Assembly: GCA_048941285.1 (NCBI GenBank)
Contig: JBHLNS010000004.1
Coordinates: 2,896 to 66,895, forward strand
Length of the DNA stretch: 64,000 nt
Direction of reading: 5' to 3'
DNA from: Promethearchaeota archaeon
GTDB lineage: Archaea > Asgardarchaeota > Lokiarchaeia > Sigyniarchaeales > SOKP01
Under the pieces are notes generated by a model. The model was not told where the DNA came from, searched no databases, and was given only the letters and a program-made list of their open reading frames with translations. Below, in pieces: positions 1 through 64,000 of this stretch. The translations under genes were made by a program, and so were the position numbers. The stretch's first letter is position 1. The number at the start of each line of letters is the position of its first letter.

Positions 1-1
1 T

Positions 2-433
2 GAATTTGGTATACTGTCTCTACTTCACTTATGTGAGTTGCTTCTAATTAAGCTAAGCAATATCGGTAATTTAAATGTACTGGATGAGATACAAGATTAT
101 GTAAATCAAATAATGAAGGCTGCTAAAAATTCACACTCCTATTGGCTGCAAGCAGAAGCATATTTATTGCTAGCTAAATTGAAGTTAATAACGTTCGAAT
201 TTAAAGATACTCAGCAATTATTAACTCAAGCAGCCCATATTGCTGAAAAATATAACCTAAATCTTTTAGCTAAACAAGTTTCAAAAGAACAAGAGGAATT
301 GTCTAAGAAACTTAATAATTGGGAGGAATTAAAACAATCTAAAACAAAAATTGCCACCCGAATAGAGTTAGCCGGTTTAGAAGAGCAGATTAGACGTTTG
401 CTCAAAAAAAGAATGAGTTTAAGAAAATCTTAG
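2..433 (+). CDS. TPR-like helical-repeat protein, C-terminal fragment (5' end outside window)
   Basis: The frame is open from nt 2, with no stop upstream of the TTG at 38. The last ~130 aa align with the C-terminus of ORF 2440..3981 (SYWLQAEAYLLLAKLKLIT vs SFWWLAETYLLQAKLELIT; LLKKRMSL vs MLKRRYSL). Confidence 0.6.
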   Translation, partial: EFGILSLLHLCELLLIKLSNIGNLNVLDEIQDYVNQIMKAAKNSHSYWLQAEAYLLLAKLKLITFEFKDTQQLLTQAAHIAEKYNLNLLAKQVSKEQEELSKKLNNWEELKQSKTKIATRIELAGLEEQIRRLLKKRMSLRKS

Positions 434-634
434 TAATTTGAAACTGGTTTGCTAATATTTCAAATACATTGAAGAATATGCAAATTTTAAAATAAAAAAA
501 AGATATATAGAATGGAGGAAGATTGGTTTAGGTGTGGTCATTCGAGAAGCCAATTATCTAAACTTTTTCCTCCTTTTCTATAATTTAATTAAAGATTCAA
601 CCCTTCATTTAAATTCTCTCCTTTAGTCGTAATT

Positions 635-1324
635 CTAGCCAATTTCATGAACATTTATAATTTCTACAGGGAATAAATCTCCCAATGCTCCTTTGAAACC
701 ATTTCTTAATGCAGCATGAACAAGTCCTCTCTGATTAATTGTCATCATACCCTTTTCTCCAGAAGTAAATCCAAAGTTTTCAGCATAATCTGTAAAAATT
801 CCTACACCGTGCCCAACTCCACTCATAAATGTATAATCACCCAAACCTATATCCCATAAACTTGATATTGGAGCGCCAGGGAATGGGATAAAAAATTCAA
901 TTACTTCACGATATTTAATTATTTTCGCATTTTCAAATATTTGTACAGATGGATCTGAGGGAAATGGAAAATCTGGAACAACACCTAACCAGAATGGAGC
1001 ATCTTCAAGGCTTAAATATACAGTAACTAAGGCTCGTCCATCAGACAATTCTCGTTCCTTAATATATCCATCATAGGTACCTTCAGGCGGAGGGGTACCT
1101 GAGAAAAAGTCAGCAAGCAATATTCGATAACAAGGAGTATCTGCTCCAGGAGGCCATCCAGCCCATGTATAAAAAATACTAGGATTATTTGCTGCCCAAT
1201 CACTTAATGGCCTAAAAGTTACTTTAGAGTTGTCACTCGCCGCAAATACTGTGGAAGCACAACTAATGAAAACTATTGCTATCGCTAAAGGTATTGATAT
1301 TTTTAGTAATGTAGATTTTTTCAT
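635..1324 (-). CDS. exported protein of unknown function
   Basis: 229-aa ORF with a signal-like N-terminus (MKKSTLLKISIPLAIAIVFISCASTVFA). The protein is Gly/Pro/Trp-rich, and its DNA is visibly more G+C-rich than the flanks. Confidence 0.6.
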   Translation of the reverse strand: MKKSTLLKISIPLAIAIVFISCASTVFAASDNSKVTFRPLSDWAANNPSIFYTWAGWPPGADTPCYRILLADFFSGTPPPEGTYDGYIKERELSDGRALVTVYLSLEDAPFWLGVVPDFPFPSDPSVQIFENAKIIKYREVIEFFIPFPGAPISSLWDIGLGDYTFMSGVGHGVGIFTDYAENFGFTSGEKGMMTINQRGLVHAALRNGFKGALGDLFPVEIINVHEIG

Positions 1325-1571
1325 TTTTTTTCAGACTCTTTTTTTAGAAATCAAATTTTGGATATGAGCAGTCCCAATAGCATGGCATATTTGGGAAGGC
1401 TCTCTATCATTATATAATGGGAAAGATTTATATTTAAATATTGTGATCTTTTATATAGAGGAAATAAAATTTAATTACAGGAAAAGCATGAAAAGCCCGT
1501 GTATCATATTAATTTCAAAAAAAATTTTATTTATATTTAAAAGGAATACTTAAAGGTGTCTAGAGATTAAG

Positions 1572-2324
1572 ATGAGTAAAAAAAATATCAAATATGATGA
1601 AGAAATTCTAAAAAATATATCTGCTAAGCAGGAAATGTATGGAGATATCATTTTAGAAGAAAAATGGTTATCTTTAATTGATAAACACGAATTAAGGTAT
1701 GAAATTTGGGCGGTACTTAAATTATATTACGAATTAAATGTTACTCAAATTTCACGGTTAGTAAAGAAAAGTATGTCGACCGTATCAAGAGTTTTAATTT
1801 CCATGAAAAAAGATGGACTCGTTTTATCAAGAAGAGGGGTAAAAAAAGAAGGAGAAGGGGAAAAAATACCCCCAAAATATTACCGTATAAATGAGAAATA
1901 TCACAAAACAAGTGAAACAAAAGCAAAAGAATTAGAACCACCAACAGATCCTCAAAAACTTCGTGAATTCTATATTTCAGAAATTAAGAATTACAGAAAT
2001 GCCATTTATAATATACATAAATTGCTTGATCTTCTAAACCCTTTATTCAATGTTTTTGAAGATCAATTAGATGATATAGGTAAAGCAAAAAGAATATATG
2101 ATTCGTATCTCTCTGGAACAAATGAGCCTTGGTTTAATATTATGTATTTTGATGATGAAAGATATGAAAAATTTTTAGATATACGTATAGAATATTTGTT
2201 AAGATTAGAAAAACTAGCAAGAGAGCAAGAACTAAATGCTACTAATGCATTTGTTTATTTAGACGCCTCATTACCCCTAAAATCGATTTTTGAATTGAAA
2301 AAAAAGGGATATAATAAAGATTAA
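1572..2324 (+). CDS. winged-helix (ArsR/MarR-like) DNA-binding protein with helical C-terminal domain
   Basis: HTH-like segment LNVTQISRLVKKSMSTVSRVLISMKKDGLVLSRR. Sits immediately upstream of a TPR protein gene. Confidence 0.5.
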   Translation: MSKKNIKYDEEILKNISAKQEMYGDIILEEKWLSLIDKHELRYEIWAVLKLYYELNVTQISRLVKKSMSTVSRVLISMKKDGLVLSRRGVKKEGEGEKIPPKYYRINEKYHKTSETKAKELEPPTDPQKLREFYISEIKNYRNAIYNIHKLLDLLNPLFNVFEDQLDDIGKAKRIYDSYLSGTNEPWFNIMYFDDERYEKFLDIRIEYLLRLEKLAREQELNATNAFVYLDASLPLKSIFELKKKGYNKD

Positions 2325-2439
2325 ATTTAGGTTAACTTCTATTTTCCATTTTTGTAAAGTAATATAGCTTTTTATACAAAAAATACTAATATTTACTTAA
2401 AAAATATTAGAGTTTCGAATTTAATCATTTCTCGAATAT

Positions 2440-3981
2440 ATGCCATATTCAAAAATTAGAGATTTTTCCAATATAAAATTCCTTACGGATAATTACAGGT
2501 ACAAGGAAGCCCTTCAGGAATTGGAGAATATCGAAAAATATAAGGATCTTAGTCCATATGAACAAATTTCTTGCTATGTCCTAAAGAGCTCTCTATTATT
2601 TGAATTAGGAAATTATAGGAAATCTCTTAAGTTTATAGACCATATATATCAAGATTGTCAGAATTCGAAATACAATCTCTACTTAATCGATATTTTTACT
2701 ATTAAATCCCAAATTTCATGGAGACAAGGAAAACCAAAAGAAGCTCTCGATTTAATTGCGATTAGTGAAGACATCTTAAAGTCAATTCATAATGAAATTC
2801 CAATAGAATTAAATAAAAGAGCAGCTAGATTAGCAGATATTAAAAGTTGGATTTATATTTATGAAGGAGATATTAATAAAGCAACAGAAAATATGGAATA
2901 TAGTCTTAAACTACGAGAAGAAGTTGGTGATGAAGGAGAAATCGCTTTATCTTACTATCTAAAAGGAAATATTTATTTCTATTACAGAATTGATTGGGAT
3001 TATTCAAAAAAGTGCATAAAAAAAGCATTTGACCTTGCTAAAGAAAAAGGTTTCAAATCTTTAATGTCATTGTGTCTTACAAGGTTAGGAGATTTCTATC
3101 TTATTAATAGTGATTTAGAACGGACTTTTGAGTTTTATAATCGAGCTCTTGATCTATCGAAAGATATAGAATATAAAAAGGGTATTGCATTTTCACTAGG
3201 GGGTTTAGCATATCTTTATGAACAACAAGGTAATTTAAATCGAGCTTTGGAATTTGTTAATAAAAGTTATAGTACATATCAAGAGATGGGAGATATCTTA
3301 GGAATTCTCGAAAGCCTGGATACATCTTTTTGGTTTACTCTTAATAACAATGATCTTGAACACATGAAATATTACTTTAATCGTATGAAACATATTGTTG
3401 AACAGTTTAATGCTAAAATCATGAAAATATTCTTTCAATTGAACAAAGCTTTATTTTTGAAAACCAGTCCATTACCAAGTAACCAAGCAAAAGCTAAAGA
3501 AATATTGATGGAGTTGGTCAAAGAAAAAACAATATCTGAAGCGTCTATATTCTTCGAAGCTGCATATAGGGCTCTGCTTAATCTATGTGATTTATTACTA
3601 AATGAATTACGAAGTACCCATAATTTAGAATTATTAAATGACATTCAATCTTATATACATCAGATGTTATATATCTCCAAAAATGCAAATTCATTCTGGT
3701 GGTTGGCTGAAACCTACTTATTACAAGCAAAGCTAGAGTTAATTACATTAGATTTGAAAAGCGCTGAGGAATCAATAACTCAAGCTCAAAAAATAGCCGA
3801 AAAATGTGGTTTAATCCAATTAAATGAACAAATATTAATTGAAAAAATAAACTTACAAGACCAAATCAACAAATGGAAGGCATTACGCAAATCAAAAGCT
3901 ACCATAACTGAACTAATAGATTTAGCACAGATTGATGATCAATTGATTCGTATGCTTAAAAGACGATATAGTTTAGATTAA
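2440..3981 (+). CDS. TPR repeat protein
   Basis: 513-aa ORF with repeated 34-aa-like A/Y/L patterns (e.g. FEFYNRALDLSKDIEYKKGIAFSLGGLAYLYEQQGNLNRALEFVNKS). The C-terminus is paralogous to ORF 2..433. Confidence 0.65.
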   Translation: MPYSKIRDFSNIKFLTDNYRYKEALQELENIEKYKDLSPYEQISCYVLKSSLLFELGNYRKSLKFIDHIYQDCQNSKYNLYLIDIFTIKSQISWRQGKPKEALDLIAISEDILKSIHNEIPIELNKRAARLADIKSWIYIYEGDINKATENMEYSLKLREEVGDEGEIALSYYLKGNIYFYYRIDWDYSKKCIKKAFDLAKEKGFKSLMSLCLTRLGDFYLINSDLERTFEFYNRALDLSKDIEYKKGIAFSLGGLAYLYEQQGNLNRALEFVNKSYSTYQEMGDILGILESLDTSFWFTLNNNDLEHMKYYFNRMKHIVEQFNAKIMKIFFQLNKALFLKTSPLPSNQAKAKEILMELVKEKTISEASIFFEAAYRALLNLCDLLLNELRSTHNLELLNDIQSYIHQMLYISKNANSFWWLAETYLLQAKLELITLDLKSAEESITQAQKIAEKCGLIQLNEQILIEKINLQDQINKWKALRKSKATITELIDLAQIDDQLIRMLKRRYSLD

Positions 3982-4067
3982 CTTAGATCTTAATTAATAG
4001 AATATTTTATGTGATATCTCATATATATCAAATTATTATTTGTAATGATTAGAGATATTGATATTTG

Positions 4068-4661
4068 ATGCTTTTCGAAAGATTGAATAAAAGTTTTTTC
4101 GAAAGAGATACCAAGCTAGTAGCAACTGGTTTACTTGGAAAATACTTAATACGAGAAACATCTAAAGGTAGAATGATCGGAAAAGTTATAGAAGTAGAGG
4201 CGTATCTTGGACCTAAAGATAAAGCAAGTCATTCTTATGATTACAAAAAAACCGATCGTACAAAAACTATGTACATGAGACCCGGAACTCTCTATATTTA
4301 TCTAATTTATGGATTATACTACTGTTTAAATGTTATAACTGAACCAGAAGGTATACCCTGTGCGGTATTAATCCGACAATTATTTCCTATTAATGGAATT
4401 GAATTGATGAGTGAAAATAGAAATGTAAAAATTGGAAAGAATTTTCAAAATCTTACAGATGGCCCAGGAAAGTTGTGTATGGCTTTAAATATAACAAAAA
4501 GGCTATTTAATGGAAAAAATTCCTGTTCTGATGACTCAAAATTATTTTTTACAAAAGGAGAGAATATTGAAAAAAAGTCTATTATCGCTAGTAAAAGAAT
4601 CGGTATTAATTATGCAGAAGAAGATAAAGACAAATTGTTAAGATTTACATTGAAATCTTAA
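4068..4661 (+). CDS. DNA-3-methyladenine glycosylase (Mpg/AAG family)
   Basis: Full-length resemblance to the Mpg family (FFERDT..VA.GLLGK.L...., IGKVIEVEAYLGPKDKASHSY, MYMRPGTLYIYLIYGLYYCLNV, AVLIR). The ATG at 4068 lies one codon inside the TTG at 4065. Confidence 0.85.
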   Translation: MLFERLNKSFFERDTKLVATGLLGKYLIRETSKGRMIGKVIEVEAYLGPKDKASHSYDYKKTDRTKTMYMRPGTLYIYLIYGLYYCLNVITEPEGIPCAVLIRQLFPINGIELMSENRNVKIGKNFQNLTDGPGKLCMALNITKRLFNGKNSCSDDSKLFFTKGENIEKKSIIASKRIGINYAEEDKDKLLRFTLKS

Positions 4662-4856
4662 AAGTCTTAAATTGGGACTCAAATTGCAAAATTTCCTATA
4701 CTTTTAAAATAATTCTAATTTTAAAATAGAAATTTTCTCTTTTTTCCCATTACAAAATGGAAATCAATGGATAAATTTATATATCAGTATTTTTCCCTTA
4801 TCTTTGCAGTTATGGATTAAAGCTAAATAAGAGGTGATTTTATCGTTAGAGACGCC

Positions 4857-5297
4857 TTGAAATTTTTTCAAGCATATATAAAAGAAATGATTGATGTAGG
4901 TGGAAGCAATTTACCAAAAGCTATTTCTTCTAAATCTGGAGCAAAACTAGGGAAATTATATAATAAACGAGGTTTTACTCAGGATGTTGGAACAACGTTG
5001 AGGCAAATATATACTGTATTAAACGCAAAACCAATTGTAAAGCAATTAAACGAGAATACATATGAGATTACCTTGAAATATGCTAAAAAATTTTGCCCAA
5101 TTGGGGGTTCTCATAATCCAGCTCGAGCATCAATTTTTCAAGAAAACATTTGCATTCCATATACGAAAGGATTCTTAAATGAGGTCTTTCCTCAATATAA
5201 GTTTAAGTCTGATATTTTGGATTGTATTCCGCTTAATAATCATAAAACCTGTCATTATATTTTAAAATTCTCAAGAAAAGATAATGTAGGGCAATGA
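4857..5297 (+). CDS. Cys-containing small protein, V4R-like domain (paralog A)
   Basis: Highly similar to ORF 5416..5880 (LKFFQAYIKEMIDVGG.NLPK; FCPIGG; ICIPYT). Cys spacing is reminiscent of V4R ligand-binding domains. The true start may lie upstream of the TTG (see findings). Confidence 0.55.
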   Translation: MKFFQAYIKEMIDVGGSNLPKAISSKSGAKLGKLYNKRGFTQDVGTTLRQIYTVLNAKPIVKQLNENTYEITLKYAKKFCPIGGSHNPARASIFQENICIPYTKGFLNEVFPQYKFKSDILDCIPLNNHKTCHYILKFSRKDNVGQ

Positions 5298-5415
5298 TTC
5301 ATTTTCTTCTATATTATTTGTAATTAAATAATTTTTATAACTGATCTTAAATACTTTTAGGGTGACAATTAACTATAATTTACTTAATTTTCAATTAGTA
5401 ACGGGTATAAGTGAA

Positions 5416-5880
5416 ATGTCGAAGAATAAAGATGCTTTAAAATTTTTTCAAGCCTACATTAAAGAAATGATCGATGTAGGTGGTGCTAATCTCCCTAAAT
5501 CAATATCCGCGAGTTTGGGAGCAAAATTAGGCAAAATCTTGCAAAAAAGAGGAGTTATAGGATTAGAAAATAGCTTAAAAAGAATTTATAAGGTTCTAAA
5601 TGCTAAAACAACCATAGAAACTATAGATGATAATACATTAGGAATTTCATTGAGATATTCACACCGATTTTGCCCTATTGGGGGCAAATATAATCCTGAT
5701 AAATCGGAAATAATCCAAAATACAATCTGTATTCCATATACAGTAGCTATATTAAATTCTTTACATCCTGAGTTTAAATATACTGCGGAAATTAAAGAAT
5801 GTATGCTTAATTCTCATAATAAATACTGTAGATATAATTTGACTAAAGAACCAAAAAATGTAAGTAATAGTATTGAATAA
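5416..5880 (+). CDS. Cys-containing small protein, V4R-like domain (paralog B)
   Basis: Tandem paralog of 4857..5297. The ATG at 5416 (MSKNKDALKFFQAY...) is preferred over the upstream GTG at 5362. Confidence 0.6.
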   Translation: MSKNKDALKFFQAYIKEMIDVGGANLPKSISASLGAKLGKILQKRGVIGLENSLKRIYKVLNAKTTIETIDDNTLGISLRYSHRFCPIGGKYNPDKSEIIQNTICIPYTVAILNSLHPEFKYTAEIKECMLNSHNKYCRYNLTKEPKNVSNSIE

Positions 5881-5899
5881 TCAAGATTAAATTTTAAAA

Positions 5900-6215
5900 A
5901 ATCCTGAACCTTGATATCAATCCTACTATTATGACCATAAGATCTCATGCCCCTCCACACCCTTACCATAAAGCGTAAATACCTATAGTTACGGATGCTT
6001 CCTCCCGGACCTGTCCGGTTTTCTAATTATAAGCTTATACCTTTCCTACAAAAGGTACTGCTCTGATACCTACCGTTATGGGGAGTGCTTCGACGGAACA
6101 CAAGATTGGATAATAGCACTCATGAATTCTTAATTCAGGCAATTTCCACTATGAGCATTTTGTGGTCCACCCAGCAAGGGGTTTCAAGCATTGCCCAAGG
6201 TGCTCATTGAATTTA
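5900..6215 (-). ncRNA. signal recognition particle RNA (7S/SRP RNA), archaeal size class
   Basis: A G+C-rich, ORF-free island in AT-rich DNA. The minus strand reads CCGGACAGGUCC-GGGA-GGAAGCAUCC (plus 5994-6018), which is the conserved helix-8 GNRA tetraloop plus AGCA symmetric-loop motif. The 5' domain forms a hairpin (AUGAGCA...UGCUCAU, plus 6141-6207). CCUGAA (6134-6139) can pair with UUCAGG (5905-5910). An oligo-U tract follows the 3' end (plus 5896-5901) and a TATA-like element lies ~25 nt upstream of ~6215. Ends are approximate. Confidence 0.8.
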
Positions 6216-6297
6216 AATCATTGTTAAAATTTAAAATTTGCATATTCAAAAAAATGATGAAGTTTAATAAAACTTCAATTAAATGAAAAACTTCAGA

Positions 6298-6462
6298 TTA
6301 CTTCTTTGAAAACAATTCTTTTTTAATTTCTTTTCTTCTAATGATTGAGAGAAATTCTTTAGTATCAGGAAAAACATAGATAAATTCTTCTCCGTCATCC
6401 TCTATTGTAATCTCTTTATAAAACTTTCCCTTAACTTTAGTATTTAAATCATTCAAAATCAT
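6298..6462 (-). CDS. hypothetical small protein (54 aa)
   Basis: ATG..TAA ORF found by hand, below the track cutoff (MILNDLNTKVKGKFYKEITIEDDGEEFIYVFPDTKEFLSIIRRKEIKKELFSKK). It has no recognisable domain. Confidence 0.25.
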   Translation of the reverse strand: MILNDLNTKVKGKFYKEITIEDDGEEFIYVFPDTKEFLSIIRRKEIKKELFSKK

Positions 6463-6555
6463 GAATTAAAAGTACGAGATTCGAATTCAAAAAAACCTAT
6501 AGCATGGTGATAATATAGAGAGAACTATCTTAAACCAAATTAAGAATAATGATTA

Positions 6556-7410
6556 TTAATTTATAAGTAAATTATCTAAAAATGCTCTCACTTGATTATT
6601 GGCAGATTTTCCATGATTGAATAAGCCATTTAGATATCCATTTAGAAATACTTTGATTTCCAAGTTAAGGTCTTTAATATCGATGTAATTATATTGTGAT
6701 TGTAACTTCTTTCCCTCTACTACCGGTTTTATATGTTTTTCAATTAAGTTCAATGTAAAATTCACAACAGCATTATTTACTTTTTCTTTATCACCATTAG
6801 ATAATTCATAGTTACCTTGTATTGTTTGTTTTCTTATTTCATTCAATTCTAATAATAAATTTTCCAAATCAGGCAATAATTTTAACGACTTTATTTTTGT
6901 TGGCAAATCTTTCTCATTTTCATCAGGAACTTGAGCATCACAATATTTCTCCAAATTCGCGTAAAATCTAACTAAAAGTTTAAATGTATCTTGAATTTCA
7001 TACATGTTTTCCCAAATATTAAGATCTACACCTTTGAGAGATTTTTTAATGCTTATTTTGACTTTTTCAGAAACTTCAGTCAAGTATTGAGAATAATCCT
7101 CAAATGGAAAGCCAAAGTAGTAATTATTGTATTTTTCTTTAATTTCTTTATTGGTAATGCCGGGGGATTGAATCTTTTCTTTTTTGACGATTTCTTTAAC
7201 GAATTTCATGATATAATTGCAATTTGGACAATATGTGATCCAAGAACTAAGAATTACTTCAGCTGGTTTAACGCCACTAGAACTTATATACCCATTAAAC
7301 CCTGATAATAATTTTCCTTCAGAAGAAAAAGTAGCTTCCTCAGGATAAAATGTTCTAGGAATGAATTTATTATTACATAGTGGGCATTTTAGCTTTTCTT
7401 TTTTATTCAT
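6556..7410 (-). CDS. zinc-ribbon protein of unknown function
   Basis: 284-aa ORF. Its N-terminus carries CPLC...(48)...CPNC, a four-Cys ribbon arrangement. Confidence 0.55.
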   Translation of the reverse strand: MNKKEKLKCPLCNNKFIPRTFYPEEATFSSEGKLLSGFNGYISSSGVKPAEVILSSWITYCPNCNYIMKFVKEIVKKEKIQSPGITNKEIKEKYNNYYFGFPFEDYSQYLTEVSEKVKISIKKSLKGVDLNIWENMYEIQDTFKLLVRFYANLEKYCDAQVPDENEKDLPTKIKSLKLLPDLENLLLELNEIRKQTIQGNYELSNGDKEKVNNAVVNFTLNLIEKHIKPVVEGKKLQSQYNYIDIKDLNLEIKVFLNGYLNGLFNHGKSANNQVRAFLDNLLIN

Positions 7411-7609
7411 GACACTCTAAGCTATATTTTTAATTATCCTATAATTGATTATACTATATCACATATTTTAGTAGAATTCGTACTATATATACAAGAATAA
7501 TATCTAGACCATATTCCCTAAAAACAAACTCCATCTAAAAGTACAAAAAAAAAAGAACATTTACATTTAACACTTAAAAAACATTATAATTAAATTGGGG
7601 AAATTAAAA

Positions 7610-8719
7610 ATGTCAGATGATATAGTGTATGTTGATGCTGAAATCCTAGAAAATTTTATGAAGGACGTTTTTATAGGATTAGGTGTTCCCGAAAAAGATG
7701 CTCAAATTATTGCGGAAGTATTGATTACTTCAGATTTAAGAGGGATAGAATCACATGGCATTCAAAGATGTAAGATGTATTATGATCGTATAAAAGAAGG
7801 GATTTATGAAGCTAAAACGAAAATTGATGTTATAAAAGAAGGCCCAACAACAGCCTTATTGGATGGAAATTGCGGTATGGGGCATGTAATTGCTTATAAA
7901 GCAATGGAAATGGCAATTGAAAAAGCAAAAAAATATGGTCTTGGAGCAGTAGCAGTCAGAAATTCTACTCATTTTGGAATTGCAGGATATTATTCTCTTA
8001 TGGCGATAAAAGAAGGTATGATTGGGTTAACTGTTACAAATGCTAGACCTTCAATTCCACCAACATTTGGATGTGAACCTATGCTAGGAACAAATCCATT
8101 AACCATTGGAGCCCCAACAGATGAAAAATTTCCTTTCCTTCTTGATTGTGCTACGTCCATAATACAAAGAGGAAAAGTTGAAGTAAATGCAAGAGTCAAT
8201 AAACCACTTCCAGAAAACACAGTTATAAATGATAAAGGTGAAATTATGACAGATCCAAATAAAGTATTAGATGAAATGTTGAATAGAAAAGCATCTTTAT
8301 TGCCATTAGGAGGTAAAGGCGAAGAAACTGCGGGATATAAAGGATATGGATATGCTACAGTAGTAGAACTCCTTTCAGCAGCTCTTCAAAAAGGAATTTT
8401 CTTACGAGATACTCTTGGTATTGTTGAAAACGACCAGAAAAGGCTAAAGGTAGGGCATTTCTTCTTGGCAATCAACCTTGAGAACTTTATAGGAATAGAC
8501 TCATTTAAGAAAACAGCCGGTAATATAATGAGGGATTTGAGAACTTCAAGAAAGATTCCTGGAGCTGAACGAATCTATACTGCTGGAGAAAAGGAATTTC
8601 TTGCCGAAAATCAAAGAAGAAAATCAGGAATTCCCATCAACAAAAGTTTACAGGAAGACATTTTGATTATGAAAAAAGAACTCAAACTAATTGAATATCA
8701 TTTTCCCTTTTCATCATAA
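7610..8719 (+). CDS. Ldh_2-family (malate/L-lactate/sulfolactate-type) NAD(P)H-dependent 2-hydroxyacid dehydrogenase, copy 1
   Basis: Family signatures LRGIESHGIQR, GMGHV, AVRNSTHFGIAGYY, GTNP, ATSIIQRGKV and GYKGYGYA. The ATG at 7610 is preferred to the TTG at 7595. Paralog at 52617..53756. Confidence 0.85.
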   Translation: MSDDIVYVDAEILENFMKDVFIGLGVPEKDAQIIAEVLITSDLRGIESHGIQRCKMYYDRIKEGIYEAKTKIDVIKEGPTTALLDGNCGMGHVIAYKAMEMAIEKAKKYGLGAVAVRNSTHFGIAGYYSLMAIKEGMIGLTVTNARPSIPPTFGCEPMLGTNPLTIGAPTDEKFPFLLDCATSIIQRGKVEVNARVNKPLPENTVINDKGEIMTDPNKVLDEMLNRKASLLPLGGKGEETAGYKGYGYATVVELLSAALQKGIFLRDTLGIVENDQKRLKVGHFFLAINLENFIGIDSFKKTAGNIMRDLRTSRKIPGAERIYTAGEKEFLAENQRRKSGIPINKSLQEDILIMKKELKLIEYHFPFSS

Positions 8720-8862
8720 TTCTGTTTTAATTTCTTTTTTAATCTATATCTAACTTTTTTTGAATGTTTTTGATTGTTTTACTGGAAAAAAATAGAGTAC
8801 TTTATTATTATAATTTTGAAATATGAAGTAAATCAATCACTCTAAAAATTAGGATAATATAG

Positions 8863-9693
8863 ATGAATCAGAAAAACCAATACAAATTGATATTATTTCT
8901 CTCGATTTTAACAGGATTCATTTCTGTGACAATCCTCTATTTTCTGAATCTTCAAACAATTATTCAGGCTTATAATGATATTCAAGGGATGGATTTAGTG
9001 GTAATTATCGTGTTAGTCAGAATACTGATACTCTTTGGAAGCTCAATGTACATGCTCTACAAATGGTTTAAACAAGAAAAACAATTTATTTCAGATCTTC
9101 CAATTTTATTTACTCTATTTTTCCTTCTGTTGACATTTGGGAAAATGATTGACTTATTCTTTGATTTTACCTACAGTTATTTTATTGAATCCTTGAATTT
9201 ACTCGTAATTAAAATTCGATACTTTATTATCATATTTACGGTGTTTCCACTGATATATTTGAGCATAACCATGATCCTTTTTAGGCTTTCATTAATGGAT
9301 AAATTTCAAAAGCTCAAAGATGAAAAGACTAGAAACAAAACGAGTTCTATAATTGCGATGGTTATTATTATTGTTGAATCTGTTGCTGTAATAATAGTTC
9401 CTGATGCACCTTCAATAAGTATTTTATTACCCGCTGTAGTTATTCCTTCTCTTTTGGTAATCGTATGGCTTTTTGCATTTTCTTATAGAAATAAGCGTCT
9501 TTCACAGGTAAATTCTTTTGTATTGATGATTGGATTTGCTGCATATTTACTGTCTCAGATAATGAGACCTGTATTTCAACGCTTACTCGGAGAGAATACT
9601 GCTTATATAAATCTTTCAGAAATAATTGATTTGGTTATATTCATTGTAATTTTCATTGGATTTTACTTAGAAGCAAATTATAAAAAAGATTAA
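8863..9693 (+). CDS. polytopic membrane protein
   Basis: 276-aa ORF with about 7-8 hydrophobic helices and no recognisable catalytic motif. Confidence 0.6.
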   Translation: MNQKNQYKLILFLSILTGFISVTILYFLNLQTIIQAYNDIQGMDLVVIIVLVRILILFGSSMYMLYKWFKQEKQFISDLPILFTLFFLLLTFGKMIDLFFDFTYSYFIESLNLLVIKIRYFIIIFTVFPLIYLSITMILFRLSLMDKFQKLKDEKTRNKTSSIIAMVIIIVESVAVIIVPDAPSISILLPAVVIPSLLVIVWLFAFSYRNKRLSQVNSFVLMIGFAAYLLSQIMRPVFQRLLGENTAYINLSEIIDLVIFIVIFIGFYLEANYKKD

Positions 9694-9738
9694 TATATTT
9701 TTTTATTATTTTATTTTTAATTGGGCTATCAAATTTAC

Positions 9739-10890
9739 TCAGAGCCTTTTTTGTAGAACTGAGTGTTTTCTAATTGGTTTAGAATGAGGAAATATAGTAT
9801 CAATCGCTCTTGTATTATTTGACCAAATAGAAGTTCCTTCGTAATAATTTAGACCTCGCATGAGACATGTGAGTTGTCCAATATTGTTAAGAGCAGAGAA
9901 TATTCCTTTGCCATAATACCCCTTCTTCACCATAGCGGTATCAACATTTACTCTTGTTATTGGATCTCCTCTCCAAGCTTCATAAAGGTCTGGTAAACAT
10001 AAGATTATTCCTACTAATTCATTAGTGTGGCGATCAAAAGCCATAGGAACATACGGTTGAATTTGTTTAAGATCACATGAATCCCAAGCTTCAATATATT
10101 CAGGAATTGTAGAATAATCACTAAGAACTACTTCACTATTAATTCTATAAAATGAATCTGGTAATTTACTATAAGCTTCAAAGAAATCTAACACACGGTT
10201 TCTACCAGATCCATCGGGCATAATTTGATAAAATGAATTATTAGCAAGTTCCCGAATAGCATCAATGTAATCATATAATTCTTCTAGTGTTGGAAACCCT
10301 AATCGTATACTTTTATCAACTTTCTTTCCTTTATTCCATGATTGTTTTGTAACATGGACACAAGTATATTCAGATTCATTTTTGTATCCTAATCGAGTTA
10401 AATAATCGATAATTCTGGCTCCTGGTTTGGTATACCCTACACCATATAAAATTTGCCGATCGAATCCCATAAATTGAATACCTAGGCCCCCAAGATTTTT
10501 AGGAAAGCTAATATTTCCACGTATTTTTCGAATTCTATTATCTCTTATAAACTTTTCACACACTCTAATTAATTCTTTGCACGTAACAAAATCTTTGGCA
10601 TGTAACCATCCAAAGGTCCCACATTTTCTACTATAACTAGTATAGTATGGATCGATTTGGCAGACTACGAACCCAAAGACCTCAATTTCATTATAAGCTA
10701 CAAAGAATTTAATTTTATAATTCGGATCCTTCATTTTTTCTTCCAAATAAGATAAAAGCTCAATGATTACAATATCTCTTATAAGAATATCTGGTATATA
10801 TAATGTACTTTCTAATATCTCTCTAATTTCTCCTAAGTCATAAACCTCATTAACTGTTAACCTTTTTATTTGCTGGGTTGTTTGGATCAT
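9739..10890 (-). CDS. GNAT-like acyl-CoA N-acyltransferase-fold protein (two-lobed)
   Basis: 383-aa ORF. It has beta-alpha patterns ending in motif-A-like VKKGYYGKGIFSALNN, and an N-terminal lobe with FVVCQIDPYY...GWLHAKD. The assignment is tentative. Confidence 0.4.
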   Translation of the reverse strand: MIQTTQQIKRLTVNEVYDLGEIREILESTLYIPDILIRDIVIIELLSYLEEKMKDPNYKIKFFVAYNEIEVFGFVVCQIDPYYTSYSRKCGTFGWLHAKDFVTCKELIRVCEKFIRDNRIRKIRGNISFPKNLGGLGIQFMGFDRQILYGVGYTKPGARIIDYLTRLGYKNESEYTCVHVTKQSWNKGKKVDKSIRLGFPTLEELYDYIDAIRELANNSFYQIMPDGSGRNRVLDFFEAYSKLPDSFYRINSEVVLSDYSTIPEYIEAWDSCDLKQIQPYVPMAFDRHTNELVGIILCLPDLYEAWRGDPITRVNVDTAMVKKGYYGKGIFSALNNIGQLTCLMRGLNYYEGTSIWSNNTRAIDTIFPHSKPIRKHSVLQKRL

Positions 10891-10964
10891 TTCAAAATCA
10901 TCAAAACTAATTTTACTATTAATTTACACCTTTTCTTTTTAAAAAAAAAAATTAGGAATTTTGA

Positions 10965-10980
10965 TTTTTCCTTTAAATAT
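10965..10980 (+). promoter_or_regulatory. BRE/TATA-like promoter element (TTTTTCCTTTAAATAT)
   Basis: Instance of the recurrent motif ATTTTTC[CT]TTTA[AT]AT, ~35 nt upstream of where the PP-loop ORF opens (11014). Confidence 0.45.
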
Positions 10981-11136
10981 CCAAAAAAGATATAATTTAC
11001 AAATTTTGGATAAGGTGATTTTACGATAGATCATCAAAATATTTGTTGTAACTGTATTTTACCTGAAGGCTTTTTAGGAGTACATTTAAACTCAGAGGGG
11101 TTATGTGACTTTTGTACAGATCTTAACCATAAAAAT

Positions 11137-12192
11137 TTGAATTGGTCAAGAACAGAAATTAGTAATGAAAGGAGACAAAACTCTCTTGAAAACTGGAATA
11201 TAATTGTAAAATATATGCAAAACCACCATCGAAAAGGGCATTATGATTGTATATTGGGATACTCAGGTGGTAAGGATTCTACTGCATTGCTAGATTATTT
11301 AGTTAATCAGATAGAATTAATCCCATTAGCAGTTACTTCAGATACAGGCTTTATGACTAATATCGCAAAAGAAAATATGAAGGATACATTAAAAGAAATT
11401 CAAGTAGATCATATTTTAATCGAAGAATGTATACCTACTTTCACTAAGCTCTATAAATATCATTTTTTTCACCATAATTCTGATGAGGTATTTTTAGCTC
11501 GAAATATATGTGATTACTGTTCTGACTTAATTCATAGTATTGTAGTAAAAGAGGCAATAAAACGAGAAATACCATATGTATTATTTGGATATTCCCCTGA
11601 TCAAATCTTTCGCTATTTTTATGAAATACCCCGAGGAGAAATCATTAAAGAATGGAAACCTGAATTACTATCTTATCCCATCTTTGATGATAATGATGCA
11701 AGATGGTATTTAACTGATCAAGAAATTGAGGGTGGGTTACTTCCCCGAGTGTTACTTCCTTACCATGTGATTCCATATCGAGAACAAGAGATCATAGAAC
11801 TTGTAGAATCAAAAAAATATATTAAAAAAGGACATGCAGATCCATTATTAACTAACTGTAATGTGATTCATGCTGCTATGTTTTATGATCTCAATCGCTA
11901 TGGCGGAATTCTGTATGCTTATCAATATGCTGAATTAGTCCGTCAAAACCCAACATCGAGAAAAAAATGGTTAAGAACTCTTAAAATGATTGGTCCTTTA
12001 ATTCTTGAAAATAAATTCAAAACAGCTGAAGTAAATGCATTTTTTAAACAAATTGGAGTATCACAGGAAGAAATTTTAAAGCACATTAACCTTCAATTGA
12101 AAGATAATCCTAATCGAGAGCCTATTGAAAATAATATCAAAATGTTTAAAAAACGAGAAATAAAAAAGCAGAACATAACAACTATGCATTAG
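11137..12192 (+). CDS. PP-loop ATP pyrophosphatase, N-acetyl-sugar amidotransferase-like
   Basis: PP-loop SGGKDS (ILGYSGGKDSTALLDYL). An in-frame Cys cluster typical of the family N-terminus (CCNC...GLCDFC) is encoded at 11044-11115, upstream of the TTG, so the real start is probably near 11023-11041 (see findings). Confidence 0.6.
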   Translation: MNWSRTEISNERRQNSLENWNIIVKYMQNHHRKGHYDCILGYSGGKDSTALLDYLVNQIELIPLAVTSDTGFMTNIAKENMKDTLKEIQVDHILIEECIPTFTKLYKYHFFHHNSDEVFLARNICDYCSDLIHSIVVKEAIKREIPYVLFGYSPDQIFRYFYEIPRGEIIKEWKPELLSYPIFDDNDARWYLTDQEIEGGLLPRVLLPYHVIPYREQEIIELVESKKYIKKGHADPLLTNCNVIHAAMFYDLNRYGGILYAYQYAELVRQNPTSRKKWLRTLKMIGPLILENKFKTAEVNAFFKQIGVSQEEILKHINLQLKDNPNREPIENNIKMFKKREIKKQNITTMH

Positions 12193-12220
12193 TTCTTTAT
12201 AATTTACTATTTTTCTTGCC

Positions 12221-13519
12221 CTAGATCTGAAATCTTTTTTTTTTTGAGGAGGCTTTTTTCACTTTAGATTTAGTACTGACTGCATATTGAATCCCTAATA
12301 CTTCTAAAAGTCTTTTTCCTTCCTCAATTAATTGAATATCTGAACTGATCTCACCTTCAAAGTGATTAAATAAGATATAATCTTCAAAAACTCCTCTTTT
12401 CCTATTATATTTCCAGCTTGGCAAGTACCCTCGAGGTTCTAAACCAAATTTGTTAAAAAGTCTTTGGTGTTCCGGTTTATAGGCAGAAATAAAGATTTCA
12501 CAATATCTAATTCTTAAATCTTTACCGCTTTCTATAAATTTTTTTATAAAAATGTATAATTCTTCAAGAGAGCCTACTTTATATGTTGTCTTTTCAAAAT
12601 TTTTAATTTGTGGAGTATATAAAAACTCAAAATATGAGTCTGAACCTTCTATTATGAAACGAATAGTTTCATATCCAAACTTATCTTTTATTACTTGTTG
12701 TTTAAGTCTTTTTTGTAAAAGCTTTAATTTTTGGTAATCTAAATATAGATTATCCGAATTTTCAACATGATATGAACCCAAATTATAACGATTCGTAGAA
12801 TATGTAAAACAATTTAGCGCTTCAGGAATAAAAGTAGGAGTTTTGCTGCTTCGCATTGTTTCTATTGCTCGTTTATCATAGCAGATATGTAAAATATCAG
12901 ATTCCACTTTTCCAAAGAAGACATCTTTATTTGGGTAAAATGCAAGAGGACGTATTCCTCCAATTGAGAGTGCAAACTGAGATTTTGCATGAGCCGTGCG
13001 ATTTTCGCAGTACCACCGGTAAATTCTATCCTTATATTTTCTATACATTCCAATATAAGAACCAATTACAGCTTTAATAACATCAACATTGCCTTGATAT
13101 TGTTTTTTTAACATTAATCCCCTAATATAACCCATTTTTTCTTCAAAATCAAGAAGGAATGTAAAACAACCCATTGTGTTGTCATAGATGTCTTTAAACA
13201 CTACCCAATCACAGTTAGGGCTCTTTATCATTTTTTGTACTTCTTGAACATCTTCCATCTCTTTATAAGGATATGTGCCGTTATACAATTCGTTGTAGAT
13301 TTCAACAATTTCAAATGCGTCTTTAGGTTGAGCAAGCTTTAATATTGGACTTTTCTTCCTTATGCTAGCCTTATGAGCAATCTCAAAATTAAGATGCATC
13401 CCTTCATTAATACTTAGAATCTCTAAATTTTCAAATGGCTTTAGAAACTGACTAGTGGAATCCGGAAATGAATCATCTAATGAAATTATCAAATCAGTAG
13501 TTAGTTCTTCCGATATCAT
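12221..13519 (-). CDS. GNAT-like acyltransferase-fold protein (two domains)
   Basis: 432-aa ORF with segments resembling the GNAT core (GYIRGLMLKKQYQGNVDVIKAVIG; ENRTAHAKSQFALSIGGIRPLAFYP). Tentative. Confidence 0.4.
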   Translation of the reverse strand: MISEELTTDLIISLDDSFPDSTSQFLKPFENLEILSINEGMHLNFEIAHKASIRKKSPILKLAQPKDAFEIVEIYNELYNGTYPYKEMEDVQEVQKMIKSPNCDWVVFKDIYDNTMGCFTFLLDFEEKMGYIRGLMLKKQYQGNVDVIKAVIGSYIGMYRKYKDRIYRWYCENRTAHAKSQFALSIGGIRPLAFYPNKDVFFGKVESDILHICYDKRAIETMRSSKTPTFIPEALNCFTYSTNRYNLGSYHVENSDNLYLDYQKLKLLQKRLKQQVIKDKFGYETIRFIIEGSDSYFEFLYTPQIKNFEKTTYKVGSLEELYIFIKKFIESGKDLRIRYCEIFISAYKPEHQRLFNKFGLEPRGYLPSWKYNRKRGVFEDYILFNHFEGEISSDIQLIEEGKRLLEVLGIQYAVSTKSKVKKASSKKKRFQI

Positions 13520-13645
13520 CCTTTACTGCTTTTCTTTTTTTAGCGAATTTTAGAGTTTCAATATGTTTTAACTTAAATTTTTGGCAAGTATATTTAAATA
13601 AAAAAGAAGAAGAATAAAGGATCATTTTTCCTTTAAATATAAAAT

Positions 13646-14005
13646 TTATACAGCTAACGTTTCTTTTAATTTTCTATAAATATTATTTACTTTTGTTCCG
13701 ATCTCTTCAAATAAACTATTTTTTTCCTCTAATTCTTTTGATAAAATTGATAGATCCCCCGTTTCAGTGAATTCATTTAGCTTATTCTCGGTTAAACTCT
13801 GATTTAAAAAGAATGGAAAAAATTCTATTAATTGTTCTATTAGCCTTATTCTAAGTTCAATAATTTGCTTTCTCAATTCTTTTGGAGTAAGATAACCATC
13901 AGCTACTTTTTCAATTCCTTTTTTTAGAATATTTAATTGAGCCTCATCAAATATAATTTTTTCAAGCATTTCATAAAGTAAATCTTTTTTTAGTTCATTC
14001 ATCAT
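13646..14005 (-). CDS. small coiled-coil protein, last gene of the membrane operon
   Basis: Start ATGATG at 14005/14002 overlaps the stop (13995-13997) of the 1278-aa gene. The sequence is heptad-like and Glu/Lys/Leu-rich. Confidence 0.5.
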   Translation of the reverse strand: MMNELKKDLLYEMLEKIIFDEAQLNILKKGIEKVADGYLTPKELRKQIIELRIRLIEQLIEFFPFFLNQSLTENKLNEFTETGDLSILSKELEEKNSLFEEIGTKVNNIYRKLKETLAV

Positions 14006-17000
14006 CGTTGTCCTCCTCATAGATGTAGTGCTGAATTTTAATAAAGAAGTCATATATAAATTGATATACCTCTTTAGCTAAGGATTCTAGATTATAGGTT
14101 TCTAGATTTAGCACATTATATCGTTCTATATAGTCTCTAAGTTCTTGTTTAGTAATTGGAAAATCTTTAATATCTTCTAAAAAAGTAAGGAATTCTTCTA
14201 ACTTATCTGGAGATATTGGCTTCTCTATATTATAATAATGCTTTAAAATATTCATTAAGAAATTTTTAATTAATCCATGTTCTATTTTTAATGCGTTGCT
14301 ATAATCTCCATTATTAATATAATTGTAAATTTTAAATATATCATAGTTAAAATCGCTTAACTCACGCATTAAAGCATCTTTTAAGCTTTGTTTCTGCACA
14401 ATATATTTTCGAGGTTTCTCTTGAAATATTTTAGTTAAACCAGATTTATTCGTAGCTTTTTCTAATATCTCAACATTTATATCTGTTTGTGTTTTCCCCT
14501 TTGTCTTATAATAATCATTTAATGCTTCTTGATATCTCTCCCCTACGGAATAAGAGGTTCTTAATGCTTCTGAACCACTAGCCTTCCGCGGATGATTTTC
14601 AACTAAATATCCATGTTTAATTATTATGTTTAAAAGCTCATCCCGAATTTTTTTAATGTGCTCCTTCCTATTAGTCTTCTGAGATGCTTTTGGATAAATT
14701 ATTTCTTTTAACTGAGTTTTAAGTTTATGTATATAAAGATTCCCAATTTGGTCGATTGTTTGGATCTCATCTAGAAATTTAATTACTTCCTCCAAATATA
14801 TGATATAATGCCCTAGATCTATCTCAAACAATGACTTTTTAGCTTGTTCTAATATTTTTCTTTCTGTAAATTTTAGGTCAAATCCCTGTTGCTCCATAAA
14901 CGATATAATTTTATCATAAGGAAGTGGATTATTTTCCTTAATAGCTTTCCAATCAACGTAAGCTGGAAATGGTTGATCAATATCATCTCTCCTGATTAAA
15001 ACTTCATTATTTTTCATATTCTTGAGATACATAATTTGATAAGTCTGATTTCGAGAACGTGTATAGTATCCAATGCCTTCAATTTCTTGTAAGTTCAATA
15101 GATTTCGCAATATTGAAATATCACGGCTATCTGTAGCTTTCAGTGTTATTACATTATTAAAATGCAGCAAAAAGTTCGCATGAAGATAATGAATTTGGTG
15201 CGCAGAAAAAATTAATCCGAAATTATTCTCAAATAATGGTTTTAAGAAGAGATCTACTTTATCATAATTTCTTTTTAAATCTAGGAAATATGAATCAAAG
15301 AATATATCTATATGCGGAATTATAATAAATTTCTTGAAATGTTCTCCTTGATTTTTAACGTAATGAATAAATTTTGCTAAAATAATGAATGTTAAAAAAA
15401 TTTTTTTATTCAAATCTCTTATTACAGAAAGATCAATGATAACTGTTTTTCGATTCTGTATAAAATGATTGGATAAAATACTATCTTTTTGAATACCTTG
15501 AAAGAAAGATAAATCACCATGTGAAAAATCTGAAAATAAAGAAAGGAGTGTATCACTTATCGGGCTTTTTTCCCAATCACTCTGATTTTGTAATGCCATA
15601 CGAATAGAACCCAAATCCATGTCAGGATTTTTTTGAATAGTATTTCGAAACATTTCAACTGAACGCTCATCTTTCTTAAAAGCTAATCCAAATGCATCGA
15701 ATACATATTCCAAGTAATCGGTATTATGCGGATCGTATGGAATATCTGATTTAGTAGGGTCTATTATGAATGCACTTCCATATTTAAAAATTAATATATC
15801 CTCTTTAAACCTAGAATCTTCAAAATAGTTATATAGCTTTGACCAATCTCCTGTAAAATCAAATATAACTGAAGAAATTTTTGTTTTAACTAATTCCGAA
15901 ACTATTTTCATAGAAATTAAATCTCTATTCTCAGAAGAACCGTTTACGATTAACAATTTCTTTAATTGGCCAAGGGTAAATCCTACGGGGACTTCTGGTT
16001 CTAAAACTTCAGTATTAATAGTATGACCTATTGTGACAAAATTTTCTAAATATAAAGGGGTATTAAATTCTGCAGCAATTTTAGTTTTTGTGCCTTTTTT
16101 GAGAATGTCAACAATCGTTGATAGAGGATACATAGACGTTCCTTGTAACATCACATAATTTAAATGACTACCATTTAATCGAAATAAGTTGTTCTTTATC
16201 GTCGAAAACAGAAATCCTGAAATTAAGTTCTGTCTTTTTAAGTCTTCAATTTCATAACTTTGAAAATTAATATTATATGCTCCTTTTAAAGCATTAACCT
16301 GAATAATTAATTCTTCTTCTAACTCAGAAAAATTTGTAACTTCAAGTAAATCAACAAATTTATAGGAATTGATCGTCATGGTTAAAATACTGTACCACAT
16401 TCCATATCGATATCCTAACCATCGTTCGGCTTCAATTTCATCCTTAATCTGCGTTTCTTCTTTCCAAAGCATCAATCTTTTTTGTTTTTCATTTATGAAT
16501 TTTAAACCTTTCTTATAAAATTCATAAAAGTTAATTGGTTGATTTTTTAAAGTGTAGCTAAATGATATCTTGTGATTGTTTAAGCTTTCAATAAACTTGC
16601 TAAGAAGGCAAAAAGGATTTTGGTATACGTATTTAAGATTGACCATTTTCATTCCAATTAGGACTTGATTGTTTATATGAATAAATAAACTAAAAGGAAA
16701 CTGTTTAACATAATAAAAAAGAACATTTTTGAATGGATTAGTAATTAATATATCATTATCTTCTAATAATCTCGATTTTGTAAATTGAAATAATAATGAT
16801 CTCCACCATATTAATAGAAATGCTAATACAAAACCCAAATTAACTAAAATAATATATAAAAAAAATATGTTAATAGAAAAAAGAACATAATCAATATAAA
16901 TTATTAAAACAGTGATTATTAAAAACTTACCAAGGAAATAACCATTAAATCCTTTCAAATATTCTTTTTTGCTCTCATTACCATTTTGATATGACTCATC

Positions 17001-17831
17001 TTCTATATAAAAAGTCCGTAAGGCATTGATCAAATGATTTCCAGAAAGAAGCATTACCTGAAAATGATGAAAATTACTGACGAGATTGCTTTTTAAATCA
17101 GTAGATTGCTTATTAATAAAATACTGTAAACGATCTAATTTATGCCGTGATAGAATCCCTTTTATGTCATAAAATACAGAAAAATATATTTTTGCTACCC
17201 TCGAATCTAATGAATTAATAGTAATCTCCCTTGAAGCATTTTCTTTAAACAAAGAAATAATGGGTTTTTGAACAATTTGATATGAGTAAGATAATCTTGT
17301 ATTTTTTGAACTTAATGCTTTAATAAATTGATGAATCGCTGAATGAACATTTTCAGGGATCACATTTATCTGAAATATTTTAATAGCAATATGAACAATG
17401 TCTTTTCGATTAGAAATATATAATGTTGTAGTATCTTTTTTGTTATGCCAAAAAATTAAATCCTCAAATGGGTTAAAAGAAACTTTATCTCTAAAAGTAA
17501 AAGGAATGAGATACCTCAATATATAAAACTCATCATAAAACACTACAATAAACAAAATTCCACATATAACACCAATGCTAGTAGATAGAATTAGATTTTG
17601 AGAAAAGATATACATTGAAATAATTAGAAATATAAATAAAATTAATAAAAACCCAGTTTTAACAATTGATAAATTATTATTTGTATCTTTAAATGAAGGA
17701 TTTACTCTCCAGATTTTTAAATATTTTTTCTTCTCTTGATTCTCCTCTATTACTGTATATTTTTTTCTGTTCTTATCATTATCAAAATCATTTATTCCTA
17801 ATGAGGCCTCATAAGTATAGTCTTTTGTCAT
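13995..17831 (-). CDS. giant membrane protein: 2x(TM hairpin + NPF-beta module) + FtsK/HerA/VirB4-like P-loop fold with eroded Walker motifs + helical C-terminal region
   Basis: 1278-aa ORF. It has two TM hairpins, each followed by related modules (NPFEDLIFW..TLYISNRKDIVHIAIKIF / NPFKNVLFY..SLFIHINNQVLIGMKMV). The central region follows the HerA/DUF87 template, but Walker A reads LIVNGSSENRD, Walker B reads FIIIPHIDIFF, and the sensor region reads GLIFSAHQ...NNVITLKATDSRD. Confidence 0.6.
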   Translation of the reverse strand: MTKDYTYEASLGINDFDNDKNRKKYTVIEENQEKKKYLKIWRVNPSFKDTNNNLSIVKTGFLLILFIFLIISMYIFSQNLILSTSIGVICGILFIVVFYDEFYILRYLIPFTFRDKVSFNPFEDLIFWHNKKDTTTLYISNRKDIVHIAIKIFQINVIPENVHSAIHQFIKALSSKNTRLSYSYQIVQKPIISLFKENASREITINSLDSRVAKIYFSVFYDIKGILSRHKLDRLQYFINKQSTDLKSNLVSNFHHFQVMLLSGNHLINALRTFYIEDESYQNGNESKKEYLKGFNGYFLGKFLIITVLIIYIDYVLFSINIFFLYIILVNLGFVLAFLLIWWRSLLFQFTKSRLLEDNDILITNPFKNVLFYYVKQFPFSLFIHINNQVLIGMKMVNLKYVYQNPFCLLSKFIESLNNHKISFSYTLKNQPINFYEFYKKGLKFINEKQKRLMLWKEETQIKDEIEAERWLGYRYGMWYSILTMTINSYKFVDLLEVTNFSELEEELIIQVNALKGAYNINFQSYEIEDLKRQNLISGFLFSTIKNNLFRLNGSHLNYVMLQGTSMYPLSTIVDILKKGTKTKIAAEFNTPLYLENFVTIGHTINTEVLEPEVPVGFTLGQLKKLLIVNGSSENRDLISMKIVSELVKTKISSVIFDFTGDWSKLYNYFEDSRFKEDILIFKYGSAFIIDPTKSDIPYDPHNTDYLEYVFDAFGLAFKKDERSVEMFRNTIQKNPDMDLGSIRMALQNQSDWEKSPISDTLLSLFSDFSHGDLSFFQGIQKDSILSNHFIQNRKTVIIDLSVIRDLNKKIFLTFIILAKFIHYVKNQGEHFKKFIIIPHIDIFFDSYFLDLKRNYDKVDLFLKPLFENNFGLIFSAHQIHYLHANFLLHFNNVITLKATDSRDISILRNLLNLQEIEGIGYYTRSRNQTYQIMYLKNMKNNEVLIRRDDIDQPFPAYVDWKAIKENNPLPYDKIISFMEQQGFDLKFTERKILEQAKKSLFEIDLGHYIIYLEEVIKFLDEIQTIDQIGNLYIHKLKTQLKEIIYPKASQKTNRKEHIKKIRDELLNIIIKHGYLVENHPRKASGSEALRTSYSVGERYQEALNDYYKTKGKTQTDINVEILEKATNKSGLTKIFQEKPRKYIVQKQSLKDALMRELSDFNYDIFKIYNYINNGDYSNALKIEHGLIKNFLMNILKHYYNIEKPISPDKLEEFLTFLEDIKDFPITKQELRDYIERYNVLNLETYNLESLAKEVYQFIYDFFIKIQHYIYEEDNDDE

Positions 17832-17832
17832 A

Positions 17833-18693
17833 TTATTTTCTCTCCTTTTTAAATAGTTTTATATAAATATATATCAAAAGAATGGTGCCTCCAAAGAGAA
17901 ATAGTGTCCAAAAACTTAATTCACTTGAATACATTGAAATGAAACTTAATTCAAAGAGTATTATAATTCCTATGGAAGCAATTAAAATAATTAATCCAAT
18001 GATGAAATATTCATATATATTTTCTATCGAGTTTTGATAATTTATATTGTTTTTGAGAGTACCTTGAATCGTTATTTTTCCTTTCTTATCATTTATTAGT
18101 GAATTTTTGATTGAATGTAAATGGATTGCTGTCTCAAATTGTTGGCTATTTAAATTATGTTGAAGACTTTTTTGAAGAGATAATTCTCGTTCTTTAATTT
18201 TTTGTATAATTAAAGGTCTTAAATTACTGGAATTTCTATCCTTTTTCTTAGCTCTGGGAGTTAAAAAAGAAAAGACTCCTAATGTAGATGTTTCTACGAG
18301 CTCATCATATTCTACGCGTTTATGGAGATTAAGAATATCTATTTTTCTTAAATCATAATATATCTGGAAGGTATTTTTAATGCATTCAAATGGAATGTCC
18401 CCTTTACTTTTAAGAAAAAAGATTTCACACTCTCTTAGGATTTCAATATGTTTTTGGTTGAAAATAGAAATTTTCAAATTTTTCTCAAATATGTCATTTA
18501 TCAACTCCATATATTCAAAAATCTTCTCTCCTGAACCTTTATTTCTTGGTCTAACACCCAGATGAATCCCAATTTCATTAACTTTATTACTGGTTAGGAT
18601 GAAACTCACGACAGCTAACTTTTTATAATTCTTATTTTCTTTGCAAACTTGTATTAAATTCTTCAGTTTAGCATCAATGATTTGTTGCTTCAT
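17833..18693 (-). CDS. membrane-anchored protein (soluble N-domain + C-terminal TM hairpin)
   Basis: 286-aa ORF. The C-terminus (FIIGLIILIASIGIIILF...FWTLFLFGGTILLIYIYI) forms two TM helices. Its stop lies 1 nt upstream of the start of the 1278-aa gene. Confidence 0.55.
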   Translation of the reverse strand: MKQQIIDAKLKNLIQVCKENKNYKKLAVVSFILTSNKVNEIGIHLGVRPRNKGSGEKIFEYMELINDIFEKNLKISIFNQKHIEILRECEIFFLKSKGDIPFECIKNTFQIYYDLRKIDILNLHKRVEYDELVETSTLGVFSFLTPRAKKKDRNSSNLRPLIIQKIKERELSLQKSLQHNLNSQQFETAIHLHSIKNSLINDKKGKITIQGTLKNNINYQNSIENIYEYFIIGLIILIASIGIIILFELSFISMYSSELSFWTLFLFGGTILLIYIYIKLFKKERK

Positions 18694-19418
18694 TTGTTTC
18701 CCTCTATGAATGTTGTTACAATATTATTGATATCATCTTTAGAAATTGGAGAATTAATTTCTTGATCTAACTCTTCTTCGGCGATATATTGATCTAAATC
18801 AATCAACTCTTGAGAATCTTGAATTATTTTGTGCATCTGTTTTTCTGGATTACGTTCTCTCTGAATAAAATTACTTATAGTTTTAAAATAAAAAATGGAG
18901 TAAGGGAAGATAAGAGGAAATGAAATTATTTGTAAAACATAACTAGGACCAATTGAATACCATATAATAACTTCTGAATCATAATTTCTTATGTTTAGAA
19001 GAGGATAGTAAAGTTCGTTTGGTATTAAATACATTAGCGGACAAATAATCAAATAAAATGCTAATAATAATAATATAAATCCGTTCGCATAGCCATATTT
19101 GTTATAAGTTTTAATTACTTTAGCTTTTTCAACATTTTTAAAAATTACGATGTATCCAGAAGTAAGTAATGCAATTAATAATAGGGCATTTATGACAAAA
19201 GGAATTGTAGCATTTACAGGTTTCATTCCTTCATTCAGAGGGGAAGCCTCAGTAAAAGGTGTTGCCCACCCATAAAAAAAATAATAACTCCAAGATACTA
19301 AAAGTTCACTATCAAAGTTATAAATTTGATATGAATACCACTCTAAAAACAATGAAAAAAATAGTAAGGTTAAACCTATTAAATAGATAATTCGAAAGCG
19401 ATGGATAATCTTGCTCAT
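18690..19418 (-). CDS. 4-TM membrane protein with acidic C-terminal tail
   Basis: 242-aa ORF with four hydrophobic helices. It overlaps the next gene by 4 nt (ATGA). Confidence 0.55.
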   Translation of the reverse strand: MSKIIHRFRIIYLIGLTLLFFSLFLEWYSYQIYNFDSELLVSWSYYFFYGWATPFTEASPLNEGMKPVNATIPFVINALLLIALLTSGYIVIFKNVEKAKVIKTYNKYGYANGFILLLLAFYLIICPLMYLIPNELYYPLLNIRNYDSEVIIWYSIGPSYVLQIISFPLIFPYSIFYFKTISNFIQRERNPEKQMHKIIQDSQELIDLDQYIAEEELDQEINSPISKDDINNIVTTFIEGNK

Positions 19419-19424
19419 GATTCC

Positions 19425-21422
19425 CTAATCCTCCAAAAATGAGCTATATTTTTCTACTAATTTATTCTTGAGGCGATTTTCTTTTGAATTCATTGATTGA
19501 AGGTTTTCATTTGATTCGAAAAGCTCTAAGCCTTCAATTTTTCTTTTACTTAATTTATTTCTAAGAAAATTTTCAGCATTTTTCTGCTCTATTTTATTTA
19601 TAATATTGAAATCGTTGTCTTTTTCAACACACTCGAAAACAAACTGTTCCATAAATCTTGTGCTTAGCTCTTCATTAATTAAGATGAGATTTGTCTCATC
19701 AAAATCTAATTTCTTTTGATAATAAGGTGTGGCAAATTCATATTGGAGTTCTGATTTCTGTTTATAAAGTCTTAGATAAATATATGCTATTAGAACAATA
19801 TAAAACGAAATTACACCATAACCTAAATTAATTAGGAAAGATAAAACTGAATACGCTTGGAATAATAATACTAATAAAAAAAAAAAACCATAAAGCATAA
19901 AGGGAGTTGAATATTTTCGTAAGTCTTTAATAAATTTATTTGAAGCTTTACAATGTAGATCCAATGCGTTCTTCTGTTCGCTATAAGTTTCTATTAGAAA
20001 ATGCTTTTGGTCAATGTATTGCAGGAAATCCTGTAGCTGGGATAGTGATAAAATATGTATATTTAATTGTTTTTGGTAAGCAAATGGAACAAGCTTTTCA
20101 GCAAAACCTACATTATTTCGATGTATTAATAATGGTTCAATTAAGATTTTATATTGAAGTGGTCCAGAGCGAAAAAAAAGTTTTTTGTGTGTAAAAGTTT
20201 TTTCCAGAAAAAGGTTGATATTTAAATATTTAGATAAATATCTAAAAAATCTTCCTTCATTTAACATATCTTCAAGAAGAACATCCTGGATATTTTTAAA
20301 TGCTTTTAAATATGATTGAGATAGTCTTTCTAACCTAAAATTCTGTTCAGTATAATTCCCTATAGATCGATATTTAATTGCATTACCTGATACAATAATT
20401 GAACCATTTAAAGAACTAATCTTTATAGGGATGATTAATATCAATTCCAAGAATTCTTTTACTCGGATGAGTTTAACTGCTAGGAGATCTATTCCAGTAA
20501 ATATCGTTCTTAATTCCGGACTTTTTTTAATTATAACAAATTCAGATAATTCAAGTTCTTTTGCAGTTTCCAAATAAATTTCCTGTAATTGAGAAGAATT
20601 TAAAGATTCACTAGAGATTGTATCTTGTTCCTGGACTTTAAGATTAGATTGTCGTAATAATTCTGGAGGGACAACTAGGAAGTTATTTATTTCCGATTCT
20701 TGGGATAATTCGGGATTATTTTTTTCTATTTTTTTTTCAGAAACATTAAAATTGCTAATTGATGCGCCATTATTATCAATCTCTTCGTAATCAAACTCCT
20801 CAAGGTTATCGTCATACCTTTCAAAATTCTCCAAACTATTTTCTAAAGGTTTAATATCAGATGTATCAATCTGTGGAGCATACCACTCTTCAGTTTCAGG
20901 TTTTTCAAATTTTCTTTCAAACCATCTATGTGATCCTTCCCCTGATTTTGATTCTTTGGTGTTGTCCAGATTTATCCTAATATTGCTTTTTTCTGGAAAA
21001 TCGTTTAATTTTTTTAGCCTTACATGCTGCTTCGCGTTTTCTATAAATTTTTGGGCTTTAACTATCCCAATACCATTAATCTGAGTTATTTTCTTTGGTG
21101 AAGAATATGCTAATTCTGAGATTGAACTAATACCAATTTCAGCAAGCTTTTCAGCAACTTTTAAACCAATACCATCTATTATTGTAAGGGATTCTCTTTT
21201 TATACTTGGATTTAAAGAGTTTTGTTGCGACACATTTGAATTAAATATATCAAATTTATCGATCCATTCACAATTCTTTTGCAATTTAGCTTCCCTAAGG
21301 CCATTATTAGATATTTTTAGCGCTTGATCTACATCATTTGCTTGAAAGGCTTCTTGTGCCATTTTGTAGTAGAACTTCAAATCCGATTTTTTCTGCATTA
21401 AACCATCTTGAGTATCAGTCAT
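19425..21422 (-). CDS. membrane protein with N-terminal TPR-like helix pair and tandem helix-hairpin-helix DNA-binding motifs
   Basis: 665-aa ORF with HhH motifs IDGIGLKVAEKLAEIGISSISEL and INGIGIVKAQKFIENA. An acidic linker follows, then a TM hairpin (FMLYGFFFLLVLLFQAYSVLSFLINLGYGVISFYIVLIAYIYL). First gene of the operon. Confidence 0.6.
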   Translation of the reverse strand: MTDTQDGLMQKKSDLKFYYKMAQEAFQANDVDQALKISNNGLREAKLQKNCEWIDKFDIFNSNVSQQNSLNPSIKRESLTIIDGIGLKVAEKLAEIGISSISELAYSSPKKITQINGIGIVKAQKFIENAKQHVRLKKLNDFPEKSNIRINLDNTKESKSGEGSHRWFERKFEKPETEEWYAPQIDTSDIKPLENSLENFERYDDNLEEFDYEEIDNNGASISNFNVSEKKIEKNNPELSQESEINNFLVVPPELLRQSNLKVQEQDTISSESLNSSQLQEIYLETAKELELSEFVIIKKSPELRTIFTGIDLLAVKLIRVKEFLELILIIPIKISSLNGSIIVSGNAIKYRSIGNYTEQNFRLERLSQSYLKAFKNIQDVLLEDMLNEGRFFRYLSKYLNINLFLEKTFTHKKLFFRSGPLQYKILIEPLLIHRNNVGFAEKLVPFAYQKQLNIHILSLSQLQDFLQYIDQKHFLIETYSEQKNALDLHCKASNKFIKDLRKYSTPFMLYGFFFLLVLLFQAYSVLSFLINLGYGVISFYIVLIAYIYLRLYKQKSELQYEFATPYYQKKLDFDETNLILINEELSTRFMEQFVFECVEKDNDFNIINKIEQKNAENFLRNKLSKRKIEGLELFESNENLQSMNSKENRLKNKLVEKYSSFLED

Positions 21423-21484
21423 AAGCGTTTTATAAGAAAAAATTATGAATCCGTTTCTGTTTAAAAAAACAATAATTATGTTGA

Positions 21485-21500
21485 TATTTAAAGAAAAAAT
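21485..21500 (-). promoter_or_regulatory. BRE/TATA-like promoter of the five-gene membrane operon
   Basis: The minus strand reads ATTTTTTCTTTAAATAT, ~62 nt upstream of the ATG at 21422. Confidence 0.4.
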
Positions 21501-21666
21501 TAGATAGAAGAAGATTTTTTCTTGATAAAGTAGTTGTCTTTTTTTCTTTAAATTAAATCATTTCTAAAACTACTTAAGGGAAATAGTAAACATTAAGTGA
21601 TCTATTATCGTTATAGTTTTTGGAAAAATAAGAGATATTAAAGAAGTCAAACATAAAGTACAAAAA

Positions 21667-21909
21667 GTGATTTGTCCTTTATGTAATGATAAGATAATTA
21701 TAGGCGTTGAAACTCAATTTACAAATAGAATTAATACAGATATCTATTTTCCACATATTCATTTACATGGAGATCCGCTTCATGCTTTAATATGTTATAT
21801 TAACTCTGAATTAAAAATAAGGAACCTAGGAGTTGTTAAGAGTATTGAGATTTCAAGAGATTCTCATACTTTTGGAGAGATAATGAAAAAATGGACTAAT
21901 CCATACTAA
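21667..21909 (+). CDS. small Cys/His protein upstream of the helicase gene
   Basis: 80-aa ORF with a GTG start and CPLC...HIHLHGDPLH. The frame stays open upstream to 21601 without a canonical start. It lies 21 nt before the helicase gene. Confidence 0.4.
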   Translation: MICPLCNDKIIIGVETQFTNRINTDIYFPHIHLHGDPLHALICYINSELKIRNLGVVKSIEISRDSHTFGEIMKKWTNPY

Positions 21910-21930
21910 TATCAAATTAGGTTAACATCA

Positions 21931-24468
21931 ATGGTATTAACAGATTTTACTGACAAAATTAAAAAAAAAGAGTTAGAAACTGAGGCTGAAAATGAGATCT
22001 TCAAATATGTATCTGATAAACGCATCCTAAGAGTGCTTTTTGAAGGAAGAATCTTTAGTTTACGGCAGATTCAAATTGATACTATAAAAATGGGATTATT
22101 TTTTCGAAAATCATTTTTAATAAGTGCACCTTCCGGGAGCGGAAAGACTCTAATTGGTGAATTATGTGCTATTAATAATATCTTTCAGAAATTTGGAAAA
22201 TCAATTTATTTAGTCCCATATAAGGCTTTAGCTACAGAAAAGTATTCTCATTTTAAGAAGAGCTATAGTCGATACGGAATAAAGATAGAGCTTTCTATAG
22301 GTGATTATGATGTGGATGACTCTAAATTAGAAAAAGCAGATTTAATAGTCACCACTTATGAAAAAATGGATTCAATTCTTAGAAATTTCTATGATAAAGA
22401 GTGGATTTTTAATATTTCGACTATAATAATTGATGAAATTCATATTATTGGTGAATCTGACAGAGGACCACGATTAGAGTCCTTAATAGTCAGGCTAAAT
22501 GAATTCCTTCATAATCCACAGATAATTGGACTTTCAGCAACTATAGCAAATGCAGAATTTTTTAATTCGTGGCTTTCTTCGCTTGGAAATAAAACAACTT
22601 TAATTAAATCAGATATTCGTCCTGTACCACTCCATTACAGAGTCGAAATTACCCAAAATAAAGATTCAACTATAAAAAGGTTTATTAGATCCACACTTGA
22701 AAAAAATGGACAAGTACTTATCTTTGTAAACCGTCGGAAAGGCGCACAGAAGGTAGCAGAGAATATTAAAACATTAGTTTGCAAATTTCTCGAAGAAAAT
22801 GAATTAAATATTTGCATGTCCCTTGAAAAAAGATTATCTTCAATTAAAGGAGGACATCGTGAATTGAAAAAGATCATAAAATCTGGTGTTGCATTTCATC
22901 ATGCAGGTTTACTTCCAAAGGAGAGAAAAATTATTGAAGATAACTTTAGAAAGCGCATTATTAAAGTAATCTGCTGTACTACAACACTCTCAGCCGGGAT
23001 AAATACCCCTGCTCGTGTTGTTATCTTGAAAGATTTTAAGAAGTATGTAACTTCTGGCCATAATATTAAGAACTTCTCAGGATATTTCGAAAATGGGGAT
23101 GGTTTTTCTTATTTTAAACCTTTTTCTGCAAACGAAGTATTTCAAATATTAGGGAGAGCTGGAAGGCCTGGACTTGATTCTGTTGGTTATGGAATAATTT
23201 TGGTTAAAAATATTGAAGAAAAAATGTGGGTTGAAGATCGATTTTTCCAAAATCATGTACTTAAAGACGTTTCAAAACCTAAATATAATGATCTCATTTC
23301 AGGTTTAAACAAGATAAATACTCTAAAAGAACAGGTATTATTAAGAGTTTTTGAGGAAAAAAAAATCACATTAGAACAGTTAAAACAATTTTTCGAAAAA
23401 ACCTATTTCTGGTATGGAATTAAAAGTAAAATGAAGGAACAGAAAATTCCTATTGAACAATTACTGATGATAAAGGAGATTACCCCCATCAATATTTTAA
23501 AGCTTCATACTGATGCTAATACAGTAAAAGAGTTAAAAGATAGTAATTACCAAATTAAATTAACCAATCTTAATGGTTCAAATATCTCTGCATATGTAAA
23601 AACTTCATTTGGGGTATATTATTGCCAATTTGATATTGAAACAGGAATTCAGTGTACATGTGGATTTAAGAATGGCATTTCTGATAACTTCGCAAATGAT
23701 GAATTTTCTTTCGAGTTTTGTAAACATATTACATCTTTTTTACTCTACTCCGTCCAGCTTCCCGATGCTAAATTTCAAAAGTATGTTGATTCAATCATTC
23801 CAAAATCAGTAAAAAACCAATATATCTTATCATATCTTTTTGAGAAAGGATTAATTTTAAAAGATAAGAAGGGATTAATCAGATGTTCTCATTTTGGCAA
23901 ATTAATAATCAGATTATATTTATACCCAGTTTCTGGTGTGATGATTAGGTATAAACTTGAAAATAATGAAATAAATACTTTTCAAGATTTGATTAAAGAA
24001 GCATTTGACATTTTGAAGGCAGAATTCCGCGTCAAAGACAATAAAATGCTACAGCCTATTTTAGAGTGGGCAGATGAGGAACCGATTGACCAAATTTTAG
24101 ATAAATATAATATTATGGCGGGAGATTTATTTTCTGTAAGAGATAATTTAGAACGAATTATCATATTTATCGGAATTATTGCTGGTAATTTAAGTACAAA
24201 CGGGATTGATCTCCAAGATAAGTTAATCAGAATCGCGGAAATGTGTGAAACTCTAAAAATCCGATTACACTATGGTATTCATGAAGAATTATTTGATCTA
24301 GTTTTAAGATTAGGTGACGTAGCACGCGTAAGAGCAAGAATATTATATAAAGCAGGATATCATACAGCTTCACAATTAAAAAAGGAAAATCCTTATGTCT
24401 TAAATCAAAAAACTGGCCTAGGTATAAATTTATGTAAAAAAATCATTATAAATAAGAAATCGAAATAA
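21931..24468 (+). CDS. Ski2-like/Hel308-family superfamily-2 DNA helicase with inserted SWIM zinc finger
   Basis: Walker A APSGSGKTLIGE, DEIH box (IIDEIH), SAT (LSAT), motif VI QILGRAGRPG and a C-terminal HhH-like RARILYKAGYHTASQL. At 845 aa it is about 130 aa longer than typical Hel308. The insert contains CTC-x21-CKH. Confidence 0.8.
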   Translation: MVLTDFTDKIKKKELETEAENEIFKYVSDKRILRVLFEGRIFSLRQIQIDTIKMGLFFRKSFLISAPSGSGKTLIGELCAINNIFQKFGKSIYLVPYKALATEKYSHFKKSYSRYGIKIELSIGDYDVDDSKLEKADLIVTTYEKMDSILRNFYDKEWIFNISTIIIDEIHIIGESDRGPRLESLIVRLNEFLHNPQIIGLSATIANAEFFNSWLSSLGNKTTLIKSDIRPVPLHYRVEITQNKDSTIKRFIRSTLEKNGQVLIFVNRRKGAQKVAENIKTLVCKFLEENELNICMSLEKRLSSIKGGHRELKKIIKSGVAFHHAGLLPKERKIIEDNFRKRIIKVICCTTTLSAGINTPARVVILKDFKKYVTSGHNIKNFSGYFENGDGFSYFKPFSANEVFQILGRAGRPGLDSVGYGIILVKNIEEKMWVEDRFFQNHVLKDVSKPKYNDLISGLNKINTLKEQVLLRVFEEKKITLEQLKQFFEKTYFWYGIKSKMKEQKIPIEQLLMIKEITPINILKLHTDANTVKELKDSNYQIKLTNLNGSNISAYVKTSFGVYYCQFDIETGIQCTCGFKNGISDNFANDEFSFEFCKHITSFLLYSVQLPDAKFQKYVDSIIPKSVKNQYILSYLFEKGLILKDKKGLIRCSHFGKLIIRLYLYPVSGVMIRYKLENNEINTFQDLIKEAFDILKAEFRVKDNKMLQPILEWADEEPIDQILDKYNIMAGDLFSVRDNLERIIIFIGIIAGNLSTNGIDLQDKLIRIAEMCETLKIRLHYGIHEELFDLVLRLGDVARVRARILYKAGYHTASQLKKENPYVLNQKTGLGINLCKKIIINKKSK

Positions 24469-24485
24469 AATAATACCTTTTACGC

Positions 24486-24761
24486 ATGGATTCTAAAATT
24501 GAAAAGAAAAACAATATAAGGATACAAGATTCACAAATTTCTGACAAAAATTCAAGAAACTCAGAGAATAAATCTGAAAAAATAGTAAATGAAAACATCG
24601 AAAGTTTATGTGATGAAAATCTCACTACTCTTAAGAAAATCCATGCAATTTTATTAAATTGCCTTAATCTTTCCAAACAACAGAAGCTTGAGTTTTGTGA
24701 AAGTGAAAGGTATTTTATGAAATTATATCTAAATAAGTTACAAAATAAAAATAAAAAATAA
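24486..24761 (+). CDS. hypothetical low-complexity protein
   Basis: 91-aa ORF 17 nt after the helicase stop, Asn/Lys/Ser/Glu-rich. Coding status is uncertain. Confidence 0.3.
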   Translation: MDSKIEKKNNIRIQDSQISDKNSRNSENKSEKIVNENIESLCDENLTTLKKIHAILLNCLNLSKQQKLEFCESERYFMKLYLNKLQNKNKK

Positions 24762-24911
24762 AATCAAACTTGAATTGCTATTAAAGCTTTTATCCAATTG
24801 GTGTCTATAATGATCATCCTTAAAACTGCAATTTCATTCCAATTGATTTTTTATATAGATAATAGGGTCATTATTATAGAAAAATTATAATTTTAACAAA
24901 AGGTTTTAATC

Positions 24912-25130
24912 ATGAGTTCTCAATCATTAGAAAAAGCGGAATTAATACTCCTAAATTTTGAGACCTATAAAGAGGACTCTATAAATTTTAATGAGATTAT
25001 AATTCCTTTTTCTAGGTTTGGCATATCTAAAAGTCCAGCATATATTTATGAAGGGCTTGAGAATATTGCATTCAAAGAAAGACATCCATTTTATAGATCG
25101 ATTCTTTTAGACGAGTTTGTTGAATTATGA
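24912..25130 (+). CDS. small conserved protein, tandem paralog 1
   Basis: 72 aa. Shares IIPFSRF..........Y.G.E.I.F.ERHP.Y......EF with ORF 25223..25462. Confidence 0.5.
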   Translation: MSSQSLEKAELILLNFETYKEDSINFNEIIIPFSRFGISKSPAYIYEGLENIAFKERHPFYRSILLDEFVEL

Positions 25131-25168
25131 GATTAAGTCAAAAAAAATCATAAAATCTCATACGACTC

Positions 25169-25188
25169 AATATTTTTCTTTATATAAT
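25169..25188 (+). promoter_or_regulatory. BRE/TATA-like promoter element
   Basis: AATATTTTTCTTTATATAAT, ~35 nt upstream of the ATG at 25223. Confidence 0.4.
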
Positions 25189-25222
25189 TTTGATTTTATC
25201 CTGTATTAAAAGGTGAAAAAAT

Positions 25223-25462
25223 ATGAGCTCAAAATCATCAGAAAAAAAACACCAAAAAATACCAATTCAAGATTTAGAGCAACCTCTGAAATTAACTAAT
25301 GCTGTCATTCCCTTTTCTAAGCTTACTATACCTGAGAAATTTATCTATTACGGATATGAAAGAATTCCCTTTCATGAAAGACACCCTGTTTATCAAACGC
25401 TCATAAAGAGAGAATTTGCTGAAGGAATTAAAGATTTTATAAAAATAATTAAAAAGAAATGA
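25223..25462 (+). CDS. small conserved protein, tandem paralog 2
   Basis: 79 aa, paralog of 24912..25130 (VIPFSKL...YGYERIPFHERHPVYQTLIKREF). It has its own TATA-like element and a GGTGA Shine-Dalgarno-like site. Confidence 0.5.
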   Translation: MSSKSSEKKHQKIPIQDLEQPLKLTNAVIPFSKLTIPEKFIYYGYERIPFHERHPVYQTLIKREFAEGIKDFIKIIKKK

Positions 25463-25475
25463 ATTCGATTTGGAT

Positions 25476-26000
25476 TTAAACCTTTAATTTATAGTAATAA
25501 TCACCATTTATTCGTTTCAAAACGCCTTGTTTCTTTAGTTTTCTTGTTAATAATTTTACTTCTGATTTCGGAATATTGTAGTTTTCTGCCATTATTTCAA
25601 TAATATAGTAAGGAAAAGTATTATAAGCTTTAGATAAGTTATATAGCATTTGTTTTAATTTCTCAGAATAATTATAATCATTAAAATCAATATTAATTGC
25701 ATCTTTTTGACTTTTTTCCCTTCCAACTACTCTGAAATCTTCTGATGTTCTAAATACAGGTTCTGAACCCAACTCTTTTATTGCTAACTCATTCTGCTTC
25801 TTTTTCACTAATTCTATTGCATTGGATATACCTTTTATAATTTCACTTCGTTCTATTACGTTATTAACTTTATGAATATAACCACACCTAATACATTTCT
25901 TCGTCTTTTGAGTACTTTTTGCATAAATATAGTTATGACATTTTCTACAAGAAAATATCAAATAAGGAGTTTCATCTTTTTTCCAAATTATATCTTCCAA
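25476..26000 (-). CDS. zinc-ribbon protein (DUF1922-like) with C-terminal winged-helix-like region
   Basis: CRKCHNYIYAKSTQKTKKCIRCGY ribbon. The C-terminal KLLTRKLKKQGVLKRINGDYYYKL is wHTH-like. TTG start 6 nt after the Hef stop. Confidence 0.5.
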   Translation of the reverse strand: MEDIIWKKDETPYLIFSCRKCHNYIYAKSTQKTKKCIRCGYIHKVNNVIERSEIIKGISNAIELVKKKQNELAIKELGSEPVFRTSEDFRVVGREKSQKDAINIDFNDYNYSEKLKQMLYNLSKAYNTFPYYIIEIMAENYNIPKSEVKLLTRKLKKQGVLKRINGDYYYKLKV

Positions 26001-26006
26001 AGTTGC

Positions 26007-28178
26007 CTATTCCTCCTGAGGATTTTCTAGAATATTTTTTATAATAAAATATAATTCTTCTTCATTATCGATAACTATTGCCTGAATTTTTTGTTTTTTG
26101 GCAAATTCTTGTATTTTTCTCGCAATAACTCTCTTCTCTCCCTCGATATTTTGAGAAAAATCGATAAAGTCAAAGACCATGATGAAAAGTGAAGAGATTT
26201 GCTTAAAATCATTAATATCTCTTATTAGGTTTACTAAATTAAAACCTTTAGGATCGTAGATCTGGATAAGAATCTTGTTATGAATGATTATATGATGATC
26301 AGATTCTATAATATCATAAAAAATATTATCACTTTGGAGTCTTTTTCTCAGCCCGAATTTCATGGGTAAAAATTTACTTATTTTTAAATTATTTGTTATA
26401 TTGGGAGGATCAATTTTAGTCGATTCTTGCATAAATGATTCGATTTTAGATTGGTGCTGTCTTGGTTCTATTACTTTTCTCCGCAATTCCACTAGTTTAG
26501 GCTCTTTCTTAGATTTTTTAATGGTTTTCTCATTTTTAATAATAGCCATCTGATCATTGACGGGGCTATATTTATATGAATCTTGTAATTGTTTAGGATT
26601 TTTCAAATGTAAATTCATCCTTTTGAGTTTATTCATTGCAATTCTTAAATATATTTCGTCTCGCGTGTCATTACTATAAAGAATAACGACTTTACCCTCA
26701 CGATGTCTTGCTGTTCTTCCTTTCCGCTGAATGAATCTTACATCTGAAGCAACTACATCATAAAATATAACTAAATCACATTCAGCAATATCCAGCCCTT
26801 CTTCACCGACGTTTGTCGAAATGAGAACATTATATTGCCCCTCTTTAAAGTTATCTAGAATTTCTATTTGCTTTTTTTGGGACATTCCTTTATCATCAAA
26901 TGATTTCGTGGTTTGCCCCACAAATCTTACTGCATTAATTGAAGGAATTTTTTGAAGTTTTTTTGTTATATTCTTAACGGAATTACGCAACTTCACAAAC
27001 ACTAAAATTCGAGAATGAGGATTATTCTTCAATTCTTCTAAAATAATCTTAACCAAAACATAATACTTCGGATGAATCAACATTTCAGGAGAAAATTCAA
27101 CATTTTTCTTTAATTCTAAAAATATGCGATATAATCGCCCATCTGATGACAATATTTTAGTGGCTTTCGAACTACTTTTCTTCTTTGCGTCTCGATGAAG
27201 TTTATTAAAATAATCTAATAATACATCGAGCCCTTGCTGCTCTACTAATTCAAGCATATGAAATAAAATTAAAGCCTGTGCATTAATCGATAAAGCGCTA
27301 TAAATTCCTGTTTTGTCCCCATTGCTTTTTAACTCATTTACTAATTCTGAATTTAACTTTAATAAATCTTTCCTGATAACTTTTGTAAGTAATTGTTCTC
27401 CTTTTATTTCTAAAAAATTGAGTTGAGAAAGGTAATGCAATCGTTCCTCTAATACAATCGTGAGCAATTTATATACATCTTTCATTAGACTGGTTAAATC
27501 GACTCCAATTTTGTATATATCCATTGGTTTGAGATAATTCTTTACATCTTCGTCTTTTCGTGTTCTGATATGAATATTTTCTATAGGAATATGCAAATTA
27601 TTACATAATACGGTAATTTTATTTTTTGAAGCTCCAGGTGAAGCAGTCAGACCTAATATTATTCCGTCGGGATTATGATCGACAAATTCATCAGCAATCA
27701 TCGTATAAGGATAATCTCCAGTCCCATGATGAGCTTCATCAAAAATCACTAAAGCAGTATTTGAGAGGGAATACTTTTGATTCACTAAATCGTTTCTTAG
27801 AGTCTGAGGAGTGTAAAATAATATTTGATTTTGATGAAAAATATCAATCCTATGCTCAGGAAGTACTTTTCCTGTAAGAATTGCATATTTATTTTCAGGA
27901 ATCTTAAGAAATTTTAAGAATGTATGATAATGCTGATCTATTAATGGCCTGGTAGGGGCAAGGATAATAACTTTACTATCAACTGGGAACATTTCTATTA
28001 TTTTACCAGCAACAAGAACCGCAATTATCGTTTTACCCAACCCTGTAGGAAGTACAACTAACGAGTTCTTTCCAGCACATTGTTCTGCGATTTTTTCTTG
28101 GTATTCTCTAACCTCTAATTCACTCGAGTCTAATATCGATGCGCTTTTTTCTACAGTTAGCCTTATCTCACCCATCAT
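26007..28178 (-). CDS. hef: Hef/FANCM/Mph1-family SF2 helicase with C-terminal ERCC4-like domain lacking catalytic residues
   Basis: PTGLGKT Walker A, DEAH (FDEAHH), TASPG and motif VI QRKGRTAR. The C-terminal ~135 aa keep the XPF/ERCC4 topology, but I could not find the GDY/ERK residues. There is no (HhH)2 tail. Confidence 0.75.
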   Translation of the reverse strand: MMGEIRLTVEKSASILDSSELEVREYQEKIAEQCAGKNSLVVLPTGLGKTIIAVLVAGKIIEMFPVDSKVIILAPTRPLIDQHYHTFLKFLKIPENKYAILTGKVLPEHRIDIFHQNQILFYTPQTLRNDLVNQKYSLSNTALVIFDEAHHGTGDYPYTMIADEFVDHNPDGIILGLTASPGASKNKITVLCNNLHIPIENIHIRTRKDEDVKNYLKPMDIYKIGVDLTSLMKDVYKLLTIVLEERLHYLSQLNFLEIKGEQLLTKVIRKDLLKLNSELVNELKSNGDKTGIYSALSINAQALILFHMLELVEQQGLDVLLDYFNKLHRDAKKKSSSKATKILSSDGRLYRIFLELKKNVEFSPEMLIHPKYYVLVKIILEELKNNPHSRILVFVKLRNSVKNITKKLQKIPSINAVRFVGQTTKSFDDKGMSQKKQIEILDNFKEGQYNVLISTNVGEEGLDIAECDLVIFYDVVASDVRFIQRKGRTARHREGKVVILYSNDTRDEIYLRIAMNKLKRMNLHLKNPKQLQDSYKYSPVNDQMAIIKNEKTIKKSKKEPKLVELRRKVIEPRQHQSKIESFMQESTKIDPPNITNNLKISKFLPMKFGLRKRLQSDNIFYDIIESDHHIIIHNKILIQIYDPKGFNLVNLIRDINDFKQISSLFIMVFDFIDFSQNIEGEKRVIARKIQEFAKKQKIQAIVIDNEEELYFIIKNILENPQEE

Positions 28179-28791
28179 TAATCACCATAAATGTATGATT
28201 ATCTATAGTTATGTTTTGAAACTGTTTATTGCTTTTATTGTAAGAAATAATCACTTCTCCTAATTTTAATCCTAAGTTAGAAGGGTATACTACACAATTT
28301 CCTTTTGTTTCAAACAAATATGGGTGTGTGTTCCTTAATTTCTTAACCTTTGATAATAATTCAGAGCCATTCTTCACAATATCAAACCCCTTGCCTCTAT
28401 TAACATGCTTAAAGATATAGATAATATCGTTTAATAGTTTTATATGGGAATTTGATATATAGATTGTTGGTGGGATTTCAATTTTTTCGTATTCATCCTT
28501 TTTATCAGTAATTAGATAAACTTGATTATTTGCACGATATTTTCGTATTTGGTAATTTTTAAAAACATTTTCAAACTTTTCTTGAAAATTTAGTAATAAG
28601 GATATAATTTCGTCTGTCTGAGACTGAGGGATTCCCAACAGTTTTATTAGTTTGCTAAAATTGAACTTTCTATCATAAAAGTTCTCGAACTTTCCTAGAT
28701 AATCCACCATTTGGTTTAATACTCTAAGAATCTTTCGAAATTGCTCTGTATTATAATCATTAGTATTATTAGTATCTGAGGCTAAAGTCAT
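28168..28791 (-). CDS. hypothetical protein, possible HTH + beta-rich (WYL-like?) regulator, co-transcribed with hef
   Basis: Overlaps the hef start by 11 nt. HTH-like FSKLIKLLGIPQSQTDEIISLL. The domain guess is weak. Confidence 0.45.
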   Translation of the reverse strand: MTLASDTNNTNDYNTEQFRKILRVLNQMVDYLGKFENFYDRKFNFSKLIKLLGIPQSQTDEIISLLLNFQEKFENVFKNYQIRKYRANNQVYLITDKKDEYEKIEIPPTIYISNSHIKLLNDIIYIFKHVNRGKGFDIVKNGSELLSKVKKLRNTHPYLFETKGNCVVYPSNLGLKLGEVIISYNKSNKQFQNITIDNHTFMVINDG

Positions 28792-28837
28792 CAAATATTA
28801 ATAATTTATTGAATGAATAAAAAGGAAAAATTTAGCT

Positions 28838-31750
28838 TTAATTATTTTTAGATTCTTTTTTCAACTTTTCTAGCTGCTTTGATGATATTATAAAAACTAT
28901 TCCAGGTACAGCAATAAATATTATCGTTAATGGAATTGCTCTAGCAATATCCTTCTTATAGCTTTCTGAGATTTGATTTACATCAAAGAAAACACTTTTA
29001 ACATTAATTGGGGAACCATAGATCCCATCATTGATAAAAAGTTCGAATTTGTATTCTCCAGTCATACTTGGATTATAAATAATGCTGAACATACTATAAT
29101 CAGAAAAATCTTCATGAATTGCGTGAATCTCATCTAAATATTCATTATTTCTATAAATTTGAGCATAGGATCTTCCAGAAGTTAATGGAAACTTCTCATA
29201 ATTAGCCAAAATTGAAACATTGATCTTAAAGAGTAAACCATTCAAATCGGAATGGTAATTTATTTCACATTCTAAAGTATAGTTAGTTGAAAATGAGATA
29301 TAAAGCTCTGCCTTTACCTGCATTCCCTCATATGCTCTTAGATATCCTTCGATTAGCGGGTAACAATCTGAGTTTATTGGAATTGGGATGTTATACACAT
29401 ATGAATTATTAGAGAGTTTTGAAAAAACAAAGCTCCCAATCTGTTCACTTTCAAATTTGAATGTAATATAAGTACCAAAATCCCTCAATATAAGATTGTA
29501 GAGTGATACTTCCATATGATTTAAACCCCCTAATTGGCAAGTATCAGAATGTCGTGCGTCAATTCCGATATCACTAGTTCGTGCCATTTCACAAATCCAG
29601 AAAAAGATCTCTTGATTCAGTATTTCTTTATCTGTAGTAAAATAGAATTCATTAGAATTATCTGAGAAAATATCCTGAACTAGCGCTTGAATCTTATGAA
29701 AATTAAACTCAATATTTAAATTTAGAAGTTCTGAAAGCTTATAGCTGTAGTATATGTTTTTAATATTGGAATAGTTAAGATTTGTTTCAACATAATTTTT
29801 AATTTTCTGGCTGTTTTTATTAAATAAGTTGAGCACTTTCAACACATAGGTCATAAAATAAGTGGTTTTTAAGATAGTTGCAACGTCATCAGCATATTTT
29901 GGACTAAAGTAAAGCATTGTAGAGGTTTCAATCAGATTTCTATCGATATAATTATATATTGCAGTTATATCAAAACCAATTTCAGCAAAATTCAAGCCGA
30001 GATAATTCCCAAGAAGTTCTAAACATTTTATAGCATAATAAGTATAATCGCAATAGATTTTGTTATTAATAACCTCAGATCTATCCTTAGTATATTTTAA
30101 AATGGAAGTGAATCCGCCAAAAGTATCATAATATGTTGTATTTAAAAATTGAGTTTTTACTATATCATTCATTAAATCCATTAAATCAAAAGAATTAGCA
30201 AAATCATCTAATTTGAAAAGCTTCTCTAAAGATTCTAAGGCATAGTATGTAGATTGATGAGAATTTATTTGATCAATCTTATTTATGTAAATCTTATGTC
30301 CCGAAGTATAAAACTCTATTGGATATGAACGAAACCACTCAATCATTGTATCTTGTCTTAGATATCCATTAAAATATCGCGATATATCATCAGGCGGGTA
30401 ATCTCTATATGAATTTTTAATAGCTCCATACAATTTTTGGATATTCAGATCCGAAATTCTCGTATATAAATCAAAGGAACTAACAACAGTATGGATAAGA
30501 TTCATAGAATTATAGTCTTCAGATAAGAGTGAAAAGGCTATATAAGATTGGTAATATAAAGTAGCATTCCCAATGAGACTTCTATCACCTTTTGATAATT
30601 GGAATATTTCATTTGTATTATACAATGAACGAATAATTTGATATGTATCTATAAGTTCATGGATAGCAACTGTGGTTGACTGATCCCAGTTCCCTAAAGA
30701 GTTACGATGGTTTAGAATAAAAGAAACAGTTTCAGTTGTATTTATCCCTATAAAACCGGTAATTACTGAAAGTTCTAAACCTATCGACGTTGCAACAATA
30801 TTAGTGTAATTCAATCCATAATCTAAGGCAGATATCCGAAAATAATGAGAATCTGGATCATAGAGATAACTAAGAAATTGGTAAAAATCTACTTCATTAA
30901 TACTAGACACCATTCCAAATACTTCTAATGTTTTTATACAATAATATGAAGAAATGAGATTGGGCTCATAATGAAATAAGAGAGAATCGAAACTTTCATC
31001 TTCATCATTTTCAAATCCTCCTACAGTCCAACCCATTCCTTCTGTAAGTTGGAGAGCGTTAATAAAAGATATAATACTCGCTCTCTGCGAAGAATATCCA
31101 AACCAGTCGTCCATCAATAAATCTAATGTGATCACAGCAAAATAAGTATTATCTGCCGTTGCTATTTTATATCCGTCTTCTAAATCTGCATTATACTGGC
31201 GTCCAATAAACCCACCGGTTGAGGGATTAAAACAACTCCAGATAAAATCTATAATTTCTGAGACATCGATTAAATATAACGCATCTAACAATTCTAAAGA
31301 AAGAATCGCATAGCATGTTACCTCCAATACCGTGCTCAATGGGAAATATGACTTTGTAAAATCGGTATCCAAATATCGATATGCTAAAGTGTCCATAAAG
31401 TGAGTACTATCATCTTCATAGTGATCCATGATATAATTTATTATCTTAGATTGGTTTATCTCATGTAATTTTCCCACCCTACTTAGCGTATACAAAGCAT
31501 AATAAGTTGCTTGTAAAGAAGGTTCATAGATTTGGGGAAAATATCCAGCATCATAATAATCTGCCACTTTAGAATTAAATACATTATCTATGAGTCTCTT
31601 ATTACTCACCTCGGACATTTGAGTGATTTCATTAAAATCACTTAAAGAATAATTACTTGAACTATTGGTAAAAGGCTGAGTGTAAATAATATTACTAAAA
31701 AATAAAATTCCAATAACACTACAAATGAATATGACGGGTTTCAATTTCAT
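28838..31750 (-). CDS. large cell-surface protein with prenyltransferase/terpene-cyclase-like alpha-alpha toroid repeats, N-terminal signal/anchor and C-terminal TM anchor
   Basis: At least nine repeats of the type QATYYALYTLSRVG, EVTCYAILSLELLD, DNTYFAVITLDLL, SSYYCIKTLEVFG, QSTYYALESLEKL and DYTYYAIKCLELLG. The C-terminal beta-rich region is followed by a TM helix and a basic tail. The ATG at 31750 is preferred to the TTG at 31762. Confidence 0.55.
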   Translation of the reverse strand: MKLKPVIFICSVIGILFFSNIIYTQPFTNSSSNYSLSDFNEITQMSEVSNKRLIDNVFNSKVADYYDAGYFPQIYEPSLQATYYALYTLSRVGKLHEINQSKIINYIMDHYEDDSTHFMDTLAYRYLDTDFTKSYFPLSTVLEVTCYAILSLELLDALYLIDVSEIIDFIWSCFNPSTGGFIGRQYNADLEDGYKIATADNTYFAVITLDLLMDDWFGYSSQRASIISFINALQLTEGMGWTVGGFENDEDESFDSLLFHYEPNLISSYYCIKTLEVFGMVSSINEVDFYQFLSYLYDPDSHYFRISALDYGLNYTNIVATSIGLELSVITGFIGINTTETVSFILNHRNSLGNWDQSTTVAIHELIDTYQIIRSLYNTNEIFQLSKGDRSLIGNATLYYQSYIAFSLLSEDYNSMNLIHTVVSSFDLYTRISDLNIQKLYGAIKNSYRDYPPDDISRYFNGYLRQDTMIEWFRSYPIEFYTSGHKIYINKIDQINSHQSTYYALESLEKLFKLDDFANSFDLMDLMNDIVKTQFLNTTYYDTFGGFTSILKYTKDRSEVINNKIYCDYTYYAIKCLELLGNYLGLNFAEIGFDITAIYNYIDRNLIETSTMLYFSPKYADDVATILKTTYFMTYVLKVLNLFNKNSQKIKNYVETNLNYSNIKNIYYSYKLSELLNLNIEFNFHKIQALVQDIFSDNSNEFYFTTDKEILNQEIFFWICEMARTSDIGIDARHSDTCQLGGLNHMEVSLYNLILRDFGTYITFKFESEQIGSFVFSKLSNNSYVYNIPIPINSDCYPLIEGYLRAYEGMQVKAELYISFSTNYTLECEINYHSDLNGLLFKINVSILANYEKFPLTSGRSYAQIYRNNEYLDEIHAIHEDFSDYSMFSIIYNPSMTGEYKFELFINDGIYGSPINVKSVFFDVNQISESYKKDIARAIPLTIIFIAVPGIVFIISSKQLEKLKKESKNN

Positions 31751-31799
31751 TTTCTCTACCAAAAACTGTTTCTTGTATGTTTAACTACCATTCTTACTA

Positions 31800-31820
31800 T
31801 TCATATTTAAACAAAAAATC
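31800..31820 (-). promoter_or_regulatory. BRE/TATA-like promoter element
   Basis: The minus strand reads GATTTTTTGTTTAAATATGAA, ~50 nt upstream of the ATG at 31750. Confidence 0.35.
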
Positions 31821-31843
31821 ACCATTCATGATCCTATAAAATT

Positions 31844-31888
31844 AGAAAAGAAAAAGAAAAGTTAATTAAAACAATGATCTTGGATCAT
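31844..31888 (-). terminator. candidate terminator after tfb paralog (hairpin + oligo-T)
   Basis: On the minus strand, the inverted repeat ATGATC-N3-GATCAT (31874-31888) lies right after the stop. The T-rich run CTTTTCTTTTTCTTTTCT follows (plus 31844-31861). Confidence 0.35.
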
Positions 31889-31891
31889 GAT

Positions 31892-33256
31892 TTATATCTT
31901 ACAAATTGGAGGAGGCCCTTTATAATTATAATATTTATATACTTCAAAATCAAATAGGCTATTACACTTGAACTTTGATTTTGATCTCTTATTCTTATTA
32001 ATATTAAATTTCAATGGAAAATCATTCATTTTGAGAGTAATAATTAAAGGAGTTCTATTCTCCCCCCGTAAAGCAAAATAATAATAATCAGATTTATCGT
32101 AAGTATTAAACACTTTAGTAGCATTACCCATGATTAATGTCTCATAATCTTCGGAAGATAAATCTTCTTGATCTTCTTGCTCAGATGCATCAATAAGTCC
32201 TAATTTCTGAATTACTTTCACAAGCAAATCAGACGATTTTATTAAACTGATAAATCCATCTATTTTATACCTCTCAAAAATCTTTTTTTTCACTTGTGAT
32301 TGGATAGTAGACATTCTAATTCCTAATCTATTGCAGATGGCACTTACACTTACATCATTATGTTTTAAACATAACAAAGAAATTGAACTTACTAGTCCAG
32401 CTAATGCATTATCAGTGGTGTTTTTAATCCCACTCCATAATTTATACATAATTTTTTTAGCTAAATAATAAAATGACATTCCTATGTCAAAATGTTCTGC
32501 AATTTCATAAACTCTGTGAAGAATATACTCTTTTCTATTACGATCAGCATATTGTGGTAAAAATCGTTGAATCTGAAGATTAAAATCCTTGAATTCTTTT
32601 TTTGTAATCTTAGAAACTTCAATTAATTCAAATGGACTAATTGAAACATTTCTAAGTTTGAGACAGAAGTAAATAACTATAGATACTAATTTATCAGTAT
32701 TTCTGTATTTTAATCCAGGACGAAGTTTAGTACGAATTTCTTTAAACTTTTCTAAAGCCATCTCTTTTATTGTATCATAGTCAGTTAAATCTAAACAATT
32801 TAAAATTCTTGAAATTTCAAGACGAGCTTGTTCAATAATGGCCTTTTCATTACTGATTATTGAGTTATGTCTATTTAGTCTATTAAATTCCCCGAAATTA
32901 GGAGAAATTCCTCTTTCTCTCTTGGTTCCTATCTTTGTTATTCCAAGTCCCTTTGCATACTGAATAAGATCCTCATTATAGGGTCTATCATATTGTAATT
33001 TCTGGATTTCTAATACAATACCACATTCCCGACATACATACCCCTCTGTAGTACTTACAGTTTCTGCTGAACCACAGATATCACATGTAAGATATGAATA
33101 ATTTAGGGGTAGCGAACTATTTTGGATTGTTTTATAGGTTGCCAATGTTTTGATCACTATTTTTTTAAATTTATCTAAAGAATATAAGGAAGGAGTTTGC
33201 TTTTTAAACCTTTTCCTCAAAATCTGAACGATGAAAAGAAGGCTTCTTCTCGTCAA
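31892..33256 (-). CDS. tfb: transcription factor B (TFIIB-type) paralog with N- and C-terminal extensions
   Basis: Zn ribbon CDICGS...CRECG followed by two cyclin-like repeats. At 454 aa it compares with ~300-330 aa for canonical TFB. The start is uncertain (TTG 33256, or TTG/GTG further in at 33220/33157). Confidence 0.65.
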   Translation of the reverse strand: MTRRSLLFIVQILRKRFKKQTPSLYSLDKFKKIVIKTLATYKTIQNSSLPLNYSYLTCDICGSAETVSTTEGYVCRECGIVLEIQKLQYDRPYNEDLIQYAKGLGITKIGTKRERGISPNFGEFNRLNRHNSIISNEKAIIEQARLEISRILNCLDLTDYDTIKEMALEKFKEIRTKLRPGLKYRNTDKLVSIVIYFCLKLRNVSISPFELIEVSKITKKEFKDFNLQIQRFLPQYADRNRKEYILHRVYEIAEHFDIGMSFYYLAKKIMYKLWSGIKNTTDNALAGLVSSISLLCLKHNDVSVSAICNRLGIRMSTIQSQVKKKIFERYKIDGFISLIKSSDLLVKVIQKLGLIDASEQEDQEDLSSEDYETLIMGNATKVFNTYDKSDYYYFALRGENRTPLIITLKMNDFPLKFNINKNKRSKSKFKCNSLFDFEVYKYYNYKGPPPICKI

Positions 33257-33317
33257 TTTTAAATAGTGGTTTTTGTGTCATAACAAAAAAGTCATGATTT
33301 TTTTGATTTTGTTTCGC

Positions 33318-33336
33318 ATTGACATTTTTGTCAATA
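33318..33336. promoter_or_regulatory. perfect palindrome ATTGACA-N5-TGTCAAT (candidate operator)
   Basis: 7-bp arms separated by TTTTT, in the 358-nt divergent region between the tfb paralog and gene 33615. Confidence 0.25.
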
Positions 33337-33575
33337 TGCGTAAAGCTATTAATTTTTAATAAATTATGCCAAAATTTAGAAATAGAGATTTGGAAATAAT
33401 GATTTACTTAGATTCTTATATGAATTTAAGAGATGTCTATAGTAACAACTTACCATTTTTAATATCACATGGTTAAGAGTCTACGTTTCATAGCCTCTCG
33501 TTCTGAGTCTATTGTTTTTAATATTTCATGTGATACTTTCTATATTTTAGTCTAATTTAGTATATTTAAATCCAA

Positions 33576-33599
33576 CATTTTTTCCTTTATATTTAAAGG
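33576..33599 (+). promoter_or_regulatory. BRE/TATA-like promoter element
   Basis: CATTTTTTCCTTTATATTTAAAGG ends ~16 nt before the ATG at 33615, which suggests a leaderless mRNA. Confidence 0.45.
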
Positions 33600-33614
33600 A
33601 TAGTATACTATTTC

Positions 33615-34355
33615 ATGATCGAAGAACCGTTTGTATTTCTCGGTGTTCTAGTCATATCTCTAATTATGTCAAGTTTTATAAAAAGTGATTTATCTGGAAT
33701 ATTAAAACCAATTGCCCTACGTTTGTGTCTTATTGGAGTTATTTTTCATGAGCTTGCTCATTATTTAATGAGTCTAGTAGTAGGAAAAATGCCAGATAGT
33801 TTTAATATCAAATGGGAAAGTAAAAAAGATCAGTTTAAAGGTCCTTATGGATGGATTACTCTTGAAAAGCCTCCAAGTTTCCTGCAGACATTTATTATTA
33901 GCTTTGCGCCGCTATATATTAGTACATGGTTAATTTTCCTATTATGGTTTGGGGTTATATTTAATCCATACTTCAATCCTATAGTCAAAACTATTGCAGT
34001 GTTTATATGCCTTTCCCTATTCTTCACTGCTTCACCATCAAAAGCTGATTTACAATACATTTCTTATTCCTTTAAAAAGGATTCCACCTATTCTTGGTAT
34101 CAAATTTTCTTAATTTGTTTCTCAATAGTAATTTTATGGTTCTTTTTAGTATTCACTCAAATTACACTTTTCTTGGATTTTTTTTATTATTTAGCAATAG
34201 CCGTTATTTATTTTATGTTAAAATTTTCATTTATCGGATTAAGAAATATAACACTTAAAATTCAATCAAGAAATTTCAAAAAACCCGAAGAAATTAAGTT
34301 TAAAAGATTTTCTCGTCAACATTATAAACCAAAAAAGCCATGGAAAGAAAAATGA
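33615..34355 (+). CDS. polytopic membrane protein with HExxH motif (putative intramembrane/M50-like metalloprotease)
   Basis: GVIFHELAHYLMS lies within a TM helix, and there are about 6 TM helices. A TATA-like element ~20 nt upstream of the ATG suggests a leaderless mRNA. Confidence 0.45.
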   Translation: MIEEPFVFLGVLVISLIMSSFIKSDLSGILKPIALRLCLIGVIFHELAHYLMSLVVGKMPDSFNIKWESKKDQFKGPYGWITLEKPPSFLQTFIISFAPLYISTWLIFLLWFGVIFNPYFNPIVKTIAVFICLSLFFTASPSKADLQYISYSFKKDSTYSWYQIFLICFSIVILWFFLVFTQITLFLDFFYYLAIAVIYFMLKFSFIGLRNITLKIQSRNFKKPEEIKFKRFSRQHYKPKKPWKEK

Positions 34356-34378
34356 TTTAAAAAAAGAGGAAAAAGTAA

Positions 34379-34723
34379 ATGAAAGGGTACTGTTATATTG
34401 CGTTAATTATTGGATTTTTTATCTTCTATCAGCAAAATCCTATCTATGCCATCGTTATTATCGCATTATTTATTGGGGTATATTTATTTTTCAAATCAAG
34501 ATCATCAGGTTCAAATAGAAGCATATTAGGTTTTTTTAGTGGGAGAAATACGCAACAAGATAATAGAATGGATGATTTAATTACATTAATGATGATACAG
34601 CAATTAATGAATTCATCCTCTCAGAGTAGCGATAATCGAGGAGGAAATGATAAAAAGAAGGAACAAGACGAACAGATTGATAAAATAAAACAAGAAGTTC
34701 TCGAATTACTTGAAGAAGATTGA
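34379..34723 (+). CDS. small membrane protein with polar/acidic C-terminus
   Basis: 114-aa ORF with two N-terminal TM helices. Confidence 0.5.
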   Translation: MKGYCYIALIIGFFIFYQQNPIYAIVIIALFIGVYLFFKSRSSGSNRSILGFFSGRNTQQDNRMDDLITLMMIQQLMNSSSQSSDNRGGNDKKKEQDEQIDKIKQEVLELLEED

Positions 34724-34724
34724 A

Positions 34725-35435
34725 ATGCAAGCAGATTTAGAGTTTTTTGAAGAAATCCGACAGTTATTACATTATCATAACATTGTTTCTATTTCAGGAG
34801 AATCTGGTACGGGAAAGACAACCCTTGCACTTCACTTAATAGGGAATCTATTAACACAGAAAAAACCATATATAGCCTCATGCATATGGATTCAAGCAAG
34901 TGAAAGATTTCCGATCAAACGGTTAACGCAAATTTTTGAAGATACATCTAAAAGATTGGAATATATAAAAAATAATACATATCTTCTACCACAAAAGGGA
35001 CTAATCCATACCTATGAAGAACAAATTTCAAGAATTCGAAAAATAATAGATTTAACATCCAATAACCCACCTTCTCTTAAATATATAGTCATTGATAATA
35101 TTTCACACCATTTACGTTACAAATTAACTCAATTTAATAATCCAAAAGATATTTTACCTATACTAGATGACTTTTACGAGACGCAACTTATGCCACTCAT
35201 TTTATTTTGTAAGCGAAATGAGATATCCTTGATATTAATTCATGAAGTTACTTATATCCCTACACTCCAAAAAATTAGACCCTTCTTTTATAAGTTATAT
35301 GATAGAATTAAGACAATTGATATTGTTTTAAGTAAGTTTAATAATAACAAAAAGATGATTCTAGATTTATTTTTTAACGAATTAAAGTGGACTTTTCAAT
35401 TTAGTTTAGAGCAAAAAGGTATAATAATGATATAA
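34725..35435 (+). CDS. RecA-superfamily ATPase, RadB/Rad51-paralog-like
   Basis: Walker A ISGESGTGKTTLALHL and Walker B-like YIVIDNISHHL. It has no N-terminal HhH domain. The ATG at 34725 lies 1 nt after the preceding stop. Confidence 0.55.
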   Translation: MQADLEFFEEIRQLLHYHNIVSISGESGTGKTTLALHLIGNLLTQKKPYIASCIWIQASERFPIKRLTQIFEDTSKRLEYIKNNTYLLPQKGLIHTYEEQISRIRKIIDLTSNNPPSLKYIVIDNISHHLRYKLTQFNNPKDILPILDDFYETQLMPLILFCKRNEISLILIHEVTYIPTLQKIRPFFYKLYDRIKTIDIVLSKFNNNKKMILDLFFNELKWTFQFSLEQKGIIMI

Positions 35436-35545
35436 TTTCTAAAGATGATTACAAATTTCTACTAATCCAAATTTCAATAATTTTATTAAATAAATTTTAT
35501 ATAATGACTTTTCTTCTTAATCGTTGATAATAAAATATAAATTTA

Positions 35546-35653
35546 ATGATTAATATGAGAAGGGAGGTAATAAAAGGACTTTTAATCGTGGGTATAATTA
35601 TTTTCTTAATTATGGGGGTGGTCTTCATAATTGGGTTCTCTATAATAGCCTGA
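35546..35653 (+). CDS. small hydrophobic protein (35 aa), ORF continues in frame beyond a TGA to 35761
   Basis: MINMRREVIKGLLIVGIIIFLIMGVVFIIGFSIIA-TGA-GHILIESPIPAIISFLVAGILIAVYVIFYRESKRK-TAG. A TATA-like element lies ~35-50 nt upstream. Confidence 0.35.
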   Translation: MINMRREVIKGLLIVGIIIFLIMGVVFIIGFSIIA

Positions 35654-36022
35654 GGTCATATTCTAATTGAATCTCCTATTCCTGCAATTATAAGTTTCTT
35701 AGTTGCTGGAATTTTAATTGCAGTTTATGTAATTTTTTATAGGGAATCTAAAAGAAAATAGAATCTATTTAATATTCAGGTTTAATCCGAGAAAAATGAT
35801 TCCAATAAAAAAATAGTAGTTATTGGATGATAATCCCTGCAAGGGAGTCGGGAAAATAAATTAAAGGGTAAATATTTAATATAAATTACTAGTTAATAGA
35901 AATAGTTCATTTAAATTCCGAGAGATATCCTTGAATTTTCCTCTCATTTTTAATAATTCTACATCTAGATTTTGCTTGAAGTAAAATAAAAAAGTAACTA
36001 GATAAATGTCTCTAACTAACCT

Positions 36023-36040
36023 AATTTTTCTTTAAATATG
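36023..36040 (+). promoter_or_regulatory. BRE/TATA-like promoter element
   Basis: AATTTTTCTTTAAATATG ends 20 nt before the ATG at 36060. Confidence 0.45.
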
Positions 36041-36059
36041 CACACTAATTTAATATTTC

Positions 36060-36458
36060 ATGGAAATAAATTCAATCAATACGGAACCTACGCCACATAT
36101 TATACATGAACTTGTAAAGTGTGGGATTTGCAGAGATGAGATTAAACGAGGAGCCTCGATATATCAGGAAGGGCTTACTTTCGGAGTTGTCTGTGAACAT
36201 TGCTACAAAAATAATTCGCAAGAAGACCTAGAGCTGATGGCAAATATTTTTCTGGCCTATGGAGGTTATTTTGGAAAGTTAAAACAGAAAAAATTTTCTG
36301 TATATAAGACAATAAAAAAGCTAATGGCGCAATTTCAGCCAGGTAAAGACTTGGATACCTTAATTGAGCTTAACATTAAAATGATGCATCAAGCACTTTT
36401 ATATGGGGTTACTCCTCAAGAACTCATTCACGGATTAAAAATTCTTCTAAATGAGTAA
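36060..36458 (+). CDS. hypothetical Cys-containing protein
   Basis: 132-aa ORF with CGIC...CEHC. A consensus TATA element 20 nt upstream suggests a leaderless mRNA. Confidence 0.5.
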   Translation: MEINSINTEPTPHIIHELVKCGICRDEIKRGASIYQEGLTFGVVCEHCYKNNSQEDLELMANIFLAYGGYFGKLKQKKFSVYKTIKKLMAQFQPGKDLDTLIELNIKMMHQALLYGVTPQELIHGLKILLNE

Positions 36459-36554
36459 TTTCTTTTTATTTTCCTCTTTTTCTTATTTTTGATTGAGAGA
36501 TAGACATAAATACATAATCGAAGATCAATTAGATAAAAATTATTTATTAAAAAT

Positions 36555-36773
36555 GTGAGATTTTTGAAAACCGAAATAATTTTTTTATCCAGAATGACTG
36601 AACAATTGCTCCACCATAGTGCTATGGAAACTAAAGAAGTTAAAATCAAAAAGAAAGATTTCTTTCAAGAAGCATTGCAATATATTGAACGACATATAAA
36701 TGCAACTGGATTTAAAGTTCTCAATGTTACATCAGCACAAGGAGGAATTGGATATTTTTTAATTAAAGAATAA
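36555..36773 (+). CDS. hypothetical small protein
   Basis: 72-aa GTG ORF (internal ATG at 36594) in the radA upstream region. It has no recognisable motif. Confidence 0.25.
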   Translation: MRFLKTEIIFLSRMTEQLLHHSAMETKEVKIKKKDFFQEALQYIERHINATGFKVLNVTSAQGGIGYFLIKE

Positions 36774-36902
36774 TAAAAATTATATCAAATTATATTTTTT
36801 TTTCTAAATGTTATATTCATTTCGATAACGATAGACATAGAAATTTCAATATTTTGGGTTTTTTTTATCTTTGATTTAATTTTTTATTTACTCTTCTTCT
36901 CT

Positions 36903-36918
36903 TTTTTCTTTAAATAGA
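36903..36918 (+). promoter_or_regulatory. BRE/TATA-like promoter element of radA
   Basis: TTTTTTCTTTAAATAG, ~58 nt upstream of the ATG at 36976. AGGAG lies at 36955-36959 in the predicted leader. Confidence 0.4.
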
Positions 36919-36975
36919 TTAAATCGATTTGGTATTCAATATAATTACATTAAAAGGAGTTGATAAAAAAGAAGG

Positions 36976-38202
36976 ATGGCAGATTTAGATCAAGTAAAAG
37001 CAATCAATTCCCGTCAGATAAAACTACTCCAAGAAAACGGTATAAGTACTGCAGAAGCATTAGCAATGAGTCCTCACTCTATAGTTGCTTCAATTGATGG
37101 TCTTGGAGAAAAGACCGCAAAAAAGTTAATCTGGAATGCTAGGAATGCATTAGGGATGACCGATTTTACTCCTGCTGCCAAAATAGATGATAATGTTGAA
37201 TACATTACAACAGGGTCCGCTGAATTAAATCGAATTTTAGGTGGTGGGTTTCAAACTGGAAAATTGACTGAGGTATATGGGCCATTTAAATCCGGAAAAA
37301 CAGCTTTAGCACATACAATAGCAGTTACAGTTCAATTACCTGAAAAGAAAGGTGGAATTAATAGTGCTGTTGCCTATATTGATACTGAAAATACATTCTC
37401 TAAAGAAAAAATCAAAAGAATAGCTAAACGATTTGAACTGAATCCAAAAGATGTACTTTCAAAGATTTATCACGCAAGGATCTACTCCTCAGATCATCAA
37501 GCTCAAATGATCCAAAAGGCTGAAACACTTTGTAAAACTCGTGGAGTCCGGTTAATTGTCATAGACAGCTTAATGGCTTTACTACGTGCTGAGTATGTAG
37601 GAATTGGTAGATTGGCTCCTCGTCAAGCAGTTTTAAATAATATGATTCATGGCTTATCACGTATAGCAGAGATATATAATTGCGCAGTTTTACTTACTAA
37701 TCAAGTAGCTACAAGAATGATGGGTATGTTTTCAGCTGATGATGCTATAGGTGGTAATATCCTAGCTCATGGTTGTCATTTCAGAGTAATGTTTAAAACA
37801 AAAGGATTCTCTTCTAATAGCTCACTCCAACGGAGGGCTATTATAGTTGACGCACCAGATCTACCACCAGACGAAGCTGAGTTCTATATCACAGGAGTAG
37901 GCGTTGCTGATACCGATAAAGTCGAACTTTCTGAATCTACAGGTTTAGATTTCGAAATTGAAACTCTATATGAAGAAAATGACTCTAAACAAGAAGTTAA
38001 TGAATCTGAAGAAGAGATTTCTCTATTAAATGTGAAAGGTATTGGTAAAGGGACTTTAGAAAATTTAAAGACCCGTGGGATTCTTTCTGTTTCAGATTTA
38101 ATAGCAGCAGACCCAGAAGAGCTCTCAGCAAGCATATCGGGAGCTTCGGCAAAGATGGTGAGTGAGTGGCAAACCAATGCTAGAGCACTAATTAATATTT
38201 AA
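36976..38202 (+). CDS. radA: DNA repair and recombination protein RadA with an extra C-terminal HhH domain
   Basis: N-terminal HhH domain (NSRQIKLLQENGISTAEALA...IDGLGEKTAKKLIWNARNAL), Walker A GPFKSGKTALAHT and Walker B LIVIDSLMALLRAEY. The core ends at ...FYITGVGVAD (aa 312). An acidic linker and a second HhH follow (VKGIGKGTLENLKTRGILSVSDL). Confidence 0.9.
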   Translation: MADLDQVKAINSRQIKLLQENGISTAEALAMSPHSIVASIDGLGEKTAKKLIWNARNALGMTDFTPAAKIDDNVEYITTGSAELNRILGGGFQTGKLTEVYGPFKSGKTALAHTIAVTVQLPEKKGGINSAVAYIDTENTFSKEKIKRIAKRFELNPKDVLSKIYHARIYSSDHQAQMIQKAETLCKTRGVRLIVIDSLMALLRAEYVGIGRLAPRQAVLNNMIHGLSRIAEIYNCAVLLTNQVATRMMGMFSADDAIGGNILAHGCHFRVMFKTKGFSSNSSLQRRAIIVDAPDLPPDEAEFYITGVGVADTDKVELSESTGLDFEIETLYEENDSKQEVNESEEEISLLNVKGIGKGTLENLKTRGILSVSDLIAADPEELSASISGASAKMVSEWQTNARALINI

Positions 38203-38348
38203 ATACTTGTTTTTTTATTCTTTTAACTTTTTTTTATGCAATTATTTAATTTTCAAACCATAAATCTTGACTTAGATATGCATATTATTTTTAATCCTAT
38301 AACTTCAAATTTTAATATTAAATAATCAACACCCTTAAGATTTGAACT

Positions 38349-38366
38349 ATTTTTCTTTTAAATAAG
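38349..38366 (+). promoter_or_regulatory. BRE/TATA-like promoter element
   Basis: ATTTTTCTTTTAAATAAG, ~32 nt upstream of the ATG at 38398. Confidence 0.4.
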
Positions 38367-38397
38367 ATAAAAGAAGAATTTAATGTGATAAAAAAGA

Positions 38398-38901
38398 ATG
38401 GGAACTTTAACTAAAGATGAAGTTAATGCTTTACCAACTCGATTTGATAAAGTGGCTTATAGTACTTTTTTCAAACTGTGGTATGCCTTGCAGAAAGCGC
38501 TTCCTGCTGAGAAGAAGGATGAAATTTTGACAAAGATTGGGCGAACTATTGGAAAAGAATTCAATGAAGAAGGCATTGAGACGCTTGAAGATTTTTTAAG
38601 ACGATTAAGGGAATTTTTAGAACAGGAATGGGCAATTACCGACAATGCAAAAGTAGATATAAAAATGGATGAGGAAGGAAATGCAACAAAAATTCTTGCT
38701 TACCAAGACAGTTGTAAAATGTGTTTTGCCAATACATATTACAGGTACCATGATTACGGAAGCCCTTCTTGCATGTTCCCACAAGTTATGATGGGAATCT
38801 TATCAAAGGTTAAAAATAAGTTTGGGTTTAGAAATCTACGATTTGAGGGGGTTGAAAAAGGCGGAGTTGGTGAATGTGCGATGCAGTGGAATGTTAGATA
38901 A
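38398..38901 (+). CDS. V4R-domain-like protein
   Basis: The C-terminal pattern SCKMCFAN...SPSCMFPQVMMGILSKV...GGVGECAMQWNV resembles the V4R (4-vinyl reductase) small-molecule-binding domain. Confidence 0.45.
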   Translation: MGTLTKDEVNALPTRFDKVAYSTFFKLWYALQKALPAEKKDEILTKIGRTIGKEFNEEGIETLEDFLRRLREFLEQEWAITDNAKVDIKMDEEGNATKILAYQDSCKMCFANTYYRYHDYGSPSCMFPQVMMGILSKVKNKFGFRNLRFEGVEKGGVGECAMQWNVR

Positions 38902-38938
38902 AAATTAATTTTACTAATAGAAGATTGGTTAAATAAGG

Positions 38939-39334
38939 TTATATCCATTCAATTTGTTTGTATTTATTTATTCCAATTTTTAATATATCTTCAATTTCCT
39001 TTAAGAGTTGGGGTGTAGTTTTATTTATATTAAAACAAGACTTTCCTTTCAAAAATTTTTTAAGATCTGAGCTGATTTTTGTGAATAAATCTGGGTGGGA
39101 ATAAATAGGTGAGAAATAAAGACTAACATAGTTCTTTTGTTTTATTACACCAGCAATATATGTCGGTTGTGGTTTCTTTCCGAATAAGCTAACTTCTTTA
39201 TTTCCATACATATGATAAGCTGGTTTTTGTTGTTTGGCTTGGGATCCGATATAATGGTTTTTTATTAGAAAGTTGCTGGAGTTTTTTTCCAGGATTTTTT
39301 TTATCTCTAAAAAGATATTTTCTAGTTTCTCCAT
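38939..39334 (-). CDS. DUF1801/YdhG-like small protein
   Basis: 131-aa ORF with pattern ...YVSLYFSPIYSHPDLFTKISSDLKKFLKGKSCFNINK... Confidence 0.4.
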   Translation of the reverse strand: MEKLENIFLEIKKILEKNSSNFLIKNHYIGSQAKQQKPAYHMYGNKEVSLFGKKPQPTYIAGVIKQKNYVSLYFSPIYSHPDLFTKISSDLKKFLKGKSCFNINKTTPQLLKEIEDILKIGINKYKQIEWI

Positions 39335-39418
39335 ATTAAAAAAGATTTAAGAATATAATTTAACTATTTGACTTTTATTTTATTTGGATTTGATATAAAA
39401 AATATATAGAATGAAAAA

Positions 39419-40423
39419 TTAAATTCCTGTGGTATTTTTCTTTTTCCGGGATACGATGATTAGCACAGGAATACTTACAGCACTTCCTACAAATACTATC
39501 ATACCTATTGTCCATTCAGTGGGAATTAATATGTCTATTCCTTCATTTGTATTGTTTCCTGGAACATCTGGAGGTGGATCTTCATCATTCGGATCATTAT
39601 CATCAGCAATCCGATGTCTCTCAACGACTGCGAAAGCAATGTTAACATTCGGAACTTGGCAATAAATCGTAATATTCATGATGTAAAGACCCTCTACACT
39701 AGTACCAAATCGATATACTAAGATTCCAAGAGACTCATTTCTATAAATTTTGTATGGTATTCCTATAGAACTCACTATATCATGTGCTATTACAACAAAA
39801 TTGCTAAGCTTTATTGAGATGGGAGAAACTCTCTGAAAATAAAATTTGTAATACCAATTGCTTTTTAGTGTTGTATTAAAAACAATATTTGTTTCATTTT
39901 TAAATTTTCTCACATCATAATAGTTTATCTTTTGTTGTTCATCACTGGGCATAATATCATAAAGACATTTGATCCCTTGTTCAATTTTAATATGTATATT
40001 AAGATTCTCAGTAAGGATTGCCTTGAATATAATGGTATAATTCCCTGTGAGAGCTGTTCCAAATGGGGTGGTTCTGTAATCATCTTGTATCATGTTTGTC
40101 TCATATGTAATTTCATAGGGATCATCTTCAGGATCAATTATTGTTATATTCATATCGCATATATGAGGTGTCACGACACCGACAATGATGTCATAATAAA
40201 AAGGTTTCTCGAAGAAAATAATTTCATTGAATATAAGAATTGGGTCTTCCACTGTGAAATTATATACTTTATCAGTAAGAATATCACCAATAGAACTGGT
40301 ATGAAGTTCACTAATTTCACTTAATTTTCTTGAATTATTGAGAAAGTTGGGAAAAACTATTGAAATACCAGAGAATAATAAAATCAAGGAAAATAAAATT
40401 ACTTTAGACCGCTTAATATCCAT
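39419..40423 (-). CDS. cell-surface protein (N-terminal signal/anchor, beta-rich ectodomain, Pro/Asp linker, C-terminal TM anchor)
   Basis: MDIKRSKVILFSLILLFSGISIV... at the N-terminus and DDNDPNDEDPPPDVPG...WTIGMIVFVGSAVSIPVLIIVSRKKK at the C-terminus. Confidence 0.6.
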   Translation of the reverse strand: MDIKRSKVILFSLILLFSGISIVFPNFLNNSRKLSEISELHTSSIGDILTDKVYNFTVEDPILIFNEIIFFEKPFYYDIIVGVVTPHICDMNITIIDPEDDPYEITYETNMIQDDYRTTPFGTALTGNYTIIFKAILTENLNIHIKIEQGIKCLYDIMPSDEQQKINYYDVRKFKNETNIVFNTTLKSNWYYKFYFQRVSPISIKLSNFVVIAHDIVSSIGIPYKIYRNESLGILVYRFGTSVEGLYIMNITIYCQVPNVNIAFAVVERHRIADDNDPNDEDPPPDVPGNNTNEGIDILIPTEWTIGMIVFVGSAVSIPVLIIVSRKKKNTTGI

Positions 40424-40730
40424 ACACCTTTAGTTCAGTAAATTCAGAAATTAATTCTTTTACCCTTTTACATTTATCGTAAGAAACGCAGTTAAAACAT
40501 GGCTGATCAGTCCAAAAATATGCCTTATGGTCTTTCTTATCAATAATCAAGATCGGGAATCTGCTTCTAGGGCAAGTTAGGGCAGAATTACTAATAGCAC
40601 CCCGTTTTGGTAAAGCATATGATACTCCACAGATCTCGCATTTTGCATATCGCTTATAATTTTGAGTTTTAAAAATAGAAATCGTACAATCACAATTTGG
40701 GCAAATCCCAATCTCATCTATTTTTCGCAT
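40413..40730 (-). CDS. Cys-rich zinc-ribbon protein (topoisomerase-type zinc-finger-like)
   Basis: CPNCDC...CEIC...CP...CFNC...C. It overlaps the downstream gene by 11 nt. Confidence 0.45.
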   Translation of the reverse strand: MRKIDEIGICPNCDCTISIFKTQNYKRYAKCEICGVSYALPKRGAISNSALTCPRSRFPILIIDKKDHKAYFWTDQPCFNCVSYDKCKRVKELISEFTELKVYGY

Positions 40731-40845
40731 ATCAATTATTAAATGTGTATAATAGTTTGAATAGAACTAAATCATGTTTATTTAAAGAAAAAAAATCTCA
40801 TCCGGATTTTTTGTTTATAAAGATCAAATAATAATATTTGATAGT

Positions 40846-41064
40846 ATGTTATTCGATTATTTTGATGGTATTGCAGAAGCGATAGAGTTCCTAGTGGCAT
40901 TAGGCTCAATAATCGGAATGCTTGGACTAATTGTGGGAATAATTGGTTGGCTGTTTTTGGGGCAATTCCAGCGTCATAGGATGATAGGCGTCATTATAGT
41001 ATCTATTATCTTGTTGGCCATATGTGGGATCCATACAGGAATTAGATACTTTCGGATATACTGA
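40846..41064 (+). CDS. small two-TM membrane protein
   Basis: 72-aa ORF with two clear hydrophobic helices. Confidence 0.45.
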   Translation: MLFDYFDGIAEAIEFLVALGSIIGMLGLIVGIIGWLFLGQFQRHRMIGVIIVSIILLAICGIHTGIRYFRIY

Positions 41065-41597
41065 TATTCTTTTGACCATCAAGAAATTAAGCAGATACCT
41101 TTTATATTCCGGATTATTTATGAAAGAATAACTATTTTTCCTTTTCTTTTTAAGAGGGTATATAGAAAGTCTAGTACAAATCATTAACAATTCCAAGCAA
41201 GAGATAATTAAAAAAGATGTTCGAATAATTTATTTCGTTGTAAAGAAGTAGATCAAAATATTTGACAACCAGATCACCTTCACTAAAAGACCTATGAATT
41301 TTAAACCAAGGAATAAAAAAAGAAAATAGAATGTATAAATATCCAAAATTATTGGAAATTGTTAAATATATATGATGGCATATTTTTTTATTTTTCTCCA
41401 TAAAAAATCTTCTCTAGTATCAATTTATTGGTTATTGAAGTATATCTCTTAATTTAGACCAATTTTTTGTATACCTTAATTCACTTTTCTTCATAAAAAT
41501 AGATTTTTTTGACGCTTATTAAGATTTTTTTGTTCAAACTTTTGAACACATATTTAGAGGTATAATTATTTATACTAACATTGATATTTTACCTATA

Positions 41598-42068
41598 ATG
41601 AAATCAAAACTGCAATTGGTGATTCCCCTGCTATTAATTGGGGTTTTTACATTAATACCTAGTATTTTAATTAATATTGAGGGTATTGCTGATAAATCTA
41701 TTAATTTTGAAACAATTGCACAAGGATGGAATTCAGATTATACAACTCATGAATATATAGTTATAGACTCTCAAGTATTATGGGTAAAAATTTGGGATCA
41801 AACGTTTTCATCAATTCAACCTCAACCAGAAACACCCTATATTGATTTTACACAAAACAGTGTAATCGCTGTATTTTCCGGTTTTAAGCCAACGGGGGGT
41901 TATTCCATAAATATCACAAAAATTAGAGTAAAGATAACTTCTGTTTATGTATATGTTGAAAATATTTCCCCTCCTCCAGAAGTAGAAGTTCCTGCTGTAA
42001 TAACATTTCCATATCATATAATAAAAACACAAAAACTCTTTCTAAATATTATTTTTCAACGTATTTAA
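41598..42068 (+). CDS. exported PrcB-C-terminal-domain-like protein
   Basis: Signal/anchor MKSKLQLVIPLLLIGVFTLIPSIL and the motif VIAVFSGFKPTGGYSINITKI typical of the PrcB C-terminal domain. Confidence 0.5.
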   Translation: MKSKLQLVIPLLLIGVFTLIPSILINIEGIADKSINFETIAQGWNSDYTTHEYIVIDSQVLWVKIWDQTFSSIQPQPETPYIDFTQNSVIAVFSGFKPTGGYSINITKIRVKITSVYVYVENISPPPEVEVPAVITFPYHIIKTQKLFLNIIFQRI

Positions 42069-42169
42069 TTTAATTAAAAAGAAAACAGTGTAGATATTAT
42101 GATATGAAGCGAATTTTGTTTATTAAGCTTGAAATGATATTAAAAATCAATATAAGAATTAAAAATTAT

Positions 42170-42661
42170 TCACGTTTTTAACAATAAATGATATCCACTT
42201 CCACCTGAAGAAGTAGAATCGCCTATTAATATTCCAAAGAAATCCAAAACTGATCCTGTACACCAGCAACCAATCCATAACAGTGCTACTCCGATAATAA
42301 CATTTCTTGCCCAGTGTAGACTTCTTGTAAATATTCCTACAAAACCCACTAGCATAAGAATTCCACCAATCATTATAGAAAAGGTTCCTATTCCATCAAT
42401 AAGTATTGAAAAAAGCCCACCAATTTGAAATCTCCAATTCAACCCAAAAATTGGAAAAAAGATGAATACAAATAATAAGATACAGAAGAATATTGCTACA
42501 ATCCACCTCGATTGTTCGTATTTTGGCTTTACAATATATCTTGTGTCATAAGAATGTTTTTTTGAAATTTTAAGAACACCTTTTTTTATTGATATCCTTT
42601 TTGAAACTGAAGTTGAGTATATATAAAGGAAAAAGTGTATACAATAATAGCTCATTTTCAT
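42170..42661 (-). CDS. membrane protein (4 TM)
   Basis: 163-aa ORF with Gly-rich hydrophobic helices. Confidence 0.5.
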   Translation of the reverse strand: MKMSYYCIHFFLYIYSTSVSKRISIKKGVLKISKKHSYDTRYIVKPKYEQSRWIVAIFFCILLFVFIFFPIFGLNWRFQIGGLFSILIDGIGTFSIMIGGILMLVGFVGIFTRSLHWARNVIIGVALLWIGCWCTGSVLDFFGILIGDSTSSGGSGYHLLLKT

Positions 42662-42768
42662 TTAAAAAGAATTGATTAAATGAAAGCAATAAATCAGATG
42701 GTGAAATAAAAATTCCCATTAAATTTCCAATAATCTTAATTTTTTACATAGATGATGATAGTTTTATA

Positions 42769-43080
42769 TTGCCAGTTTTCATATTATTAGTTATTACATA
42801 TCTATTCATGATTTTTAATCCAAATATGCCTTCAGAATTTCGCTGTCCTAATTGCCAATCCGATGAGTTTATTGACTATGGAGAGCTTATTGAATGCGTT
42901 CAATGTGGTTTTGAATTTTTCAAAGAAGTCTTAGACCATGATATTGAAGAGGAAAATATTTTGTCTGATCAAGAATTAGAAAGTCTGGCAGAAACATTTC
43001 AAGGAGAATTTAAAGAAGAAAAGGATCGCGAAAGATTCTTAAAATCAATTGATGATGATCTCAGAGATCTTCAGGACTAG
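42769..43080 (+). CDS. zinc-ribbon protein with acidic C-terminus
   Basis: CPNC...CVQCG. The start is ambiguous (TTG 42769, ATG 42808 or 42826). Confidence 0.45.
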   Translation: MPVFILLVITYLFMIFNPNMPSEFRCPNCQSDEFIDYGELIECVQCGFEFFKEVLDHDIEEENILSDQELESLAETFQGEFKEEKDRERFLKSIDDDLRDLQD

Positions 43081-43167
43081 ATTAGCTTTACTATTTAATT
43101 AAATAATCTTTATTCAAATAACAATATCGATTTTTTCAATTAATTATCTTTAATCTGGTTTTATCAT

Positions 43168-43188
43168 GTTTTTTTCTTTTTATACAAC
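43168..43188 (+). promoter_or_regulatory. BRE/TATA-like promoter element of fen
   Basis: GTTTTTTTCTTTTTATACAAC. The TATA core ends ~24 nt before the ATG at 43209, which suggests a leaderless mRNA. Confidence 0.4.
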
Positions 43189-43208
43189 TATTTTATAATT
43201 GATAAGAT

Positions 43209-44303
43209 ATGGGTGTTAAATTACAGAATCTTATTTTAAGAAAGGTTATTGAATTTCAAGATTTAAATGGGAAGATTGCGGCAATTGATGCTCCAAACAT
43301 AATTATGGGATTATTTAATTTTGCTGTGAAGAATCAAGATAATCTAAAAACAGGATTAATATTAGATCGAACACAACGACCAATTTCTCATCTATATGGT
43401 CTTCTGTATCGAGTTAATTTCTTTTACTCAAAGAATATTTTCCCGGTATTTTGCTTTGATGGAAAGGTTTCAGAACTTAAAAAAATAATAACAAAAGATC
43501 AATTACGGGATTTCATATTTACTCAGAACTGGTATAATGAGGCATTGAGAACTGGGAATAAAATCTTAGCTAGAGATATAGCACTAAGTAAGGAATATAT
43601 GTGGCAGAACATTATCAAAGAATCAAAACAACTTATTGGTGCGTTAGGTGTTCCCTATATAGAATCTCCCGCATCAGCAGAATCTCAATGTGCCTATTTA
43701 GTGAAAAGAGGATTGGTTGATTATTCTAATTCACAAGATTTTGATTCTCTCTTATTTGGATGTCCCTTATTAATCCAAAATCTTTCAAAATCATTAAGAA
43801 GGAAAATTCAAGGAAAGTGGCATTATCATAAGATACAACCCGTTGTTATTGATCTACAAAAGAATTTAAAAAATTTAGGTATTTCAATATTTCAATTAGT
43901 TGATATTGGAATATTAATAGGTACAGATTATTTTCCTGGTGTAGGTGGTATTGGATCAAAAAAAGCATTGAGTCTTGTTAGAAAATACAAATCTCTTGAA
44001 AAAATTATTCTAAAAGAGTATAATAAGTATGATTTTGGTCAATTAAACCCAGATCTTATTAAAAAAGTAAGAAAAATCTTTTTATTCCCTAATGTTAAAG
44101 GAAGAATTGATAACCTTTTGTGGAATCCCCCTAATAAAACAAGAATAAATTCATTATTGTGTGAAGAACATCATTTAAATAAAAGCCGTGTAGAAAAAAA
44201 TCTTGAACAATTTGAATTGAATTATAAGAAATGTAGAAATTATTTCATACAATATAAAAAACAACCAAAAAGACTCCAAGTTACATTAGATAATATCCCA
44301 TAA
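43209..44303 (+). CDS. fen: flap endonuclease 1 (FEN1)
   Basis: MGVKLQNLI...GKIAAIDAPN, HLYGLLYR, FCFDG, ESPASAESQCAYL, SQDFDSLLFG and H3TH GTDYFPGVGGIGSKKAL. A TATA element ends ~24 nt before the ATG. Confidence 0.9.
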   Translation: MGVKLQNLILRKVIEFQDLNGKIAAIDAPNIIMGLFNFAVKNQDNLKTGLILDRTQRPISHLYGLLYRVNFFYSKNIFPVFCFDGKVSELKKIITKDQLRDFIFTQNWYNEALRTGNKILARDIALSKEYMWQNIIKESKQLIGALGVPYIESPASAESQCAYLVKRGLVDYSNSQDFDSLLFGCPLLIQNLSKSLRRKIQGKWHYHKIQPVVIDLQKNLKNLGISIFQLVDIGILIGTDYFPGVGGIGSKKALSLVRKYKSLEKIILKEYNKYDFGQLNPDLIKKVRKIFLFPNVKGRIDNLLWNPPNKTRINSLLCEEHHLNKSRVEKNLEQFELNYKKCRNYFIQYKKQPKRLQVTLDNIP

Positions 44304-44319
44304 TTTTTCCTTTAAATGT
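44303..44319 (+). promoter_or_regulatory. BRE/TATA-like promoter element
   Basis: ATTTTTCCTTTAAATGT. Its position argues against the TTG at 44326 and for the ATG at 44410. Confidence 0.4.
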
Positions 44320-44409
44320 AAAATCTTGACAACGCTAACTCCTTTTTTTTATTTAAATAATCTCATAATTATCATAATAATAAGATTCAGCTTTAGCATC
44401 GAGGAAATC

Positions 44410-45018
44410 ATGACTCAGACACTAAAAAAGGAAATATTTGATACAGATAATATAAGTGATTACTATAAAAAGTATTATAAGTCTCAAAATAAATTTAAAC
44501 CGATTGTGTTAAACTATGTATTCCGAAATATCTCTTTTATTACAAAAAAGGAAAAAATTCGAACCATTACTCACTCTGAGTATAAAGAAATAAGTATCTG
44601 TTTAAATATCCCTATTATGCTTATTCACAAGGTAATCAGTGAATATTTAATTAACTTGTTAAGGTTCAAAAAATTTCTCAATAAAAATCCAAATTTACTT
44701 CATATTAAAGAACAGAAACACTTTATTAATATTCTTATTCATAGATTCTATCGACTAGCTCCTGTTTTTGACTATAAAAGGGCAAAACAAAATGCAAAAA
44801 TCCTTCAAATAAAATTAAATAAATTGTTTTTCTGGCCACAATTAATGACTCAATTAGCAATTATAATATTCGTAACTGATTTATTCGATAAGCAAAATTC
44901 TCAAAAAATAATTCAATCTAATTTAAGAGCTTTATGTAGTTGTTCTGCTTATGCATTTCATAGAACCAGAAATAAGCTGGGTTTAACCTCGAAATTTGCC
45001 AAAAGCTTAACAGCATAG
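44410..45018 (+). CDS. hypothetical helical protein (possibly cyclin/TFB-core-like)
   Basis: The ATG at 44410 with GAGGAA 5 nt upstream is preferred to the TTG at 44326. The C-terminal LAIIIFVTDLFDKQNSQKIIQSNLRALCSCSAYAFHRTRNKLGL is faintly TFIIB-repeat-like. The call is weak. Confidence 0.4.
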   Translation: MTQTLKKEIFDTDNISDYYKKYYKSQNKFKPIVLNYVFRNISFITKKEKIRTITHSEYKEISICLNIPIMLIHKVISEYLINLLRFKKFLNKNPNLLHIKEQKHFINILIHRFYRLAPVFDYKRAKQNAKILQIKLNKLFFWPQLMTQLAIIIFVTDLFDKQNSQKIIQSNLRALCSCSAYAFHRTRNKLGLTSKFAKSLTA

Positions 45019-45050
45019 TTTATGAATAACAAAGAATAATTTGAAAGAAA

Positions 45051-45998
45051 ATGTTAGAAAGAGCTGAAGAGATCTATCAAGCTTTATTAGATGGAGGGAT
45101 AAGTGAAGAGGAACTTATCCAGCAAATTAAGGAAAAAACAAATGAATTTCAAGGTTTTATGACCAAGCAAGCAATATTATATCTTATTGCAAAAGAAAAT
45201 GGAATTAATGTGGATTCCTCTGATAATGTGGAAATGGTTAATCACATTACTGAGGATATTATTGATTATAATGAGTTTTCTGTTCCAATCTCATCTATTG
45301 TTGAAAACATAAATAACATTGTCATTGCAGGGAGAGTGGAGAGGATTTACACAATTAGAGATTTTATAAAGAAAGATGGCACTCCCGGACGTATAGGGTC
45401 ATTTCAAATTTGTGATGCTTCTGAATGCATTAAAATCATTCTATGGAATGAGAATGTTGAAATTATGGAAAATGACCTTTTCAAGAAGGGCGAAATAATT
45501 CAATTAGTTGGGGGTTATTCTAAAAAAAATAGTGATGGGAAGTTAGAAGTCCATTTAAGTAGGCAGGGGACTATTATTTTGGCTCCAGAAACCGTACTTA
45601 TATCTGAAAATCTAAAACCTAATTTTGTGAAAAACAAATCCATTGAAATATCCGACAACACTAAACAAGAAAATTTGGATATAAAATCTCAATTATCTAT
45701 TCAAAACCTTCATAATAAGGATGGATACATTAGGTTTATTTCAGGGATAGTAAATGTTGAATTTTTTAAGGAATTCTCTCTAAAAAATGGTGAGAAATCA
45801 TTTCTGTTAAAGTTACAACTTTCAGATGGTTCTGCGTCAATAAAAGTGAATATTTGGGGTTTAAAGGCAGTAGAGTGTATAAAGTTAATTACCAATGGAG
45901 ATAAGGTCAAGTTTTTTAATGTAGTTATTAAGGAAAATTCATATACAAATGATAAAGAACTTAATTTTACGAGAAATTCTACCCTTAGTGTTCTATAA
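45051..45998 (+). CDS. RPA-like single-stranded DNA-binding protein (two OB folds)
   Basis: The N-terminal helical module ISEEELIQQIKEKTNEFQGFMTKQAILYLIAKENGINV is typical of archaeal RPA. Two OB-like units follow (IVIAGRVERIY...FQICDASECIKIILWN; ISGIVNVEF...LQLSDGSASIKVNIWG). Confidence 0.55.
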   Translation: MLERAEEIYQALLDGGISEEELIQQIKEKTNEFQGFMTKQAILYLIAKENGINVDSSDNVEMVNHITEDIIDYNEFSVPISSIVENINNIVIAGRVERIYTIRDFIKKDGTPGRIGSFQICDASECIKIILWNENVEIMENDLFKKGEIIQLVGGYSKKNSDGKLEVHLSRQGTIILAPETVLISENLKPNFVKNKSIEISDNTKQENLDIKSQLSIQNLHNKDGYIRFISGIVNVEFFKEFSLKNGEKSFLLKLQLSDGSASIKVNIWGLKAVECIKLITNGDKVKFFNVVIKENSYTNDKELNFTRNSTLSVL

Positions 45999-46084
45999 TT
46001 TTATTGGAAAAATTATAGAATTATAACTAATATATTTATTAAGGTAATGTTATTTGCTTTATTAAGAATTAAAAGGGTTATTAT

Positions 46085-47371
46085 TTGTTGCAGAAACAGA
46101 AAATTATTTTCGGATTTATCGTATTTTTCATGATTATTCCTTCTATTTATATATATAATACAGAAAATCAATTCGATCCATTCTTAAGCAAGGGATTATC
46201 ACCAAATTATTCTTTAGATGATATATCTAATACTATTAATTATAATGTTCTTACTGGTATAGAAGAAATTGAATATTTCAGTCCCACATTAGTAGAACAG
46301 TCAATCCAAACGATTATACAACCATTTTTTGGTGAAAATAGCTATAGCAATACCTTGGAAAATTTAACTCCAGAAATTTCGTATCCTTTTCCTCCTGACG
46401 ACAGGGTAAGAATAAATAATACTTCAATTTTTCCATGGAGTACAATAACTAAGTTGTATATAACTGCAGCAGACGATACAGAATGGATTGGATCTGGTGC
46501 AATGTTAGATGAGTTTCATGTACTTACATGTGGCCACTGTGTTTATTTACATGGTCATGGAGGTTGGGCTAGTGAAATAGTGGTTGTTCCAGGAATGAGA
46601 GGACCCTATAGACCTTTTGGTCAAGCATTTGCTACTAATTATCGTACATATACGGAATGGACGCAAAGTGAAATGTTCCAGCATGATTGGGCTGTTATCA
46701 CCCTTGATCGAACTATAGGAAATCAAACTGGTTGGATGGGAAGGAAGACTGAGGCACCATCGGACCCTATTTATCAGGGGACACTCCATACAGCTGGATA
46801 TCCCGGTGACTTAGATCTCGGGGAATATATGTATTATGATTCGGATGTAGGTAAGAATGCTGATGCTTATAATCATTGGTATTGGATGGATACCGCAGCG
46901 GGGCAAAGTGGCGGACCAGTATGGCAAGAAGAAAATGGGAGCTACTATATCTTAACTGTCAACGCTTATGAATATGAAAATGGTGCTGATGCAAATTTTG
47001 GTACACGATTAAATCAAGATAAATTTGATCAGATAAATATATGGTTAGCATCAGACACCCCTCCTGAAAATCCTGGTGGATGGGATCCTAATCTTATTGT
47101 GATCATTATTATTATAGCTTCTATTGGAGTTGTTATTGTAATTTTCAGTATTGTGATGGTATCAAGAAGATCACGTCAGAAATTGAAGTTTGTTGAGCCA
47201 TATGAGGGACCCATTACTGAATATAACTCAGAAAGCATCCCTTTAATTACCCCGCAATTATACTCTCAAAATCTTGGGATTTGCCCTAATTGTGGAATGC
47301 AATTTTTTCGGGATAATCAACGATTTTGTTCTAACTGCGGTAATGAGCTTCGTTTAGAATCAGAAGAATAA
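46085..47371 (+). CDS. membrane-anchored trypsin-like (S1B/glutamyl-endopeptidase-like) serine protease with cytoplasmic C-terminal zinc ribbon
   Basis: Catalytic triad contexts LTCGHCVY (His), DWAVITL (Asp) and AAGQSGGPVW (Ser). There is an N-terminal signal/anchor and a TM helix IVIIIIIASIGVVIVIFSIVMV followed by CPNCG...CSNCG. Confidence 0.8.
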   Translation: MLQKQKIIFGFIVFFMIIPSIYIYNTENQFDPFLSKGLSPNYSLDDISNTINYNVLTGIEEIEYFSPTLVEQSIQTIIQPFFGENSYSNTLENLTPEISYPFPPDDRVRINNTSIFPWSTITKLYITAADDTEWIGSGAMLDEFHVLTCGHCVYLHGHGGWASEIVVVPGMRGPYRPFGQAFATNYRTYTEWTQSEMFQHDWAVITLDRTIGNQTGWMGRKTEAPSDPIYQGTLHTAGYPGDLDLGEYMYYDSDVGKNADAYNHWYWMDTAAGQSGGPVWQEENGSYYILTVNAYEYENGADANFGTRLNQDKFDQINIWLASDTPPENPGGWDPNLIVIIIIIASIGVVIVIFSIVMVSRRSRQKLKFVEPYEGPITEYNSESIPLITPQLYSQNLGICPNCGMQFFRDNQRFCSNCGNELRLESEE

Positions 47372-47381
47372 AAATAATTTT

Positions 47382-47987
47382 TCATAATATTTGCTCCATC
47401 AGATTTTCTCCACACTCTTCGCAAAATTCTTGTTGCTTGTCGCGTATTTTTGCCCCACATTTTTTGCAATGACTTAATTGCTCTCTCAGTTTTCTCTCAG
47501 CTTCTTTTTTCTCTTCAATCATCTTAGATTCAATAAATTTTTCATAATCATCTTTTGGATGAATTCCCTTCTGAAGATTGGAAATTGTATCATTTAACCA
47601 CAACATAAATATGTATTTTTCTGTATCTTCTACAGTTTTAAATGATTGGTAATTTTTTGTTATTTTATCTGGAATATCTATGAATTTTTTATTCCCTATA
47701 TCTAAAAAAGTATTATAGAATAAGACTCCATCATAAATTAAATGTTTCACTTCTTGATTTTTCTCAACTTCATAAGCTAGATCGAAGCCAGTAGCACCCT
47801 TATTTATCATAATTAACAATTGCTTTAAAAACTCTAACTTTTTTTTCATATCATGCACTTTAGGTTTTTTATTTTTAGGATCTATGAAGAGATAACCACT
47901 TGACCTATAGTTGTCTGAATTTTTTCTATAATTTTTTTCTTTTTCCATCTTTTTCTGCAATTTTTCTAGTTGAGTACCTATTTTCAT
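47382..47987 (-). CDS. hypothetical protein with C-terminal zinc ribbon
   Basis: CKKCGAKIRDKQQEFCEECG at the C-terminus. The ATG at 47987 lies ~25 nt downstream of a TATA-like AAATTTAAAC, so it is preferred over the TTG at 48029. Confidence 0.5.
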   Translation of the reverse strand: MKIGTQLEKLQKKMEKEKNYRKNSDNYRSSGYLFIDPKNKKPKVHDMKKKLEFLKQLLIMINKGATGFDLAYEVEKNQEVKHLIYDGVLFYNTFLDIGNKKFIDIPDKITKNYQSFKTVEDTEKYIFMLWLNDTISNLQKGIHPKDDYEKFIESKMIEEKKEAERKLREQLSHCKKCGAKIRDKQQEFCEECGENLMEQIL

Positions 47988-48148
47988 GGTGTAAAACCCT
48001 TTTAAGAAGTTTAAATTTCGCGTCAACAATAAAAAATATTCCCTAGACTCAATAGGTGCTTTCTATATAAATATTTTTTCAAATTATACACCCAAATCTA
48101 ATTTGAATATTGAGAGATCTACTTTAAATTCCTGATGACCCTTATACT

Positions 48149-48168
48149 AATTTTTTCTTTATATATTC
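48149..48168 (+). promoter_or_regulatory. BRE/TATA-like promoter of the MglB/MglA-like cluster
   Basis: AATTTTTTCTTTATATATTC. Its position argues for the ATG at 48218 rather than the TTG at 48173. Confidence 0.4.
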
Positions 48169-48217
48169 TGCATTGAATTTTCATCAAAAATTAAAATATA
48201 GAAAAAAAGGAAAAAAA

Positions 48218-48766
48218 ATGATAACTCACATACCAAAAGTTTTATACCAAAATAAAATAACAGAAGTGTTGGATGATATTAGATATAACTATGGCAAATT
48301 AACACGAAAAGGGTATATCTACGGTTTAATAGCAATAGATCAAGATGCAAAAATAATAGCAATAGATTCCAGATTCGACAGAAAGTTAAACTATTGGGAC
48401 TTAAGCTCAATAGGAGCTGCATTATATGGAGTTGCTAGGCAAGGTCAAGATTTTTTCGAAACAGAATCCTTAGAAAGAGCTACTCTGATTTATAGTGATA
48501 TGCGGTTATTTGTCAAATCCATAGGTAACATAGAGCTTCAAAAGAAAGGAAAGCGAGATATTCTTATCGTTCTATTAACCGATAACGAGGTAAATTTAGG
48601 AGTAATGATCCTTCAGATGAGTAAGTTTGCGCAGAAAATTAAAGAAGAAATTGAAAAAAATGATCATATGAAAAATGTCTTAAAAATGCCTGAGAAAGAT
48701 ATCAAAGAGCATATCAAAGAATTAAAGAAACAGATGTTTAAAGATAAAATTGGTACAATATCCTAA
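48218..48766 (+). CDS. Roadblock/LC7 (MglB-like) domain protein
   Basis: Pattern GYIYGLIAIDQDAKIIAIDS...SSIGAALYGVARQGQDFF...LERATLIYSDMRLFVKSIG. The ATG at 48218 fits the TATA element at 48158-48166. It sits immediately upstream of the GTPase gene. Confidence 0.6.
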   Translation: MITHIPKVLYQNKITEVLDDIRYNYGKLTRKGYIYGLIAIDQDAKIIAIDSRFDRKLNYWDLSSIGAALYGVARQGQDFFETESLERATLIYSDMRLFVKSIGNIELQKKGKRDILIVLLTDNEVNLGVMILQMSKFAQKIKEEIEKNDHMKNVLKMPEKDIKEHIKELKKQMFKDKIGTIS

Positions 48767-48789
48767 GATTCTTGAGCTCAGGTGATTAT

Positions 48790-49446
48790 ATGGAATTAGA
48801 GCATAGAAATTTAGGAAAAGTAAAAGTAGAAGTAAGTGAAGATTTTGATTTCAATGATTCAGAAAATATGATTCAATTTAAGATTGTTTATTGGGGTCCC
48901 GGTGAAAGTGGTAAAACTACAAATTTTTTTAGATTACGTGAAAAATTTGATTTGATTAAATTAACTCGGGGGTATTCTATAGAAACCACCGAAGGTCGGA
49001 CTCTCTGGGAAGATTCCTTATATTTACTCTTCAAATTTACACTACATAATATTAAATTCAATATAATATGTCATGTAGTGACATGTACTGGACAGGAGAG
49101 ATTCCTTTCCACACGAGAGTATGTTTTAGATGGAGCTGATGGGATAATGTTTATAGGAGATTCTGAACCCGATAAAATCGAGCAAAATAAAAGAAGTTTT
49201 CGAGAACTGGTAAGTTTTGCTAAACCAAAGAATATCCCATACTTAATTCAGTTAAATAAACGGGATTTAGGAAACGCTATTTCTATTAAAGATTTTAAAC
49301 TTAATTTAGGTCTACCCCTCCAAGAATCATACCCAGATGGTTCTTTAGTTGTATATCCTTCAGAAGCCCTCCAAGGTAAAAATATAATTGAAAGTTTCAG
49401 AGATTTAATGCTCCAAGTAATTTTTAAATATTTTAAGGAAGAATGA
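48790..49446 (+). CDS. MglA-like Ras-superfamily small GTPase
   Basis: G1 GPGESGKT within KIVYWGPGESGKTTNFFRL, G3 TCTGQERF (MglA has TVPGQ), G4 NKRD (QLNKRDL) and GADGIMFIGDS. GGTGAT lies 3 nt before the ATG at 48790. Confidence 0.75.
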   Translation: MELEHRNLGKVKVEVSEDFDFNDSENMIQFKIVYWGPGESGKTTNFFRLREKFDLIKLTRGYSIETTEGRTLWEDSLYLLFKFTLHNIKFNIICHVVTCTGQERFLSTREYVLDGADGIMFIGDSEPDKIEQNKRSFRELVSFAKPKNIPYLIQLNKRDLGNAISIKDFKLNLGLPLQESYPDGSLVVYPSEALQGKNIIESFRDLMLQVIFKYFKEE

Positions 49447-49477
49447 TAACATTTTCGTTGAAATGTAAGGTGATCTC

Positions 49478-51196
49478 ATGGATACAAGTTCAGATTTTAT
49501 TCAACCAGAATTCCTTAACATAATTTTTTTTCAGCAAAAGAACTTGGTGGTTTTCCCATATGTGGATCTAAAACATCTTCATGGATTAGAAATATTTACT
49601 ACTGGGTATAATGTGGTTGATCTTGAATCCACGGCATTTCATAATCTTAAAGAAATATTAGAATTCGAATCGGATAATTCTTATTCTCAAAATCCTACTT
49701 TATATTTCATTTATAATATAGATCGAGAGAGATTAAAAGAAATAATGCAAATGGAAAGTATTCGATGCATTATTAATTCAAATGAAAATGTAAGTAATTT
49801 AGCAAATGGAAGTAAATTTATTTTCTTCAATAAAAAAAATAATCAGTTTTTAAACTATAATTCTACTGCTTCAGAATTAGAATTTGAAAATTTACTTATT
49901 AATAATTCGCAGGATGAGCATATCCTACAAGAAAACATTCATAAAATTAAGATGTCAGCAACCAGAATTTTTAAAGAATTGAATCAATCTGGCAAATTGG
50001 AAACTCTTCCTGATATCCTTGGCGAATATGATAAAAACTATTGGAACACGATATTAGATTTCACAAGCCGTTATTATGATATCAATATTCCAGATACTTC
50101 TGGAATAACATCTAAATCTCAAAAGAATTTGAATGATTTTTCGAAGGAATATGAAGTACTGATTTCAACAAATCAAGCACTTGGGAAGGAATTCATTCAA
50201 TTATTGCATGAATTCAGAAGTAAAAGAGTAAACTCAGCCCATTTAGAATTAGAAGAGTTATATAATCCTCTAAAACTTTTTAATTATTTAAGAAACCATC
50301 ACTGGAAAGAAGGGATTCCAAAAGACTTTGTTGAGGAATGGAGGGAGATGAATATCTCAAAATATCACCTAACTGAATCAGATCAGATAGATTTTGAGAC
50401 TATACTAGAAAAGTTAGGATTAGAAATCAAAGCTATGACGTTATCTCCAAATGTGGCTTTATTGCCAGAATTTGAAGAGGATTCTTTAAGTTTGGTGATG
50501 CCTTTACCTAGCAAAGACTGGAATATTTACAAAAATTGGATAATGGCTCAATTAACTGCATTAGATCAGTTAATTTTATCCATTCCAAGAACTTCTAATG
50601 TTAATTCCTATATGTTGAAAGAATTATCGGAATTAATTAACTTGCTTAAAATCAATAAAAAAGACATTATTTCAAGAGTTCCTCATAATGATGAGATAAT
50701 TCCGGGGGCTATTAAACTAGAAATTATGACACAAATGCAAAAAATGAGAATTGGAGATTGGGTGGAATTATTTGGAGTTCAAAATAAAATTGACTTTATT
50801 ATTGATTTTTTCAGACAATTTTCCAATTTTCATGATGAAGTATTTGGTATTGACAGATCAAAAAAAATTGAAATGCCTATTAAAATAAAAAAATTCAGCT
50901 TCCCCTCTAATCTTGAGAGAAAACTTTTATGGTTTAATCATTTTAGAAATAAAATTGTTCATGGAAAAATGAGCCGTGAGCAGACAAAAATGGCACTAAA
51001 AAATAATGAACCACGAATAAACTCCACATTTCTTCAATTTTTGGCTTATTTAATTAAAAAGCAAGTACATTTCTTGGCTAAAAATTATAACCTTGCAAAC
51101 TACTCCAAAATAAAAGATATAATAATGTTAAAATATCTAAAAAATCATATTTTCTCCCAAAAAGAAATTAAGAAAATTTGTGAATATTTAGAATAA
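49478..51196 (+). CDS. large protein of unknown function with C-terminal HEPN-like Rx4H motif
   Basis: 572-aa ORF with GGTGAT 3 nt before the ATG. The C-terminal helical region contains LWFNHFRNKIVHGK (R490-x4-H495). Confidence 0.55.
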   Translation: MDTSSDFIQPEFLNIIFFQQKNLVVFPYVDLKHLHGLEIFTTGYNVVDLESTAFHNLKEILEFESDNSYSQNPTLYFIYNIDRERLKEIMQMESIRCIINSNENVSNLANGSKFIFFNKKNNQFLNYNSTASELEFENLLINNSQDEHILQENIHKIKMSATRIFKELNQSGKLETLPDILGEYDKNYWNTILDFTSRYYDINIPDTSGITSKSQKNLNDFSKEYEVLISTNQALGKEFIQLLHEFRSKRVNSAHLELEELYNPLKLFNYLRNHHWKEGIPKDFVEEWREMNISKYHLTESDQIDFETILEKLGLEIKAMTLSPNVALLPEFEEDSLSLVMPLPSKDWNIYKNWIMAQLTALDQLILSIPRTSNVNSYMLKELSELINLLKINKKDIISRVPHNDEIIPGAIKLEIMTQMQKMRIGDWVELFGVQNKIDFIIDFFRQFSNFHDEVFGIDRSKKIEMPIKIKKFSFPSNLERKLLWFNHFRNKIVHGKMSREQTKMALKNNEPRINSTFLQFLAYLIKKQVHFLAKNYNLANYSKIKDIIMLKYLKNHIFSQKEIKKICEYLE

Positions 51197-51377
51197 AATC
51201 CTTTGTATATTATTATAGTTCGATTGATAATGAAATGTAATCATAGTAAATCTTAGCATTTAACCTGTGTGAATAGAATTCAAGAGACCTTAAACAATCT
51301 TTAATTATATTTGGTAATAATTTAAAAGAGTAATATCTTTATTTTCTCTTAAAGAAGCGTATATTTTTTTTAATGAT

Positions 51378-52223
51378 ATGAATATATGGGTTTTAGATTC
51401 TGAATCAGGAACTAAATTATTATACAAATCATTTTTGAAAACCGATGCTGATGAAGACATTGTTTCTGGTTTTTTAACAGCTTTTCACCATTTTTCTATG
51501 ATAGAATTTAAAGAATCATTAGATTCTATAGAAATGGGTGGTTTAAGATGGGTCTACATATTAGAAGAAAACTATAATTTACTTTTTGTAGCTGCTGATA
51601 CAAAGCATACAAAGACTGAGTTCATTTTAGCTAGACTTAACGTAATTAAAAATGCCTTTATAAAACAATTTGATTCTGTTTGGAAAAAAAAAGGGTGTAA
51701 TTGGGATGGAGATATTAACATTTTTTTGCCATTTCTCAATGAAATTGAAGATTATCATGATCAATGGGAAGAAGTGGAGGATCTGGCAAAAACTGCTGAC
51801 TTTTTTGATATTTTAGGTATCTTTCAAAGAATTCTAATAATGTTAAGAAATGTAATAGAAAAAAAAATGTATAGTAAATCAAAAACTTCAATTCTCAACA
51901 AAATAGAGAATATGTATAATGCTTTTATTGCTCAAAAAAATTTTAAGGATACCCCAGAACTTAAAAATATTACATTTAGTAGGGAATCTTGGTTCAACTT
52001 AATAGATATAAACCTGATAAAAAGTGATAAAAATTTAGTAAATGAAAATTTAAAATCAATTGTTTCTGGAATTGTTAATATCTTAAAGGAAGTGAAAGGG
52101 GTAAATGCATGTTTTAAATATTTTAGTGAAGAAAAAATATACCGTTATATTTTCAATAATATGAAACTGTTAAAAGATTTAAAATTAGACTTATTCTTGT
52201 TAGAAATCTTTTTATTATTATAG
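51378..52223 (+). CDS. protein with N-terminal roadblock/longin-like domain and helical C-terminal region
   Basis: MNIWVLDSESGTKLLYKSFL...DIVSGFLTAFHHFSMIEF...GGLRWVYILEENYNLLFVAADT...ILARLNVIKNAFIKQF follows a beta-beta-alpha-beta-beta-beta-alpha pattern. Confidence 0.45.
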   Translation: MNIWVLDSESGTKLLYKSFLKTDADEDIVSGFLTAFHHFSMIEFKESLDSIEMGGLRWVYILEENYNLLFVAADTKHTKTEFILARLNVIKNAFIKQFDSVWKKKGCNWDGDINIFLPFLNEIEDYHDQWEEVEDLAKTADFFDILGIFQRILIMLRNVIEKKMYSKSKTSILNKIENMYNAFIAQKNFKDTPELKNITFSRESWFNLIDINLIKSDKNLVNENLKSIVSGIVNILKEVKGVNACFKYFSEEKIYRYIFNNMKLLKDLKLDLFLLEIFLLL

Positions 52224-52278
52224 ATTATTAATTTCAAAAATTCTTTTTATAAAATCTAAATGAAATTAAATAGAGGGA

Positions 52279-52397
52279 GGCTCCTGCCAAAAAGCCTCAA
52301 TAAAAGGCTCAAAATTTTCAAAAGGCAGAGTAGGTTATTCCTATGTGTAAGTAATTACACAACCAAAAGACAAAAATCCAGGGGATTGACAGGAGCC
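52279..52397. ncRNA. candidate structured RNA (unclassified)
   Basis: An 8-bp long-range helix, GGCTCCTG (52279-86) with CAGGAGCC (52390-97), encloses three hairpins: AGCC/GGCT at 52293-52309, TAGG/CCTA at 52331-52343, and TGTGTAA/TTACACA at 52344-52361. The region is locally G+C-enriched inside a 393-nt ORF-free gap. Confidence 0.3.
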
Positions 52398-52616
52398 ATT
52401 ATTTTAATAATTTATAGGCGAACTTTTGCAATTTAAGGGTTTTCTAAAAAACCTTGCTATTAACTTATAAATTGGTTAATTAATATAAAAATTTTAGCCC
52501 TGAATAAATACAATAGAATTGTCTTCACCAACTTTCACCTTCTGTTAAATAGGATTTTAATTAAATAGAAAGAATCCTAGACAATTCTATCATAATTTTT
52601 TTACGATTTCAGAAGA

Positions 52617-53756
52617 ATGTTAGAAGAAATTCCTAAAGAAACCAATCTTCCTTCATCAGATGATATTGTCTATATAAGAATAGATACACTGAAGGATTTT
52701 ATAAAAGAGGTTTTCATAAATTTAGACGTTCCAGAAGGTCATGCAGAAATTATCTCTGATGTTCTTATTTCTTCCGATTTAAAAGGCATAGATTCGCATG
52801 GAATTCAAAGATTAAAAATGTATTACGACAGAATTAAAAATGGGATGTATAACCCAAAAACTAAGATAAAAATCATTCGAGACGATAAAACTACTGCAGT
52901 TTTAGACGGTGGTTGTGGAATGGGGCATGTTATTGCGTATTTAGCAATGAGGTTGGCAATTGAAAAGGCGAAAAAGTATGGTCTTGGAGCAGTAGCGGTA
53001 AGAAATTCTACTCATTTTGGTATTGCAGGTTATTATTCATCAATGGCAATAAAAGAGGGCATGATTGGCTTTGTCACTACAAATACGCGACCTTCTGTTC
53101 CTCCAACTTTTGGTATTGAACCCATGTTAGGTACTAATCCTTTAACTTATGGTGCTCCCACTGATGAGGATTTTCCTTTTCTAATTGATTGTGCGACATC
53201 TATTATCCAACGAGGGAAAGTTGAGGTTTATAATCGATTACATAAGCCACTCCCCGAAGGATTGATTATATCTTCTAATGGCAATTCTAAAACTGATCCT
53301 AATATTGTATTGAATAAATTAGTTAATCGCTCTGCAGCCTTATTACCCCTAGGAGGGAAAGGAGAAGATACATCGGGCCATAAAGGTTATGGTTATGCTA
53401 CATTTGCTGAGATTTTATCTTCGGCTTTACAAGATGGGGTATATCTTAAAGATACCGCTGGTGTAGTTGAAGATGGTCAACAAAAACTCAAAGTAGGACA
53501 TTTCTTTTTAGTTATTAATGTTGAAAATTTCATTCCATTAAAAAGATTTAAAGAAATATCAGGTAATATAATGCGAGAATTAAGAAGTTCTAAGAAAGCA
53601 CCAGGAAAGAATAAAATTTACACCGCAGGAGAAAAAGAATACTATAATGAAATGGAAAGAAGAAAAATCGGTATACCTCTGAATAGAAGTATACAAAAAG
53701 ATATTAAAATAATGCAAAAAGAACTTAATCTAGATAAATTTAATTTCCCATTTTAG
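52617..53756 (+). CDS. Ldh_2-family 2-hydroxyacid dehydrogenase, copy 2
   Basis: Same signatures as 7610..8719 (LKGIDSHGIQR, GMGHV, AVRNSTHFGIAGYY, ATSIIQRGKV, GHKGYGYA). Long stretches are nearly identical to copy 1 at the nucleotide level. Confidence 0.85.
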   Translation: MLEEIPKETNLPSSDDIVYIRIDTLKDFIKEVFINLDVPEGHAEIISDVLISSDLKGIDSHGIQRLKMYYDRIKNGMYNPKTKIKIIRDDKTTAVLDGGCGMGHVIAYLAMRLAIEKAKKYGLGAVAVRNSTHFGIAGYYSSMAIKEGMIGFVTTNTRPSVPPTFGIEPMLGTNPLTYGAPTDEDFPFLIDCATSIIQRGKVEVYNRLHKPLPEGLIISSNGNSKTDPNIVLNKLVNRSAALLPLGGKGEDTSGHKGYGYATFAEILSSALQDGVYLKDTAGVVEDGQQKLKVGHFFLVINVENFIPLKRFKEISGNIMRELRSSKKAPGKNKIYTAGEKEYYNEMERRKIGIPLNRSIQKDIKIMQKELNLDKFNFPF

Positions 53757-53769
53757 ATTGAATTTAATA

Positions 53770-55209
53770 TTAAAAAATAGTCCCTTCCTTTTGTTCTTCT
53801 ATTGGTTCAGAATGAAGAAAAATTGAGTCTAAGTTATCAATACCTAATTCATCTCTAATTTTATTCTCTATTTCAGAAATGTAATTATGTATTTTTGATA
53901 TGTTTAATGTACCATCAAAAAATATATGAGCTTCTAATACACAGTAATCTAATGTTGCCCAAAATTCTATTTTATGATATCCTTTAACTTTGGGGTGTTT
54001 TCTTAAAACTTTTTCAACCGAATCACTAATTTGCTGTATCATTTCTGGTCCAACATCTGCACATTTTACTTGCCCTGGGGATGAAATTCTACTGTATGGC
54101 TGACCTTCTATATGAGTAATAACTCTGGATATGTAGGAGGCTTGTTTTTTTATCTCATCCTCAAAATGAGAGCAAATCTGATGAGCTTTTAAAAGGGAAA
54201 GCGTTTCATCAACAATCACGATTAAAGAAATAAAATATTCATTTTGAATACTAAAGATGTTTAGGTCCTTAAAATTCACGATCTCTGGGTAATCAGATCT
54301 CATTGAAAAAATTAAATTAATTAATCCTTCACCGATTGATGCTTCACTTGCCATCGGATTCATTTCTACAATACATTCTACTTCATATAACGGAAATAAC
54401 CTCTCACTTAAGCTTCTAATAGATGTTATTATCTCATTCGCGTGAACAATTGAAATATGGTCTTCCACTGACAAAATAACCTCTAAAAATAAAGTTTTGC
54501 CACTTGTCCGAAGTTTTATATTATTTACCCCGATAACATGTTCTAAAACAAATATTTTCTGTCTTAATTCTTCAATTATAATTGAACTTATCGGATTCGT
54601 ATCTGTAAGTTCTTTAATACCCTTTTTAGCTAAACTAAGTGCTCCAACTATAATCCAAAGAGAAAGAACAATACTAAGTATTGGATCGAGAAAAATAATG
54701 TTAAAGTAAGCAAAAATGAAACTTAGAAAGACGATGACAGCTCTCATAGAATCTTGAAATAAATTAAGACCTTGTATTTCCATAGTTAGGCTTCTATGGC
54801 TCTTTCCTTTTGATATTAACACTCTTGAAAAGCTTAAATTTACTATAAAAGAAATTATTAACAATAACAAACCAATTTCAGGGTTAACAACTTGGAAATT
54901 GGCTGAAATGATTGTTTGGATCGCATTATAAATTAAAACAACATAGATGTTAATAAGGATTATCCCTTGAATCAATGCGGAAAGGGAATCAATTTTTGTA
55001 TGCCCAAACATATGCTCATAATCAGCTGGTTTTTGACTATAATATAAGGAATATAATGTTATGGAGACAAAAAGTATGTCTGTGAAAGTATCAGCTGTTT
55101 CAGACAAAAAACTTAAACTTCCTGTAATTAAAACTCCCAGAAGTTTCAATGCAGATTGGAATAATATCACTATAAGTGTTAAAACAGCGAATTTTAATTT
55201 AATATTCAT
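53770..55209 (-). CDS. cation diffusion facilitator (CDF) transporter with three tandem cytoplasmic C-terminal domains
   Basis: Six TM helices with a CDF-like TM2 (SETADTFTDILF). Three repeats of the CTD pattern follow: VIGVNNIKLRTSGKTLFLEVIL...EMNP, IVNFKDLNIFSIQNEYFISLIV...THIEG, and VKGYHKIEFWATLDYCVLEAHIF...LHSEP. Confidence 0.7.
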   Translation of the reverse strand: MNIKLKFAVLTLIVILFQSALKLLGVLITGSLSFLSETADTFTDILFVSITLYSLYYSQKPADYEHMFGHTKIDSLSALIQGIILINIYVVLIYNAIQTIISANFQVVNPEIGLLLLIISFIVNLSFSRVLISKGKSHRSLTMEIQGLNLFQDSMRAVIVFLSFIFAYFNIIFLDPILSIVLSLWIIVGALSLAKKGIKELTDTNPISSIIIEELRQKIFVLEHVIGVNNIKLRTSGKTLFLEVILSVEDHISIVHANEIITSIRSLSERLFPLYEVECIVEMNPMASEASIGEGLINLIFSMRSDYPEIVNFKDLNIFSIQNEYFISLIVIVDETLSLLKAHQICSHFEDEIKKQASYISRVITHIEGQPYSRISSPGQVKCADVGPEMIQQISDSVEKVLRKHPKVKGYHKIEFWATLDYCVLEAHIFFDGTLNISKIHNYISEIENKIRDELGIDNLDSIFLHSEPIEEQKEGTIF

Positions 55210-55227
55210 GTCAAGTATATTTTATTA

Positions 55228-55734
55228 TTATTCGGGTTTATATTTTTTCAGTTTTGGGACGAACAAATTTACATTTTTTTTATAATGAAGATATTTTTGA
55301 CCAAATTTTTGGAGTAAATATTTTTCTTCTTTTCTAATGAAAATCCTTACTAAAATATAATATATAACGAGTAGAAAAAAGAGAATCCAACTGTTAAATA
55401 GGCAAAAAATACCAGGAAGCGTCAATAGACCCCAAGAAGCGTACATTGGATGTCTCACATATGCATAAGTTTTTGTTGTGTTTAATTCTGATGAACTATG
55501 TGCAGCACTTAAAATTCTTTCAGAATAAATGAATACAAAAATGCCAAATGCTATTAAAATCAATCCAATAATAACTAATAAATAATATTCAACTGGAAAT
55601 TGGAAAAGTGGATAATAAATGGAATTGATAATCCCAAATATAACGAAAAAGGGACAAATAGATAGTAAAACTTTTGGGCCAATTCCTAATAATGGAAATT
55701 GATCTTTTGAGTTTTCATTAGATGGACTATTCAT
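55228..55734 (-). CDS. isoprenylcysteine carboxyl methyltransferase (ICMT)/phospholipid methyltransferase-family membrane protein
   Basis: TYAYVRHPMYASWGLLTLPG motif in a 4-5 TM protein. Confidence 0.6.
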   Translation of the reverse strand: MNSPSNENSKDQFPLLGIGPKVLLSICPFFVIFGIINSIYYPLFQFPVEYYLLVIIGLILIAFGIFVFIYSERILSAAHSSSELNTTKTYAYVRHPMYASWGLLTLPGIFCLFNSWILFFLLVIYYILVRIFIRKEEKYLLQKFGQKYLHYKKNVNLFVPKLKKYKPE

Positions 55735-55905
55735 TTCTAAATAATAGTAAAATTCTCATTATAATAATTTACTTAGAAAACTCTTATTTATATAACTTAC
55801 TATGATTTAAACGGGTAAATTTTAAGGTTTTCAAAGATTTGCTGACTTTTGTTTCATCAGAAGAAAATTTTTTATTAAAATCCTCTTTATATTTTTTTTA
55901 AAATA

Positions 55906-57267
55906 TCATTTTTCTTCAAGCCACCATTGACCTGTAAGTCTACCCTTATATCCCTCCTTATATTGCGGATTTTTCGCCAAAGAAAATTTCTCAAATGTCC
56001 CTAAATGATCTTTTATTTGAGTTAATAATTCTTTTTTTGTTAATCCAACATTGAACTCTCTTACTACTATTTCAGCCCAGTCTTTCTCACGATATCTTCC
56101 ATGGTAGAAACCATAATCTTTAGGAGCATAACATCCTGTACAAGGAGCATTCGCATTTATACATTGTGCCCCACATCCTGCATTAGTTCTTGGACCCAAA
56201 CAAACGTATCCTTGTTCTATAAAACAGTCTTCTGTATTAGGTAGACCTTCATAATCTCTTTTAACTCTTGTCATTTTCATTCTTCCCCTTATTCTTCCAC
56301 AGGTATCACAAACCGTGGATATTGGAATAAAATCTGATGAGAGTTTCAGGTTCTTTGGAAATCTTTTTTCTCGCAAAAATTCATTAATTTTTATTGTAAT
56401 TTCCTCAGTCTCTGAAGGCATTTGAGGTAATGCTGGCCCCACTAAGAGAAAATTAGCGAGCATAGGGAGATTGTTAAACAAAGGATAAAACTCACGCAAA
56501 GCTTTTTGATTTACTTCATCTAGGCTATCTAAATTATTTGTAATCTCTTTTAATTTCTCGACTTTAGAAGATAGGGCTTTTGAAGGACCTCTACAACCCA
56601 CACATGGTTTATCTTGACTAGTGCATTTTAAAACACAGCCAGAACTAGTTATAGGCCCAAAACAGAGAGTTCCTAAATCCAAAAGACATCTTGTACTATA
56701 TAATACACATTCATCACAGTAGGTATTATCAGTCATCGGAAATGGAGTTTTCCCTAATAAAGAAAGTATATTACTTACAATCGCTTCCGTTTTAGGAGGA
56801 CAACCCACAAAATATGAATCAATCTTGATTAAATCATCAATACCTTTGACAGACACTTCAAAACCGGGAAGATTAACAGTTGGCTCTTTAGGATTTTCAG
56901 TTGTTATAGATTCAACTTCCTTAAATTTTCTTTTTATTAAATCTTCTAATGGATAATTATTTGCCATAGCAATTACACCACCTTGACAAGCACACGTTCC
57001 AAAAGTAGAAAGGAATTTGCATTTCTCTCTCATTAATCTCAAATTCTCTAGATCTTGGGCTGTTCTTACGGCACCCTCAATTATTCCGAGATCAATTTCA
57101 CCATCTCCCTTTGCCTTTAAAGAATCGAGTTTAAAATCCACGACTGCTGGCCAATATACGAACTCTAACTCAGGGAGAACAGGTAATAACTGAAGGTGAG
57201 CATTTAAAAGGCTTTGATGGCATCCCCAACAACTACTTAATTGCATAAAAGCTACTTTTACTGGCAT
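55906..57267 (-). CDS. [NiFe]-hydrogenase small-subunit-like Fe-S protein (MvhG/FrhG-like) with duplicated C-terminal Cys module
   Basis: N-terminus MQLSSCWGCHQSLL...IIEGAV...STFGTCACQGG matches the small-subunit fold. The module CDEC...CFGP...GC..KC....PCVGCRGP is followed by a second one, CDTC...CLGP...GCGAQC....PCTGCYAP. No large-subunit gene is adjacent. Confidence 0.65.
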   Translation of the reverse strand: MPVKVAFMQLSSCWGCHQSLLNAHLQLLPVLPELEFVYWPAVVDFKLDSLKAKGDGEIDLGIIEGAVRTAQDLENLRLMREKCKFLSTFGTCACQGGVIAMANNYPLEDLIKRKFKEVESITTENPKEPTVNLPGFEVSVKGIDDLIKIDSYFVGCPPKTEAIVSNILSLLGKTPFPMTDNTYCDECVLYSTRCLLDLGTLCFGPITSSGCVLKCTSQDKPCVGCRGPSKALSSKVEKLKEITNNLDSLDEVNQKALREFYPLFNNLPMLANFLLVGPALPQMPSETEEITIKINEFLREKRFPKNLKLSSDFIPISTVCDTCGRIRGRMKMTRVKRDYEGLPNTEDCFIEQGYVCLGPRTNAGCGAQCINANAPCTGCYAPKDYGFYHGRYREKDWAEIVVREFNVGLTKKELLTQIKDHLGTFEKFSLAKNPQYKEGYKGRLTGQWWLEEK

Positions 57268-57476
57268 TTTACTTCAACTATTTAATCAATATATGTTATT
57301 TTTTCGATAATGTTCTATATAAAAATTGCTATAATAAGATATTTATTATAAACTTTCATAGCTATTGTATTAATTTGACACAAATGTGAATCTAATGAAG
57401 TTATAATAGATAAGTGAAAGATTAAAAAAGGGGATCGATGAAATATATATTACAATTATTTTCTTGTTGATTATTC

Positions 57477-59027
57477 TTGGTAAAAACCTACTTAAAAACA
57501 GAAAATATTATATTATCAGAAATAAAAAGTCAAAAATTTCCAGAAAGAATTGTAGATACAAAAGTTAAAATAAAAAGTATAAAGTTTGACCTTTTAATTT
57601 GGAATATAATAAATAAATTTCATTTAACTAAATTTTTTCATCTATTTAATAAACAATGTTATAAATGCAAGCGGAATTTTTCTGAAATCTTTTTAGATTA
57701 CTATGTAAATAAAAAGATAAAATGTGGTAAATGCAGATATAAAACGATTTTTTCAACTTCATTGATTTCATTTGTTTTAAATGCAGTAAGTCGAAGTTTG
57801 AATATACCAAAAAAGAGATTTCCAGAAATTTTGAGGGAAAATAAGCCATTAAAACGATTAGCTTTATCATACATCGAAGGAATTGGAATGTATGGCTTCA
57901 AGATGCCAACTGTCCCTATAGGTCCCCCAGTTGTATTTTGGTCGGTTACCCATCGTTGTAATCTAAATTGTACTCATTGTTATGTCGATCAAGATTCGAT
58001 GGAAATACCATTTGATGAAGCCTGCAAAATAATTGATCAACTCTCAGAAGCAAAAAATTTCATTCTAATATTTTTTGGTGGGGAAGCCCTTCTTCGAAAG
58101 GATATATTTGAACTTATGCGATATGCATCTAAAAAGGATATTAATGTTGCTCTCGCGTCTAATGGGACGCTGATTGATAAAGCAATGGCTAAAAAATTAA
58201 AAAATACAGGGGTTGGTTATGTTCAAGTAAGCATTGATGGTTTGAGGGATATACATGAGCAAATACGCGGGTTAAATACTTTTGATAAAGCAATATCTGC
58301 GATTAAAAATTGTTTAAATGAAGGATTTTACACTTGTATAGGCACAACAATAACGAAACAGAATGTTCATCAAATATATGAATTGGTTGATTTAGCTAAA
58401 TCATTAAAAGTTCAAAAGTTTGAGATAGTCGATTTTGTTCCCTCGGGAAAAGCTTCTTCAAAAGCTCATATAACACTTTCCCCACTCCAGATAGAAAAAT
58501 TTAGTGTAATCGTATGTGATATATGGCAAGAACTTATTGAAGAGGGATATCCATTGACTCTTTCATATAAAAACCCAGTTTTTGCTAGAATTCTAGCCCA
58601 AAGATTTCCAGAAGTCATTATAGCTCCTTTTTTCAAGAGTATTTTTTCAAAAGAGGCGCTTTCATATTTTAATTTTTCTGAACGGCTTGGTAGTGGTGTG
58701 TTTAGCAAACAGAGTCCCTTTTCTCCATTTATAACTGGATGCGAGTGTGGCGTATTTACTATGCATATTAAATCAAACGGTGATGTAACTCCATGTCCTC
58801 TTAACCCCACATATCTAGGTAATGTTAAAAAGCACCATCTACAAAAAATATGGCTTGGTTCTCCGGTTCTAAATCAGTATCGTAGTTTAAAATTTTCGGG
58901 TCAATGTGGGAAATGTAACTTTAAAACTATATGTGGGGGATGTAGAGCAAAAGCTTTTATAACATCCGGTAGTAATATCACATCAGACCCTACATGTATA
59001 CTTGAAATTAAATCCAAAATGAAATAA
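57477..59027 (+). CDS. radical SAM protein with SPASM domain (N-terminal Cys-ribbon extension if TTG start is real)
   Basis: CNLNCTHC (Cx3Cx2C) and the C-terminal SPASM-like CECG...TPC...CGKC...CGGCRA. An alternative in-frame ATG at 57888 would give a canonical-length enzyme. Confidence 0.8.
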   Translation: MVKTYLKTENIILSEIKSQKFPERIVDTKVKIKSIKFDLLIWNIINKFHLTKFFHLFNKQCYKCKRNFSEIFLDYYVNKKIKCGKCRYKTIFSTSLISFVLNAVSRSLNIPKKRFPEILRENKPLKRLALSYIEGIGMYGFKMPTVPIGPPVVFWSVTHRCNLNCTHCYVDQDSMEIPFDEACKIIDQLSEAKNFILIFFGGEALLRKDIFELMRYASKKDINVALASNGTLIDKAMAKKLKNTGVGYVQVSIDGLRDIHEQIRGLNTFDKAISAIKNCLNEGFYTCIGTTITKQNVHQIYELVDLAKSLKVQKFEIVDFVPSGKASSKAHITLSPLQIEKFSVIVCDIWQELIEEGYPLTLSYKNPVFARILAQRFPEVIIAPFFKSIFSKEALSYFNFSERLGSGVFSKQSPFSPFITGCECGVFTMHIKSNGDVTPCPLNPTYLGNVKKHHLQKIWLGSPVLNQYRSLKFSGQCGKCNFKTICGGCRAKAFITSGSNITSDPTCILEIKSKMK

Positions 59028-59149
59028 CAAGAAAAAATGACCTTATATTTGGTATAAGTCGTAAGATTACAGGCATTTGACTGCAATAACGATTAATTTC
59101 TAAAAATTAAACAAATTGTTCTTTAGTAAAGGTGGTATTTGAATAAAAA

Positions 59150-61090
59150 ATGGTTGAAGGGTTTGAATATCTAGATAGAGTTGTATATAAGGTCTTGGAG
59201 ACCTATTCCAATGTTCATAGAGGTACTGGTCATAATTCAATGGTGACTACTGCCTTATTTGAACAAGCAAGAAATGTAATTCTAGAATATTTTCAATTAG
59301 AAAAAAAAGAATATACTGTAGTTTTTTGTAGTCCACTAAGGTTTAGGATATTCAAAAAGCAATTAAAACATTTAGTTTATTATTCTTTGTCAAGTAAAGA
59401 TTTAGGTTTACCATTAGGTGTGAGGGTAATTGCTTTAAAGAAAAAAGATCTTCAGAAATGTTCTGTAATTTATACCGGTGGAGGCATGATAAAGCATGTC
59501 ACTTCTAATTATGTAGTGTGGGCAGATCTTCCAGATAGATTTGAAGCAGGTACACCTAATATAATTAATGTAATAGCGTTTGCTAGTGCTGTTCAATTAG
59601 TTAAAAAATTCGGCATTGAATTTCAAGAAAAGCAAGTTACTTGGAGAATGTTGTCAGGTGAAATATTACATCAAGATGATTTAGGTGAAATCTCTGGAAC
59701 CAAACTATTACTAGAACTTAAAAAATCATCAATAGGTAATGATATTTATGTCCCAACAGTTAAAGGAAAAAAAAAGTTTATTAATCTAGACAATGCAGCA
59801 AGTACACCTTCATTTTCACCTATTTGGGAGGTATTCTGTAAAACAATACGTCAATCAAAGGAAATTCATAAAAAAATTATACATGATGTTAAAGCTATCA
59901 TAGCTAATTTTCTGAGCGCGCCCTTGGAAAAATATGATATTCTATTTACATTAAATACAACTGAAGCTATAAATATTCTAGCACGTAGTTTAACCAGATT
60001 ATCTAAAAAAAATAAAAATTTTATCATTATTAACACAAAAGCAGAGCATCACTCTAATGAACTTCCTTTCCGTTACATACCACGGGCTAAACTAATTAGA
60101 ATTTCTATTGATGATAATGGTTTTATAGATTTAGATGAATTAGAAAAAGTACTTCGTGCTTATAACCGAGATCATAAATATGGACTTGTGCGAGTTCAAA
60201 TAGTAGCTTTGAGTGGTGGGTCCAATGTTCTAGGTAATTGTAATGATCTTCAATCAATTAGCAATATTGTTCATGAATATGGTGCTAAATTACTTGTTGA
60301 TGGAGCCCAAATAGTAGCACACCATAAAATAAATATCTCTGATGTCAATATTGATTATTTTGCCTTTTCAGGACATAAAACATATGCCCCATTTGGTACT
60401 GGCGTTCTTTTGGTGAAAAAGGGGCTTTTATTATTTAATCCTGATGAAATTAATGAAATCAAATTATCTGGGGAGGAAAATGTTGCCGGTATTGCTACAT
60501 TGGGGAAAGCAATTTTACTATTAGAAAGAATTGGTATTGATATTATTGAAGATTATGAAAAGGAATTGACACGACTTGCTTTAAATGGATTAAATAATTT
60601 AGAAGAAGTAAAAGTCTTTGGAGTTAATAGTACAACGCCTAACAAATTCAATACTCGAGGAAGTATTATATCTTTTAACTTAAAAAGTGTTCCACATAAT
60701 GTCGCTGCAAAAGAGCTCGCAGAATATGGAGGAATTGGTATTCGTAATGGTTGTTTTTGTGCACATATGTTAATTCAACATGTGCTTAAAATCCAACAAA
60801 TCAGAGTTTTAGGGGCAAGATTGACTTCTATTATATTTCCAAAAAGAACGGCATTGTGCCTTCCAGGAACATTGAGAGTAAGTTTTGGAATTGAGAATGA
60901 TAAAACTGATGTAGAATGTCTATTGAACACAATTCAGAAAATGATTCAAAAACCTAGATCAATTATGGATAAATTATTTGGTCATACTAATAATGGAACT
61001 CTATTTGTACCAAGGACTAAAACTGAAGAAAAGATGAAATATTATGTTAAGTATATTATTAACAAAGTTTATTCAACTAAAAATGAATAA
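59150..61090 (+). CDS. class-V aminotransferase-fold PLP enzyme (cysteine desulfurase/selenocysteine lyase-like), long form
   Basis: YSNVHRGTGH, HHSNELPF and FSGHKTYAPFGTGVLL (PLP-Lys context). At 646 aa it carries an internal insertion relative to ~400-aa family members. Confidence 0.7.
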   Translation: MVEGFEYLDRVVYKVLETYSNVHRGTGHNSMVTTALFEQARNVILEYFQLEKKEYTVVFCSPLRFRIFKKQLKHLVYYSLSSKDLGLPLGVRVIALKKKDLQKCSVIYTGGGMIKHVTSNYVVWADLPDRFEAGTPNIINVIAFASAVQLVKKFGIEFQEKQVTWRMLSGEILHQDDLGEISGTKLLLELKKSSIGNDIYVPTVKGKKKFINLDNAASTPSFSPIWEVFCKTIRQSKEIHKKIIHDVKAIIANFLSAPLEKYDILFTLNTTEAINILARSLTRLSKKNKNFIIINTKAEHHSNELPFRYIPRAKLIRISIDDNGFIDLDELEKVLRAYNRDHKYGLVRVQIVALSGGSNVLGNCNDLQSISNIVHEYGAKLLVDGAQIVAHHKINISDVNIDYFAFSGHKTYAPFGTGVLLVKKGLLLFNPDEINEIKLSGEENVAGIATLGKAILLLERIGIDIIEDYEKELTRLALNGLNNLEEVKVFGVNSTTPNKFNTRGSIISFNLKSVPHNVAAKELAEYGGIGIRNGCFCAHMLIQHVLKIQQIRVLGARLTSIIFPKRTALCLPGTLRVSFGIENDKTDVECLLNTIQKMIQKPRSIMDKLFGHTNNGTLFVPRTKTEEKMKYYVKYIINKVYSTKNE

Positions 61091-61140
61091 AATTTTCAAT
61101 TTTATAGAATTGGTATATAAAAATAAGAAATTTAAATTAG

Positions 61141-62025
61141 TTAACTTCCAACTAATTCTCCTATAGCAGTAAGGATAACTTTTCCACCAACAGAGACACT
61201 AATATCTTTTTCATCACTTTCTTCTGCTCTTAAGTGAAGCAATGAAGGTCTTCCTACTTCATATCCCTGTTCAACTCTAATGTCTATACGCTTTTTGATA
61301 AAATATTGATGTTTTACTAAATACGCAGCTAAACAACCATTCCCGCTTCCTGTAGCAGGATCTTCGGGAATGCCATGATAATGTGCGAATACTCGGACAC
61401 TTAGATCATTTCCCTTATTACGTGTTTCTGGGCAAAAAATTAAAATCGATTTCGCTTCAATTTTTTCCATCAGTTCAAAACATTTATCTATATTTACTTT
61501 TGCTCGTTTTAGGGCATCTAATGTTTTTAATGGCACAATAATAAAAGGACCTCCAGTAGATACCTCTTGAATTGGAAATCTATTATCAATATCATATTCC
61601 TCTAAATTCAGAATCTCAGAAATTGTTTCTGTATCAAAAAATCTGCCAAAAGTGGGAGGATTCTGTTCCATCCAAATTAAGTCAGGCTTTCCAGATTTAT
61701 ATTTAAATAAAACAGGAATTGGTCCAATTTTGAGATTAAGAAGAATTGTTTTAACATTACCCTTAATTAATTCTTGTTGAATTACATAAGCTGTCCCTAT
61801 TGTAGGATGTCCCGCAAAGGGTAATTCTACTTCTGGGGTAAAAATACGAATATCGTAATTTTCTTTGGATGTAATAAAAGTAGTCTCCGAATAGTTCATC
61901 TCTTTTGCTATTTTTTGCATTTCAGCTTCGAAAAGTATCTCTTCACAAATAAATACAGCTAGTTGGTTTCCTTCAAATTTTCTTTCAGCAAACACATCTA
62001 ATATATAAAACTTACACTTTGGCAT
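61141..62025 (-). CDS. PhzF-family isomerase/epimerase-like protein
   Basis: FYILDVFAERKFEGNQLAVF, YSETTFI, PFAGHPTIGTAYV and PATGSGNGCLAAYL. Confidence 0.85.
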   Translation of the reverse strand: MPKCKFYILDVFAERKFEGNQLAVFICEEILFEAEMQKIAKEMNYSETTFITSKENYDIRIFTPEVELPFAGHPTIGTAYVIQQELIKGNVKTILLNLKIGPIPVLFKYKSGKPDLIWMEQNPPTFGRFFDTETISEILNLEEYDIDNRFPIQEVSTGGPFIIVPLKTLDALKRAKVNIDKCFELMEKIEAKSILIFCPETRNKGNDLSVRVFAHYHGIPEDPATGSGNGCLAAYLVKHQYFIKKRIDIRVEQGYEVGRPSLLHLRAEESDEKDISVSVGGKVILTAIGELVGS

Positions 62026-62198
62026 GAATTAACCTCTCTATTTATTTAACCTCAACAATAATATTATATTCAATATAAAAACTGAATTGTTTTTAATATG
62101 TATTTATTTTGGTTTTTCTTTAATATTCAATATTTTTATTTCTATTAAAATTTATAATTATATTTTTTATTAAAAAAATTCAATTATACAGATATAAA

Positions 62199-62654
62199 AT
62201 GAAAATTAAAGATTCTGAAAAAATTGGTAGAATATTTTTCGAAGAGTTATGGAGTAAACCAGATCTTAATATAGCAGATGAAATAATTGATCCAGAATAC
62301 AAACCAAGTTGGATTCAGATAGATAAAATTGGTCCTGCCCAGATAAAGCATGAAATCCAACACTTTCGATCCCTTTTTCCAGATTTAAAATATGAGATTG
62401 TTGAGATAAAGGGAGAAGAAGATAAGGTTTGGATTCGATATAAAGGGCATGGAACGCACCTTGGAAAAGGATGGGGTTTCGATCCTACAGGGAAAGAAGT
62501 AACCTTTGAAGGAGCAACAATTTTATATATAAATTCAGAAGGTAAGATTATTGATCAATGGGGTGCGTTTTGCTTTTATGATATTTTTTATGAACTCGGA
62601 GTGGTACCCCCCTTTTGGCAATTATCTCAATATATTTCAGGTATGAAAAAGTAG
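62199..62654 (+). CDS. SnoaL-like ester cyclase family protein
   Basis: LFPDLKYEIVEI..EEDKVWIRYKGHGTHLG...PTGKEVTFEGATILYINSEGKIIDQWG. Confidence 0.7.
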   Translation: MKIKDSEKIGRIFFEELWSKPDLNIADEIIDPEYKPSWIQIDKIGPAQIKHEIQHFRSLFPDLKYEIVEIKGEEDKVWIRYKGHGTHLGKGWGFDPTGKEVTFEGATILYINSEGKIIDQWGAFCFYDIFYELGVVPPFWQLSQYISGMKK

Positions 62655-62663
62655 ATTTATTTC

Positions 62664-63530
62664 TTATTTTTTTGCAGGAGAAGCATAACAATAATGACAA
62701 TTATGCTTACACCGAAAAATTCCAGTATAACCTCCAATATCTTTCGATTTAGAGCATCCACAATCTTTTCTCTGACCTATATCCTTTATTTTAGGTATTT
62801 GTTCACCCACAATCTTCTCAATTTTATAAGCATCGATACAGTGTGCTTGATCAATTCCTTCTATATTATGTAAGTCTGGTTGGCAACACGCCTTCATTTT
62901 AATATTATTCTGGGCACAAATATCTATCATGTTATTTAGAATCTCTATTTTCTTTTGAAAAGGGGGATCGATTGGAGTATATCCCCTAGCATTCATACGA
63001 TTCTTCACTTTTTCATAAATTGTTGCAAAAGAAAAAATCATTTCTGTCAACCCTAGTTTCGAAACGTTCTCAATGATATATTCAAATTTATCTAAATTAC
63101 TTTTTATTGTATTAGAACCATGCTTTTTATAGACAATTATTGGATCAAACCTGAAATTAACTGCTAGTAAACCAAATTCATTGATTAACCATTCTAATTG
63201 CTTAAACCTCTGTTCTAAAGAAATTTTCACATTATTTTCTAATTCTGAGGGGGAATTAATTGTGAATTGGAAGGAGTGCCCTTTATACTTTTTAAATAGA
63301 TTTTCATTTTCGTTAAATTTTTTGATCCAATCTTCAAAATTTTTAGACCACCACACCCAACATTTAACATCCTCCGATTTTAAAGAAATTCGAGATACTT
63401 GTTTCTTATTAAAAGGATTCGCTACATCTACATATCCAATTTTTATATTATGAATAACCCAATCCATTAAAAAAGCAGGTATATCCGTCCTCCGACTACA
63501 AGATATAATAGGAAATTTTATTTCTCTCAT
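62664..63530 (-). CDS. DUF1848-family protein (Cys-rich C-terminus)
   Basis: N-terminus IISCSRRTDIPAFLMDW...NPFNKKQVSRISL and C-terminus CGCSKSKDIGGY..CKHNCHYCYA. Confidence 0.6.
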   Translation of the reverse strand: MREIKFPIISCSRRTDIPAFLMDWVIHNIKIGYVDVANPFNKKQVSRISLKSEDVKCWVWWSKNFEDWIKKFNENENLFKKYKGHSFQFTINSPSELENNVKISLEQRFKQLEWLINEFGLLAVNFRFDPIIVYKKHGSNTIKSNLDKFEYIIENVSKLGLTEMIFSFATIYEKVKNRMNARGYTPIDPPFQKKIEILNNMIDICAQNNIKMKACCQPDLHNIEGIDQAHCIDAYKIEKIVGEQIPKIKDIGQRKDCGCSKSKDIGGYTGIFRCKHNCHYCYASPAKK

Positions 63531-63668
63531 TTATCAGATCAATTTTTTTATAAATCCTTTTCCTTCACAATTCTTTTAGAACTTATCAAAAAAACTTCTT
63601 TAATGATCAAATAAGCATCTAAATAATTTCAAATTTAATTTTTAAGGATTGCAAGATTCTTGATATTT

Positions 63669-64000
63669 ATGATTCCTTCAATTGAATGGGTTGATAATAA
63701 AGTAAAGATGATTGATCAAACGCTCCTTCCCCATAAACTTGAATTTCTCGATTTTGAGGATTTTAGAGATGTTGCTAAATCTATAAAGGTTATGAACATC
63801 CGTGGGGCCCCAGCAATCGGTGTAGCTGCGGCAATGGGAATGGCCTTAGCTACGATTGAATTTAAAAATCTTCCAAAATCTGAGTTTCTTAATAAAATGG
63901 AAGAAGTTGCTAATATAATTAAGAGCACTCGACCAACGGCTTCAAATCTTTTTTGGGCAGTGAATAGAATGTGGAAAATTATCAGTTCATATCCCGATAA
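63669..64000 (+). CDS. eIF-2B alpha/beta/delta-like family isomerase (methylthioribose-1-phosphate or ribose-1,5-bisphosphate isomerase), 3'-truncated by window edge
   Basis: Hand translation from the ATG at 63669 gives MIPSIEWVDNKVKMIDQTLLPHKLEFLDFEDFRDVAKSIKVMNIRGAPAIGVAAAMGMALA...STRPTASNLFWAV. The ORF is absent from the track because it runs off the window. Confidence 0.85.
   Translation, partial: MIPSIEWVDNKVKMIDQTLLPHKLEFLDFEDFRDVAKSIKVMNIRGAPAIGVAAAMGMALATIEFKNLPKSEFLNKMEEVANIIKSTRPTASNLFWAVNRMWKIISSYPD

Follow-up and report, generated by a model that had tools for sequence, protein, structure and literature searches.

What could a five-gene operon whose largest product looks like an ATPase without an active site do at the membrane of an Asgard archaeon? 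The genes concerned, g1 to g5, lie in the window analysed here, a stretch of 64,000 nucleotides from a Promethearchaeota archaeon. Our tentative answer, to which we would give a probability of roughly 0.4, is that their products are a membrane-anchored platform that handles nucleic acids on the cytoplasmic face and is built on an inactive VirB3-VirB4-like scaffold. Domain content and neighbourhood suggest the DNA-handling role, and synteny suggests that the five proteins may form a complex.

All five genes are on the minus strand: g1 (19425-21422, 665 aa), g2 (18690-19418, 242 aa), g3 (17833-18693, 286 aa), g4 (13995-17831, 1278 aa) and g5 (13646-14005, 119 aa). The ORFs were found where the first-pass annotation had placed them, and with the same spacing: +6 nt from the end of g1 (19425) to the start of g2 (19418), -4 nt from g2 (end 18690) to g3 (start 18693), +1 nt from g3 (end 17833) to g4 (start 17831) and -11 nt from g4 (end 13995) to g5 (start 14005). 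The longest possible ORF for g5 starts at 14053; we favour 14005 because the orthologues are 119-127 aa long. That the genes form one transcript had been argued from this spacing and from a consensus TATA element, TTTAAATA (21485-21492, minus strand), in the intergenic region that separates g1 from the divergent Hel308 unit (21423-21930), which also holds a small ORF (21667-21909, plus strand) 5' of the Hel308 gene. The first argument stands, since about 50 related genomes have kept the tight spacing. The second adds little: the AT-rich window has 71 TATA-type matches, several of them intragenic, where 54 are expected by chance.

The protein that says most about the operon is g4. It consists of a TM hairpin followed by an alpha/beta module, the same pair once more, a RecA-like core lacking Walker motifs and a C-terminal helical and winged-helix region. 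Its AF2 model (pLDDT 79.1, pTM 0.61) was compared with the PDB by Foldseek. The top match is the full-length TrwK/VirB4 of the R388 T4SS (8rtd_O, E=3e-18), over about 985 aligned columns that reach past the ATPase domain; the next is HerA (4d2i, E=2e-10), and HerA-based defence systems are also among the matches. The FtsK/HerA/VirB4-type fold proposed earlier for the core (residues ~596-960; 14952-16046, minus strand) is thus borne out by model and Foldseek. Sequence profiles do not connect g4 to HerA/VirB4 significantly, so that the relationship rests on predicted structure; in that structure g4 is nearest to VirB4, with its N-terminal and ATPase domains and VirB3-like hairpins, and not to HerA in general. 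Inside the core the family keeps the motifs LIFDFxGxWSKL and KTVIIDLS.

The duplication that had been noticed in g4 is real. Hairpin 1 (residues 54-98; 17538-17672, minus strand) and hairpin 2 (residues 295-340; 16812-16949, minus strand), seen by hydropathy and in the model, are followed by module 1 (residues 116-272; 17016-17486, minus strand) and module 2 (residues 361-545; 16197-16751, minus strand), which match each other by BLASTP (E=7e-7) and have an identical order of secondary structures. [quoted passage not shown] Just as virB3 is a separate gene, the first hairpin and module 1 are encoded in distant g4 relatives by a separate upstream gene. Towards the C-terminus lies a putative winged-helix domain (residues ~1034-1100; 14532-14732, minus strand), helix-helix-strand-strand in the model, with the conserved motif HGYLVExHPxRASGSExLRTSYSVG. 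MAGE WH-B profiles fall on it, below threshold, in 12 of 32 family members (at about residues 1024-1097), and one distant relative, P0240, has PadR/HTH_34 matches at its C-terminus. No Pfam domain was found in the relatives of g4 (62 close homologues and 248 cluster representatives), the named ones all being Asgard.

Can such a protein still work as a motor? We checked the register of its Walker motifs by alignment to the intact HerA-like ATPases of a paralogous operon. The first motif reads NGSSENRD (residues 630-637; 15921-15944, minus strand), with an invariant R636 at the position of the Walker lysine and D637 at that of Ser/Thr; the second reads FIIIPHID (residues 835-842; 15306-15329, minus strand), with the invariant P839 and H840 replacing the Asp-Glu of active relatives. 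Not one of 149 family representatives has a canonical Walker A, and the Walker B acidic pair has become Pro-His/Tyr/Asn throughout. Hence the earlier description of the ATPase motifs as eroded is correct and, as far as the sequences tell, pseudo-ATPase status extends to the whole g4 family. One might still suppose that g4 binds or slowly hydrolyses a nucleotide at a non-canonical site and serves as a switch or slow motor. Invariant charged residues do surround the former active site (R636, D658, D800, K820 and H823), and a P-loop remnant, GG[TS]xExR, persists in distant subfamilies. However, the glycine-rich loop varies and in most members is no longer made of glycines, both acidic residues are gone, and a Lys-to-Arg change in Walker A generally abolishes hydrolysis in P-loop NTPases. 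We regard this suggestion as very doubtful.

If g4 gives the platform its core, g1 gives the best indication of what might be handled there. It consists of an N-terminal helical region, an (HhH)2 domain, a disordered linker of about 110 residues, a confidently modelled C-domain, a TM hairpin (residues ~505-545 by hydropathy; 19788-19910, minus strand; the model has long helices at 486-520 and 524-564) and a helical tail ending in a conserved KYSSFLED. The AF2 model has a pLDDT of 73.6 overall and of about 90 across residues 253-630. The two HhH motifs reported earlier (residues 78-138; 21009-21191, minus strand; translation checked) do form a true (HhH)2 domain, of the kind found at the N-terminus of RadA/Rad51. 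Over residues 79-131 it reaches 38.6 bits with Pfam HHH_5 (cut-off 27), profile searches lead to the Topo V HhH (5e-10) and the RadA/Rad51 N-terminal domain (3e-8), and Foldseek superposes it on the latter with an rmsd of 1.4-1.8 A at 30-33% identity. Both G-h-G hairpins are retained (GIGLKVAEKL and GIGIVKAQKF), and G84, G86, G117, I118 and G119 are near-invariant among 58 homologues, of which every named one is Asgard. In four orthologues (P0080, P0093, P0102 and P0108) a NYN nuclease domain follows the HhH domain. RNA or protein is also conceivable as the ligand, since NYN domains are usually RNases and HhH domains can mediate contacts between proteins.

The remaining products are harder to place. 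The protein g2 is polytopic, with 3-4 TM helices by hydropathy and AF2, a first loop rich in Trp/Tyr and an acidic C-terminal tail; it matches nothing in Pfam, NCBIfam or PDB profiles, and its gene adjoins g1 and g3 in 48-49 loci. In g3 a soluble N-terminal domain of about 225 aa precedes a C-terminal TM hairpin (residues 229-281; 17851-18009, minus strand), over which DUF2207_C appears in 12 of 28 members, below threshold only; PDB profiles gave no match. The small, soluble and helical g5 is without a significant PDB profile match and is always encoded immediately 3' of g4 (in all of 52 loci the gap does not exceed 20 nt). A membrane location for four of the five products, as first proposed, thus agrees with the hairpins and helices of g1 to g4 in hydropathy and AF2 models. 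Calling the system an envelope system goes too far: nearly all of its soluble mass is predicted to be cytoplasmic, the outward-facing part being limited to short loops of g2.

With four membrane proteins of no matching family, and with only weak DUF2207_C-type membrane matches for g3 and g4, one could imagine a role independent of nucleic acids. The HhH domain would bind protein, as NusA AR2 does (it is among the structural matches of the g1 HhH), and g4 would be a membrane scaffold on which proteins are secreted, membrane proteins assembled or the membrane organised, in the way of the T7SS proteins EssC/EccC with their degenerate ATPase domains; VirB4-family machines also move proteins. We think this unlikely. 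Nothing linked to secretion was seen, be it a domain, a substrate or a signal-bearing neighbour. The closest relatives of the g1 HhH are the DNA-binding RadA/Rad51 N-terminal domain and Topo V repeats, with both hairpins kept, nuclease domains are fused to g1 orthologues, and the neighbour conserved beside the operon is a helicase of DNA repair.

That neighbour, transcribed divergently as the first-pass annotation had it, is a Hel308/Ski2-like helicase of 845 aa (21931-24468, plus strand) with Pfam DEAD, Helicase_C and Helicase_dom4_arc; the NCBIfam Hel308 models match it with E down to 4e-120. It is divergent and at most 3 kb from g1 in 26 of 31 loci, which makes it a candidate functional partner outside the operon proper; the adjacency could also be mere conserved synteny of two unrelated units. 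On the other side, 126 nt 3' of g5, is a co-oriented gene for a 432-aa protein (12221-13519, minus strand), which lies no more than 2.5 kb downstream in 31 of 47 loci. Its orthologues in loci L001 and L002 are 627-641 aa long and carry DUF998. It is probably a separate transcription unit.

How is the operon inherited? Among 75 related loci, 59 share the order g1-g5, even at identities as low as about 33%, and 44 have the full set of four partners, so the neighbourhood on which the earlier reading depended is conserved. Since the order is kept, a divergent Hel308 is usual and Hel308 identity follows g4 identity (rho 0.96), the evidence indicates a vertically inherited cellular system and not a mobile element, a virus or a known defence system. 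A type-1 locus usually occurs once per genome. The named relatives of the operon proteins are all Asgard MAGs, with no cultured-strain name among the named matches listed; either not all Asgard lineages have the operon or the cultured strains have divergent versions of it. Might the operon instead be what is left of a conjugative element, a virus or a defence island, decaying or domesticated, with g4 as a dying gene? Mobile elements and HerA-based defence systems typically carry VirB4/HerA-family genes, and the ATPase of the paralogous operon matches the PADLOC mad8 and HerA models. But g4 orthologues remain full-length (about 1270 aa) with about 70 invariant residues at 33-38% identity, gene order and spacing are conserved, and divergence tracks that of a housekeeping helicase. 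Furthermore, there are no relatives in the 2.9 million contigs of IMG/VR, no PADLOC match for g1-g5, no tRNA genes in the window and no integrase among the scanned neighbours. A dying remnant is therefore extremely improbable.

The impression that the operon matches no characterised system has survived Pfam, NCBIfam, PADLOC, PDB profile and full-text literature searches. Conjugation and archaeal Ced/Ted DNA import are both driven by motors of the VirB4 branch. Here, sequence searches (Pfam, NCBIfam and PDB profiles) gave no sign of a VirB6/CedA-like channel, a pilin, a coupling protein or a relaxase, and a classical trans-envelope conduit is argued against by the small size of g2 and the very little mass predicted to be extracellular. 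Should one then think of a static tether between nucleoid and membrane, or an anchor linked to segregation or division, without any transport? Chromosomal DNA would be bound by the g1 HhH and the g4 winged helix and fixed to the membrane, as if an FtsK-type TM-motor-winged-helix protein had been frozen into a non-motor. The cytoplasmic soluble domains without an obvious channel or pilin, the motor dead in the whole family, the two separate putative DNA-binding modules and the vertical, housekeeping behaviour all fit. Nevertheless, FtsK is absent from the top structural matches of g4, which has no FtsK_SpoIIIE or gamma-domain profile match; the NYN insertions and the Hel308 neighbour suggest processing over passive tethering; and the paralogous operon has an active ATPase. 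We consider a passive tether rather improbable.

We return, then, to the platform. The five proteins would be one Asgard-specific, vertically inherited membrane complex, almost wholly on the cytoplasmic face, with g4 as its hub. This hub would have arisen within the FtsK/HerA/VirB4 ATPases, from their VirB4 branch, by fusion and duplication of a VirB3-like TM hairpin and a VirB4-type N-terminal module and by loss of the ATP-hydrolysis site, because of which it is most likely a structural platform, probably ring- or dimer-forming, and not a motor. The complex around it would look like the inner-membrane complex of a T4SS (VirB3-VirB4-VirB8tail), with g2 as a polytopic protein and g1 and g3 through their hairpins filling the membrane layer and g5 as a soluble adaptor. 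On its flexible linker, the (HhH)2 domain of g1, accompanied there by the nuclease in some lineages, would together with the winged helix of g4 take hold of nucleic acid (most likely DNA) and position it at the membrane. An energy-requiring step would come from a separate enzyme, most obviously the conserved divergent Hel308; the paralogous operon encodes an intact HerA-like ATPase together with a g4 paralogue that lacks Walker motifs, and there this ATPase would fill the role. Paired VirB4-like paralogues, CedB and CedD, act together in archaeal DNA import (PMC11868833). What we observe is a conserved gene order, membrane anchors, the folds, lost motifs, restriction to Asgard and vertical co-inheritance; complex formation, oligomeric state, DNA as the ligand and the link with Hel308 are what we infer beyond that. 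If they hold, Asgard archaea may use this platform in DNA uptake or exchange, or in membrane-coupled repair or processing of DNA.

The five genes lie co-oriented on the minus strand and follow one another almost without interruption: g1 (19425-21422, an ORF of 665 aa), g2 (18690-19418, 242 aa), g3 (17833-18693, 286 aa), g4 (13995-17831, 1278 aa) and g5 (13646-14005, 119 aa), with spacings of +6, -4, +1 and -11 nt. The longest ORF for g5 starts at 14053; we favour the start at 14005 because the orthologues are 119-127 aa long. The first-pass annotation had described these genes as a single operon behind a consensus TATA element. The ORFs, their strand and their spacings are all as it described. 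The TATA-like TTTAAATA is indeed present at 21485-21492 (-), but it is a weak signal in an AT-rich window (GC ~29%) where TATA-like octamers occur 71 times (54 expected), in several cases within genes. Another such octamer, at 13591-13598, falls within the 126-nt gap after g5. No tRNA genes were found in the window.

Searches with g4 returned 62 full-length homologues (1191-1307 aa, 38-100% identity). All are labelled 'hypothetical' and lack a precomputed Pfam domain; those that carry a name come without exception from Asgard (Promethearchaeota) MAGs. Scanning one genome per GTDB species yielded 75 loci, again all in Asgard MAGs, whose labels, as given by the submitters, are Promethearchaeota/-ia, Hermod-, Hod- (including Ca. 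Hodarchaeum mangrovi), Thor- and Odinarchaeota. With profile HMMs and tblastn the order g1-g2-g3-g4-g5 could be followed in 59 of the 75, so that the genes are neighbours in related genomes as well. All four partners of g4 were found in 44 loci, and contig ends cut most of the rest. Median intergenic gaps from g1 to g5 are 3, -4, 2 and -1 nt, and the gap between g4 and g5 is at most 20 nt wherever it could be scored (52/52). Of the 31 loci with enough flank, 26 have a divergent Hel308 gene no more than 3 kb upstream, and a homologue of the 432-aa gene at 12221-13519 lies downstream in 31 of 47.

When identity to the window copy is compared across loci, g4 and Hel308 give a Spearman correlation of 0.96 (n=30), and g4 correlates with g1, g2, g3 and g5 at 0.79-0.93. 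Since g4 identity tracks that of Hel308, the cluster co-diverges with a housekeeping gene. No relatives of the cluster were found in IMG/VR viral contigs, and PADLOC gave no match for g1-g5 or the downstream gene. The cluster is a cellular operon passed on by vertical descent, and no mobile element, virus or catalogued defence system. These conservation data contradict the suggestion that it is the decaying remnant of a mobile element, a suggestion that we find hardly credible.

The central product, g4, gives little away by sequence comparison. It has no Pfam or NCBIfam match, and a PDB sequence-profile search finds neither VirB4 nor HerA; among 32 family members no VirB4 model is matched, and the Pfam model DUF87 is matched by one (E=9e-4). 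No member that was scanned attains a Pfam threshold. The predicted structure says more. An AlphaFold2 model of residues 1-1200 of the 1278, built from a 55-sequence alignment (mean pLDDT 79.1, pTM 0.61), has as its best nine Foldseek matches in the PDB full-length TrwK/VirB4 chains of the plasmid R388 type IV secretion system (T4SS; 8rtd, 7o42, 8rtb, 7o43 and 7o41; E=3e-18 to 6e-14). The alignments span 912-997 columns (best, 8rtd: E=3e-18, ~985 columns); TM-scores are low (0.27/0.37), since the domains are arranged differently. HerA follows in the next tier (4d2i, E=2e-10; 9x1m), then HerA defence complexes (8zit is among the HerA matches) and DndH-C. The FtsK/HerA/VirB4-type fold that had been proposed from the sequence is thus supported by the model, which narrows it to the VirB4 branch.

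In the model, a two-helix TM hairpin followed by an alpha/beta module occurs twice. The hairpins occupy residues 54-98 and 295-340 by hydropathy and AlphaFold2, and the modules residues 116-272 and 361-545. Both modules have the same order of strands and helices and match each other by BLASTP at E=7e-7, in keeping with the duplication suspected earlier. A small beta-rich linker bears an invariant AAEFNTPLYLEN...NTE motif, and the RecA-like core extends over ~596-960. The helical C-terminal region holds a helix-helix-hairpin unit at ~1034-1100 (window 14532-14732, -), which is probably a winged helix, as judged from the model and from profile matches below threshold: to the MAGE homology domain (WH-B half) in 12 of 32 members and to MukF_C in two. 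PadR/HTH_34 matches fall at the equivalent place in a distant relative. Together these signals suggest a kite-like or a DNA-binding winged helix.

What the core has lost is as telling as what it has kept. After the core strand LLIV the P-loop site reads NGSSENRD, and at the Walker B site (FIIIPHID) the strand FIII is followed by PH in place of Asp-Glu; R636 and P839 do not vary among 55 aligned homologues. From 1.84 billion cluster representatives, a full HMMER scan retrieved 248 family members (190 at E<=1e-10), so that public data hold ~250 cluster representatives of the family, and a canonical Walker A is absent from this site in all 149 representatives listed. To check the register, we aligned the core of g4 with intact ATPases from a paralogous operon (described below). 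Their GLTGxGK[TS] falls on NG[ST]SExR[DE] of the g4 family, with the lysine opposite R636; their hhhhDE falls on IIIPH, with Asp-Glu opposite P839-H840; and the hhhDLS motif common to both aligns exactly. The erosion of the ATPase motifs noticed in the single window copy is therefore a property of the whole family. The most that distant subfamilies keep of the P-loop is GG[TS]xExR. Could g4 retain some residual nucleotide binding? We regard this as very unlikely. Because the motifs are lost family-wide while the proteins stay full-length with ~70 invariant residues, the loss indicates selection for a non-catalytic role rather than decay.

The intact ATPases come from a second type of operon. 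At 16 loci we found a g4 paralogue without g1, g2, g3 or g5, and several genomes carry both operon types together. Where flanks exist, the order is a TPR protein, the Walker-less g4 paralogue (~1280 aa), a soluble protein of 630-690 aa and a giant protein of 1400-1750 aa, the last having no Pfam match (L059:1234-13758, L055:8300-20433 and L061:9923-20633; also loci L004, L056, L057 and L071). In the 630-690-aa protein both Walker motifs, A and B, are intact; one copy passes Pfam DUF87/HerA, and the protein begins with a 'SWLCNPFGD' motif like the 'NPFED' of g4. Its profile matches HerA structures (9x1l, 1e-4; 4d2i, 1.5e-3) and the STIV B204 ATPase, and in PADLOC it matches the mad8 and HerA models. 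No homologue of it was found within the 64-kb window. With a dead and a live VirB4/HerA-like protein side by side, this operon makes a natural comparison.

Two distant relatives of g4 (818-856 aa; L080:9224-12457 and L081:8941-12508) stand behind a separate gene of 253-321 aa, which is the first TM-hairpin/N-terminal module on its own (g4 profile, E=2e-8 and 3e-10). Both contexts are of Asgard type, with ESCRT-II, RadA and FEN1 nearby. By analogy, this layout is a split, virB3/virB4-like one.

In R388, the two-helix TM hairpin of VirB3 wraps the N-terminal domain of VirB4, which dimerises via its N-terminal domains (PMC9259494). Like the VirB3-VirB4 complex (TrwM/TrwK; 8rtd, 7o41-7o43), g4 combines an N-terminal alpha/beta domain with a RecA-like C-terminal one. 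A two-helix hairpin anchor sits by the N-terminal domain in both, supplied by VirB3 in R388 and fused in g4, where the hairpin preceding each N-terminal module parallels VirB3 in arrangement and is its putative counterpart; small bitopic or hairpin membrane proteins accompany both; and in the distant g4 relatives, too, the hairpin module is a separate gene. The protein g4 looks like a fused, internally duplicated form of the R388 layout, a reading with which the separate first-module gene in L080 and L081 is consistent. There are differences. No g4-family member examined retains Walker A or B, the hairpin and N-terminal module are duplicated inside a single polypeptide, and g4 adds a C-terminal helical/winged-helix region of ~320 aa and matches no VirB4/TrbE/CagE/TraC sequence profile. 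The g1-g5 cluster, unlike a T4SS, is chromosomal, vertically inherited and Asgard-only, and at the sequence level (Pfam, NCBIfam and PDB profiles) neither a VirB6-like channel nor a VirB2 pilin, VirD4 or relaxase was detected among g1, g2, g3, g5 and their neighbours. As a member of the VirB4 family proper, g4 has the fold and lacks the Walker motifs, the profile matches and the T4SS partners. We liken its working to that of VirB4, from which it probably descends.

The crenarchaeal Ced and Ted systems (CedA, CedA1, CedA2, CedB, CedD) resemble the cluster in being archaeal and chromosomal rather than plasmid-borne, and in combining VirB4/HerA-like proteins, which have VirB4-type N-terminal domains, with small membrane proteins. 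CedB and CedD, described as ATPases, share between them the halves of the VirB4 N-terminal domain, and both are required for import (PMC11868833, PMC11823120). As a pair of VirB4-like paralogues that work jointly (PMC11868833) they recall the dead/live pair of the type-2 operon. In contrast to these ATPases, g4 has no Walker motifs, and the type-1 operon, that of g1-g5, is without any ATPase. Neither a CedA-like polytopic protein nor a pilin was detected, nothing in Ced corresponds to the HhH protein g1, and no sequence similarity of g1-g5 to Ced proteins was detected. A Ced system is ruled out: the operon holds no active ATPase and its composition is unlike that in PMC11868833.

With HerA, g4 shares the RecA-like FtsK/HerA core and motifs of the 'hhhhDxxG' and 'hhhDLS' types, and the fold match (E=2e-10) is real. 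Unlike HerA it has no Walker motifs, is membrane-anchored, and its N-terminus is of the VirB4 type instead of consisting of a HAS barrel only. With DUF87 in 1 of 32 members and no NurA among the neighbours scanned, g4 falls outside the HerA (DUF87) clade; nor was a SIR2 or DUF4297 partner found, and the PADLOC result speaks against the HerA defence systems (SIR2-HerA, DUF4297-HerA, MADS). FtsK/SpoIIIE and the T7SS proteins EssC/EccC follow the same logic of N-terminal TM segments and an FtsK/HerA-superfamily core, and FtsK also ends in a winged-helix DNA-recognition domain, although the counterpart of FtsK gamma in g4 is hinted at by sub-threshold matches alone. EssC/EccC contain catalytically degenerate ATPase domains with structural or regulatory roles, which is a precedent for g4. 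FtsK and EssC nevertheless retain at least one active ATPase domain, and their partners are unlike those of g4; neither FtsK/SpoIIIE nor EssC/EccC appears among the best structural matches. FtsK/SpoIIIE was rejected, with no profile match, FtsK outside the top 50 structural matches and the Walker motifs absent in g4.

Of the partners, only g1 can be placed. Its residues 78-138 form an (HhH)2 domain (Pfam HHH_5, PF14520, 38.6 bits against a cut-off of 27) with profile matches to the Topo V HhH repeats (5e-10) and the RadA/Rad51 N-terminal domain (3e-8); on the latter it superposes at 1.4-1.8 A with 30-33% identity. The two HhH motifs predicted for this protein are therefore there, and G84, G86, G117 and G119 of the G-h-G hairpins are nearly invariant. 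Domain 5 of Hel308 also belongs with its nearest known counterparts. What distinguishes g1 from RadA and Topo V is that a linker tethers its HhH domain to a membrane-anchored C-domain, with no recombinase or topoisomerase core: ~110 disordered residues lead to a C-domain (253-630, pLDDT ~90) that contains a TM hairpin at ~505-545 by hydropathy and AlphaFold2 and has no structural match in the PDB or BFVD. In the orthologues P0080, P0093, P0102 and P0108 an NYN nuclease domain (Zc3h12a-type, PIN-like; E=1e-11 to 2e-17) follows the HhH, inserted at about the place of the disordered linker of the window protein. The C-terminus KYSSFLED (19425-19448, -) is near-invariant though orthologues are otherwise 30-70% identical, which suggests a short docking peptide.

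For g2, g3 and g5 no significant family or PDB-sequence match was found (Pfam, NCBIfam, PDB profiles). Hydropathy gives g2 three to four TM helices; g3 has a C-terminal TM hairpin (residues 229-281) and g5 has no TM segment. Hydropathy and the AlphaFold2 models thus agree with the first-pass annotation that four of the five products are membrane-embedded. Since g1, g3 and g4 have hairpin anchors and no signal peptide, their large domains are predicted to be cytoplasmic, and the loops of g2 to be the sole parts of the operon that face outward. One may ask whether nucleic acid is involved at all: the HhH domain might bind protein, and the complex might serve secretion or membrane scaffolding. 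Given the likeness of g1 to RadA/Rad51 and Topo V, we take this for a lesser possibility, to be kept in mind.

The divergent neighbour at 21931-24468 (+) is, as first described, a Hel308-family helicase (Hel308/Ski2-like), with DEAD, Helicase_C and archaeal helicase domain 4 and NCBIfam Hel308-type matches down to E=4e-120. It has 845 aa, the NCBIfam models 674-739 positions, and its identity among these Asgard MAGs (61-90%) is far above that of the adjacent operon proteins. An 80-aa ORF (21667-21909, +) lies directly upstream on the same strand; a 67-aa gene is equivalently placed in locus L001. On the other side, co-oriented downstream of g5, the 432-aa protein (12221-13519, -) belongs to no assigned family; its orthologues in L001 and L002 have 627-641 aa with a DUF998 that the window copy apparently lacks. 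Further away on the minus strand, the stretch 25476-28178 encodes a DUF1922 zinc-ribbon-type protein paired with a DEAD/Cas3-like helicase of 723 aa that has an RNA-helicase helical bundle. In L002 and L081 the same pair again lies close to the cluster, along with a large prenyltransferase-toroid protein (window 28838-31762; 1101 aa in L002). This recurrence is extended synteny.

Full-text literature searches turned up no description of the operon, and named database copies are 'hypothetical protein' or, for g1, 'HhH/DUF4332 domain-containing'. Pfam, NCBIfam, PADLOC and PDB profiles likewise matched it to no described system, as the first-pass annotation had supposed. The fold assignments of g1 and g4 come from predicted structures and the operon is known only from genomes; on the strength of the models, its hub is a catalytically dead, duplicated VirB3-VirB4-like protein with novel partners.

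What might such an operon do? We suggest, with a probability of roughly 0.4, a non-catalytic g4 scaffold combined with nucleic-acid recruitment and ATP-dependent work in trans. The g1-g5 products would assemble as a platform on the cytoplasmic face of the membrane, like the VirB3-VirB4-VirB8tail inner-membrane complex, with g4 as an oligomeric scaffold. Nucleic acid, most likely DNA, would be recruited by the winged helix of g4 and by the HhH domain of g1 on its flexible arm, which in some lineages also bears the NYN nuclease. The ATP-dependent work might be done by Hel308, the best candidate for the type-1 operon, and by the HerA-like ATPase in the paralogous one. Biologically, this could serve to take up or exchange DNA, or to repair or process it in a manner coupled to the membrane. 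Alternatively, the complex might be a static tether between nucleoid and membrane. Against it stand the recurrent Hel308, the NYN domains of some g1 orthologues and the live ATPase of the paralogous operon, and we think it unlikely.

The platform reading can be carried further, at the price of being quite speculative and improbable. In Asgard archaea a conjugation or DNA-import motor may have become a permanent, ATP-independent membrane hub that physically couples chromosomal DNA and the repair helicase Hel308 to the cytoplasmic membrane. In such a hub, g1 might contribute an N-terminal DNA-binding helical domain, a long disordered linker, two TM helices and a C-terminal domain, an order of parts that recalls, purely as architecture, the LEM/HeH chromatin tethers of the inner nuclear membrane.

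No known prokaryotes are more closely related to eukaryotes than the Asgard archaea, and most of the conserved genes that are specific to this lineage lack annotation. The g1-g5 cluster is one such conserved block, and assigning it a VirB4-type hub provides an entire family of unknowns with a concrete hypothesis that can be tested. If correct, the assignment makes the g4 family a branch of the FtsK/HerA/VirB4 ATPases composed of pseudo-enzymes throughout, and adds Asgard chromosomes to the places where VirB4-type machinery occurs. It may point to a membrane-DNA interface, or to a route of DNA exchange or repair, linked to Hel308 in Asgard archaea. Each of these would have a bearing on the link between genome handling and membranes in the archaea from which eukaryotes arose.

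Follow-up and report, generated by a model that had tools for sequence, protein, structure and literature searches.

Conjugation and type IV secretion have VirB4 as their signature ATPase, and proteins of the HerA/FtsK class are, as a rule, active motors. What, then, does a protein do that appears to have the fold of these motors and none of their catalytic motifs? The question was raised by a gene of a Promethearchaeota archaeon, which we analyzed in a stretch of 64,000 nucleotides of contig JBHLNS010000004.1 (the window). The gene occupies positions 13995..17831 of the minus strand in the ORF list and encodes a VirB4-like protein of 1278 aa, for which 62 full-length homologues of approximately 1270 aa each were found, with 38–81% identity to the window protein. 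Of all known archaea, the Asgard archaea are most closely related to eukaryotes, and in this analysis all relatives that carried a name were from Asgard archaea. No description of the protein or its operon was found in the literature. Precomputed Pfam domains were present in none of the 62 close homologues, and the full protein had no significant match in Pfam, NCBIfam, or PHROGs.

Fold assignment and domain architecture

The AlphaFold2 (AF2) model of aa 500–1010 had an overall pLDDT of 79.6, with values >90 across most of the core. Foldseek returned 132 PDB chains for this model at E ≤ 1e-3, headed by Sulfolobus HerA (4d2i; E 1.5e-11, probability 1.00) and followed by dozens more chains of HerA, DndH-C, and Cag-beta. 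The HerA matches ranged from E 1.5e-11 to 1e-8 and covered 400–490 columns. In a viral fold library, the ATPase-like domain matched conjugal transfer protein, HerA-like, FtsK, and A32 ATPases, with FtsK no more than a weak structural match. The full-length protein had no match to Pfam DUF87 (PF01935), and the isolated domain gave a sub-threshold match (E 0.0062, 17.1 bits vs. a gathering cut-off of 23.2) spanning profile positions 42–217, which is the portion downstream of Walker A. The likeness to the HerA template that the original prediction had read by eye was thus substantiated by the structural match to 4d2i and by the DUF87 match, and the modelled core of aa 500–1010 has the ASCE P-loop fold of the HerA/FtsK superfamily.

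The AF2 model of aa 1–560 (pLDDT 77.8) had seven significant PDB matches (E ≤ 0.001), all of them to TrwK/VirB4, which belongs to the type IV secretion system of R388; their E-values lay between 1.5e-8 and 1.7e-7 over approximately 460 columns, and one of the matched chains is 457 residues long. The best match of the model outside TrwK had an E-value of 0.066. Because the N-terminal half significantly matches only TrwK/VirB4, the whole protein as modelled is VirB4-like rather than a HerA proper. The descent from a translocase that had been proposed was therefore supported, with this refinement of its type.

Sequence profiles tied the family to neither VirB4 nor any PDB chain, so that the VirB4 and HerA assignments rest on the predicted structures. 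PDB sequence searches gave no HerA or VirB4 match, whether the query was the protein alone, a profile of the full family, or a profile of the domain. The only recurring hit was a Gar1-like short string (AAEFNTPLYLEN vs. FNAPIYLEN; E>1), which was taken as chance. Neither Pfam CagE_TrbE_VirB (PF03135) nor any NCBIfam profile matched the window protein. With hhalign, the family showed no similarity to TrwK alone and a probability of 0.15% against a 24-sequence profile of TrwK-type VirB4, which is a weak test, since this profile could draw on the 120 best matches listed only and is narrow for that reason (56–79% identity to TrwK).

The models show the chain order as a transmembrane (TM) hairpin, a VirB4-type N-domain, a second TM hairpin, a second copy of the N-domain, and the HerA/VirB4-fold domain, all encoded on the minus strand. 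TM hairpin 1 (aa 54–98; 17538..17672) was indicated by hydropathy peaks at aa 54–72 and 80–98 and by AF2 helices at aa 53–77 and 80–97, and TM hairpin 2 (aa 295–340; 16812..16949) by peaks at aa 295–313 and 322–340 and helices at aa 298–319 and 324–357. The two N-domain copies (aa ~101–295, 16947..17531; aa ~349–545, 16197..16787) were delimited from the AF2 model of aa 1–560, the TrwK/VirB4 matches in Foldseek, and an internal repeat in hhalign (probability 96.7%, E 3.8e-10). The segment that follows, ahead of the P-loop strand (aa 546–624; 15960..16196), reads AAEFNTPLYLEN...TIGHTINTEV...VPVGF and had a mean column identity of 0.74, the highest among all regions; its residues E588, P592, and G617 were invariant even in relatives at ~20% identity. 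The HerA/VirB4-fold domain itself, placed by AF2, Foldseek, and the weak DUF87 match, comprises aa 625–960 (14952..15959), lacks the catalytic motifs, and carries a helical insert at aa ~700–792.

A C-terminal winged helix is probable at aa ~1061–1110 (14502..14651, minus strand), in a conserved stretch (mean identity 0.72) reading KHGYLVENHP...SYSVGERYQEAL. No winged-helix profile matched the window protein directly; the assignment comes through distant relatives, whose equivalent C-terminal region matched PadR (E 1.8e-4) and HTH_34 (E 3.4e-5).

Loss of the catalytic motifs

The original prediction had proposed that the Walker A, Walker B, and sensor positions are all substituted. The strings on which it relied (TIGHTINTEV, NGSSENRD, IIIPHID, and GLIFSAHQ) were all present in the ORF translation, at nucleotide positions that were good to a few codons. 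TIGHTINTEV corresponds to aa 600–609 and is followed by VPVGFTLGQLKKLLIV at aa 614–629 and by the former Walker A loop, NGSSENRD, at aa 630–637 (15921..15944, minus strand, where 15921–15953 had been given), which has neither the lysine nor the Ser/Thr of the motif. The former Walker B strand, FIIIPHID, spans aa 835–842 (15306..15329, minus strand), within which IIIPHID (aa 836–842) lies at 15306–15326 in place of 15295–15333; its acidic residue is displaced by 2–3 positions. The sensor-strand remnant, GLIFSAHQ, is at aa 872–879 (15195..15218, minus strand, given as 15199–15222).

The alignment of 48 family members and a set of 211 relatives confirmed the substitutions. Residue 636 was Arg in all 48 members and Lys in none; G631 was likewise invariant, and N630 was present in 45. 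At the former Walker B, P839 was found in 48/48, residue 840 was variable, and residue 841 was Ile or Val, followed by D842 in 45/48 and by either D or E at this position in every member. Q879 of the sensor strand was kept in 46 of the 48. The basic R[KR]xG stretch ahead of the sensor strand, which we take to be the Arg finger, occurs as IRKQNG in TrwK, FRKRGLG in a HerA-like ATPase (F2) described below, and FRRAG in short-form relatives; it is absent from the window family, which reads PLxxxxFG there with no conserved basic residue. Replacements in this domain thus affect Lys and Ser/Thr of Walker A, the glycine that precedes this lysine, and Asp/Glu of Walker B, and the patterns found in their place, N-G-x4-R-[DE] and I-P-x-I-D, are fixed across the family. 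As a separate observation, an unusual ligand site could conceivably be formed by the Arg fixed at the lysine position together with the conserved acidic residue 842.

No intact motif was present elsewhere. A regular expression for G....GK[ST] found no match anywhere in the 1278 aa, as the original prediction had stated, and neither did the relaxed [AG]....[GA][KR][ST]; the sole GK[ST] belongs to a KGKT at aa 1112, where the surrounding sequence is unrelated, and hhhh[DE][DE] strings occur only at aa 96 and 1010, both outside the domain. At the Walker A site, [AG]xxxxGK[ST] was found in 0/211 relatives, down to ~20% identity and all Asgard where named. When the rest of the protein and its relatives were scanned for an intact Walker A, only two matches came up, both due to chance and at non-homologous positions.

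The mapping of these motifs is backed by three independent lines. First, the AF2 model places a strand at aa 625–629, three loop residues at aa 630–632, and a helix from aa 633, in the order expected around a P-loop, so that the phosphate-binding loop would be shortened as well as substituted. Second, the spacing is equal to that of TrwK (NGSSENRD-19 aa-FD vs. GQSSSGKT-19 aa-FD), with an identical hhhhG-x7-helix-FD arrangement. Third, a co-linear, weak hhalign alignment (probability 10%) sets NGSSENRD opposite the GLtGxGKs of the F2 ATPase family.

Mean conservation was 0.675–0.74 in the ATPase-like part vs. 0.46–0.58 in the N-terminal half. With G631, R636, and P839 invariant and no part of the protein better conserved than the former ATPase domain, the pattern of conservation indicates a nucleotide site that was reshaped under selection, not one in decay. 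The loss of motifs strongly suggests that the domain is catalytically dead, as was originally proposed.

The domain could instead be a working NTPase or a nucleotide-binding switch, in which R636 replaces the lysine and D842 (or D846) serves as a shifted metal ligand or catalytic acid. This is consistent with an invariant Arg exactly at the lysine position and with an acidic residue 842 in the entire alignment. Moreover, the majority of the distant relatives keep GG[ST]xxxR, and the short-form relatives show, in some members, hhhhDxxD, together with the basic Arg-finger-like stretch and an SxQxPS sensor motif, which suggests that a lysine-less ancestral state may have stayed active. However, the glycine that precedes the lysine is lost, as is the Mg2+-binding Ser/Thr, and the modelled loop, with just three residues ahead of the helix, would not form the anion hole. 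The Walker B strand is closed by an invariant proline with a variable residue at the Asp position, the basic stretch is missing in the window family, and one entire subclade, including the Lokiarchaeum ossiferum protein, is without even the Arg. We consider an active nucleotide site unlikely.

Operon and genomic context

The gene belongs to a five-gene operon on the minus strand. The first gene (19425..21422) encodes a 665-aa protein with a TM hairpin at aa 513–545 and an (HhH)2 DNA-binding domain at aa ~76–140 (21003–21197), which matched Pfam HHH_5 (E 1.5e-9), the NCBIfam RadA N-terminal region (E 2.3e-9), and the NusA C-terminal repeat (E 5.5e-6). It is followed by genes for a 242-aa polytopic membrane protein with ~4 TM segments and an acidic C-tail (18690..19418) and for a 286-aa protein with a soluble N-terminal part and a C-terminal TM hairpin (17833..18693). 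Downstream of the VirB4-like gene lies the gene for a small helical protein, listed as 135 aa (13646..14053). Its orthologues, located 3' of the big gene in loci L001, L002, and L005, are 119–127 aa long and their BLAST alignments begin at aa 12–28; the true start is probably Met17/18 (nt ~14002–14005), which would overlap the upstream stop by a few bases. This small gene was found in most type-1 loci, the class of operons without an ATPase, and the five-gene order was kept in L001, L002, L005, and ~45/77 GTDB loci.

A divergently oriented gene on the plus strand (21931..24468) encodes an 845-aa Hel308/Ski2-like SF2 helicase (Pfam DEAD, Helicase_C, and Helicase_dom4_arc). It stands beside the operon in ~40 loci at 63–90% identity, and this constant neighbour is a candidate functional partner only. 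Because the same housekeeping genes flank the operon in ~45 species-level genomes and its G+C content resembles that of the surroundings, the locus is chromosomal and apparently vertically inherited. The operon proteins evolve faster (24–77% identity) than the flanking genes (63–90%).

Several genomes hold 2–3 paralogues in other contexts. At these type-2 loci the paralogue adjoins the F2 ATPase, a HerA-like protein with a DUF87 score of 31.3 bits, above the cut-off of 23.2, and with GL[TS]GxGK[ST] and hhhhDE present; these paralogous systems also include a giant protein with TFIIB repeats. Type-2 loci thus set a subunit with dead motifs next to a live HerA-like ATPase, whereas type-1 operons have none, and no live HerA-like partner was found in the window. 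The putative scaffold role that had been proposed gains support from these paralogous loci. The N-domain repeats of the window protein were also compared with the N-terminal part of F2, and no resemblance was seen.

The neighbours are small membrane proteins whose topology would suit partners of a type IV secretion system (T4SS). The operon might encode a complete machine for DNA uptake or exchange of the Ced/Ted or T4SS type, in which the pseudo-ATPase would be the VirB4/CedB subunit, its partners diverged VirB6/CedA and pilins, and the power would come from another ATPase or from the membrane potential. The VirB4-like architecture and the HhH DNA-binding partner fit such a machine, as do the small polytopic and hairpin membrane proteins, which resemble the Ced set in size and topology (PMC9905601); divergence beyond detection is plausible, because Ced and Ted components show no recognizable sequence similarity to each other (PMC9905601). 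On the other hand, searches of Pfam, NCBIfam, and PHROGs gave no match to VirB2, VirB3, VirB6, VirB8, CedA, or any other T4SS family among the neighbours and their orthologues, nearly all of the protein mass is predicted to be cytoplasmic with no obvious secreted pilin, and the Ced/Ted VirB4-like protein is an ATPase thought to power transport (PMC9905601), the motifs of which the window protein lacks. A complete machine of this kind seems unlikely to us. That the cluster is a live part or remnant of mobile DNA, be it a conjugative plasmid, an integrated element, or a virus, with a decaying conjugation ATPase is highly improbable: conjugative elements characteristically encode VirB4-like proteins, the operon diverges much faster than its flanks, and paralogues occur in differing contexts, but the chromosomal context is constant, the copies are all full length with their invariant residues kept and mostly without frameshifts, no integrase, relaxase, or capsid gene was found nearby, the G+C content is unremarkable, and PHROGs and the viral fold library gave generic ATPase matches only.

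Comparison with known systems

VirB4/TrwK of R388 (PDB 7o42, 7o43, 8rtd, and 8rtb) shares with the window protein a two-part layout of an N-domain fold and a HerA/FtsK-class P-loop domain. The sensor regions are also comparable (GIFVFATQEPSD...CATYIFL in TrwK and GLIFSAHQIHYL...NNVITL in the window protein), and the membrane attachment by N-terminal hairpins is reminiscent of VirB3-VirB4 fusions. Unlike TrwK, the window protein lacks the Walker A lysine, the Walker B acids, and the Arg-finger-like stretch, has its N-domain and TM hairpin duplicated, and ends in an additional ~300 aa with the probable winged helix. Sequence-profile similarity, including a CagE_TrbE_VirB match, and recognizable VirB2/3/6/8 neighbours are absent, and the gene lies on the chromosome and was found only in Asgard archaea.

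HerA (DUF87) proteins are hexameric DNA translocases; examples are Sulfolobus HerA (4d2i), HerA-NurA, and the HerA subunits of the Sir2-HerA and DUF4297-HerA defence systems. Besides being the best structural match of the aa 500–1010 model and the source of the sub-threshold DUF87 hit, they share the template G..v..l....L..hhhh[G]... ahead of the P-loop, in agreement with the original prediction. In contrast to the motif-less, membrane-anchored window protein with its VirB4-like N-terminal half, HerA is a soluble protein with a HAS barrel at its N terminus and carries GxTGSGKS, hhhhDEAH, and an Arg finger.

FtsK/SpoIIIE proteins resemble the window protein in their order of an N-terminal membrane anchor, a HerA/FtsK-class domain, and a C-terminal winged helix, known in FtsK as the gamma domain and probable in the window protein. 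The window protein differs in having no Pfam FtsK_SpoIIIE match, no motor motifs, and a VirB4-like N-terminal half in place of the 4-TM FtsK N-domain. EccC/EssC of type VII secretion contain degenerate HerA/FtsK-class domains whose catalysis is lost or weakened and which act in regulation or scaffolding beside an active domain, and by analogy the type-2 loci may present a parallel arrangement. However, the degenerate EccC/EssC domains follow one another in a single bacterial polypeptide and for the most part have a recognizable P-loop, whereas here a whole family of single-domain proteins is without one.

The Ced and Ted systems of Sulfolobales and Thermoproteales consist of an ATPase (CedB/TedB) thought to power DNA translocation, a VirB6-like channel (CedA/TedA), and a VirB2-like pilin (CedA1/TedC); these components have diverged so far that sequence comparison fails to connect even the two systems with each other (PMC9905601). 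Like the window protein, CedB/TedB are archaeal, chromosomal, domesticated VirB4/HerA-like proteins that work with small polytopic membrane proteins (PMC9905601); unlike them, the window protein has no ATPase motifs and its neighbours match neither CedA nor CedA1. Asgard members are not mentioned in that work, in which the word "Asgard" has 0 occurrences (PMC9905601).

Proposed role

The reading that we favour, and hold to be probable, is that the protein is a non-catalytic, VirB4-derived platform, and not a motor, in a cytoplasm-facing membrane complex that possibly handles DNA. Judging from the motifs, it would not hydrolyze ATP and would probably not bind it in the canonical manner, while retaining the role of VirB4 in oligomerizing and docking partners at the cytoplasmic face of the membrane. 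Its partners on this platform would be the co-operonic 286-aa, polytopic 242-aa, helical 135-aa, and (HhH)2-containing 665-aa proteins. The assembly should face the cytoplasm, because no signal peptide was found on the large soluble parts of the operon proteins. DNA may be held or guided at the membrane, a handling role suggested by the single (HhH)2 domain and the putative C-terminal winged helix. Any energy would be supplied by a separate enzyme, evidently the adjacent HerA-like ATPase with intact motifs in the paralogous loci; the window operon encodes no such partner, and the neighbouring Hel308-like helicase may be considered a candidate for this part.

A more specific version is that a domesticated, chromosomally fixed VirB4 derivative without ATP hydrolysis, together with the (HhH)2 protein and the small partners, forms a new cytoplasmic-face complex by which chromosomal DNA would be tethered or routed. 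Attachment of the chromosome to the membrane, its segregation, or exchange of DNA between cells would be examples, and the paralogous systems would be the powered version of the same machine. To this version in its full extent we assign a rather low probability.

The operon, five genes without annotation, would thus encode a conserved membrane complex that is so far undescribed. A VirB4 body plan kept under purifying selection without any catalytic motif would clearly exemplify the conversion of a translocase into a structural component of the membrane, and the contrast between type-1 and type-2 loci is a natural experiment on the splitting of scaffold and motor functions. As dozens of Asgard genomes carry the operon and the cultured Lokiarchaeum ossiferum encodes a distant relative, UYP48509.1, these proposals are open to experiment.

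Predicted fold and motif sites

The whole finding lies in a single long ORF of 1278 amino acids on the minus strand (window 13995-17831). The full-length protein had no match in Pfam, NCBIfam or PHROGs, and neither the protein nor its family profiles matched PDB sequences. The isolated ATPase-like domain showed a sub-threshold match to DUF87 (E 0.0062, 17.1 bits; cut-off 23.2) over profile positions 42-217, downstream of Walker A. An AlphaFold2 model of aa 500-1010, built with a 48-sequence alignment, had a mean pLDDT of 79.6 (>90 over most of the core). Foldseek returned Sulfolobus HerA (4d2i, E 1.5e-11) as its best PDB match, followed by HerA-NurA, the HerA subunits of the Sir2-HerA and DUF4297-HerA defence complexes, the DndH C-domain and Cag-beta, and 132 PDB chains had E<=1e-3. 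Matches in a viral structure library were a "conjugal transfer protein" and HerA-like, FtsK-like and A32-like packaging ATPases. Structure prediction thus settled the fold as the HerA/FtsK class of ASCE P-loop ATPases, bearing out the HerA-type fold of the original prediction. The protein shares the fold of this superfamily but lacks its catalytic motifs.

Three strings had been proposed to replace the Walker A, Walker B and sensor motifs, and all were found in the ORF after the upstream context quoted for each: NGSSENRD (aa 630-637, nt 15921-15944), IIIPHID (aa 836-842, nt 15306-15326) and GLIFSAHQ (aa 872-879, nt 15195-15218), all on the minus strand. The coordinates first assigned to them were right to within a few codons but not exact. 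As claimed, GxxxxGK[ST] was absent: a G....GK[ST] and a relaxed Walker A regular expression both came back empty across the whole protein, and hhhh[DE][DE] was likewise absent inside the HerA-like domain. The model contains a strand at aa 625-629 (LLIVN), a three-residue loop and a helix from aa 633; the aa 625-633 region is the predicted position of strand 1, P-loop and helix 1, with a shortened loop. In TrwK, the VirB4 of the R388 type IV secretion system, "LIGQSSSGKT" is separated from "FD" by 19 residues, as is "IVNGSSENRD" in the window protein, and GIFVFATQEPSD of TrwK parallels GLIFSAHQIHYL. By this spacing, N630 corresponds to the first Walker glycine, R636 to the lysine and D637 to the Ser/Thr. 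Hhalign of the domain profile against the live HerA-like ATPase family adjoining the paralogues was co-linear over 343 columns with weak support (probability 10%, E 0.003), pairing "IvNGxsxx-Re" with "isGLtGxGKs", "iPxID" with "IxxDE" and "xxFGlIf" with "sRGvxli". The model, the TrwK spacing and the hhalign co-linearity agree on the motif positions.

Conservation in the family and its relatives

The 62 close homologues (38-81% identity, all ~1270 aa) carried no precomputed Pfam domain, and all those named came from Asgard MAGs. Among 48 aligned members, G631, R636, F657, D658, G661, W663, D800, S802, K834, P839 and R927 were invariant; N630 was present in 45, Q879 in 46 and D842 in 45 (Glu in the others), with positions 632-635 and 840 freely variable. 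Lysine at position 636 was retained in none of the 48 orthologues. Mean column identity was 0.74 before the P-loop strand, 0.675 in the ATPase-like core and 0.72 in the winged-helix-like segment, against 0.57-0.58 in the N-domains and 0.46-0.51 in the TM hairpins. These regional values indicate that the motif site is not in simple decay, and they place the strongest constraint within the protein on the former ATPase domain.

The most conserved stretch was the "AAEFNTPLYLENF.TIGHTINTE" segment (window 15960-16196, aa 546-624), in which E588, P592 and G617 do not vary even among relatives of ~20% identity. Its weak likeness (E>1) to the Gar1 barrel string "FNAPIYLEN" is probably due to chance. 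Only four residues do not vary anywhere in the superfamily, R927 (window 15051-15053, in "SRNQTYQIMYL") among them; the surrounding motif "R..[ST]YQ..[YF]L" stands after the ATPase-like core and had no counterpart among known HerA or VirB4 motifs.

When 1.84 billion representative proteins were searched by profile, 164 relatives were detected, among them distant ones (E 1e-37 to 1e-7) of ~750-920 aa with a single module of TM hairpin and VirB4-type N-domain, and others of 1120-1410 aa. The distant members with a name belonged to Promethearchaeota, Lokiarchaeum, Baldrarchaeota and Sigynarchaeota. No [AG]xxxxGK[ST] occurred at the homologous site in 211 fetched proteins, the only two matches being at non-homologous positions. 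The P-loop site of most distant relatives read "GG[ST]xxxR", and in the clade of Lokiarchaeum ossiferum UYP48509.1 even this Arg was missing. A non-canonical nucleotide site formed by R636 and D842 would fit the invariance of R636 and near-invariance of D842 in the close family; with the Arg missing in that clade, we regard it as doubtful. Because a short-form subgroup retains hhhhDxxD, a basic "FRRAG" stretch and an "SxQxPS" sensor, Walker A was probably lost first, with the window protein's family the most eroded.

VirB4-like architecture

The N-half (window 16197-17672, aa 54-545) was a tandem duplicate of a TM hairpin plus a ~190-aa domain (hhalign probability 96.7%, E 3.8e-10), with hairpins at aa 54-98 and 295-340 by hydropathy. 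An AlphaFold2 model of aa 1-560 (pLDDT 77.8) had seven significant PDB matches, all to TrwK/VirB4 of R388 (E 1.5e-8 to 1.7e-7, ~460 columns); the first other match had E 0.066. Since the N-half model matches TrwK/VirB4, the whole protein is predicted to be VirB4-like, with a VirB4-type N-domain and a HerA/FtsK-class C-domain; the HerA label holds for the fold, while VirB4 is more specific for the whole. The architecture resembles VirB4, but no likeness to it was detected in sequence profile or gene neighbourhood, and sequence profiles did not confirm the assignment. The C-terminal ~300 aa carry a conserved "HGYLVE...SYSVG..YQEAL" segment, and the equivalent region of distant relatives matches the PadR and HTH_34 winged-helix families.

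A conserved five-gene operon

In a tight cluster of five genes that all run in the same direction, this gene comes fourth. The product of the first (665 aa) has an (HhH)2 domain (Pfam HHH_5, E 1.5e-9; RadA-N/NusA-C type) and a TM hairpin at aa 513-545, that of the second (242 aa) is a polytopic membrane protein, that of the third (286 aa) carries a TM hairpin at its C-terminus and that of the fifth is a small helical protein, listed as 135 aa. As listed, this last ORF shares 59 nt with the end of the 1278-aa gene (window 13995-14053). Since its orthologues are 119-127 aa and alignments start at aa 12-28, the real start is probably Met17/18, which would give ~118 aa and leave the two genes overlapping by a few bases, as is typical for translationally coupled genes.

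The five-gene set recurred in other genomes. Scanning one genome per GTDB species yielded 77 loci, all in Promethearchaeota MAGs, with gene order kept in ~45. Conserved loci were flanked by a divergent Hel308/Ski2-like helicase on one side and a 432-aa protein and a PP-loop-like protein on the other. Flanking genes were 63-90% identical across loci and operon proteins 24-77%, so the operon lies in a stable chromosomal backbone yet evolves fast. No operon partner or orthologue matched VirB2/3/6/8, TrbL or another described family.

The 845-aa helicase (window 21931-24468, plus strand) has DEAD, Helicase_C and archaeal helicase domain 4 matches and a weak C-terminal DUF4332. Its divergent position was kept in ~40 genomes at 63-90% identity, which may reflect either a functional link or gene order passed on by descent. 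A second conserved block upstream (window 25476-31762, minus strand), which directly precedes the operon in two related genomes (L002 and L005), encodes proteins of 974 aa (prenyltransferase-like alpha-alpha toroid), 208 aa, 723 aa (DEAD-box helicase with RNA_helicase_helical domain) and 174 aa (DUF1922 zinc ribbon). Beyond it, a protein of 454 aa (window 31892-33256, minus strand) weakly matched the TFIIB zinc ribbon and TFIIB repeats (E ~1e-3), which is noteworthy because paralogue loci also contain a giant TFIIB-repeat protein.

Paralogues beside a live ATPase

Several genomes carried 2-3 copies of the motif-less gene, the extra copies being 33-43% identical and in another conserved context. 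This second gene set was seen at L043, L046, L048, L049, L054, L063 (the same as L004), L064 (6187-18320, as an example), L066, L068, L069 and L076. One subtype had a TPR protein upstream, preceded in three loci by a CDC48-N-domain protein (CDC48_N/CDC48_2), and proteins of 631-690 aa and 1331-1745 aa downstream. The protein of 631-690 aa qualifies as a true DUF87/HerA member (E 2.8e-7; 31.3 bits against a cut-off of 23.2): all six copies have GL[TS]GxGK[ST], five have hhhhDE in the region of Walker B, and the single copy whose full sequence was read has "FRKRGLG". TFIIB repeats and an HTH occur in the giant protein. By sequence, a VirB4-like membrane protein without the motifs is paired at these loci with a soluble HerA-like ATPase that has them intact, which supports a non-catalytic partner role for the former. 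No intact HerA-like ATPase was present in the 64,000-nt window. The second gene set looks like a separate system of several genes that has not been described before.

Proposed role

The model and the 48-member alignment show a VirB4 body plan with four TM helices, all catalytic motifs lost and their replacements fixed. In naming a catalytically dead scaffold, the original prediction was right about the motifs; deadness and scaffolding are what we infer. The protein would have lost ATP turnover and kept VirB4's oligomerising and docking role at the cytoplasmic membrane face. There it may arrange the operon partners into a complex that holds or guides DNA, with the probable winged helix and the (HhH)2 domain making the contact. 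Walker A mutants of Agrobacterium VirB4 are reported to retain a structural contribution to the secretion apparatus, which makes a purely structural VirB4 derivative plausible by analogy.

A diverged but complete DNA-import system like Ced/Ted (PMC9905601) would also join a VirB4-like protein to membrane partners; the window protein is not assignable to those systems, and we consider this reading unlikely. A mobile-element remnant is very improbable given the stable backbone. G+C is ~29% across the whole window, with this gene no outlier. One related genome has an IS605 OrfB / Cas12f-like TnpB gene ~9 kb downstream of the operon (L005:22398-23612), absent at the other loci inspected.

Full-text literature searches turned up no published account of a VirB4-like or motif-less HerA-like family in Asgard archaea. 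We infer a non-catalytic derivative of a conjugation-type ATPase that extends across the lineage, is under selection and belongs to a new operon. The Asgard lineage bears on the origin of eukaryotes, and a relative of this protein is found in an organism in culture.

Follow-up and report, generated by a model that had tools for sequence, protein, structure and literature searches.

ComEA joins a membrane anchor to a domain of two helix-hairpin-helix motifs, (HhH)2, which lies at the C-terminal end of the protein, outside the cytoplasmic membrane, and shows no sequence preference in binding DNA. Certain (HhH)2 domains, for instance the acidic repeats of NusA, have proteins as ligands instead of DNA, and the NusA repeats are degenerate at the GhG hairpin positions. 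At the eukaryotic inner nuclear membrane, chromatin is tethered by LEM2, Heh1 and MAN1, which carry a LEM/HeH domain and a C-terminal MSC winged-helix domain. The Ced and Ted systems of Crenarchaeota are chromosomal gene sets in which a VirB4/HerA-like protein is accompanied by several small membrane proteins and which have ties to DNA repair (PMC9905601; PMC11868833). It takes profile-profile or structure comparison to recognise their components (PMC9905601), and no HhH protein figures among the components listed in these two sources (PMC9905601; PMC11868833).

The window analysed here, a stretch of 64,000 nucleotides from a Promethearchaeota archaeon, encodes an HhH-bearing membrane protein of 665 residues (gene A, positions 19425-21422, minus strand). 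Gene A is the first gene of a collinear operon of five genes, A-B-C-D-E, all on the minus strand, whose members overlap or abut. Gene B (18690-19418) codes for a protein of 242 residues with four transmembrane (TM) segments as read from the sequence and a conserved C-terminal acidic motif, LDLDxxIAEEEL; in 40 of 41 loci it is found in collinear arrangement with A. Gene C (17833-18693) overlaps the adjoining genes at its start and stop codons, and its place in the order is likewise conserved; its product of 286 residues has a soluble domain at the N-terminus and a TM hairpin at the C-terminus. Gene D (13995-17831) encodes the largest product, 1278 residues. Gene E (13646-14005) codes for a small helical protein of about 119 residues and was found in 40 loci; its likely start is Met17 of a 135-residue open reading frame, near which the N-termini of six homologues align. 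The order A-B-C-D-E is kept in 40 of the 41 informative loci, all of them from Asgard archaea, the named ones being metagenome-assembled genomes labelled Lokiarchaeia, Thor, Hermod, Hod and Odin. No match was found for B or C in Pfam, NCBIfam, PADLOC or the PDB, nor any significant match for E in Pfam, NCBIfam or PADLOC; a full-text literature search returned no description of the operon. A common origin of the A core, B, C, E and the repeats of D was considered and rejected, as the hhalign probabilities stayed below 7%. GC content is uniform and the chromosomal context nearly constant around the operon, and none of the five genes has a PADLOC match. On these three grounds a mobile element or a defence island was rejected, and the operon is better regarded as a core cellular system.

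Protein A is built, from its N-terminus, of a TPR-like three-helix bundle, an (HhH)2 domain, an acidic linker, an alpha/beta core, a TM hairpin and a conserved tail; the positions given for these modules refer to the minus strand. The family is compact, with 230 cluster representatives among 1.84 billion, and every source-named member of the 58 full-length homologues is from an Asgard archaeon. The bundle (residues 12-68, positions 21219-21389) consists in the AlphaFold2 (AF2) model of helices 15-27, 31-47 and 51-68, with a pLDDT of about 85, and contains one TPR-like motif. Its profile matches consensus TPR proteins at about 8-10 bits per repeat, a generic single-TPR similarity that gives no support to an identification as an MIT domain, and 53 of the 96 family representatives have the bundle. 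The N-terminal region of the family is variable and carries other nucleic-acid modules too: NYN RNase domains occur there beside the HhH in one member (P0018) and in its absence in three others (P0199, P0202, P0205).

The (HhH)2 domain with its basic C-terminal extension occupies residues 76-137 (positions 21012-21197) and is supported by Pfam, PDB profile hits and, weakly, Foldseek. The original prediction had proposed a two-HhH unit within positions 21017-21195, and the segment concerned, from IDGIGLKV to FIENAK, corresponds to residues 82-131 (nt 21030-21179). This segment does match HhH profiles: Pfam HHH_5 (PF14520), whose gathering score is 27, aligns with residues 79-131 and scores 38.6 bits (E=1.5e-9). 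The likeness to the RadA N-domain, also proposed, was recovered as a partial NCBIfam match to the RadA N-terminal region (E=2.3e-9), in which the RadA models are covered over their first 60-70 positions only, with 36.8 bits where the cut-off is 259. Searched against the PDB, the family profile found the (HhH)2 domains of Topo V (1.2e-9), RadA/Rad51, L32e and NusA, and the AlphaFold model matched the Rad51/RadA N-domain weakly in Foldseek (best E=1.2e-2, none at E<=0.001). The closest relatives of this domain are thus the RadA/Rad51 N-domain and the repeats of Topo V, which share the two-HhH fold of about 55-60 residues and give the best sequence and structure matches. Unlike these proteins, A has neither a RecA-type ATPase core nor a topoisomerase domain, and its (HhH)2 is joined to a membrane protein by a disordered acidic linker. 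A RadA/Rad51 recombinase was accordingly rejected as an identity for A, no RecA-type core being found after the HhH. Both GhG hairpins, GIG at residues 84-86 and 117-119, are near-invariant in 35 homologues, and at least two GhG hairpins occur in 87 of 98 HhH segments of the family. The domain has a net charge of +4 in the window protein and a family median of +3. It belongs by its sequence to the type that binds duplex DNA independently of sequence, and A itself may bind DNA in this way, a possibility indirectly supported by the charge of +4 and by the basic C-terminal extension. The HhH is absent from 28 of 96 family representatives (about 29%), so DNA binding by this module would not be essential for the core function of the family.

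The linker (residues 138-253, positions 20664-21011) is, as predicted, long and acidic: it spans about 115 residues, has a modelled pLDDT below 50 indicative of disorder, and the net charge is -15 over residues 143-270. Across the family its length and sequence vary, with a median of 158 residues and a net charge of -14, and a short motif of the WFERKF type, found at residue 167 in the window protein, recurs in 24 of 130 members. The globular domain expected after the linker was confidently modelled as a conserved alpha/beta core (residues 254-485, positions 19968-20663; pLDDT ~90, the globular part spanning residues 254-480). No match to this core emerged from PDB sequence and profile searches, which were equally negative for B and C, nor did it have a match in NCBIfam or PADLOC or any consistent Pfam match among 20 members, for which a relaxed threshold gave sporadic weak matches only, to TM-hairpin families such as DUF2207_C. 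Foldseek, queried with the whole protein against PDB and BFVD, returned weak HhH matches only and none for the core at E<=0.001. A PD-(D/E)xK nuclease, suggested by D312 at a strand start and P332-I-K334 on the next strand, was set aside since it has no tool support and a second acidic residue is lacking. The TM hairpin, also foreseen, lies at residues ~508-553 (positions 19764-19901), with Kyte-Doolittle windows reaching 2.37, AF2 helices at 486-520 and 524-564, and a tight conserved turn, LINLGYG. It is followed by a tail (residues 560-665, positions 19428-19745) defined by alignment blocks, modelled as three helices without PDB match and predicted to be cytoplasmic. The tail carries an LFE motif and ends in KYSSFLED-COOH, the terminal FL[ED][ED] being the C-terminal end in 91 of 130 family members.

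The hairpin contains the only TM segments of A, and the HhH precedes it by about 375 residues. A has neither a signal peptide nor a hydrophobic N-terminal segment, and in 35 homologues lysine or arginine flanks the hairpin on either side of a turn without charge. From these features both ends of the protein should be cytoplasmic, with the HhH facing the cell interior. Such a predicted topology argues against an outward-facing role like that of ComEA, which had been part of the original prediction. ComEA and A are alike as membrane-anchored proteins with (HhH)2, and capture of external DNA by A at the outer membrane face could be imagined from this shared composition; the domain is, however, N-terminal and predicted to be cytoplasmic in A, the N-terminal anchor or signal is missing, and the match to the ComEA model TIGR01259 is not significant (E=0.47, 10.5 bits, far under the cut-off of 152.35). 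The ComEA-like reading is therefore extremely improbable. The predicted capture of DNA at the membrane fared better: it is plausible, although the face involved would be the inner one, and its plausibility is independently supported by the partner protein D, a membrane protein with a predicted FtsK/HerA/VirB4 fold, and by a conserved Hel308-like neighbour.

Protein D contains two TM hairpins (four TM helices), an internal duplication and a predicted domain of FtsK/HerA/VirB4 type, as judged by AF2, Foldseek and hhalign. The duplicated unit comprises a TM hairpin and a domain (hhalign probability 97%, E=6e-11). Every source-named sequence among the 62 homologues of D is Asgard and annotated as 'hypothetical'. 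At the sequence level D matched no PDB, Pfam or NCBIfam model, nor any in PADLOC, the nearest PDB hit being a weak one to PABC/MLLE (E=0.017). The AF2 model of residues 350-1278, of moderate confidence (mean pLDDT 70.5), matched HerA (4d2i, E=8.6e-11) and TrwK/VirB4 (7o43, E=9.1e-10) in Foldseek, as well as the VirB4 C-terminal domain (TM 0.64; with the DndH C-domain, TM 0.63-0.64). D is accordingly predicted to adopt the ASCE P-loop fold of the HerA/VirB4/FtsK type, which it would share with FtsK/SpoIIIE, HerA and VirB4, and its TM segments recall the N-terminal ones of FtsK and of VirB3-VirB4 fusions. It differs from the members of the FtsK-HerA superfamily by its degenerate Walker motifs, its duplicated TM hairpin plus domain and its lack of sequence-level matches. 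The strand-loop-helix at the P-loop position (residues 624-647, positions 15891-15962, minus strand) reads LLIVNGSSENRD. In the alignment of 35 homologues the Asn is conserved in 33, and the Gly and the Arg in all 35, of the Walker A site, where N-G-x4-R-[D/E] is found in 35/35 and Arg-Asp/Glu replaces the P-loop Lys-Ser/Thr; the canonical GxxxxGK[ST] is absent everywhere in these sequences. The Walker B site has the form hhhhD-L-S in all 35, instead of hhhhDE; its residues are (V/I)(I/V)(I/V)D-L-S, with an invariant Asp and the catalytic Glu replaced by Leu. The Gln of the motif FGLIFSANQ, kept in 33 of 35, may be read as a sensor-like Gln. Since the canonical ATPase residues are lost, D would probably be a scaffold or a ring and not a motor, its probable status as a pseudo-ATPase being based on motif loss within a model of moderate confidence.

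These properties of D bear on two further interpretations of the operon. Several HerA defence complexes stand among the top Foldseek matches of D, in keeping with an antiviral system such as Sir2-HerA or DUF4297-HerA. Such a system is very unlikely here: no PADLOC match was obtained for A-E, no effector nuclease or Sir2 was found in the operon, the ATPase motifs are degenerate, and the same chromosomal context recurs across Asgard lineages, whereas defence islands are patchily distributed. The resemblance of D to TrwK/VirB4 and to the VirB4 C-terminal domain is also what would be expected of a Ced/Ted- or T4SS-like machine moving DNA across the membrane between cells, by import or export, with D as the VirB4-like component, B and C as the channel and A as a cytoplasmic DNA receptor. 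The composition of Ced and Ted, a VirB4/HerA-like ATPase with polytopic and two-TM membrane proteins serving DNA repair (PMC9905601), is comparable to that of A-E, and the neighbouring DNA-repair helicase fits as well. An apparatus of this kind is nonetheless improbable, as neither the Walker A Lys-Ser/Thr nor the Walker B Glu is present in any of the 35 homologues of D, so that no motor is evident, and HerA matches D at least as well as VirB4 does. Moreover, no homology of the CedA/VirB6 or pilin type was detected, B and C having been searched against Pfam, NCBIfam and the PDB; sizeable extracellular loops were read in the sequence of B only, and the presence of an HhH protein also distinguishes A-E from Ced and Ted as listed in the two sources.

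Divergently from A, on the plus strand, lie a gene for a small CPLC protein of 80 residues (21667-21909) and one for a Hel308-like helicase of 845 residues (21931-24468). In NCBIfam the latter is matched best by models of Hel308-type DNA helicases (E=4.3e-120; E=1.2e-98), neither of which reaches its equivalog cut-off, and in 31 of 34 loci such a helicase lies in divergent orientation no more than 4 kb from A. Its conservation suggests that the operon is linked to DNA repair or recombination, although adjacency need not imply functional coupling. RNA helicases also occur in the Ski2 group, of which Hel308 is a member. The complex might handle RNA, or the (HhH)2 be a protein-docking module, A bringing RNA or a protein partner to a processing platform at the membrane; the recurrence of NYN (Zc3h12a-like RNase) domains in the same variable region, the protein-binding NusA-type repeats among the matches of A and the HhH-less representatives all agree with this. 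Both hairpins of A nevertheless retain the canonical GhG of DNA-binding (HhH)2, which is degenerate in NusA, the best matches of the domain are RadA/Rad51 and Topo V, and those of the helicase are to DNA enzymes, which leaves a role with RNA or protein unlikely.

The reading put forward here, with about an even chance of being correct, is that A is the nucleic-acid-binding subunit of a membrane complex formed by A-E and tethers DNA at the inner membrane face beside D. We infer the physical assembly of the five products, the binding of DNA by A and the biological role of the whole from the evidence above. The tight helical hairpin would be the membrane anchor of A, leaving both ends on the cytoplasmic side, and the basic (HhH)2 would dangle from the flexible acidic tether of about 115 residues, where it would most likely hold cytoplasmic DNA against the inner face of the membrane, adjoining D. 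The four-TM D, deprived of its canonical ATPase residues, would probably serve as scaffold or ring. As a separate observation, the NYN variants of the A family point to RNA as a possible substrate, which counts against this reading.

In its layout, and by analogy, A resembles the LEM2, Heh1 and MAN1 tethers: a small helical DNA-binding module (predicted in A) stands at the N-terminus, followed by a long disordered linker and by a pair of membrane helices that leaves both protein ends facing the chromatin (predicted cytoplasmic in A), and the C-terminal domain is conserved. A carries (HhH)2 instead of LEM/HeH, possesses in addition a large core domain, and has its TM helices joined by a very short turn; the combination of a LEM/HeH domain with an MSC winged helix was not found in it, nor was any sequence or fold relationship to these proteins. 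A bolder and rather doubtful extension is that A-E is a vertically inherited, Asgard-specific platform attaching chromosomal DNA to the inner membrane face around an ATPase-dead descendant of an FtsK/HerA/VirB4 DNA pump, together with Hel308, and would be a functional counterpart of the LEM2/Heh1 tethers.

Asgard archaea are the closest known relatives of eukaryotes. The operon, found here only in Asgard archaea, combines a putative DNA-binding module predicted to face the cytoplasm, a predicted ring-type pseudo-ATPase and an adjoining repair helicase. Even if the tethering idea is wrong, five conserved families without annotation (the A core, B, C, D and E) are brought to light, among which D would be, from its predicted fold, a catalytically degenerate and membrane-embedded addition to the FtsK-HerA superfamily. 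The operon is a concrete, testable candidate for how DNA came to be organised at the membrane in the archaeal lineage that founded the eukaryotes.

The 665-residue protein A is encoded by an ORF at 19425-21422 on the minus strand, and its layout was read from an AlphaFold2 model built with 35 homologues (mean pLDDT 72) together with hydropathy. A three-helix bundle with a single TPR-like motif (residues 15-68) precedes the HhH2 domain (76-137), which is followed by a disordered acidic linker of varying length (138-253; family median 158 residues, net charge -14) and a confidently modelled alpha/beta domain (254-480, pLDDT about 90). Two long antiparallel helices come next (486-520 and 524-564), whose hydrophobic parts make up a membrane hairpin (about 508-553) with the tight conserved turn LINLGYG. 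The protein is completed by a conserved helical C-terminal region (576-632) and a terminal helix (647-664) finishing in KYSSFLED-COOH; the ending FL[ED][ED] is found in 91 of 130 family members. Beyond HhH2 and the generic TPR-like bundle, A had no match in Pfam, NCBIfam, PDB or BFVD, the Foldseek query being the whole-protein model. Inside the otherwise variable linker, the motif WFERKF (residues 167-172; 20904-20921, minus strand), of the family form [WL]F[EDQ]xK[FLY], is kept in 24 of 130 members and could be a docking site.

The peptide in which the original prediction recognised a two-HhH unit corresponds to residues 82-131 (21030-21179, minus strand). Residues 79-131 match Pfam HHH_5 with E=1.5e-9 and 38.6 bits, above the gathering score of 27, and the profile of 35 A homologues matched (HhH)2 units in the PDB, namely those of Topo V (1.2e-9), RadA/Rad51, haloarchaeal L32e and NusA, with no PDB match outside profile positions 40-210, i.e. 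the HhH region with the stretches directly beside it. The Gly-hydrophobic-Gly form is kept in both hairpins and is near-invariant among homologues. These three observations bear out the two-HhH unit. Its proposed RadA-like character is likewise upheld by the PDB profile, by partial NCBIfam matches that span the initial 60-70 positions of RadA and Rad51 (further partial matches include the NusA C-terminal repeat) and by Foldseek matches of the A model to the Rad51/RadA N-domain, which are weak (E=1.2e-2 at best, and nothing at E<=0.001). The domain is basic, with a net charge of +4 in the A of the window and a median of +3 across the family. Within its domain family, HhH2 is unremarkable. As a whole protein, A was rejected as a member of the ComEA, RadA or LEM families because it lacks the defining features that were tested.

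None of the A homologues checked has a hydrophobic segment within its N-terminal 60 residues, K/R residues border the hairpin at either end (medians 3 and 2), and its turn bears no charge in the homologue comparison. From these sequence features, both termini of A, and hence HhH2, are predicted to be cytoplasmic. The suggested likeness to ComEA did not survive: an outward-facing receptor of that kind shares with A a membrane-tethered HhH unit, but it is scarcely credible, chiefly because HhH2 is predicted to lie in the cytoplasm, and the NCBIfam profile search gave ComEA a non-significant E=0.47.

Whole protein A has 58 full-length relatives, and all those with a named source are Asgard. A profile without HhH (residues 255-665) retrieved only 230 cluster representatives among 1.84 billion, and among the 150 matches listed all reach the C-terminal end, or near it, of a full-length protein or fragment. 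When one genome for each of 185,579 species was scanned, 52 A loci emerged; the scan rests on three peptide patterns and can miss divergent members. Its named loci are all Asgard MAGs, taxon labels being taken from record titles and source names, and three are labelled merely 'uncultured archaeon'. Among 96 family representatives, HhH2 occurs in 68, the N-terminal bundle in 53 and neither in 11, and several members, with or without HhH, have an NYN (Zc3h12a-like) RNase domain in the variable region. This make-up points to core, hairpin and tail as the conserved unit of the family, and to an N-terminal region that appears to be a swappable module, usually of DNA-binding and otherwise often of nuclease type. 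The TPR-like bundle and the conserved peptide at the C-terminus have the look of elements for protein docking. An RNA-handling role of the complex, or a protein-docking role of HhH2, is unlikely.

A-B-C-D-E is a tight operon that starts with A and whose genes abut or overlap (B 18690-19418, C 17833-18693, D 13995-17831, E 13646-14005, all on the minus strand). Of the 41 loci with sufficient sequence downstream, 40 keep order and strand; the sole exception is an additional paralogue whose genome holds a complete operon as well. In a Lokiarchaeia-type genome (L006, GCA_013375485.1, JABXKB010000011.1), the second A copy P0042 adjoins the helicase without B-E, and its flanks encode an Arf-family GTPase and a protein that matches NYN faintly. 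P0056 (L007), the copy with B-E, has no helicase neighbour. As read from the sequences, B carries four TM segments together with an acidic conserved tail, C combines a soluble N-domain with a C-terminal TM hairpin, and E is small and helical. Pfam, NCBIfam and PADLOC gave no match for any of the three, nor did the PDB for B and C, and a full-text literature search returned no description of the operon.

In 31 of 34 loci, a divergently oriented Hel308-like helicase is encoded within the 4 kb upstream of A; NCBIfam ranks Hel308-type DNA helicases highest for it (E=4.3e-120 and 1.2e-98, both short of the equivalog cut-offs). In the window (21931-24468, plus strand) it shares 69-90% identity with its counterparts in related loci (best tblastn segment). 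An apparent Cys/His insertion in it, at about residues 565-610 (CQFDIETGIQCTCGF...FCKHITSF), is SWIM zinc finger-like, with no Pfam match at E<0.01. An 80-residue protein containing a CPLC motif and a His-rich segment (21667-21909, plus strand), for which no family was matched, stands just upstream of the helicase, as in about half of the loci (26 of 52 related loci). The loci examined (L002, L007, L008, L009) share a wider order: a large prenyltransferase-like protein, a protein of ~200 residues, a DEAD helicase with an RNA_helicase_helical domain, a DUF1922 protein, small ORFs and the Hel308-like gene. Size-matched ORFs follow the same relative order at 24486-31762 of the window.

Protein D (1278 residues) has 62 homologues, those with a named source all being Asgard and 'hypothetical', and was recognised by no sequence-level search of Pfam, NCBIfam or PDB. 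Its AlphaFold2 model (residues 350-1278, mean pLDDT 70.5) matched HerA (E=8.6e-11), TrwK/VirB4 (9.1e-10), HerA-NurA and HerA defence complexes in Foldseek, as well as the DndH C-domain and the VirB4 C-terminal domain (TM 0.63-0.64). For the operon, a defence system, of which the HerA defence complexes are reminiscent, is very improbable. Predicted fold places D in the FtsK-HerA superfamily, from whose members it departs in both catalytic motifs: the P-loop position (strand-loop-helix) reads N-G-x4-R-[D/E] in 35 of 35 aligned homologues, canonical GxxxxGK[S/T] being found nowhere in them, and their Walker B site is hhhhD-L-S. The Gln of FGLIFSANQ, read as sensor-like, is kept. Fold and altered motifs together make D an FtsK/HerA/VirB4-type protein in which canonical ATP hydrolysis has most likely been lost. 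The N-terminal half of D consists of two copies of one unit, a TM hairpin plus a ~190-residue domain (about 55-295 versus 296-560; hhalign probability 97%, E=6e-11, 210 aligned columns). The hairpin turns of D (LVNLGF, about 330-336) and A (LINLGYG, 19806-19826, minus strand) share an (I/V)-N-(L)-G motif; profile comparison of the two proteins gave no significant homology. At about residues 1055-1100 of D (about 14530-14670, minus strand), LIKHGYLVENH...ALRTSYSVG is modelled at low pLDDT as helices then a beta-hairpin, winged helix-like, with a weak PABC/MLLE match (E=0.017); the segment could serve as a second module for binding nucleic acid or peptide.

That A-E form a Ced/T4SS-like machine for transmembrane DNA transfer has a small probability: D matches VirB4 in structure, but the operon resembles Ced/Ted in general composition only (PMC9905601; PMC11868833). 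The reading preferred here, and held with middling confidence, is that A offers a flexible, cytoplasm-facing DNA-binding arm on a membrane complex. The arm would be the predicted cytoplasmic HhH2, and by analogy with the acidic tails of other DNA-binding proteins, the acidic linker beside this basic domain could modulate binding. The largest subunit of the complex, D, would be a ring-type pseudo-ATPase from a family of DNA pumps.
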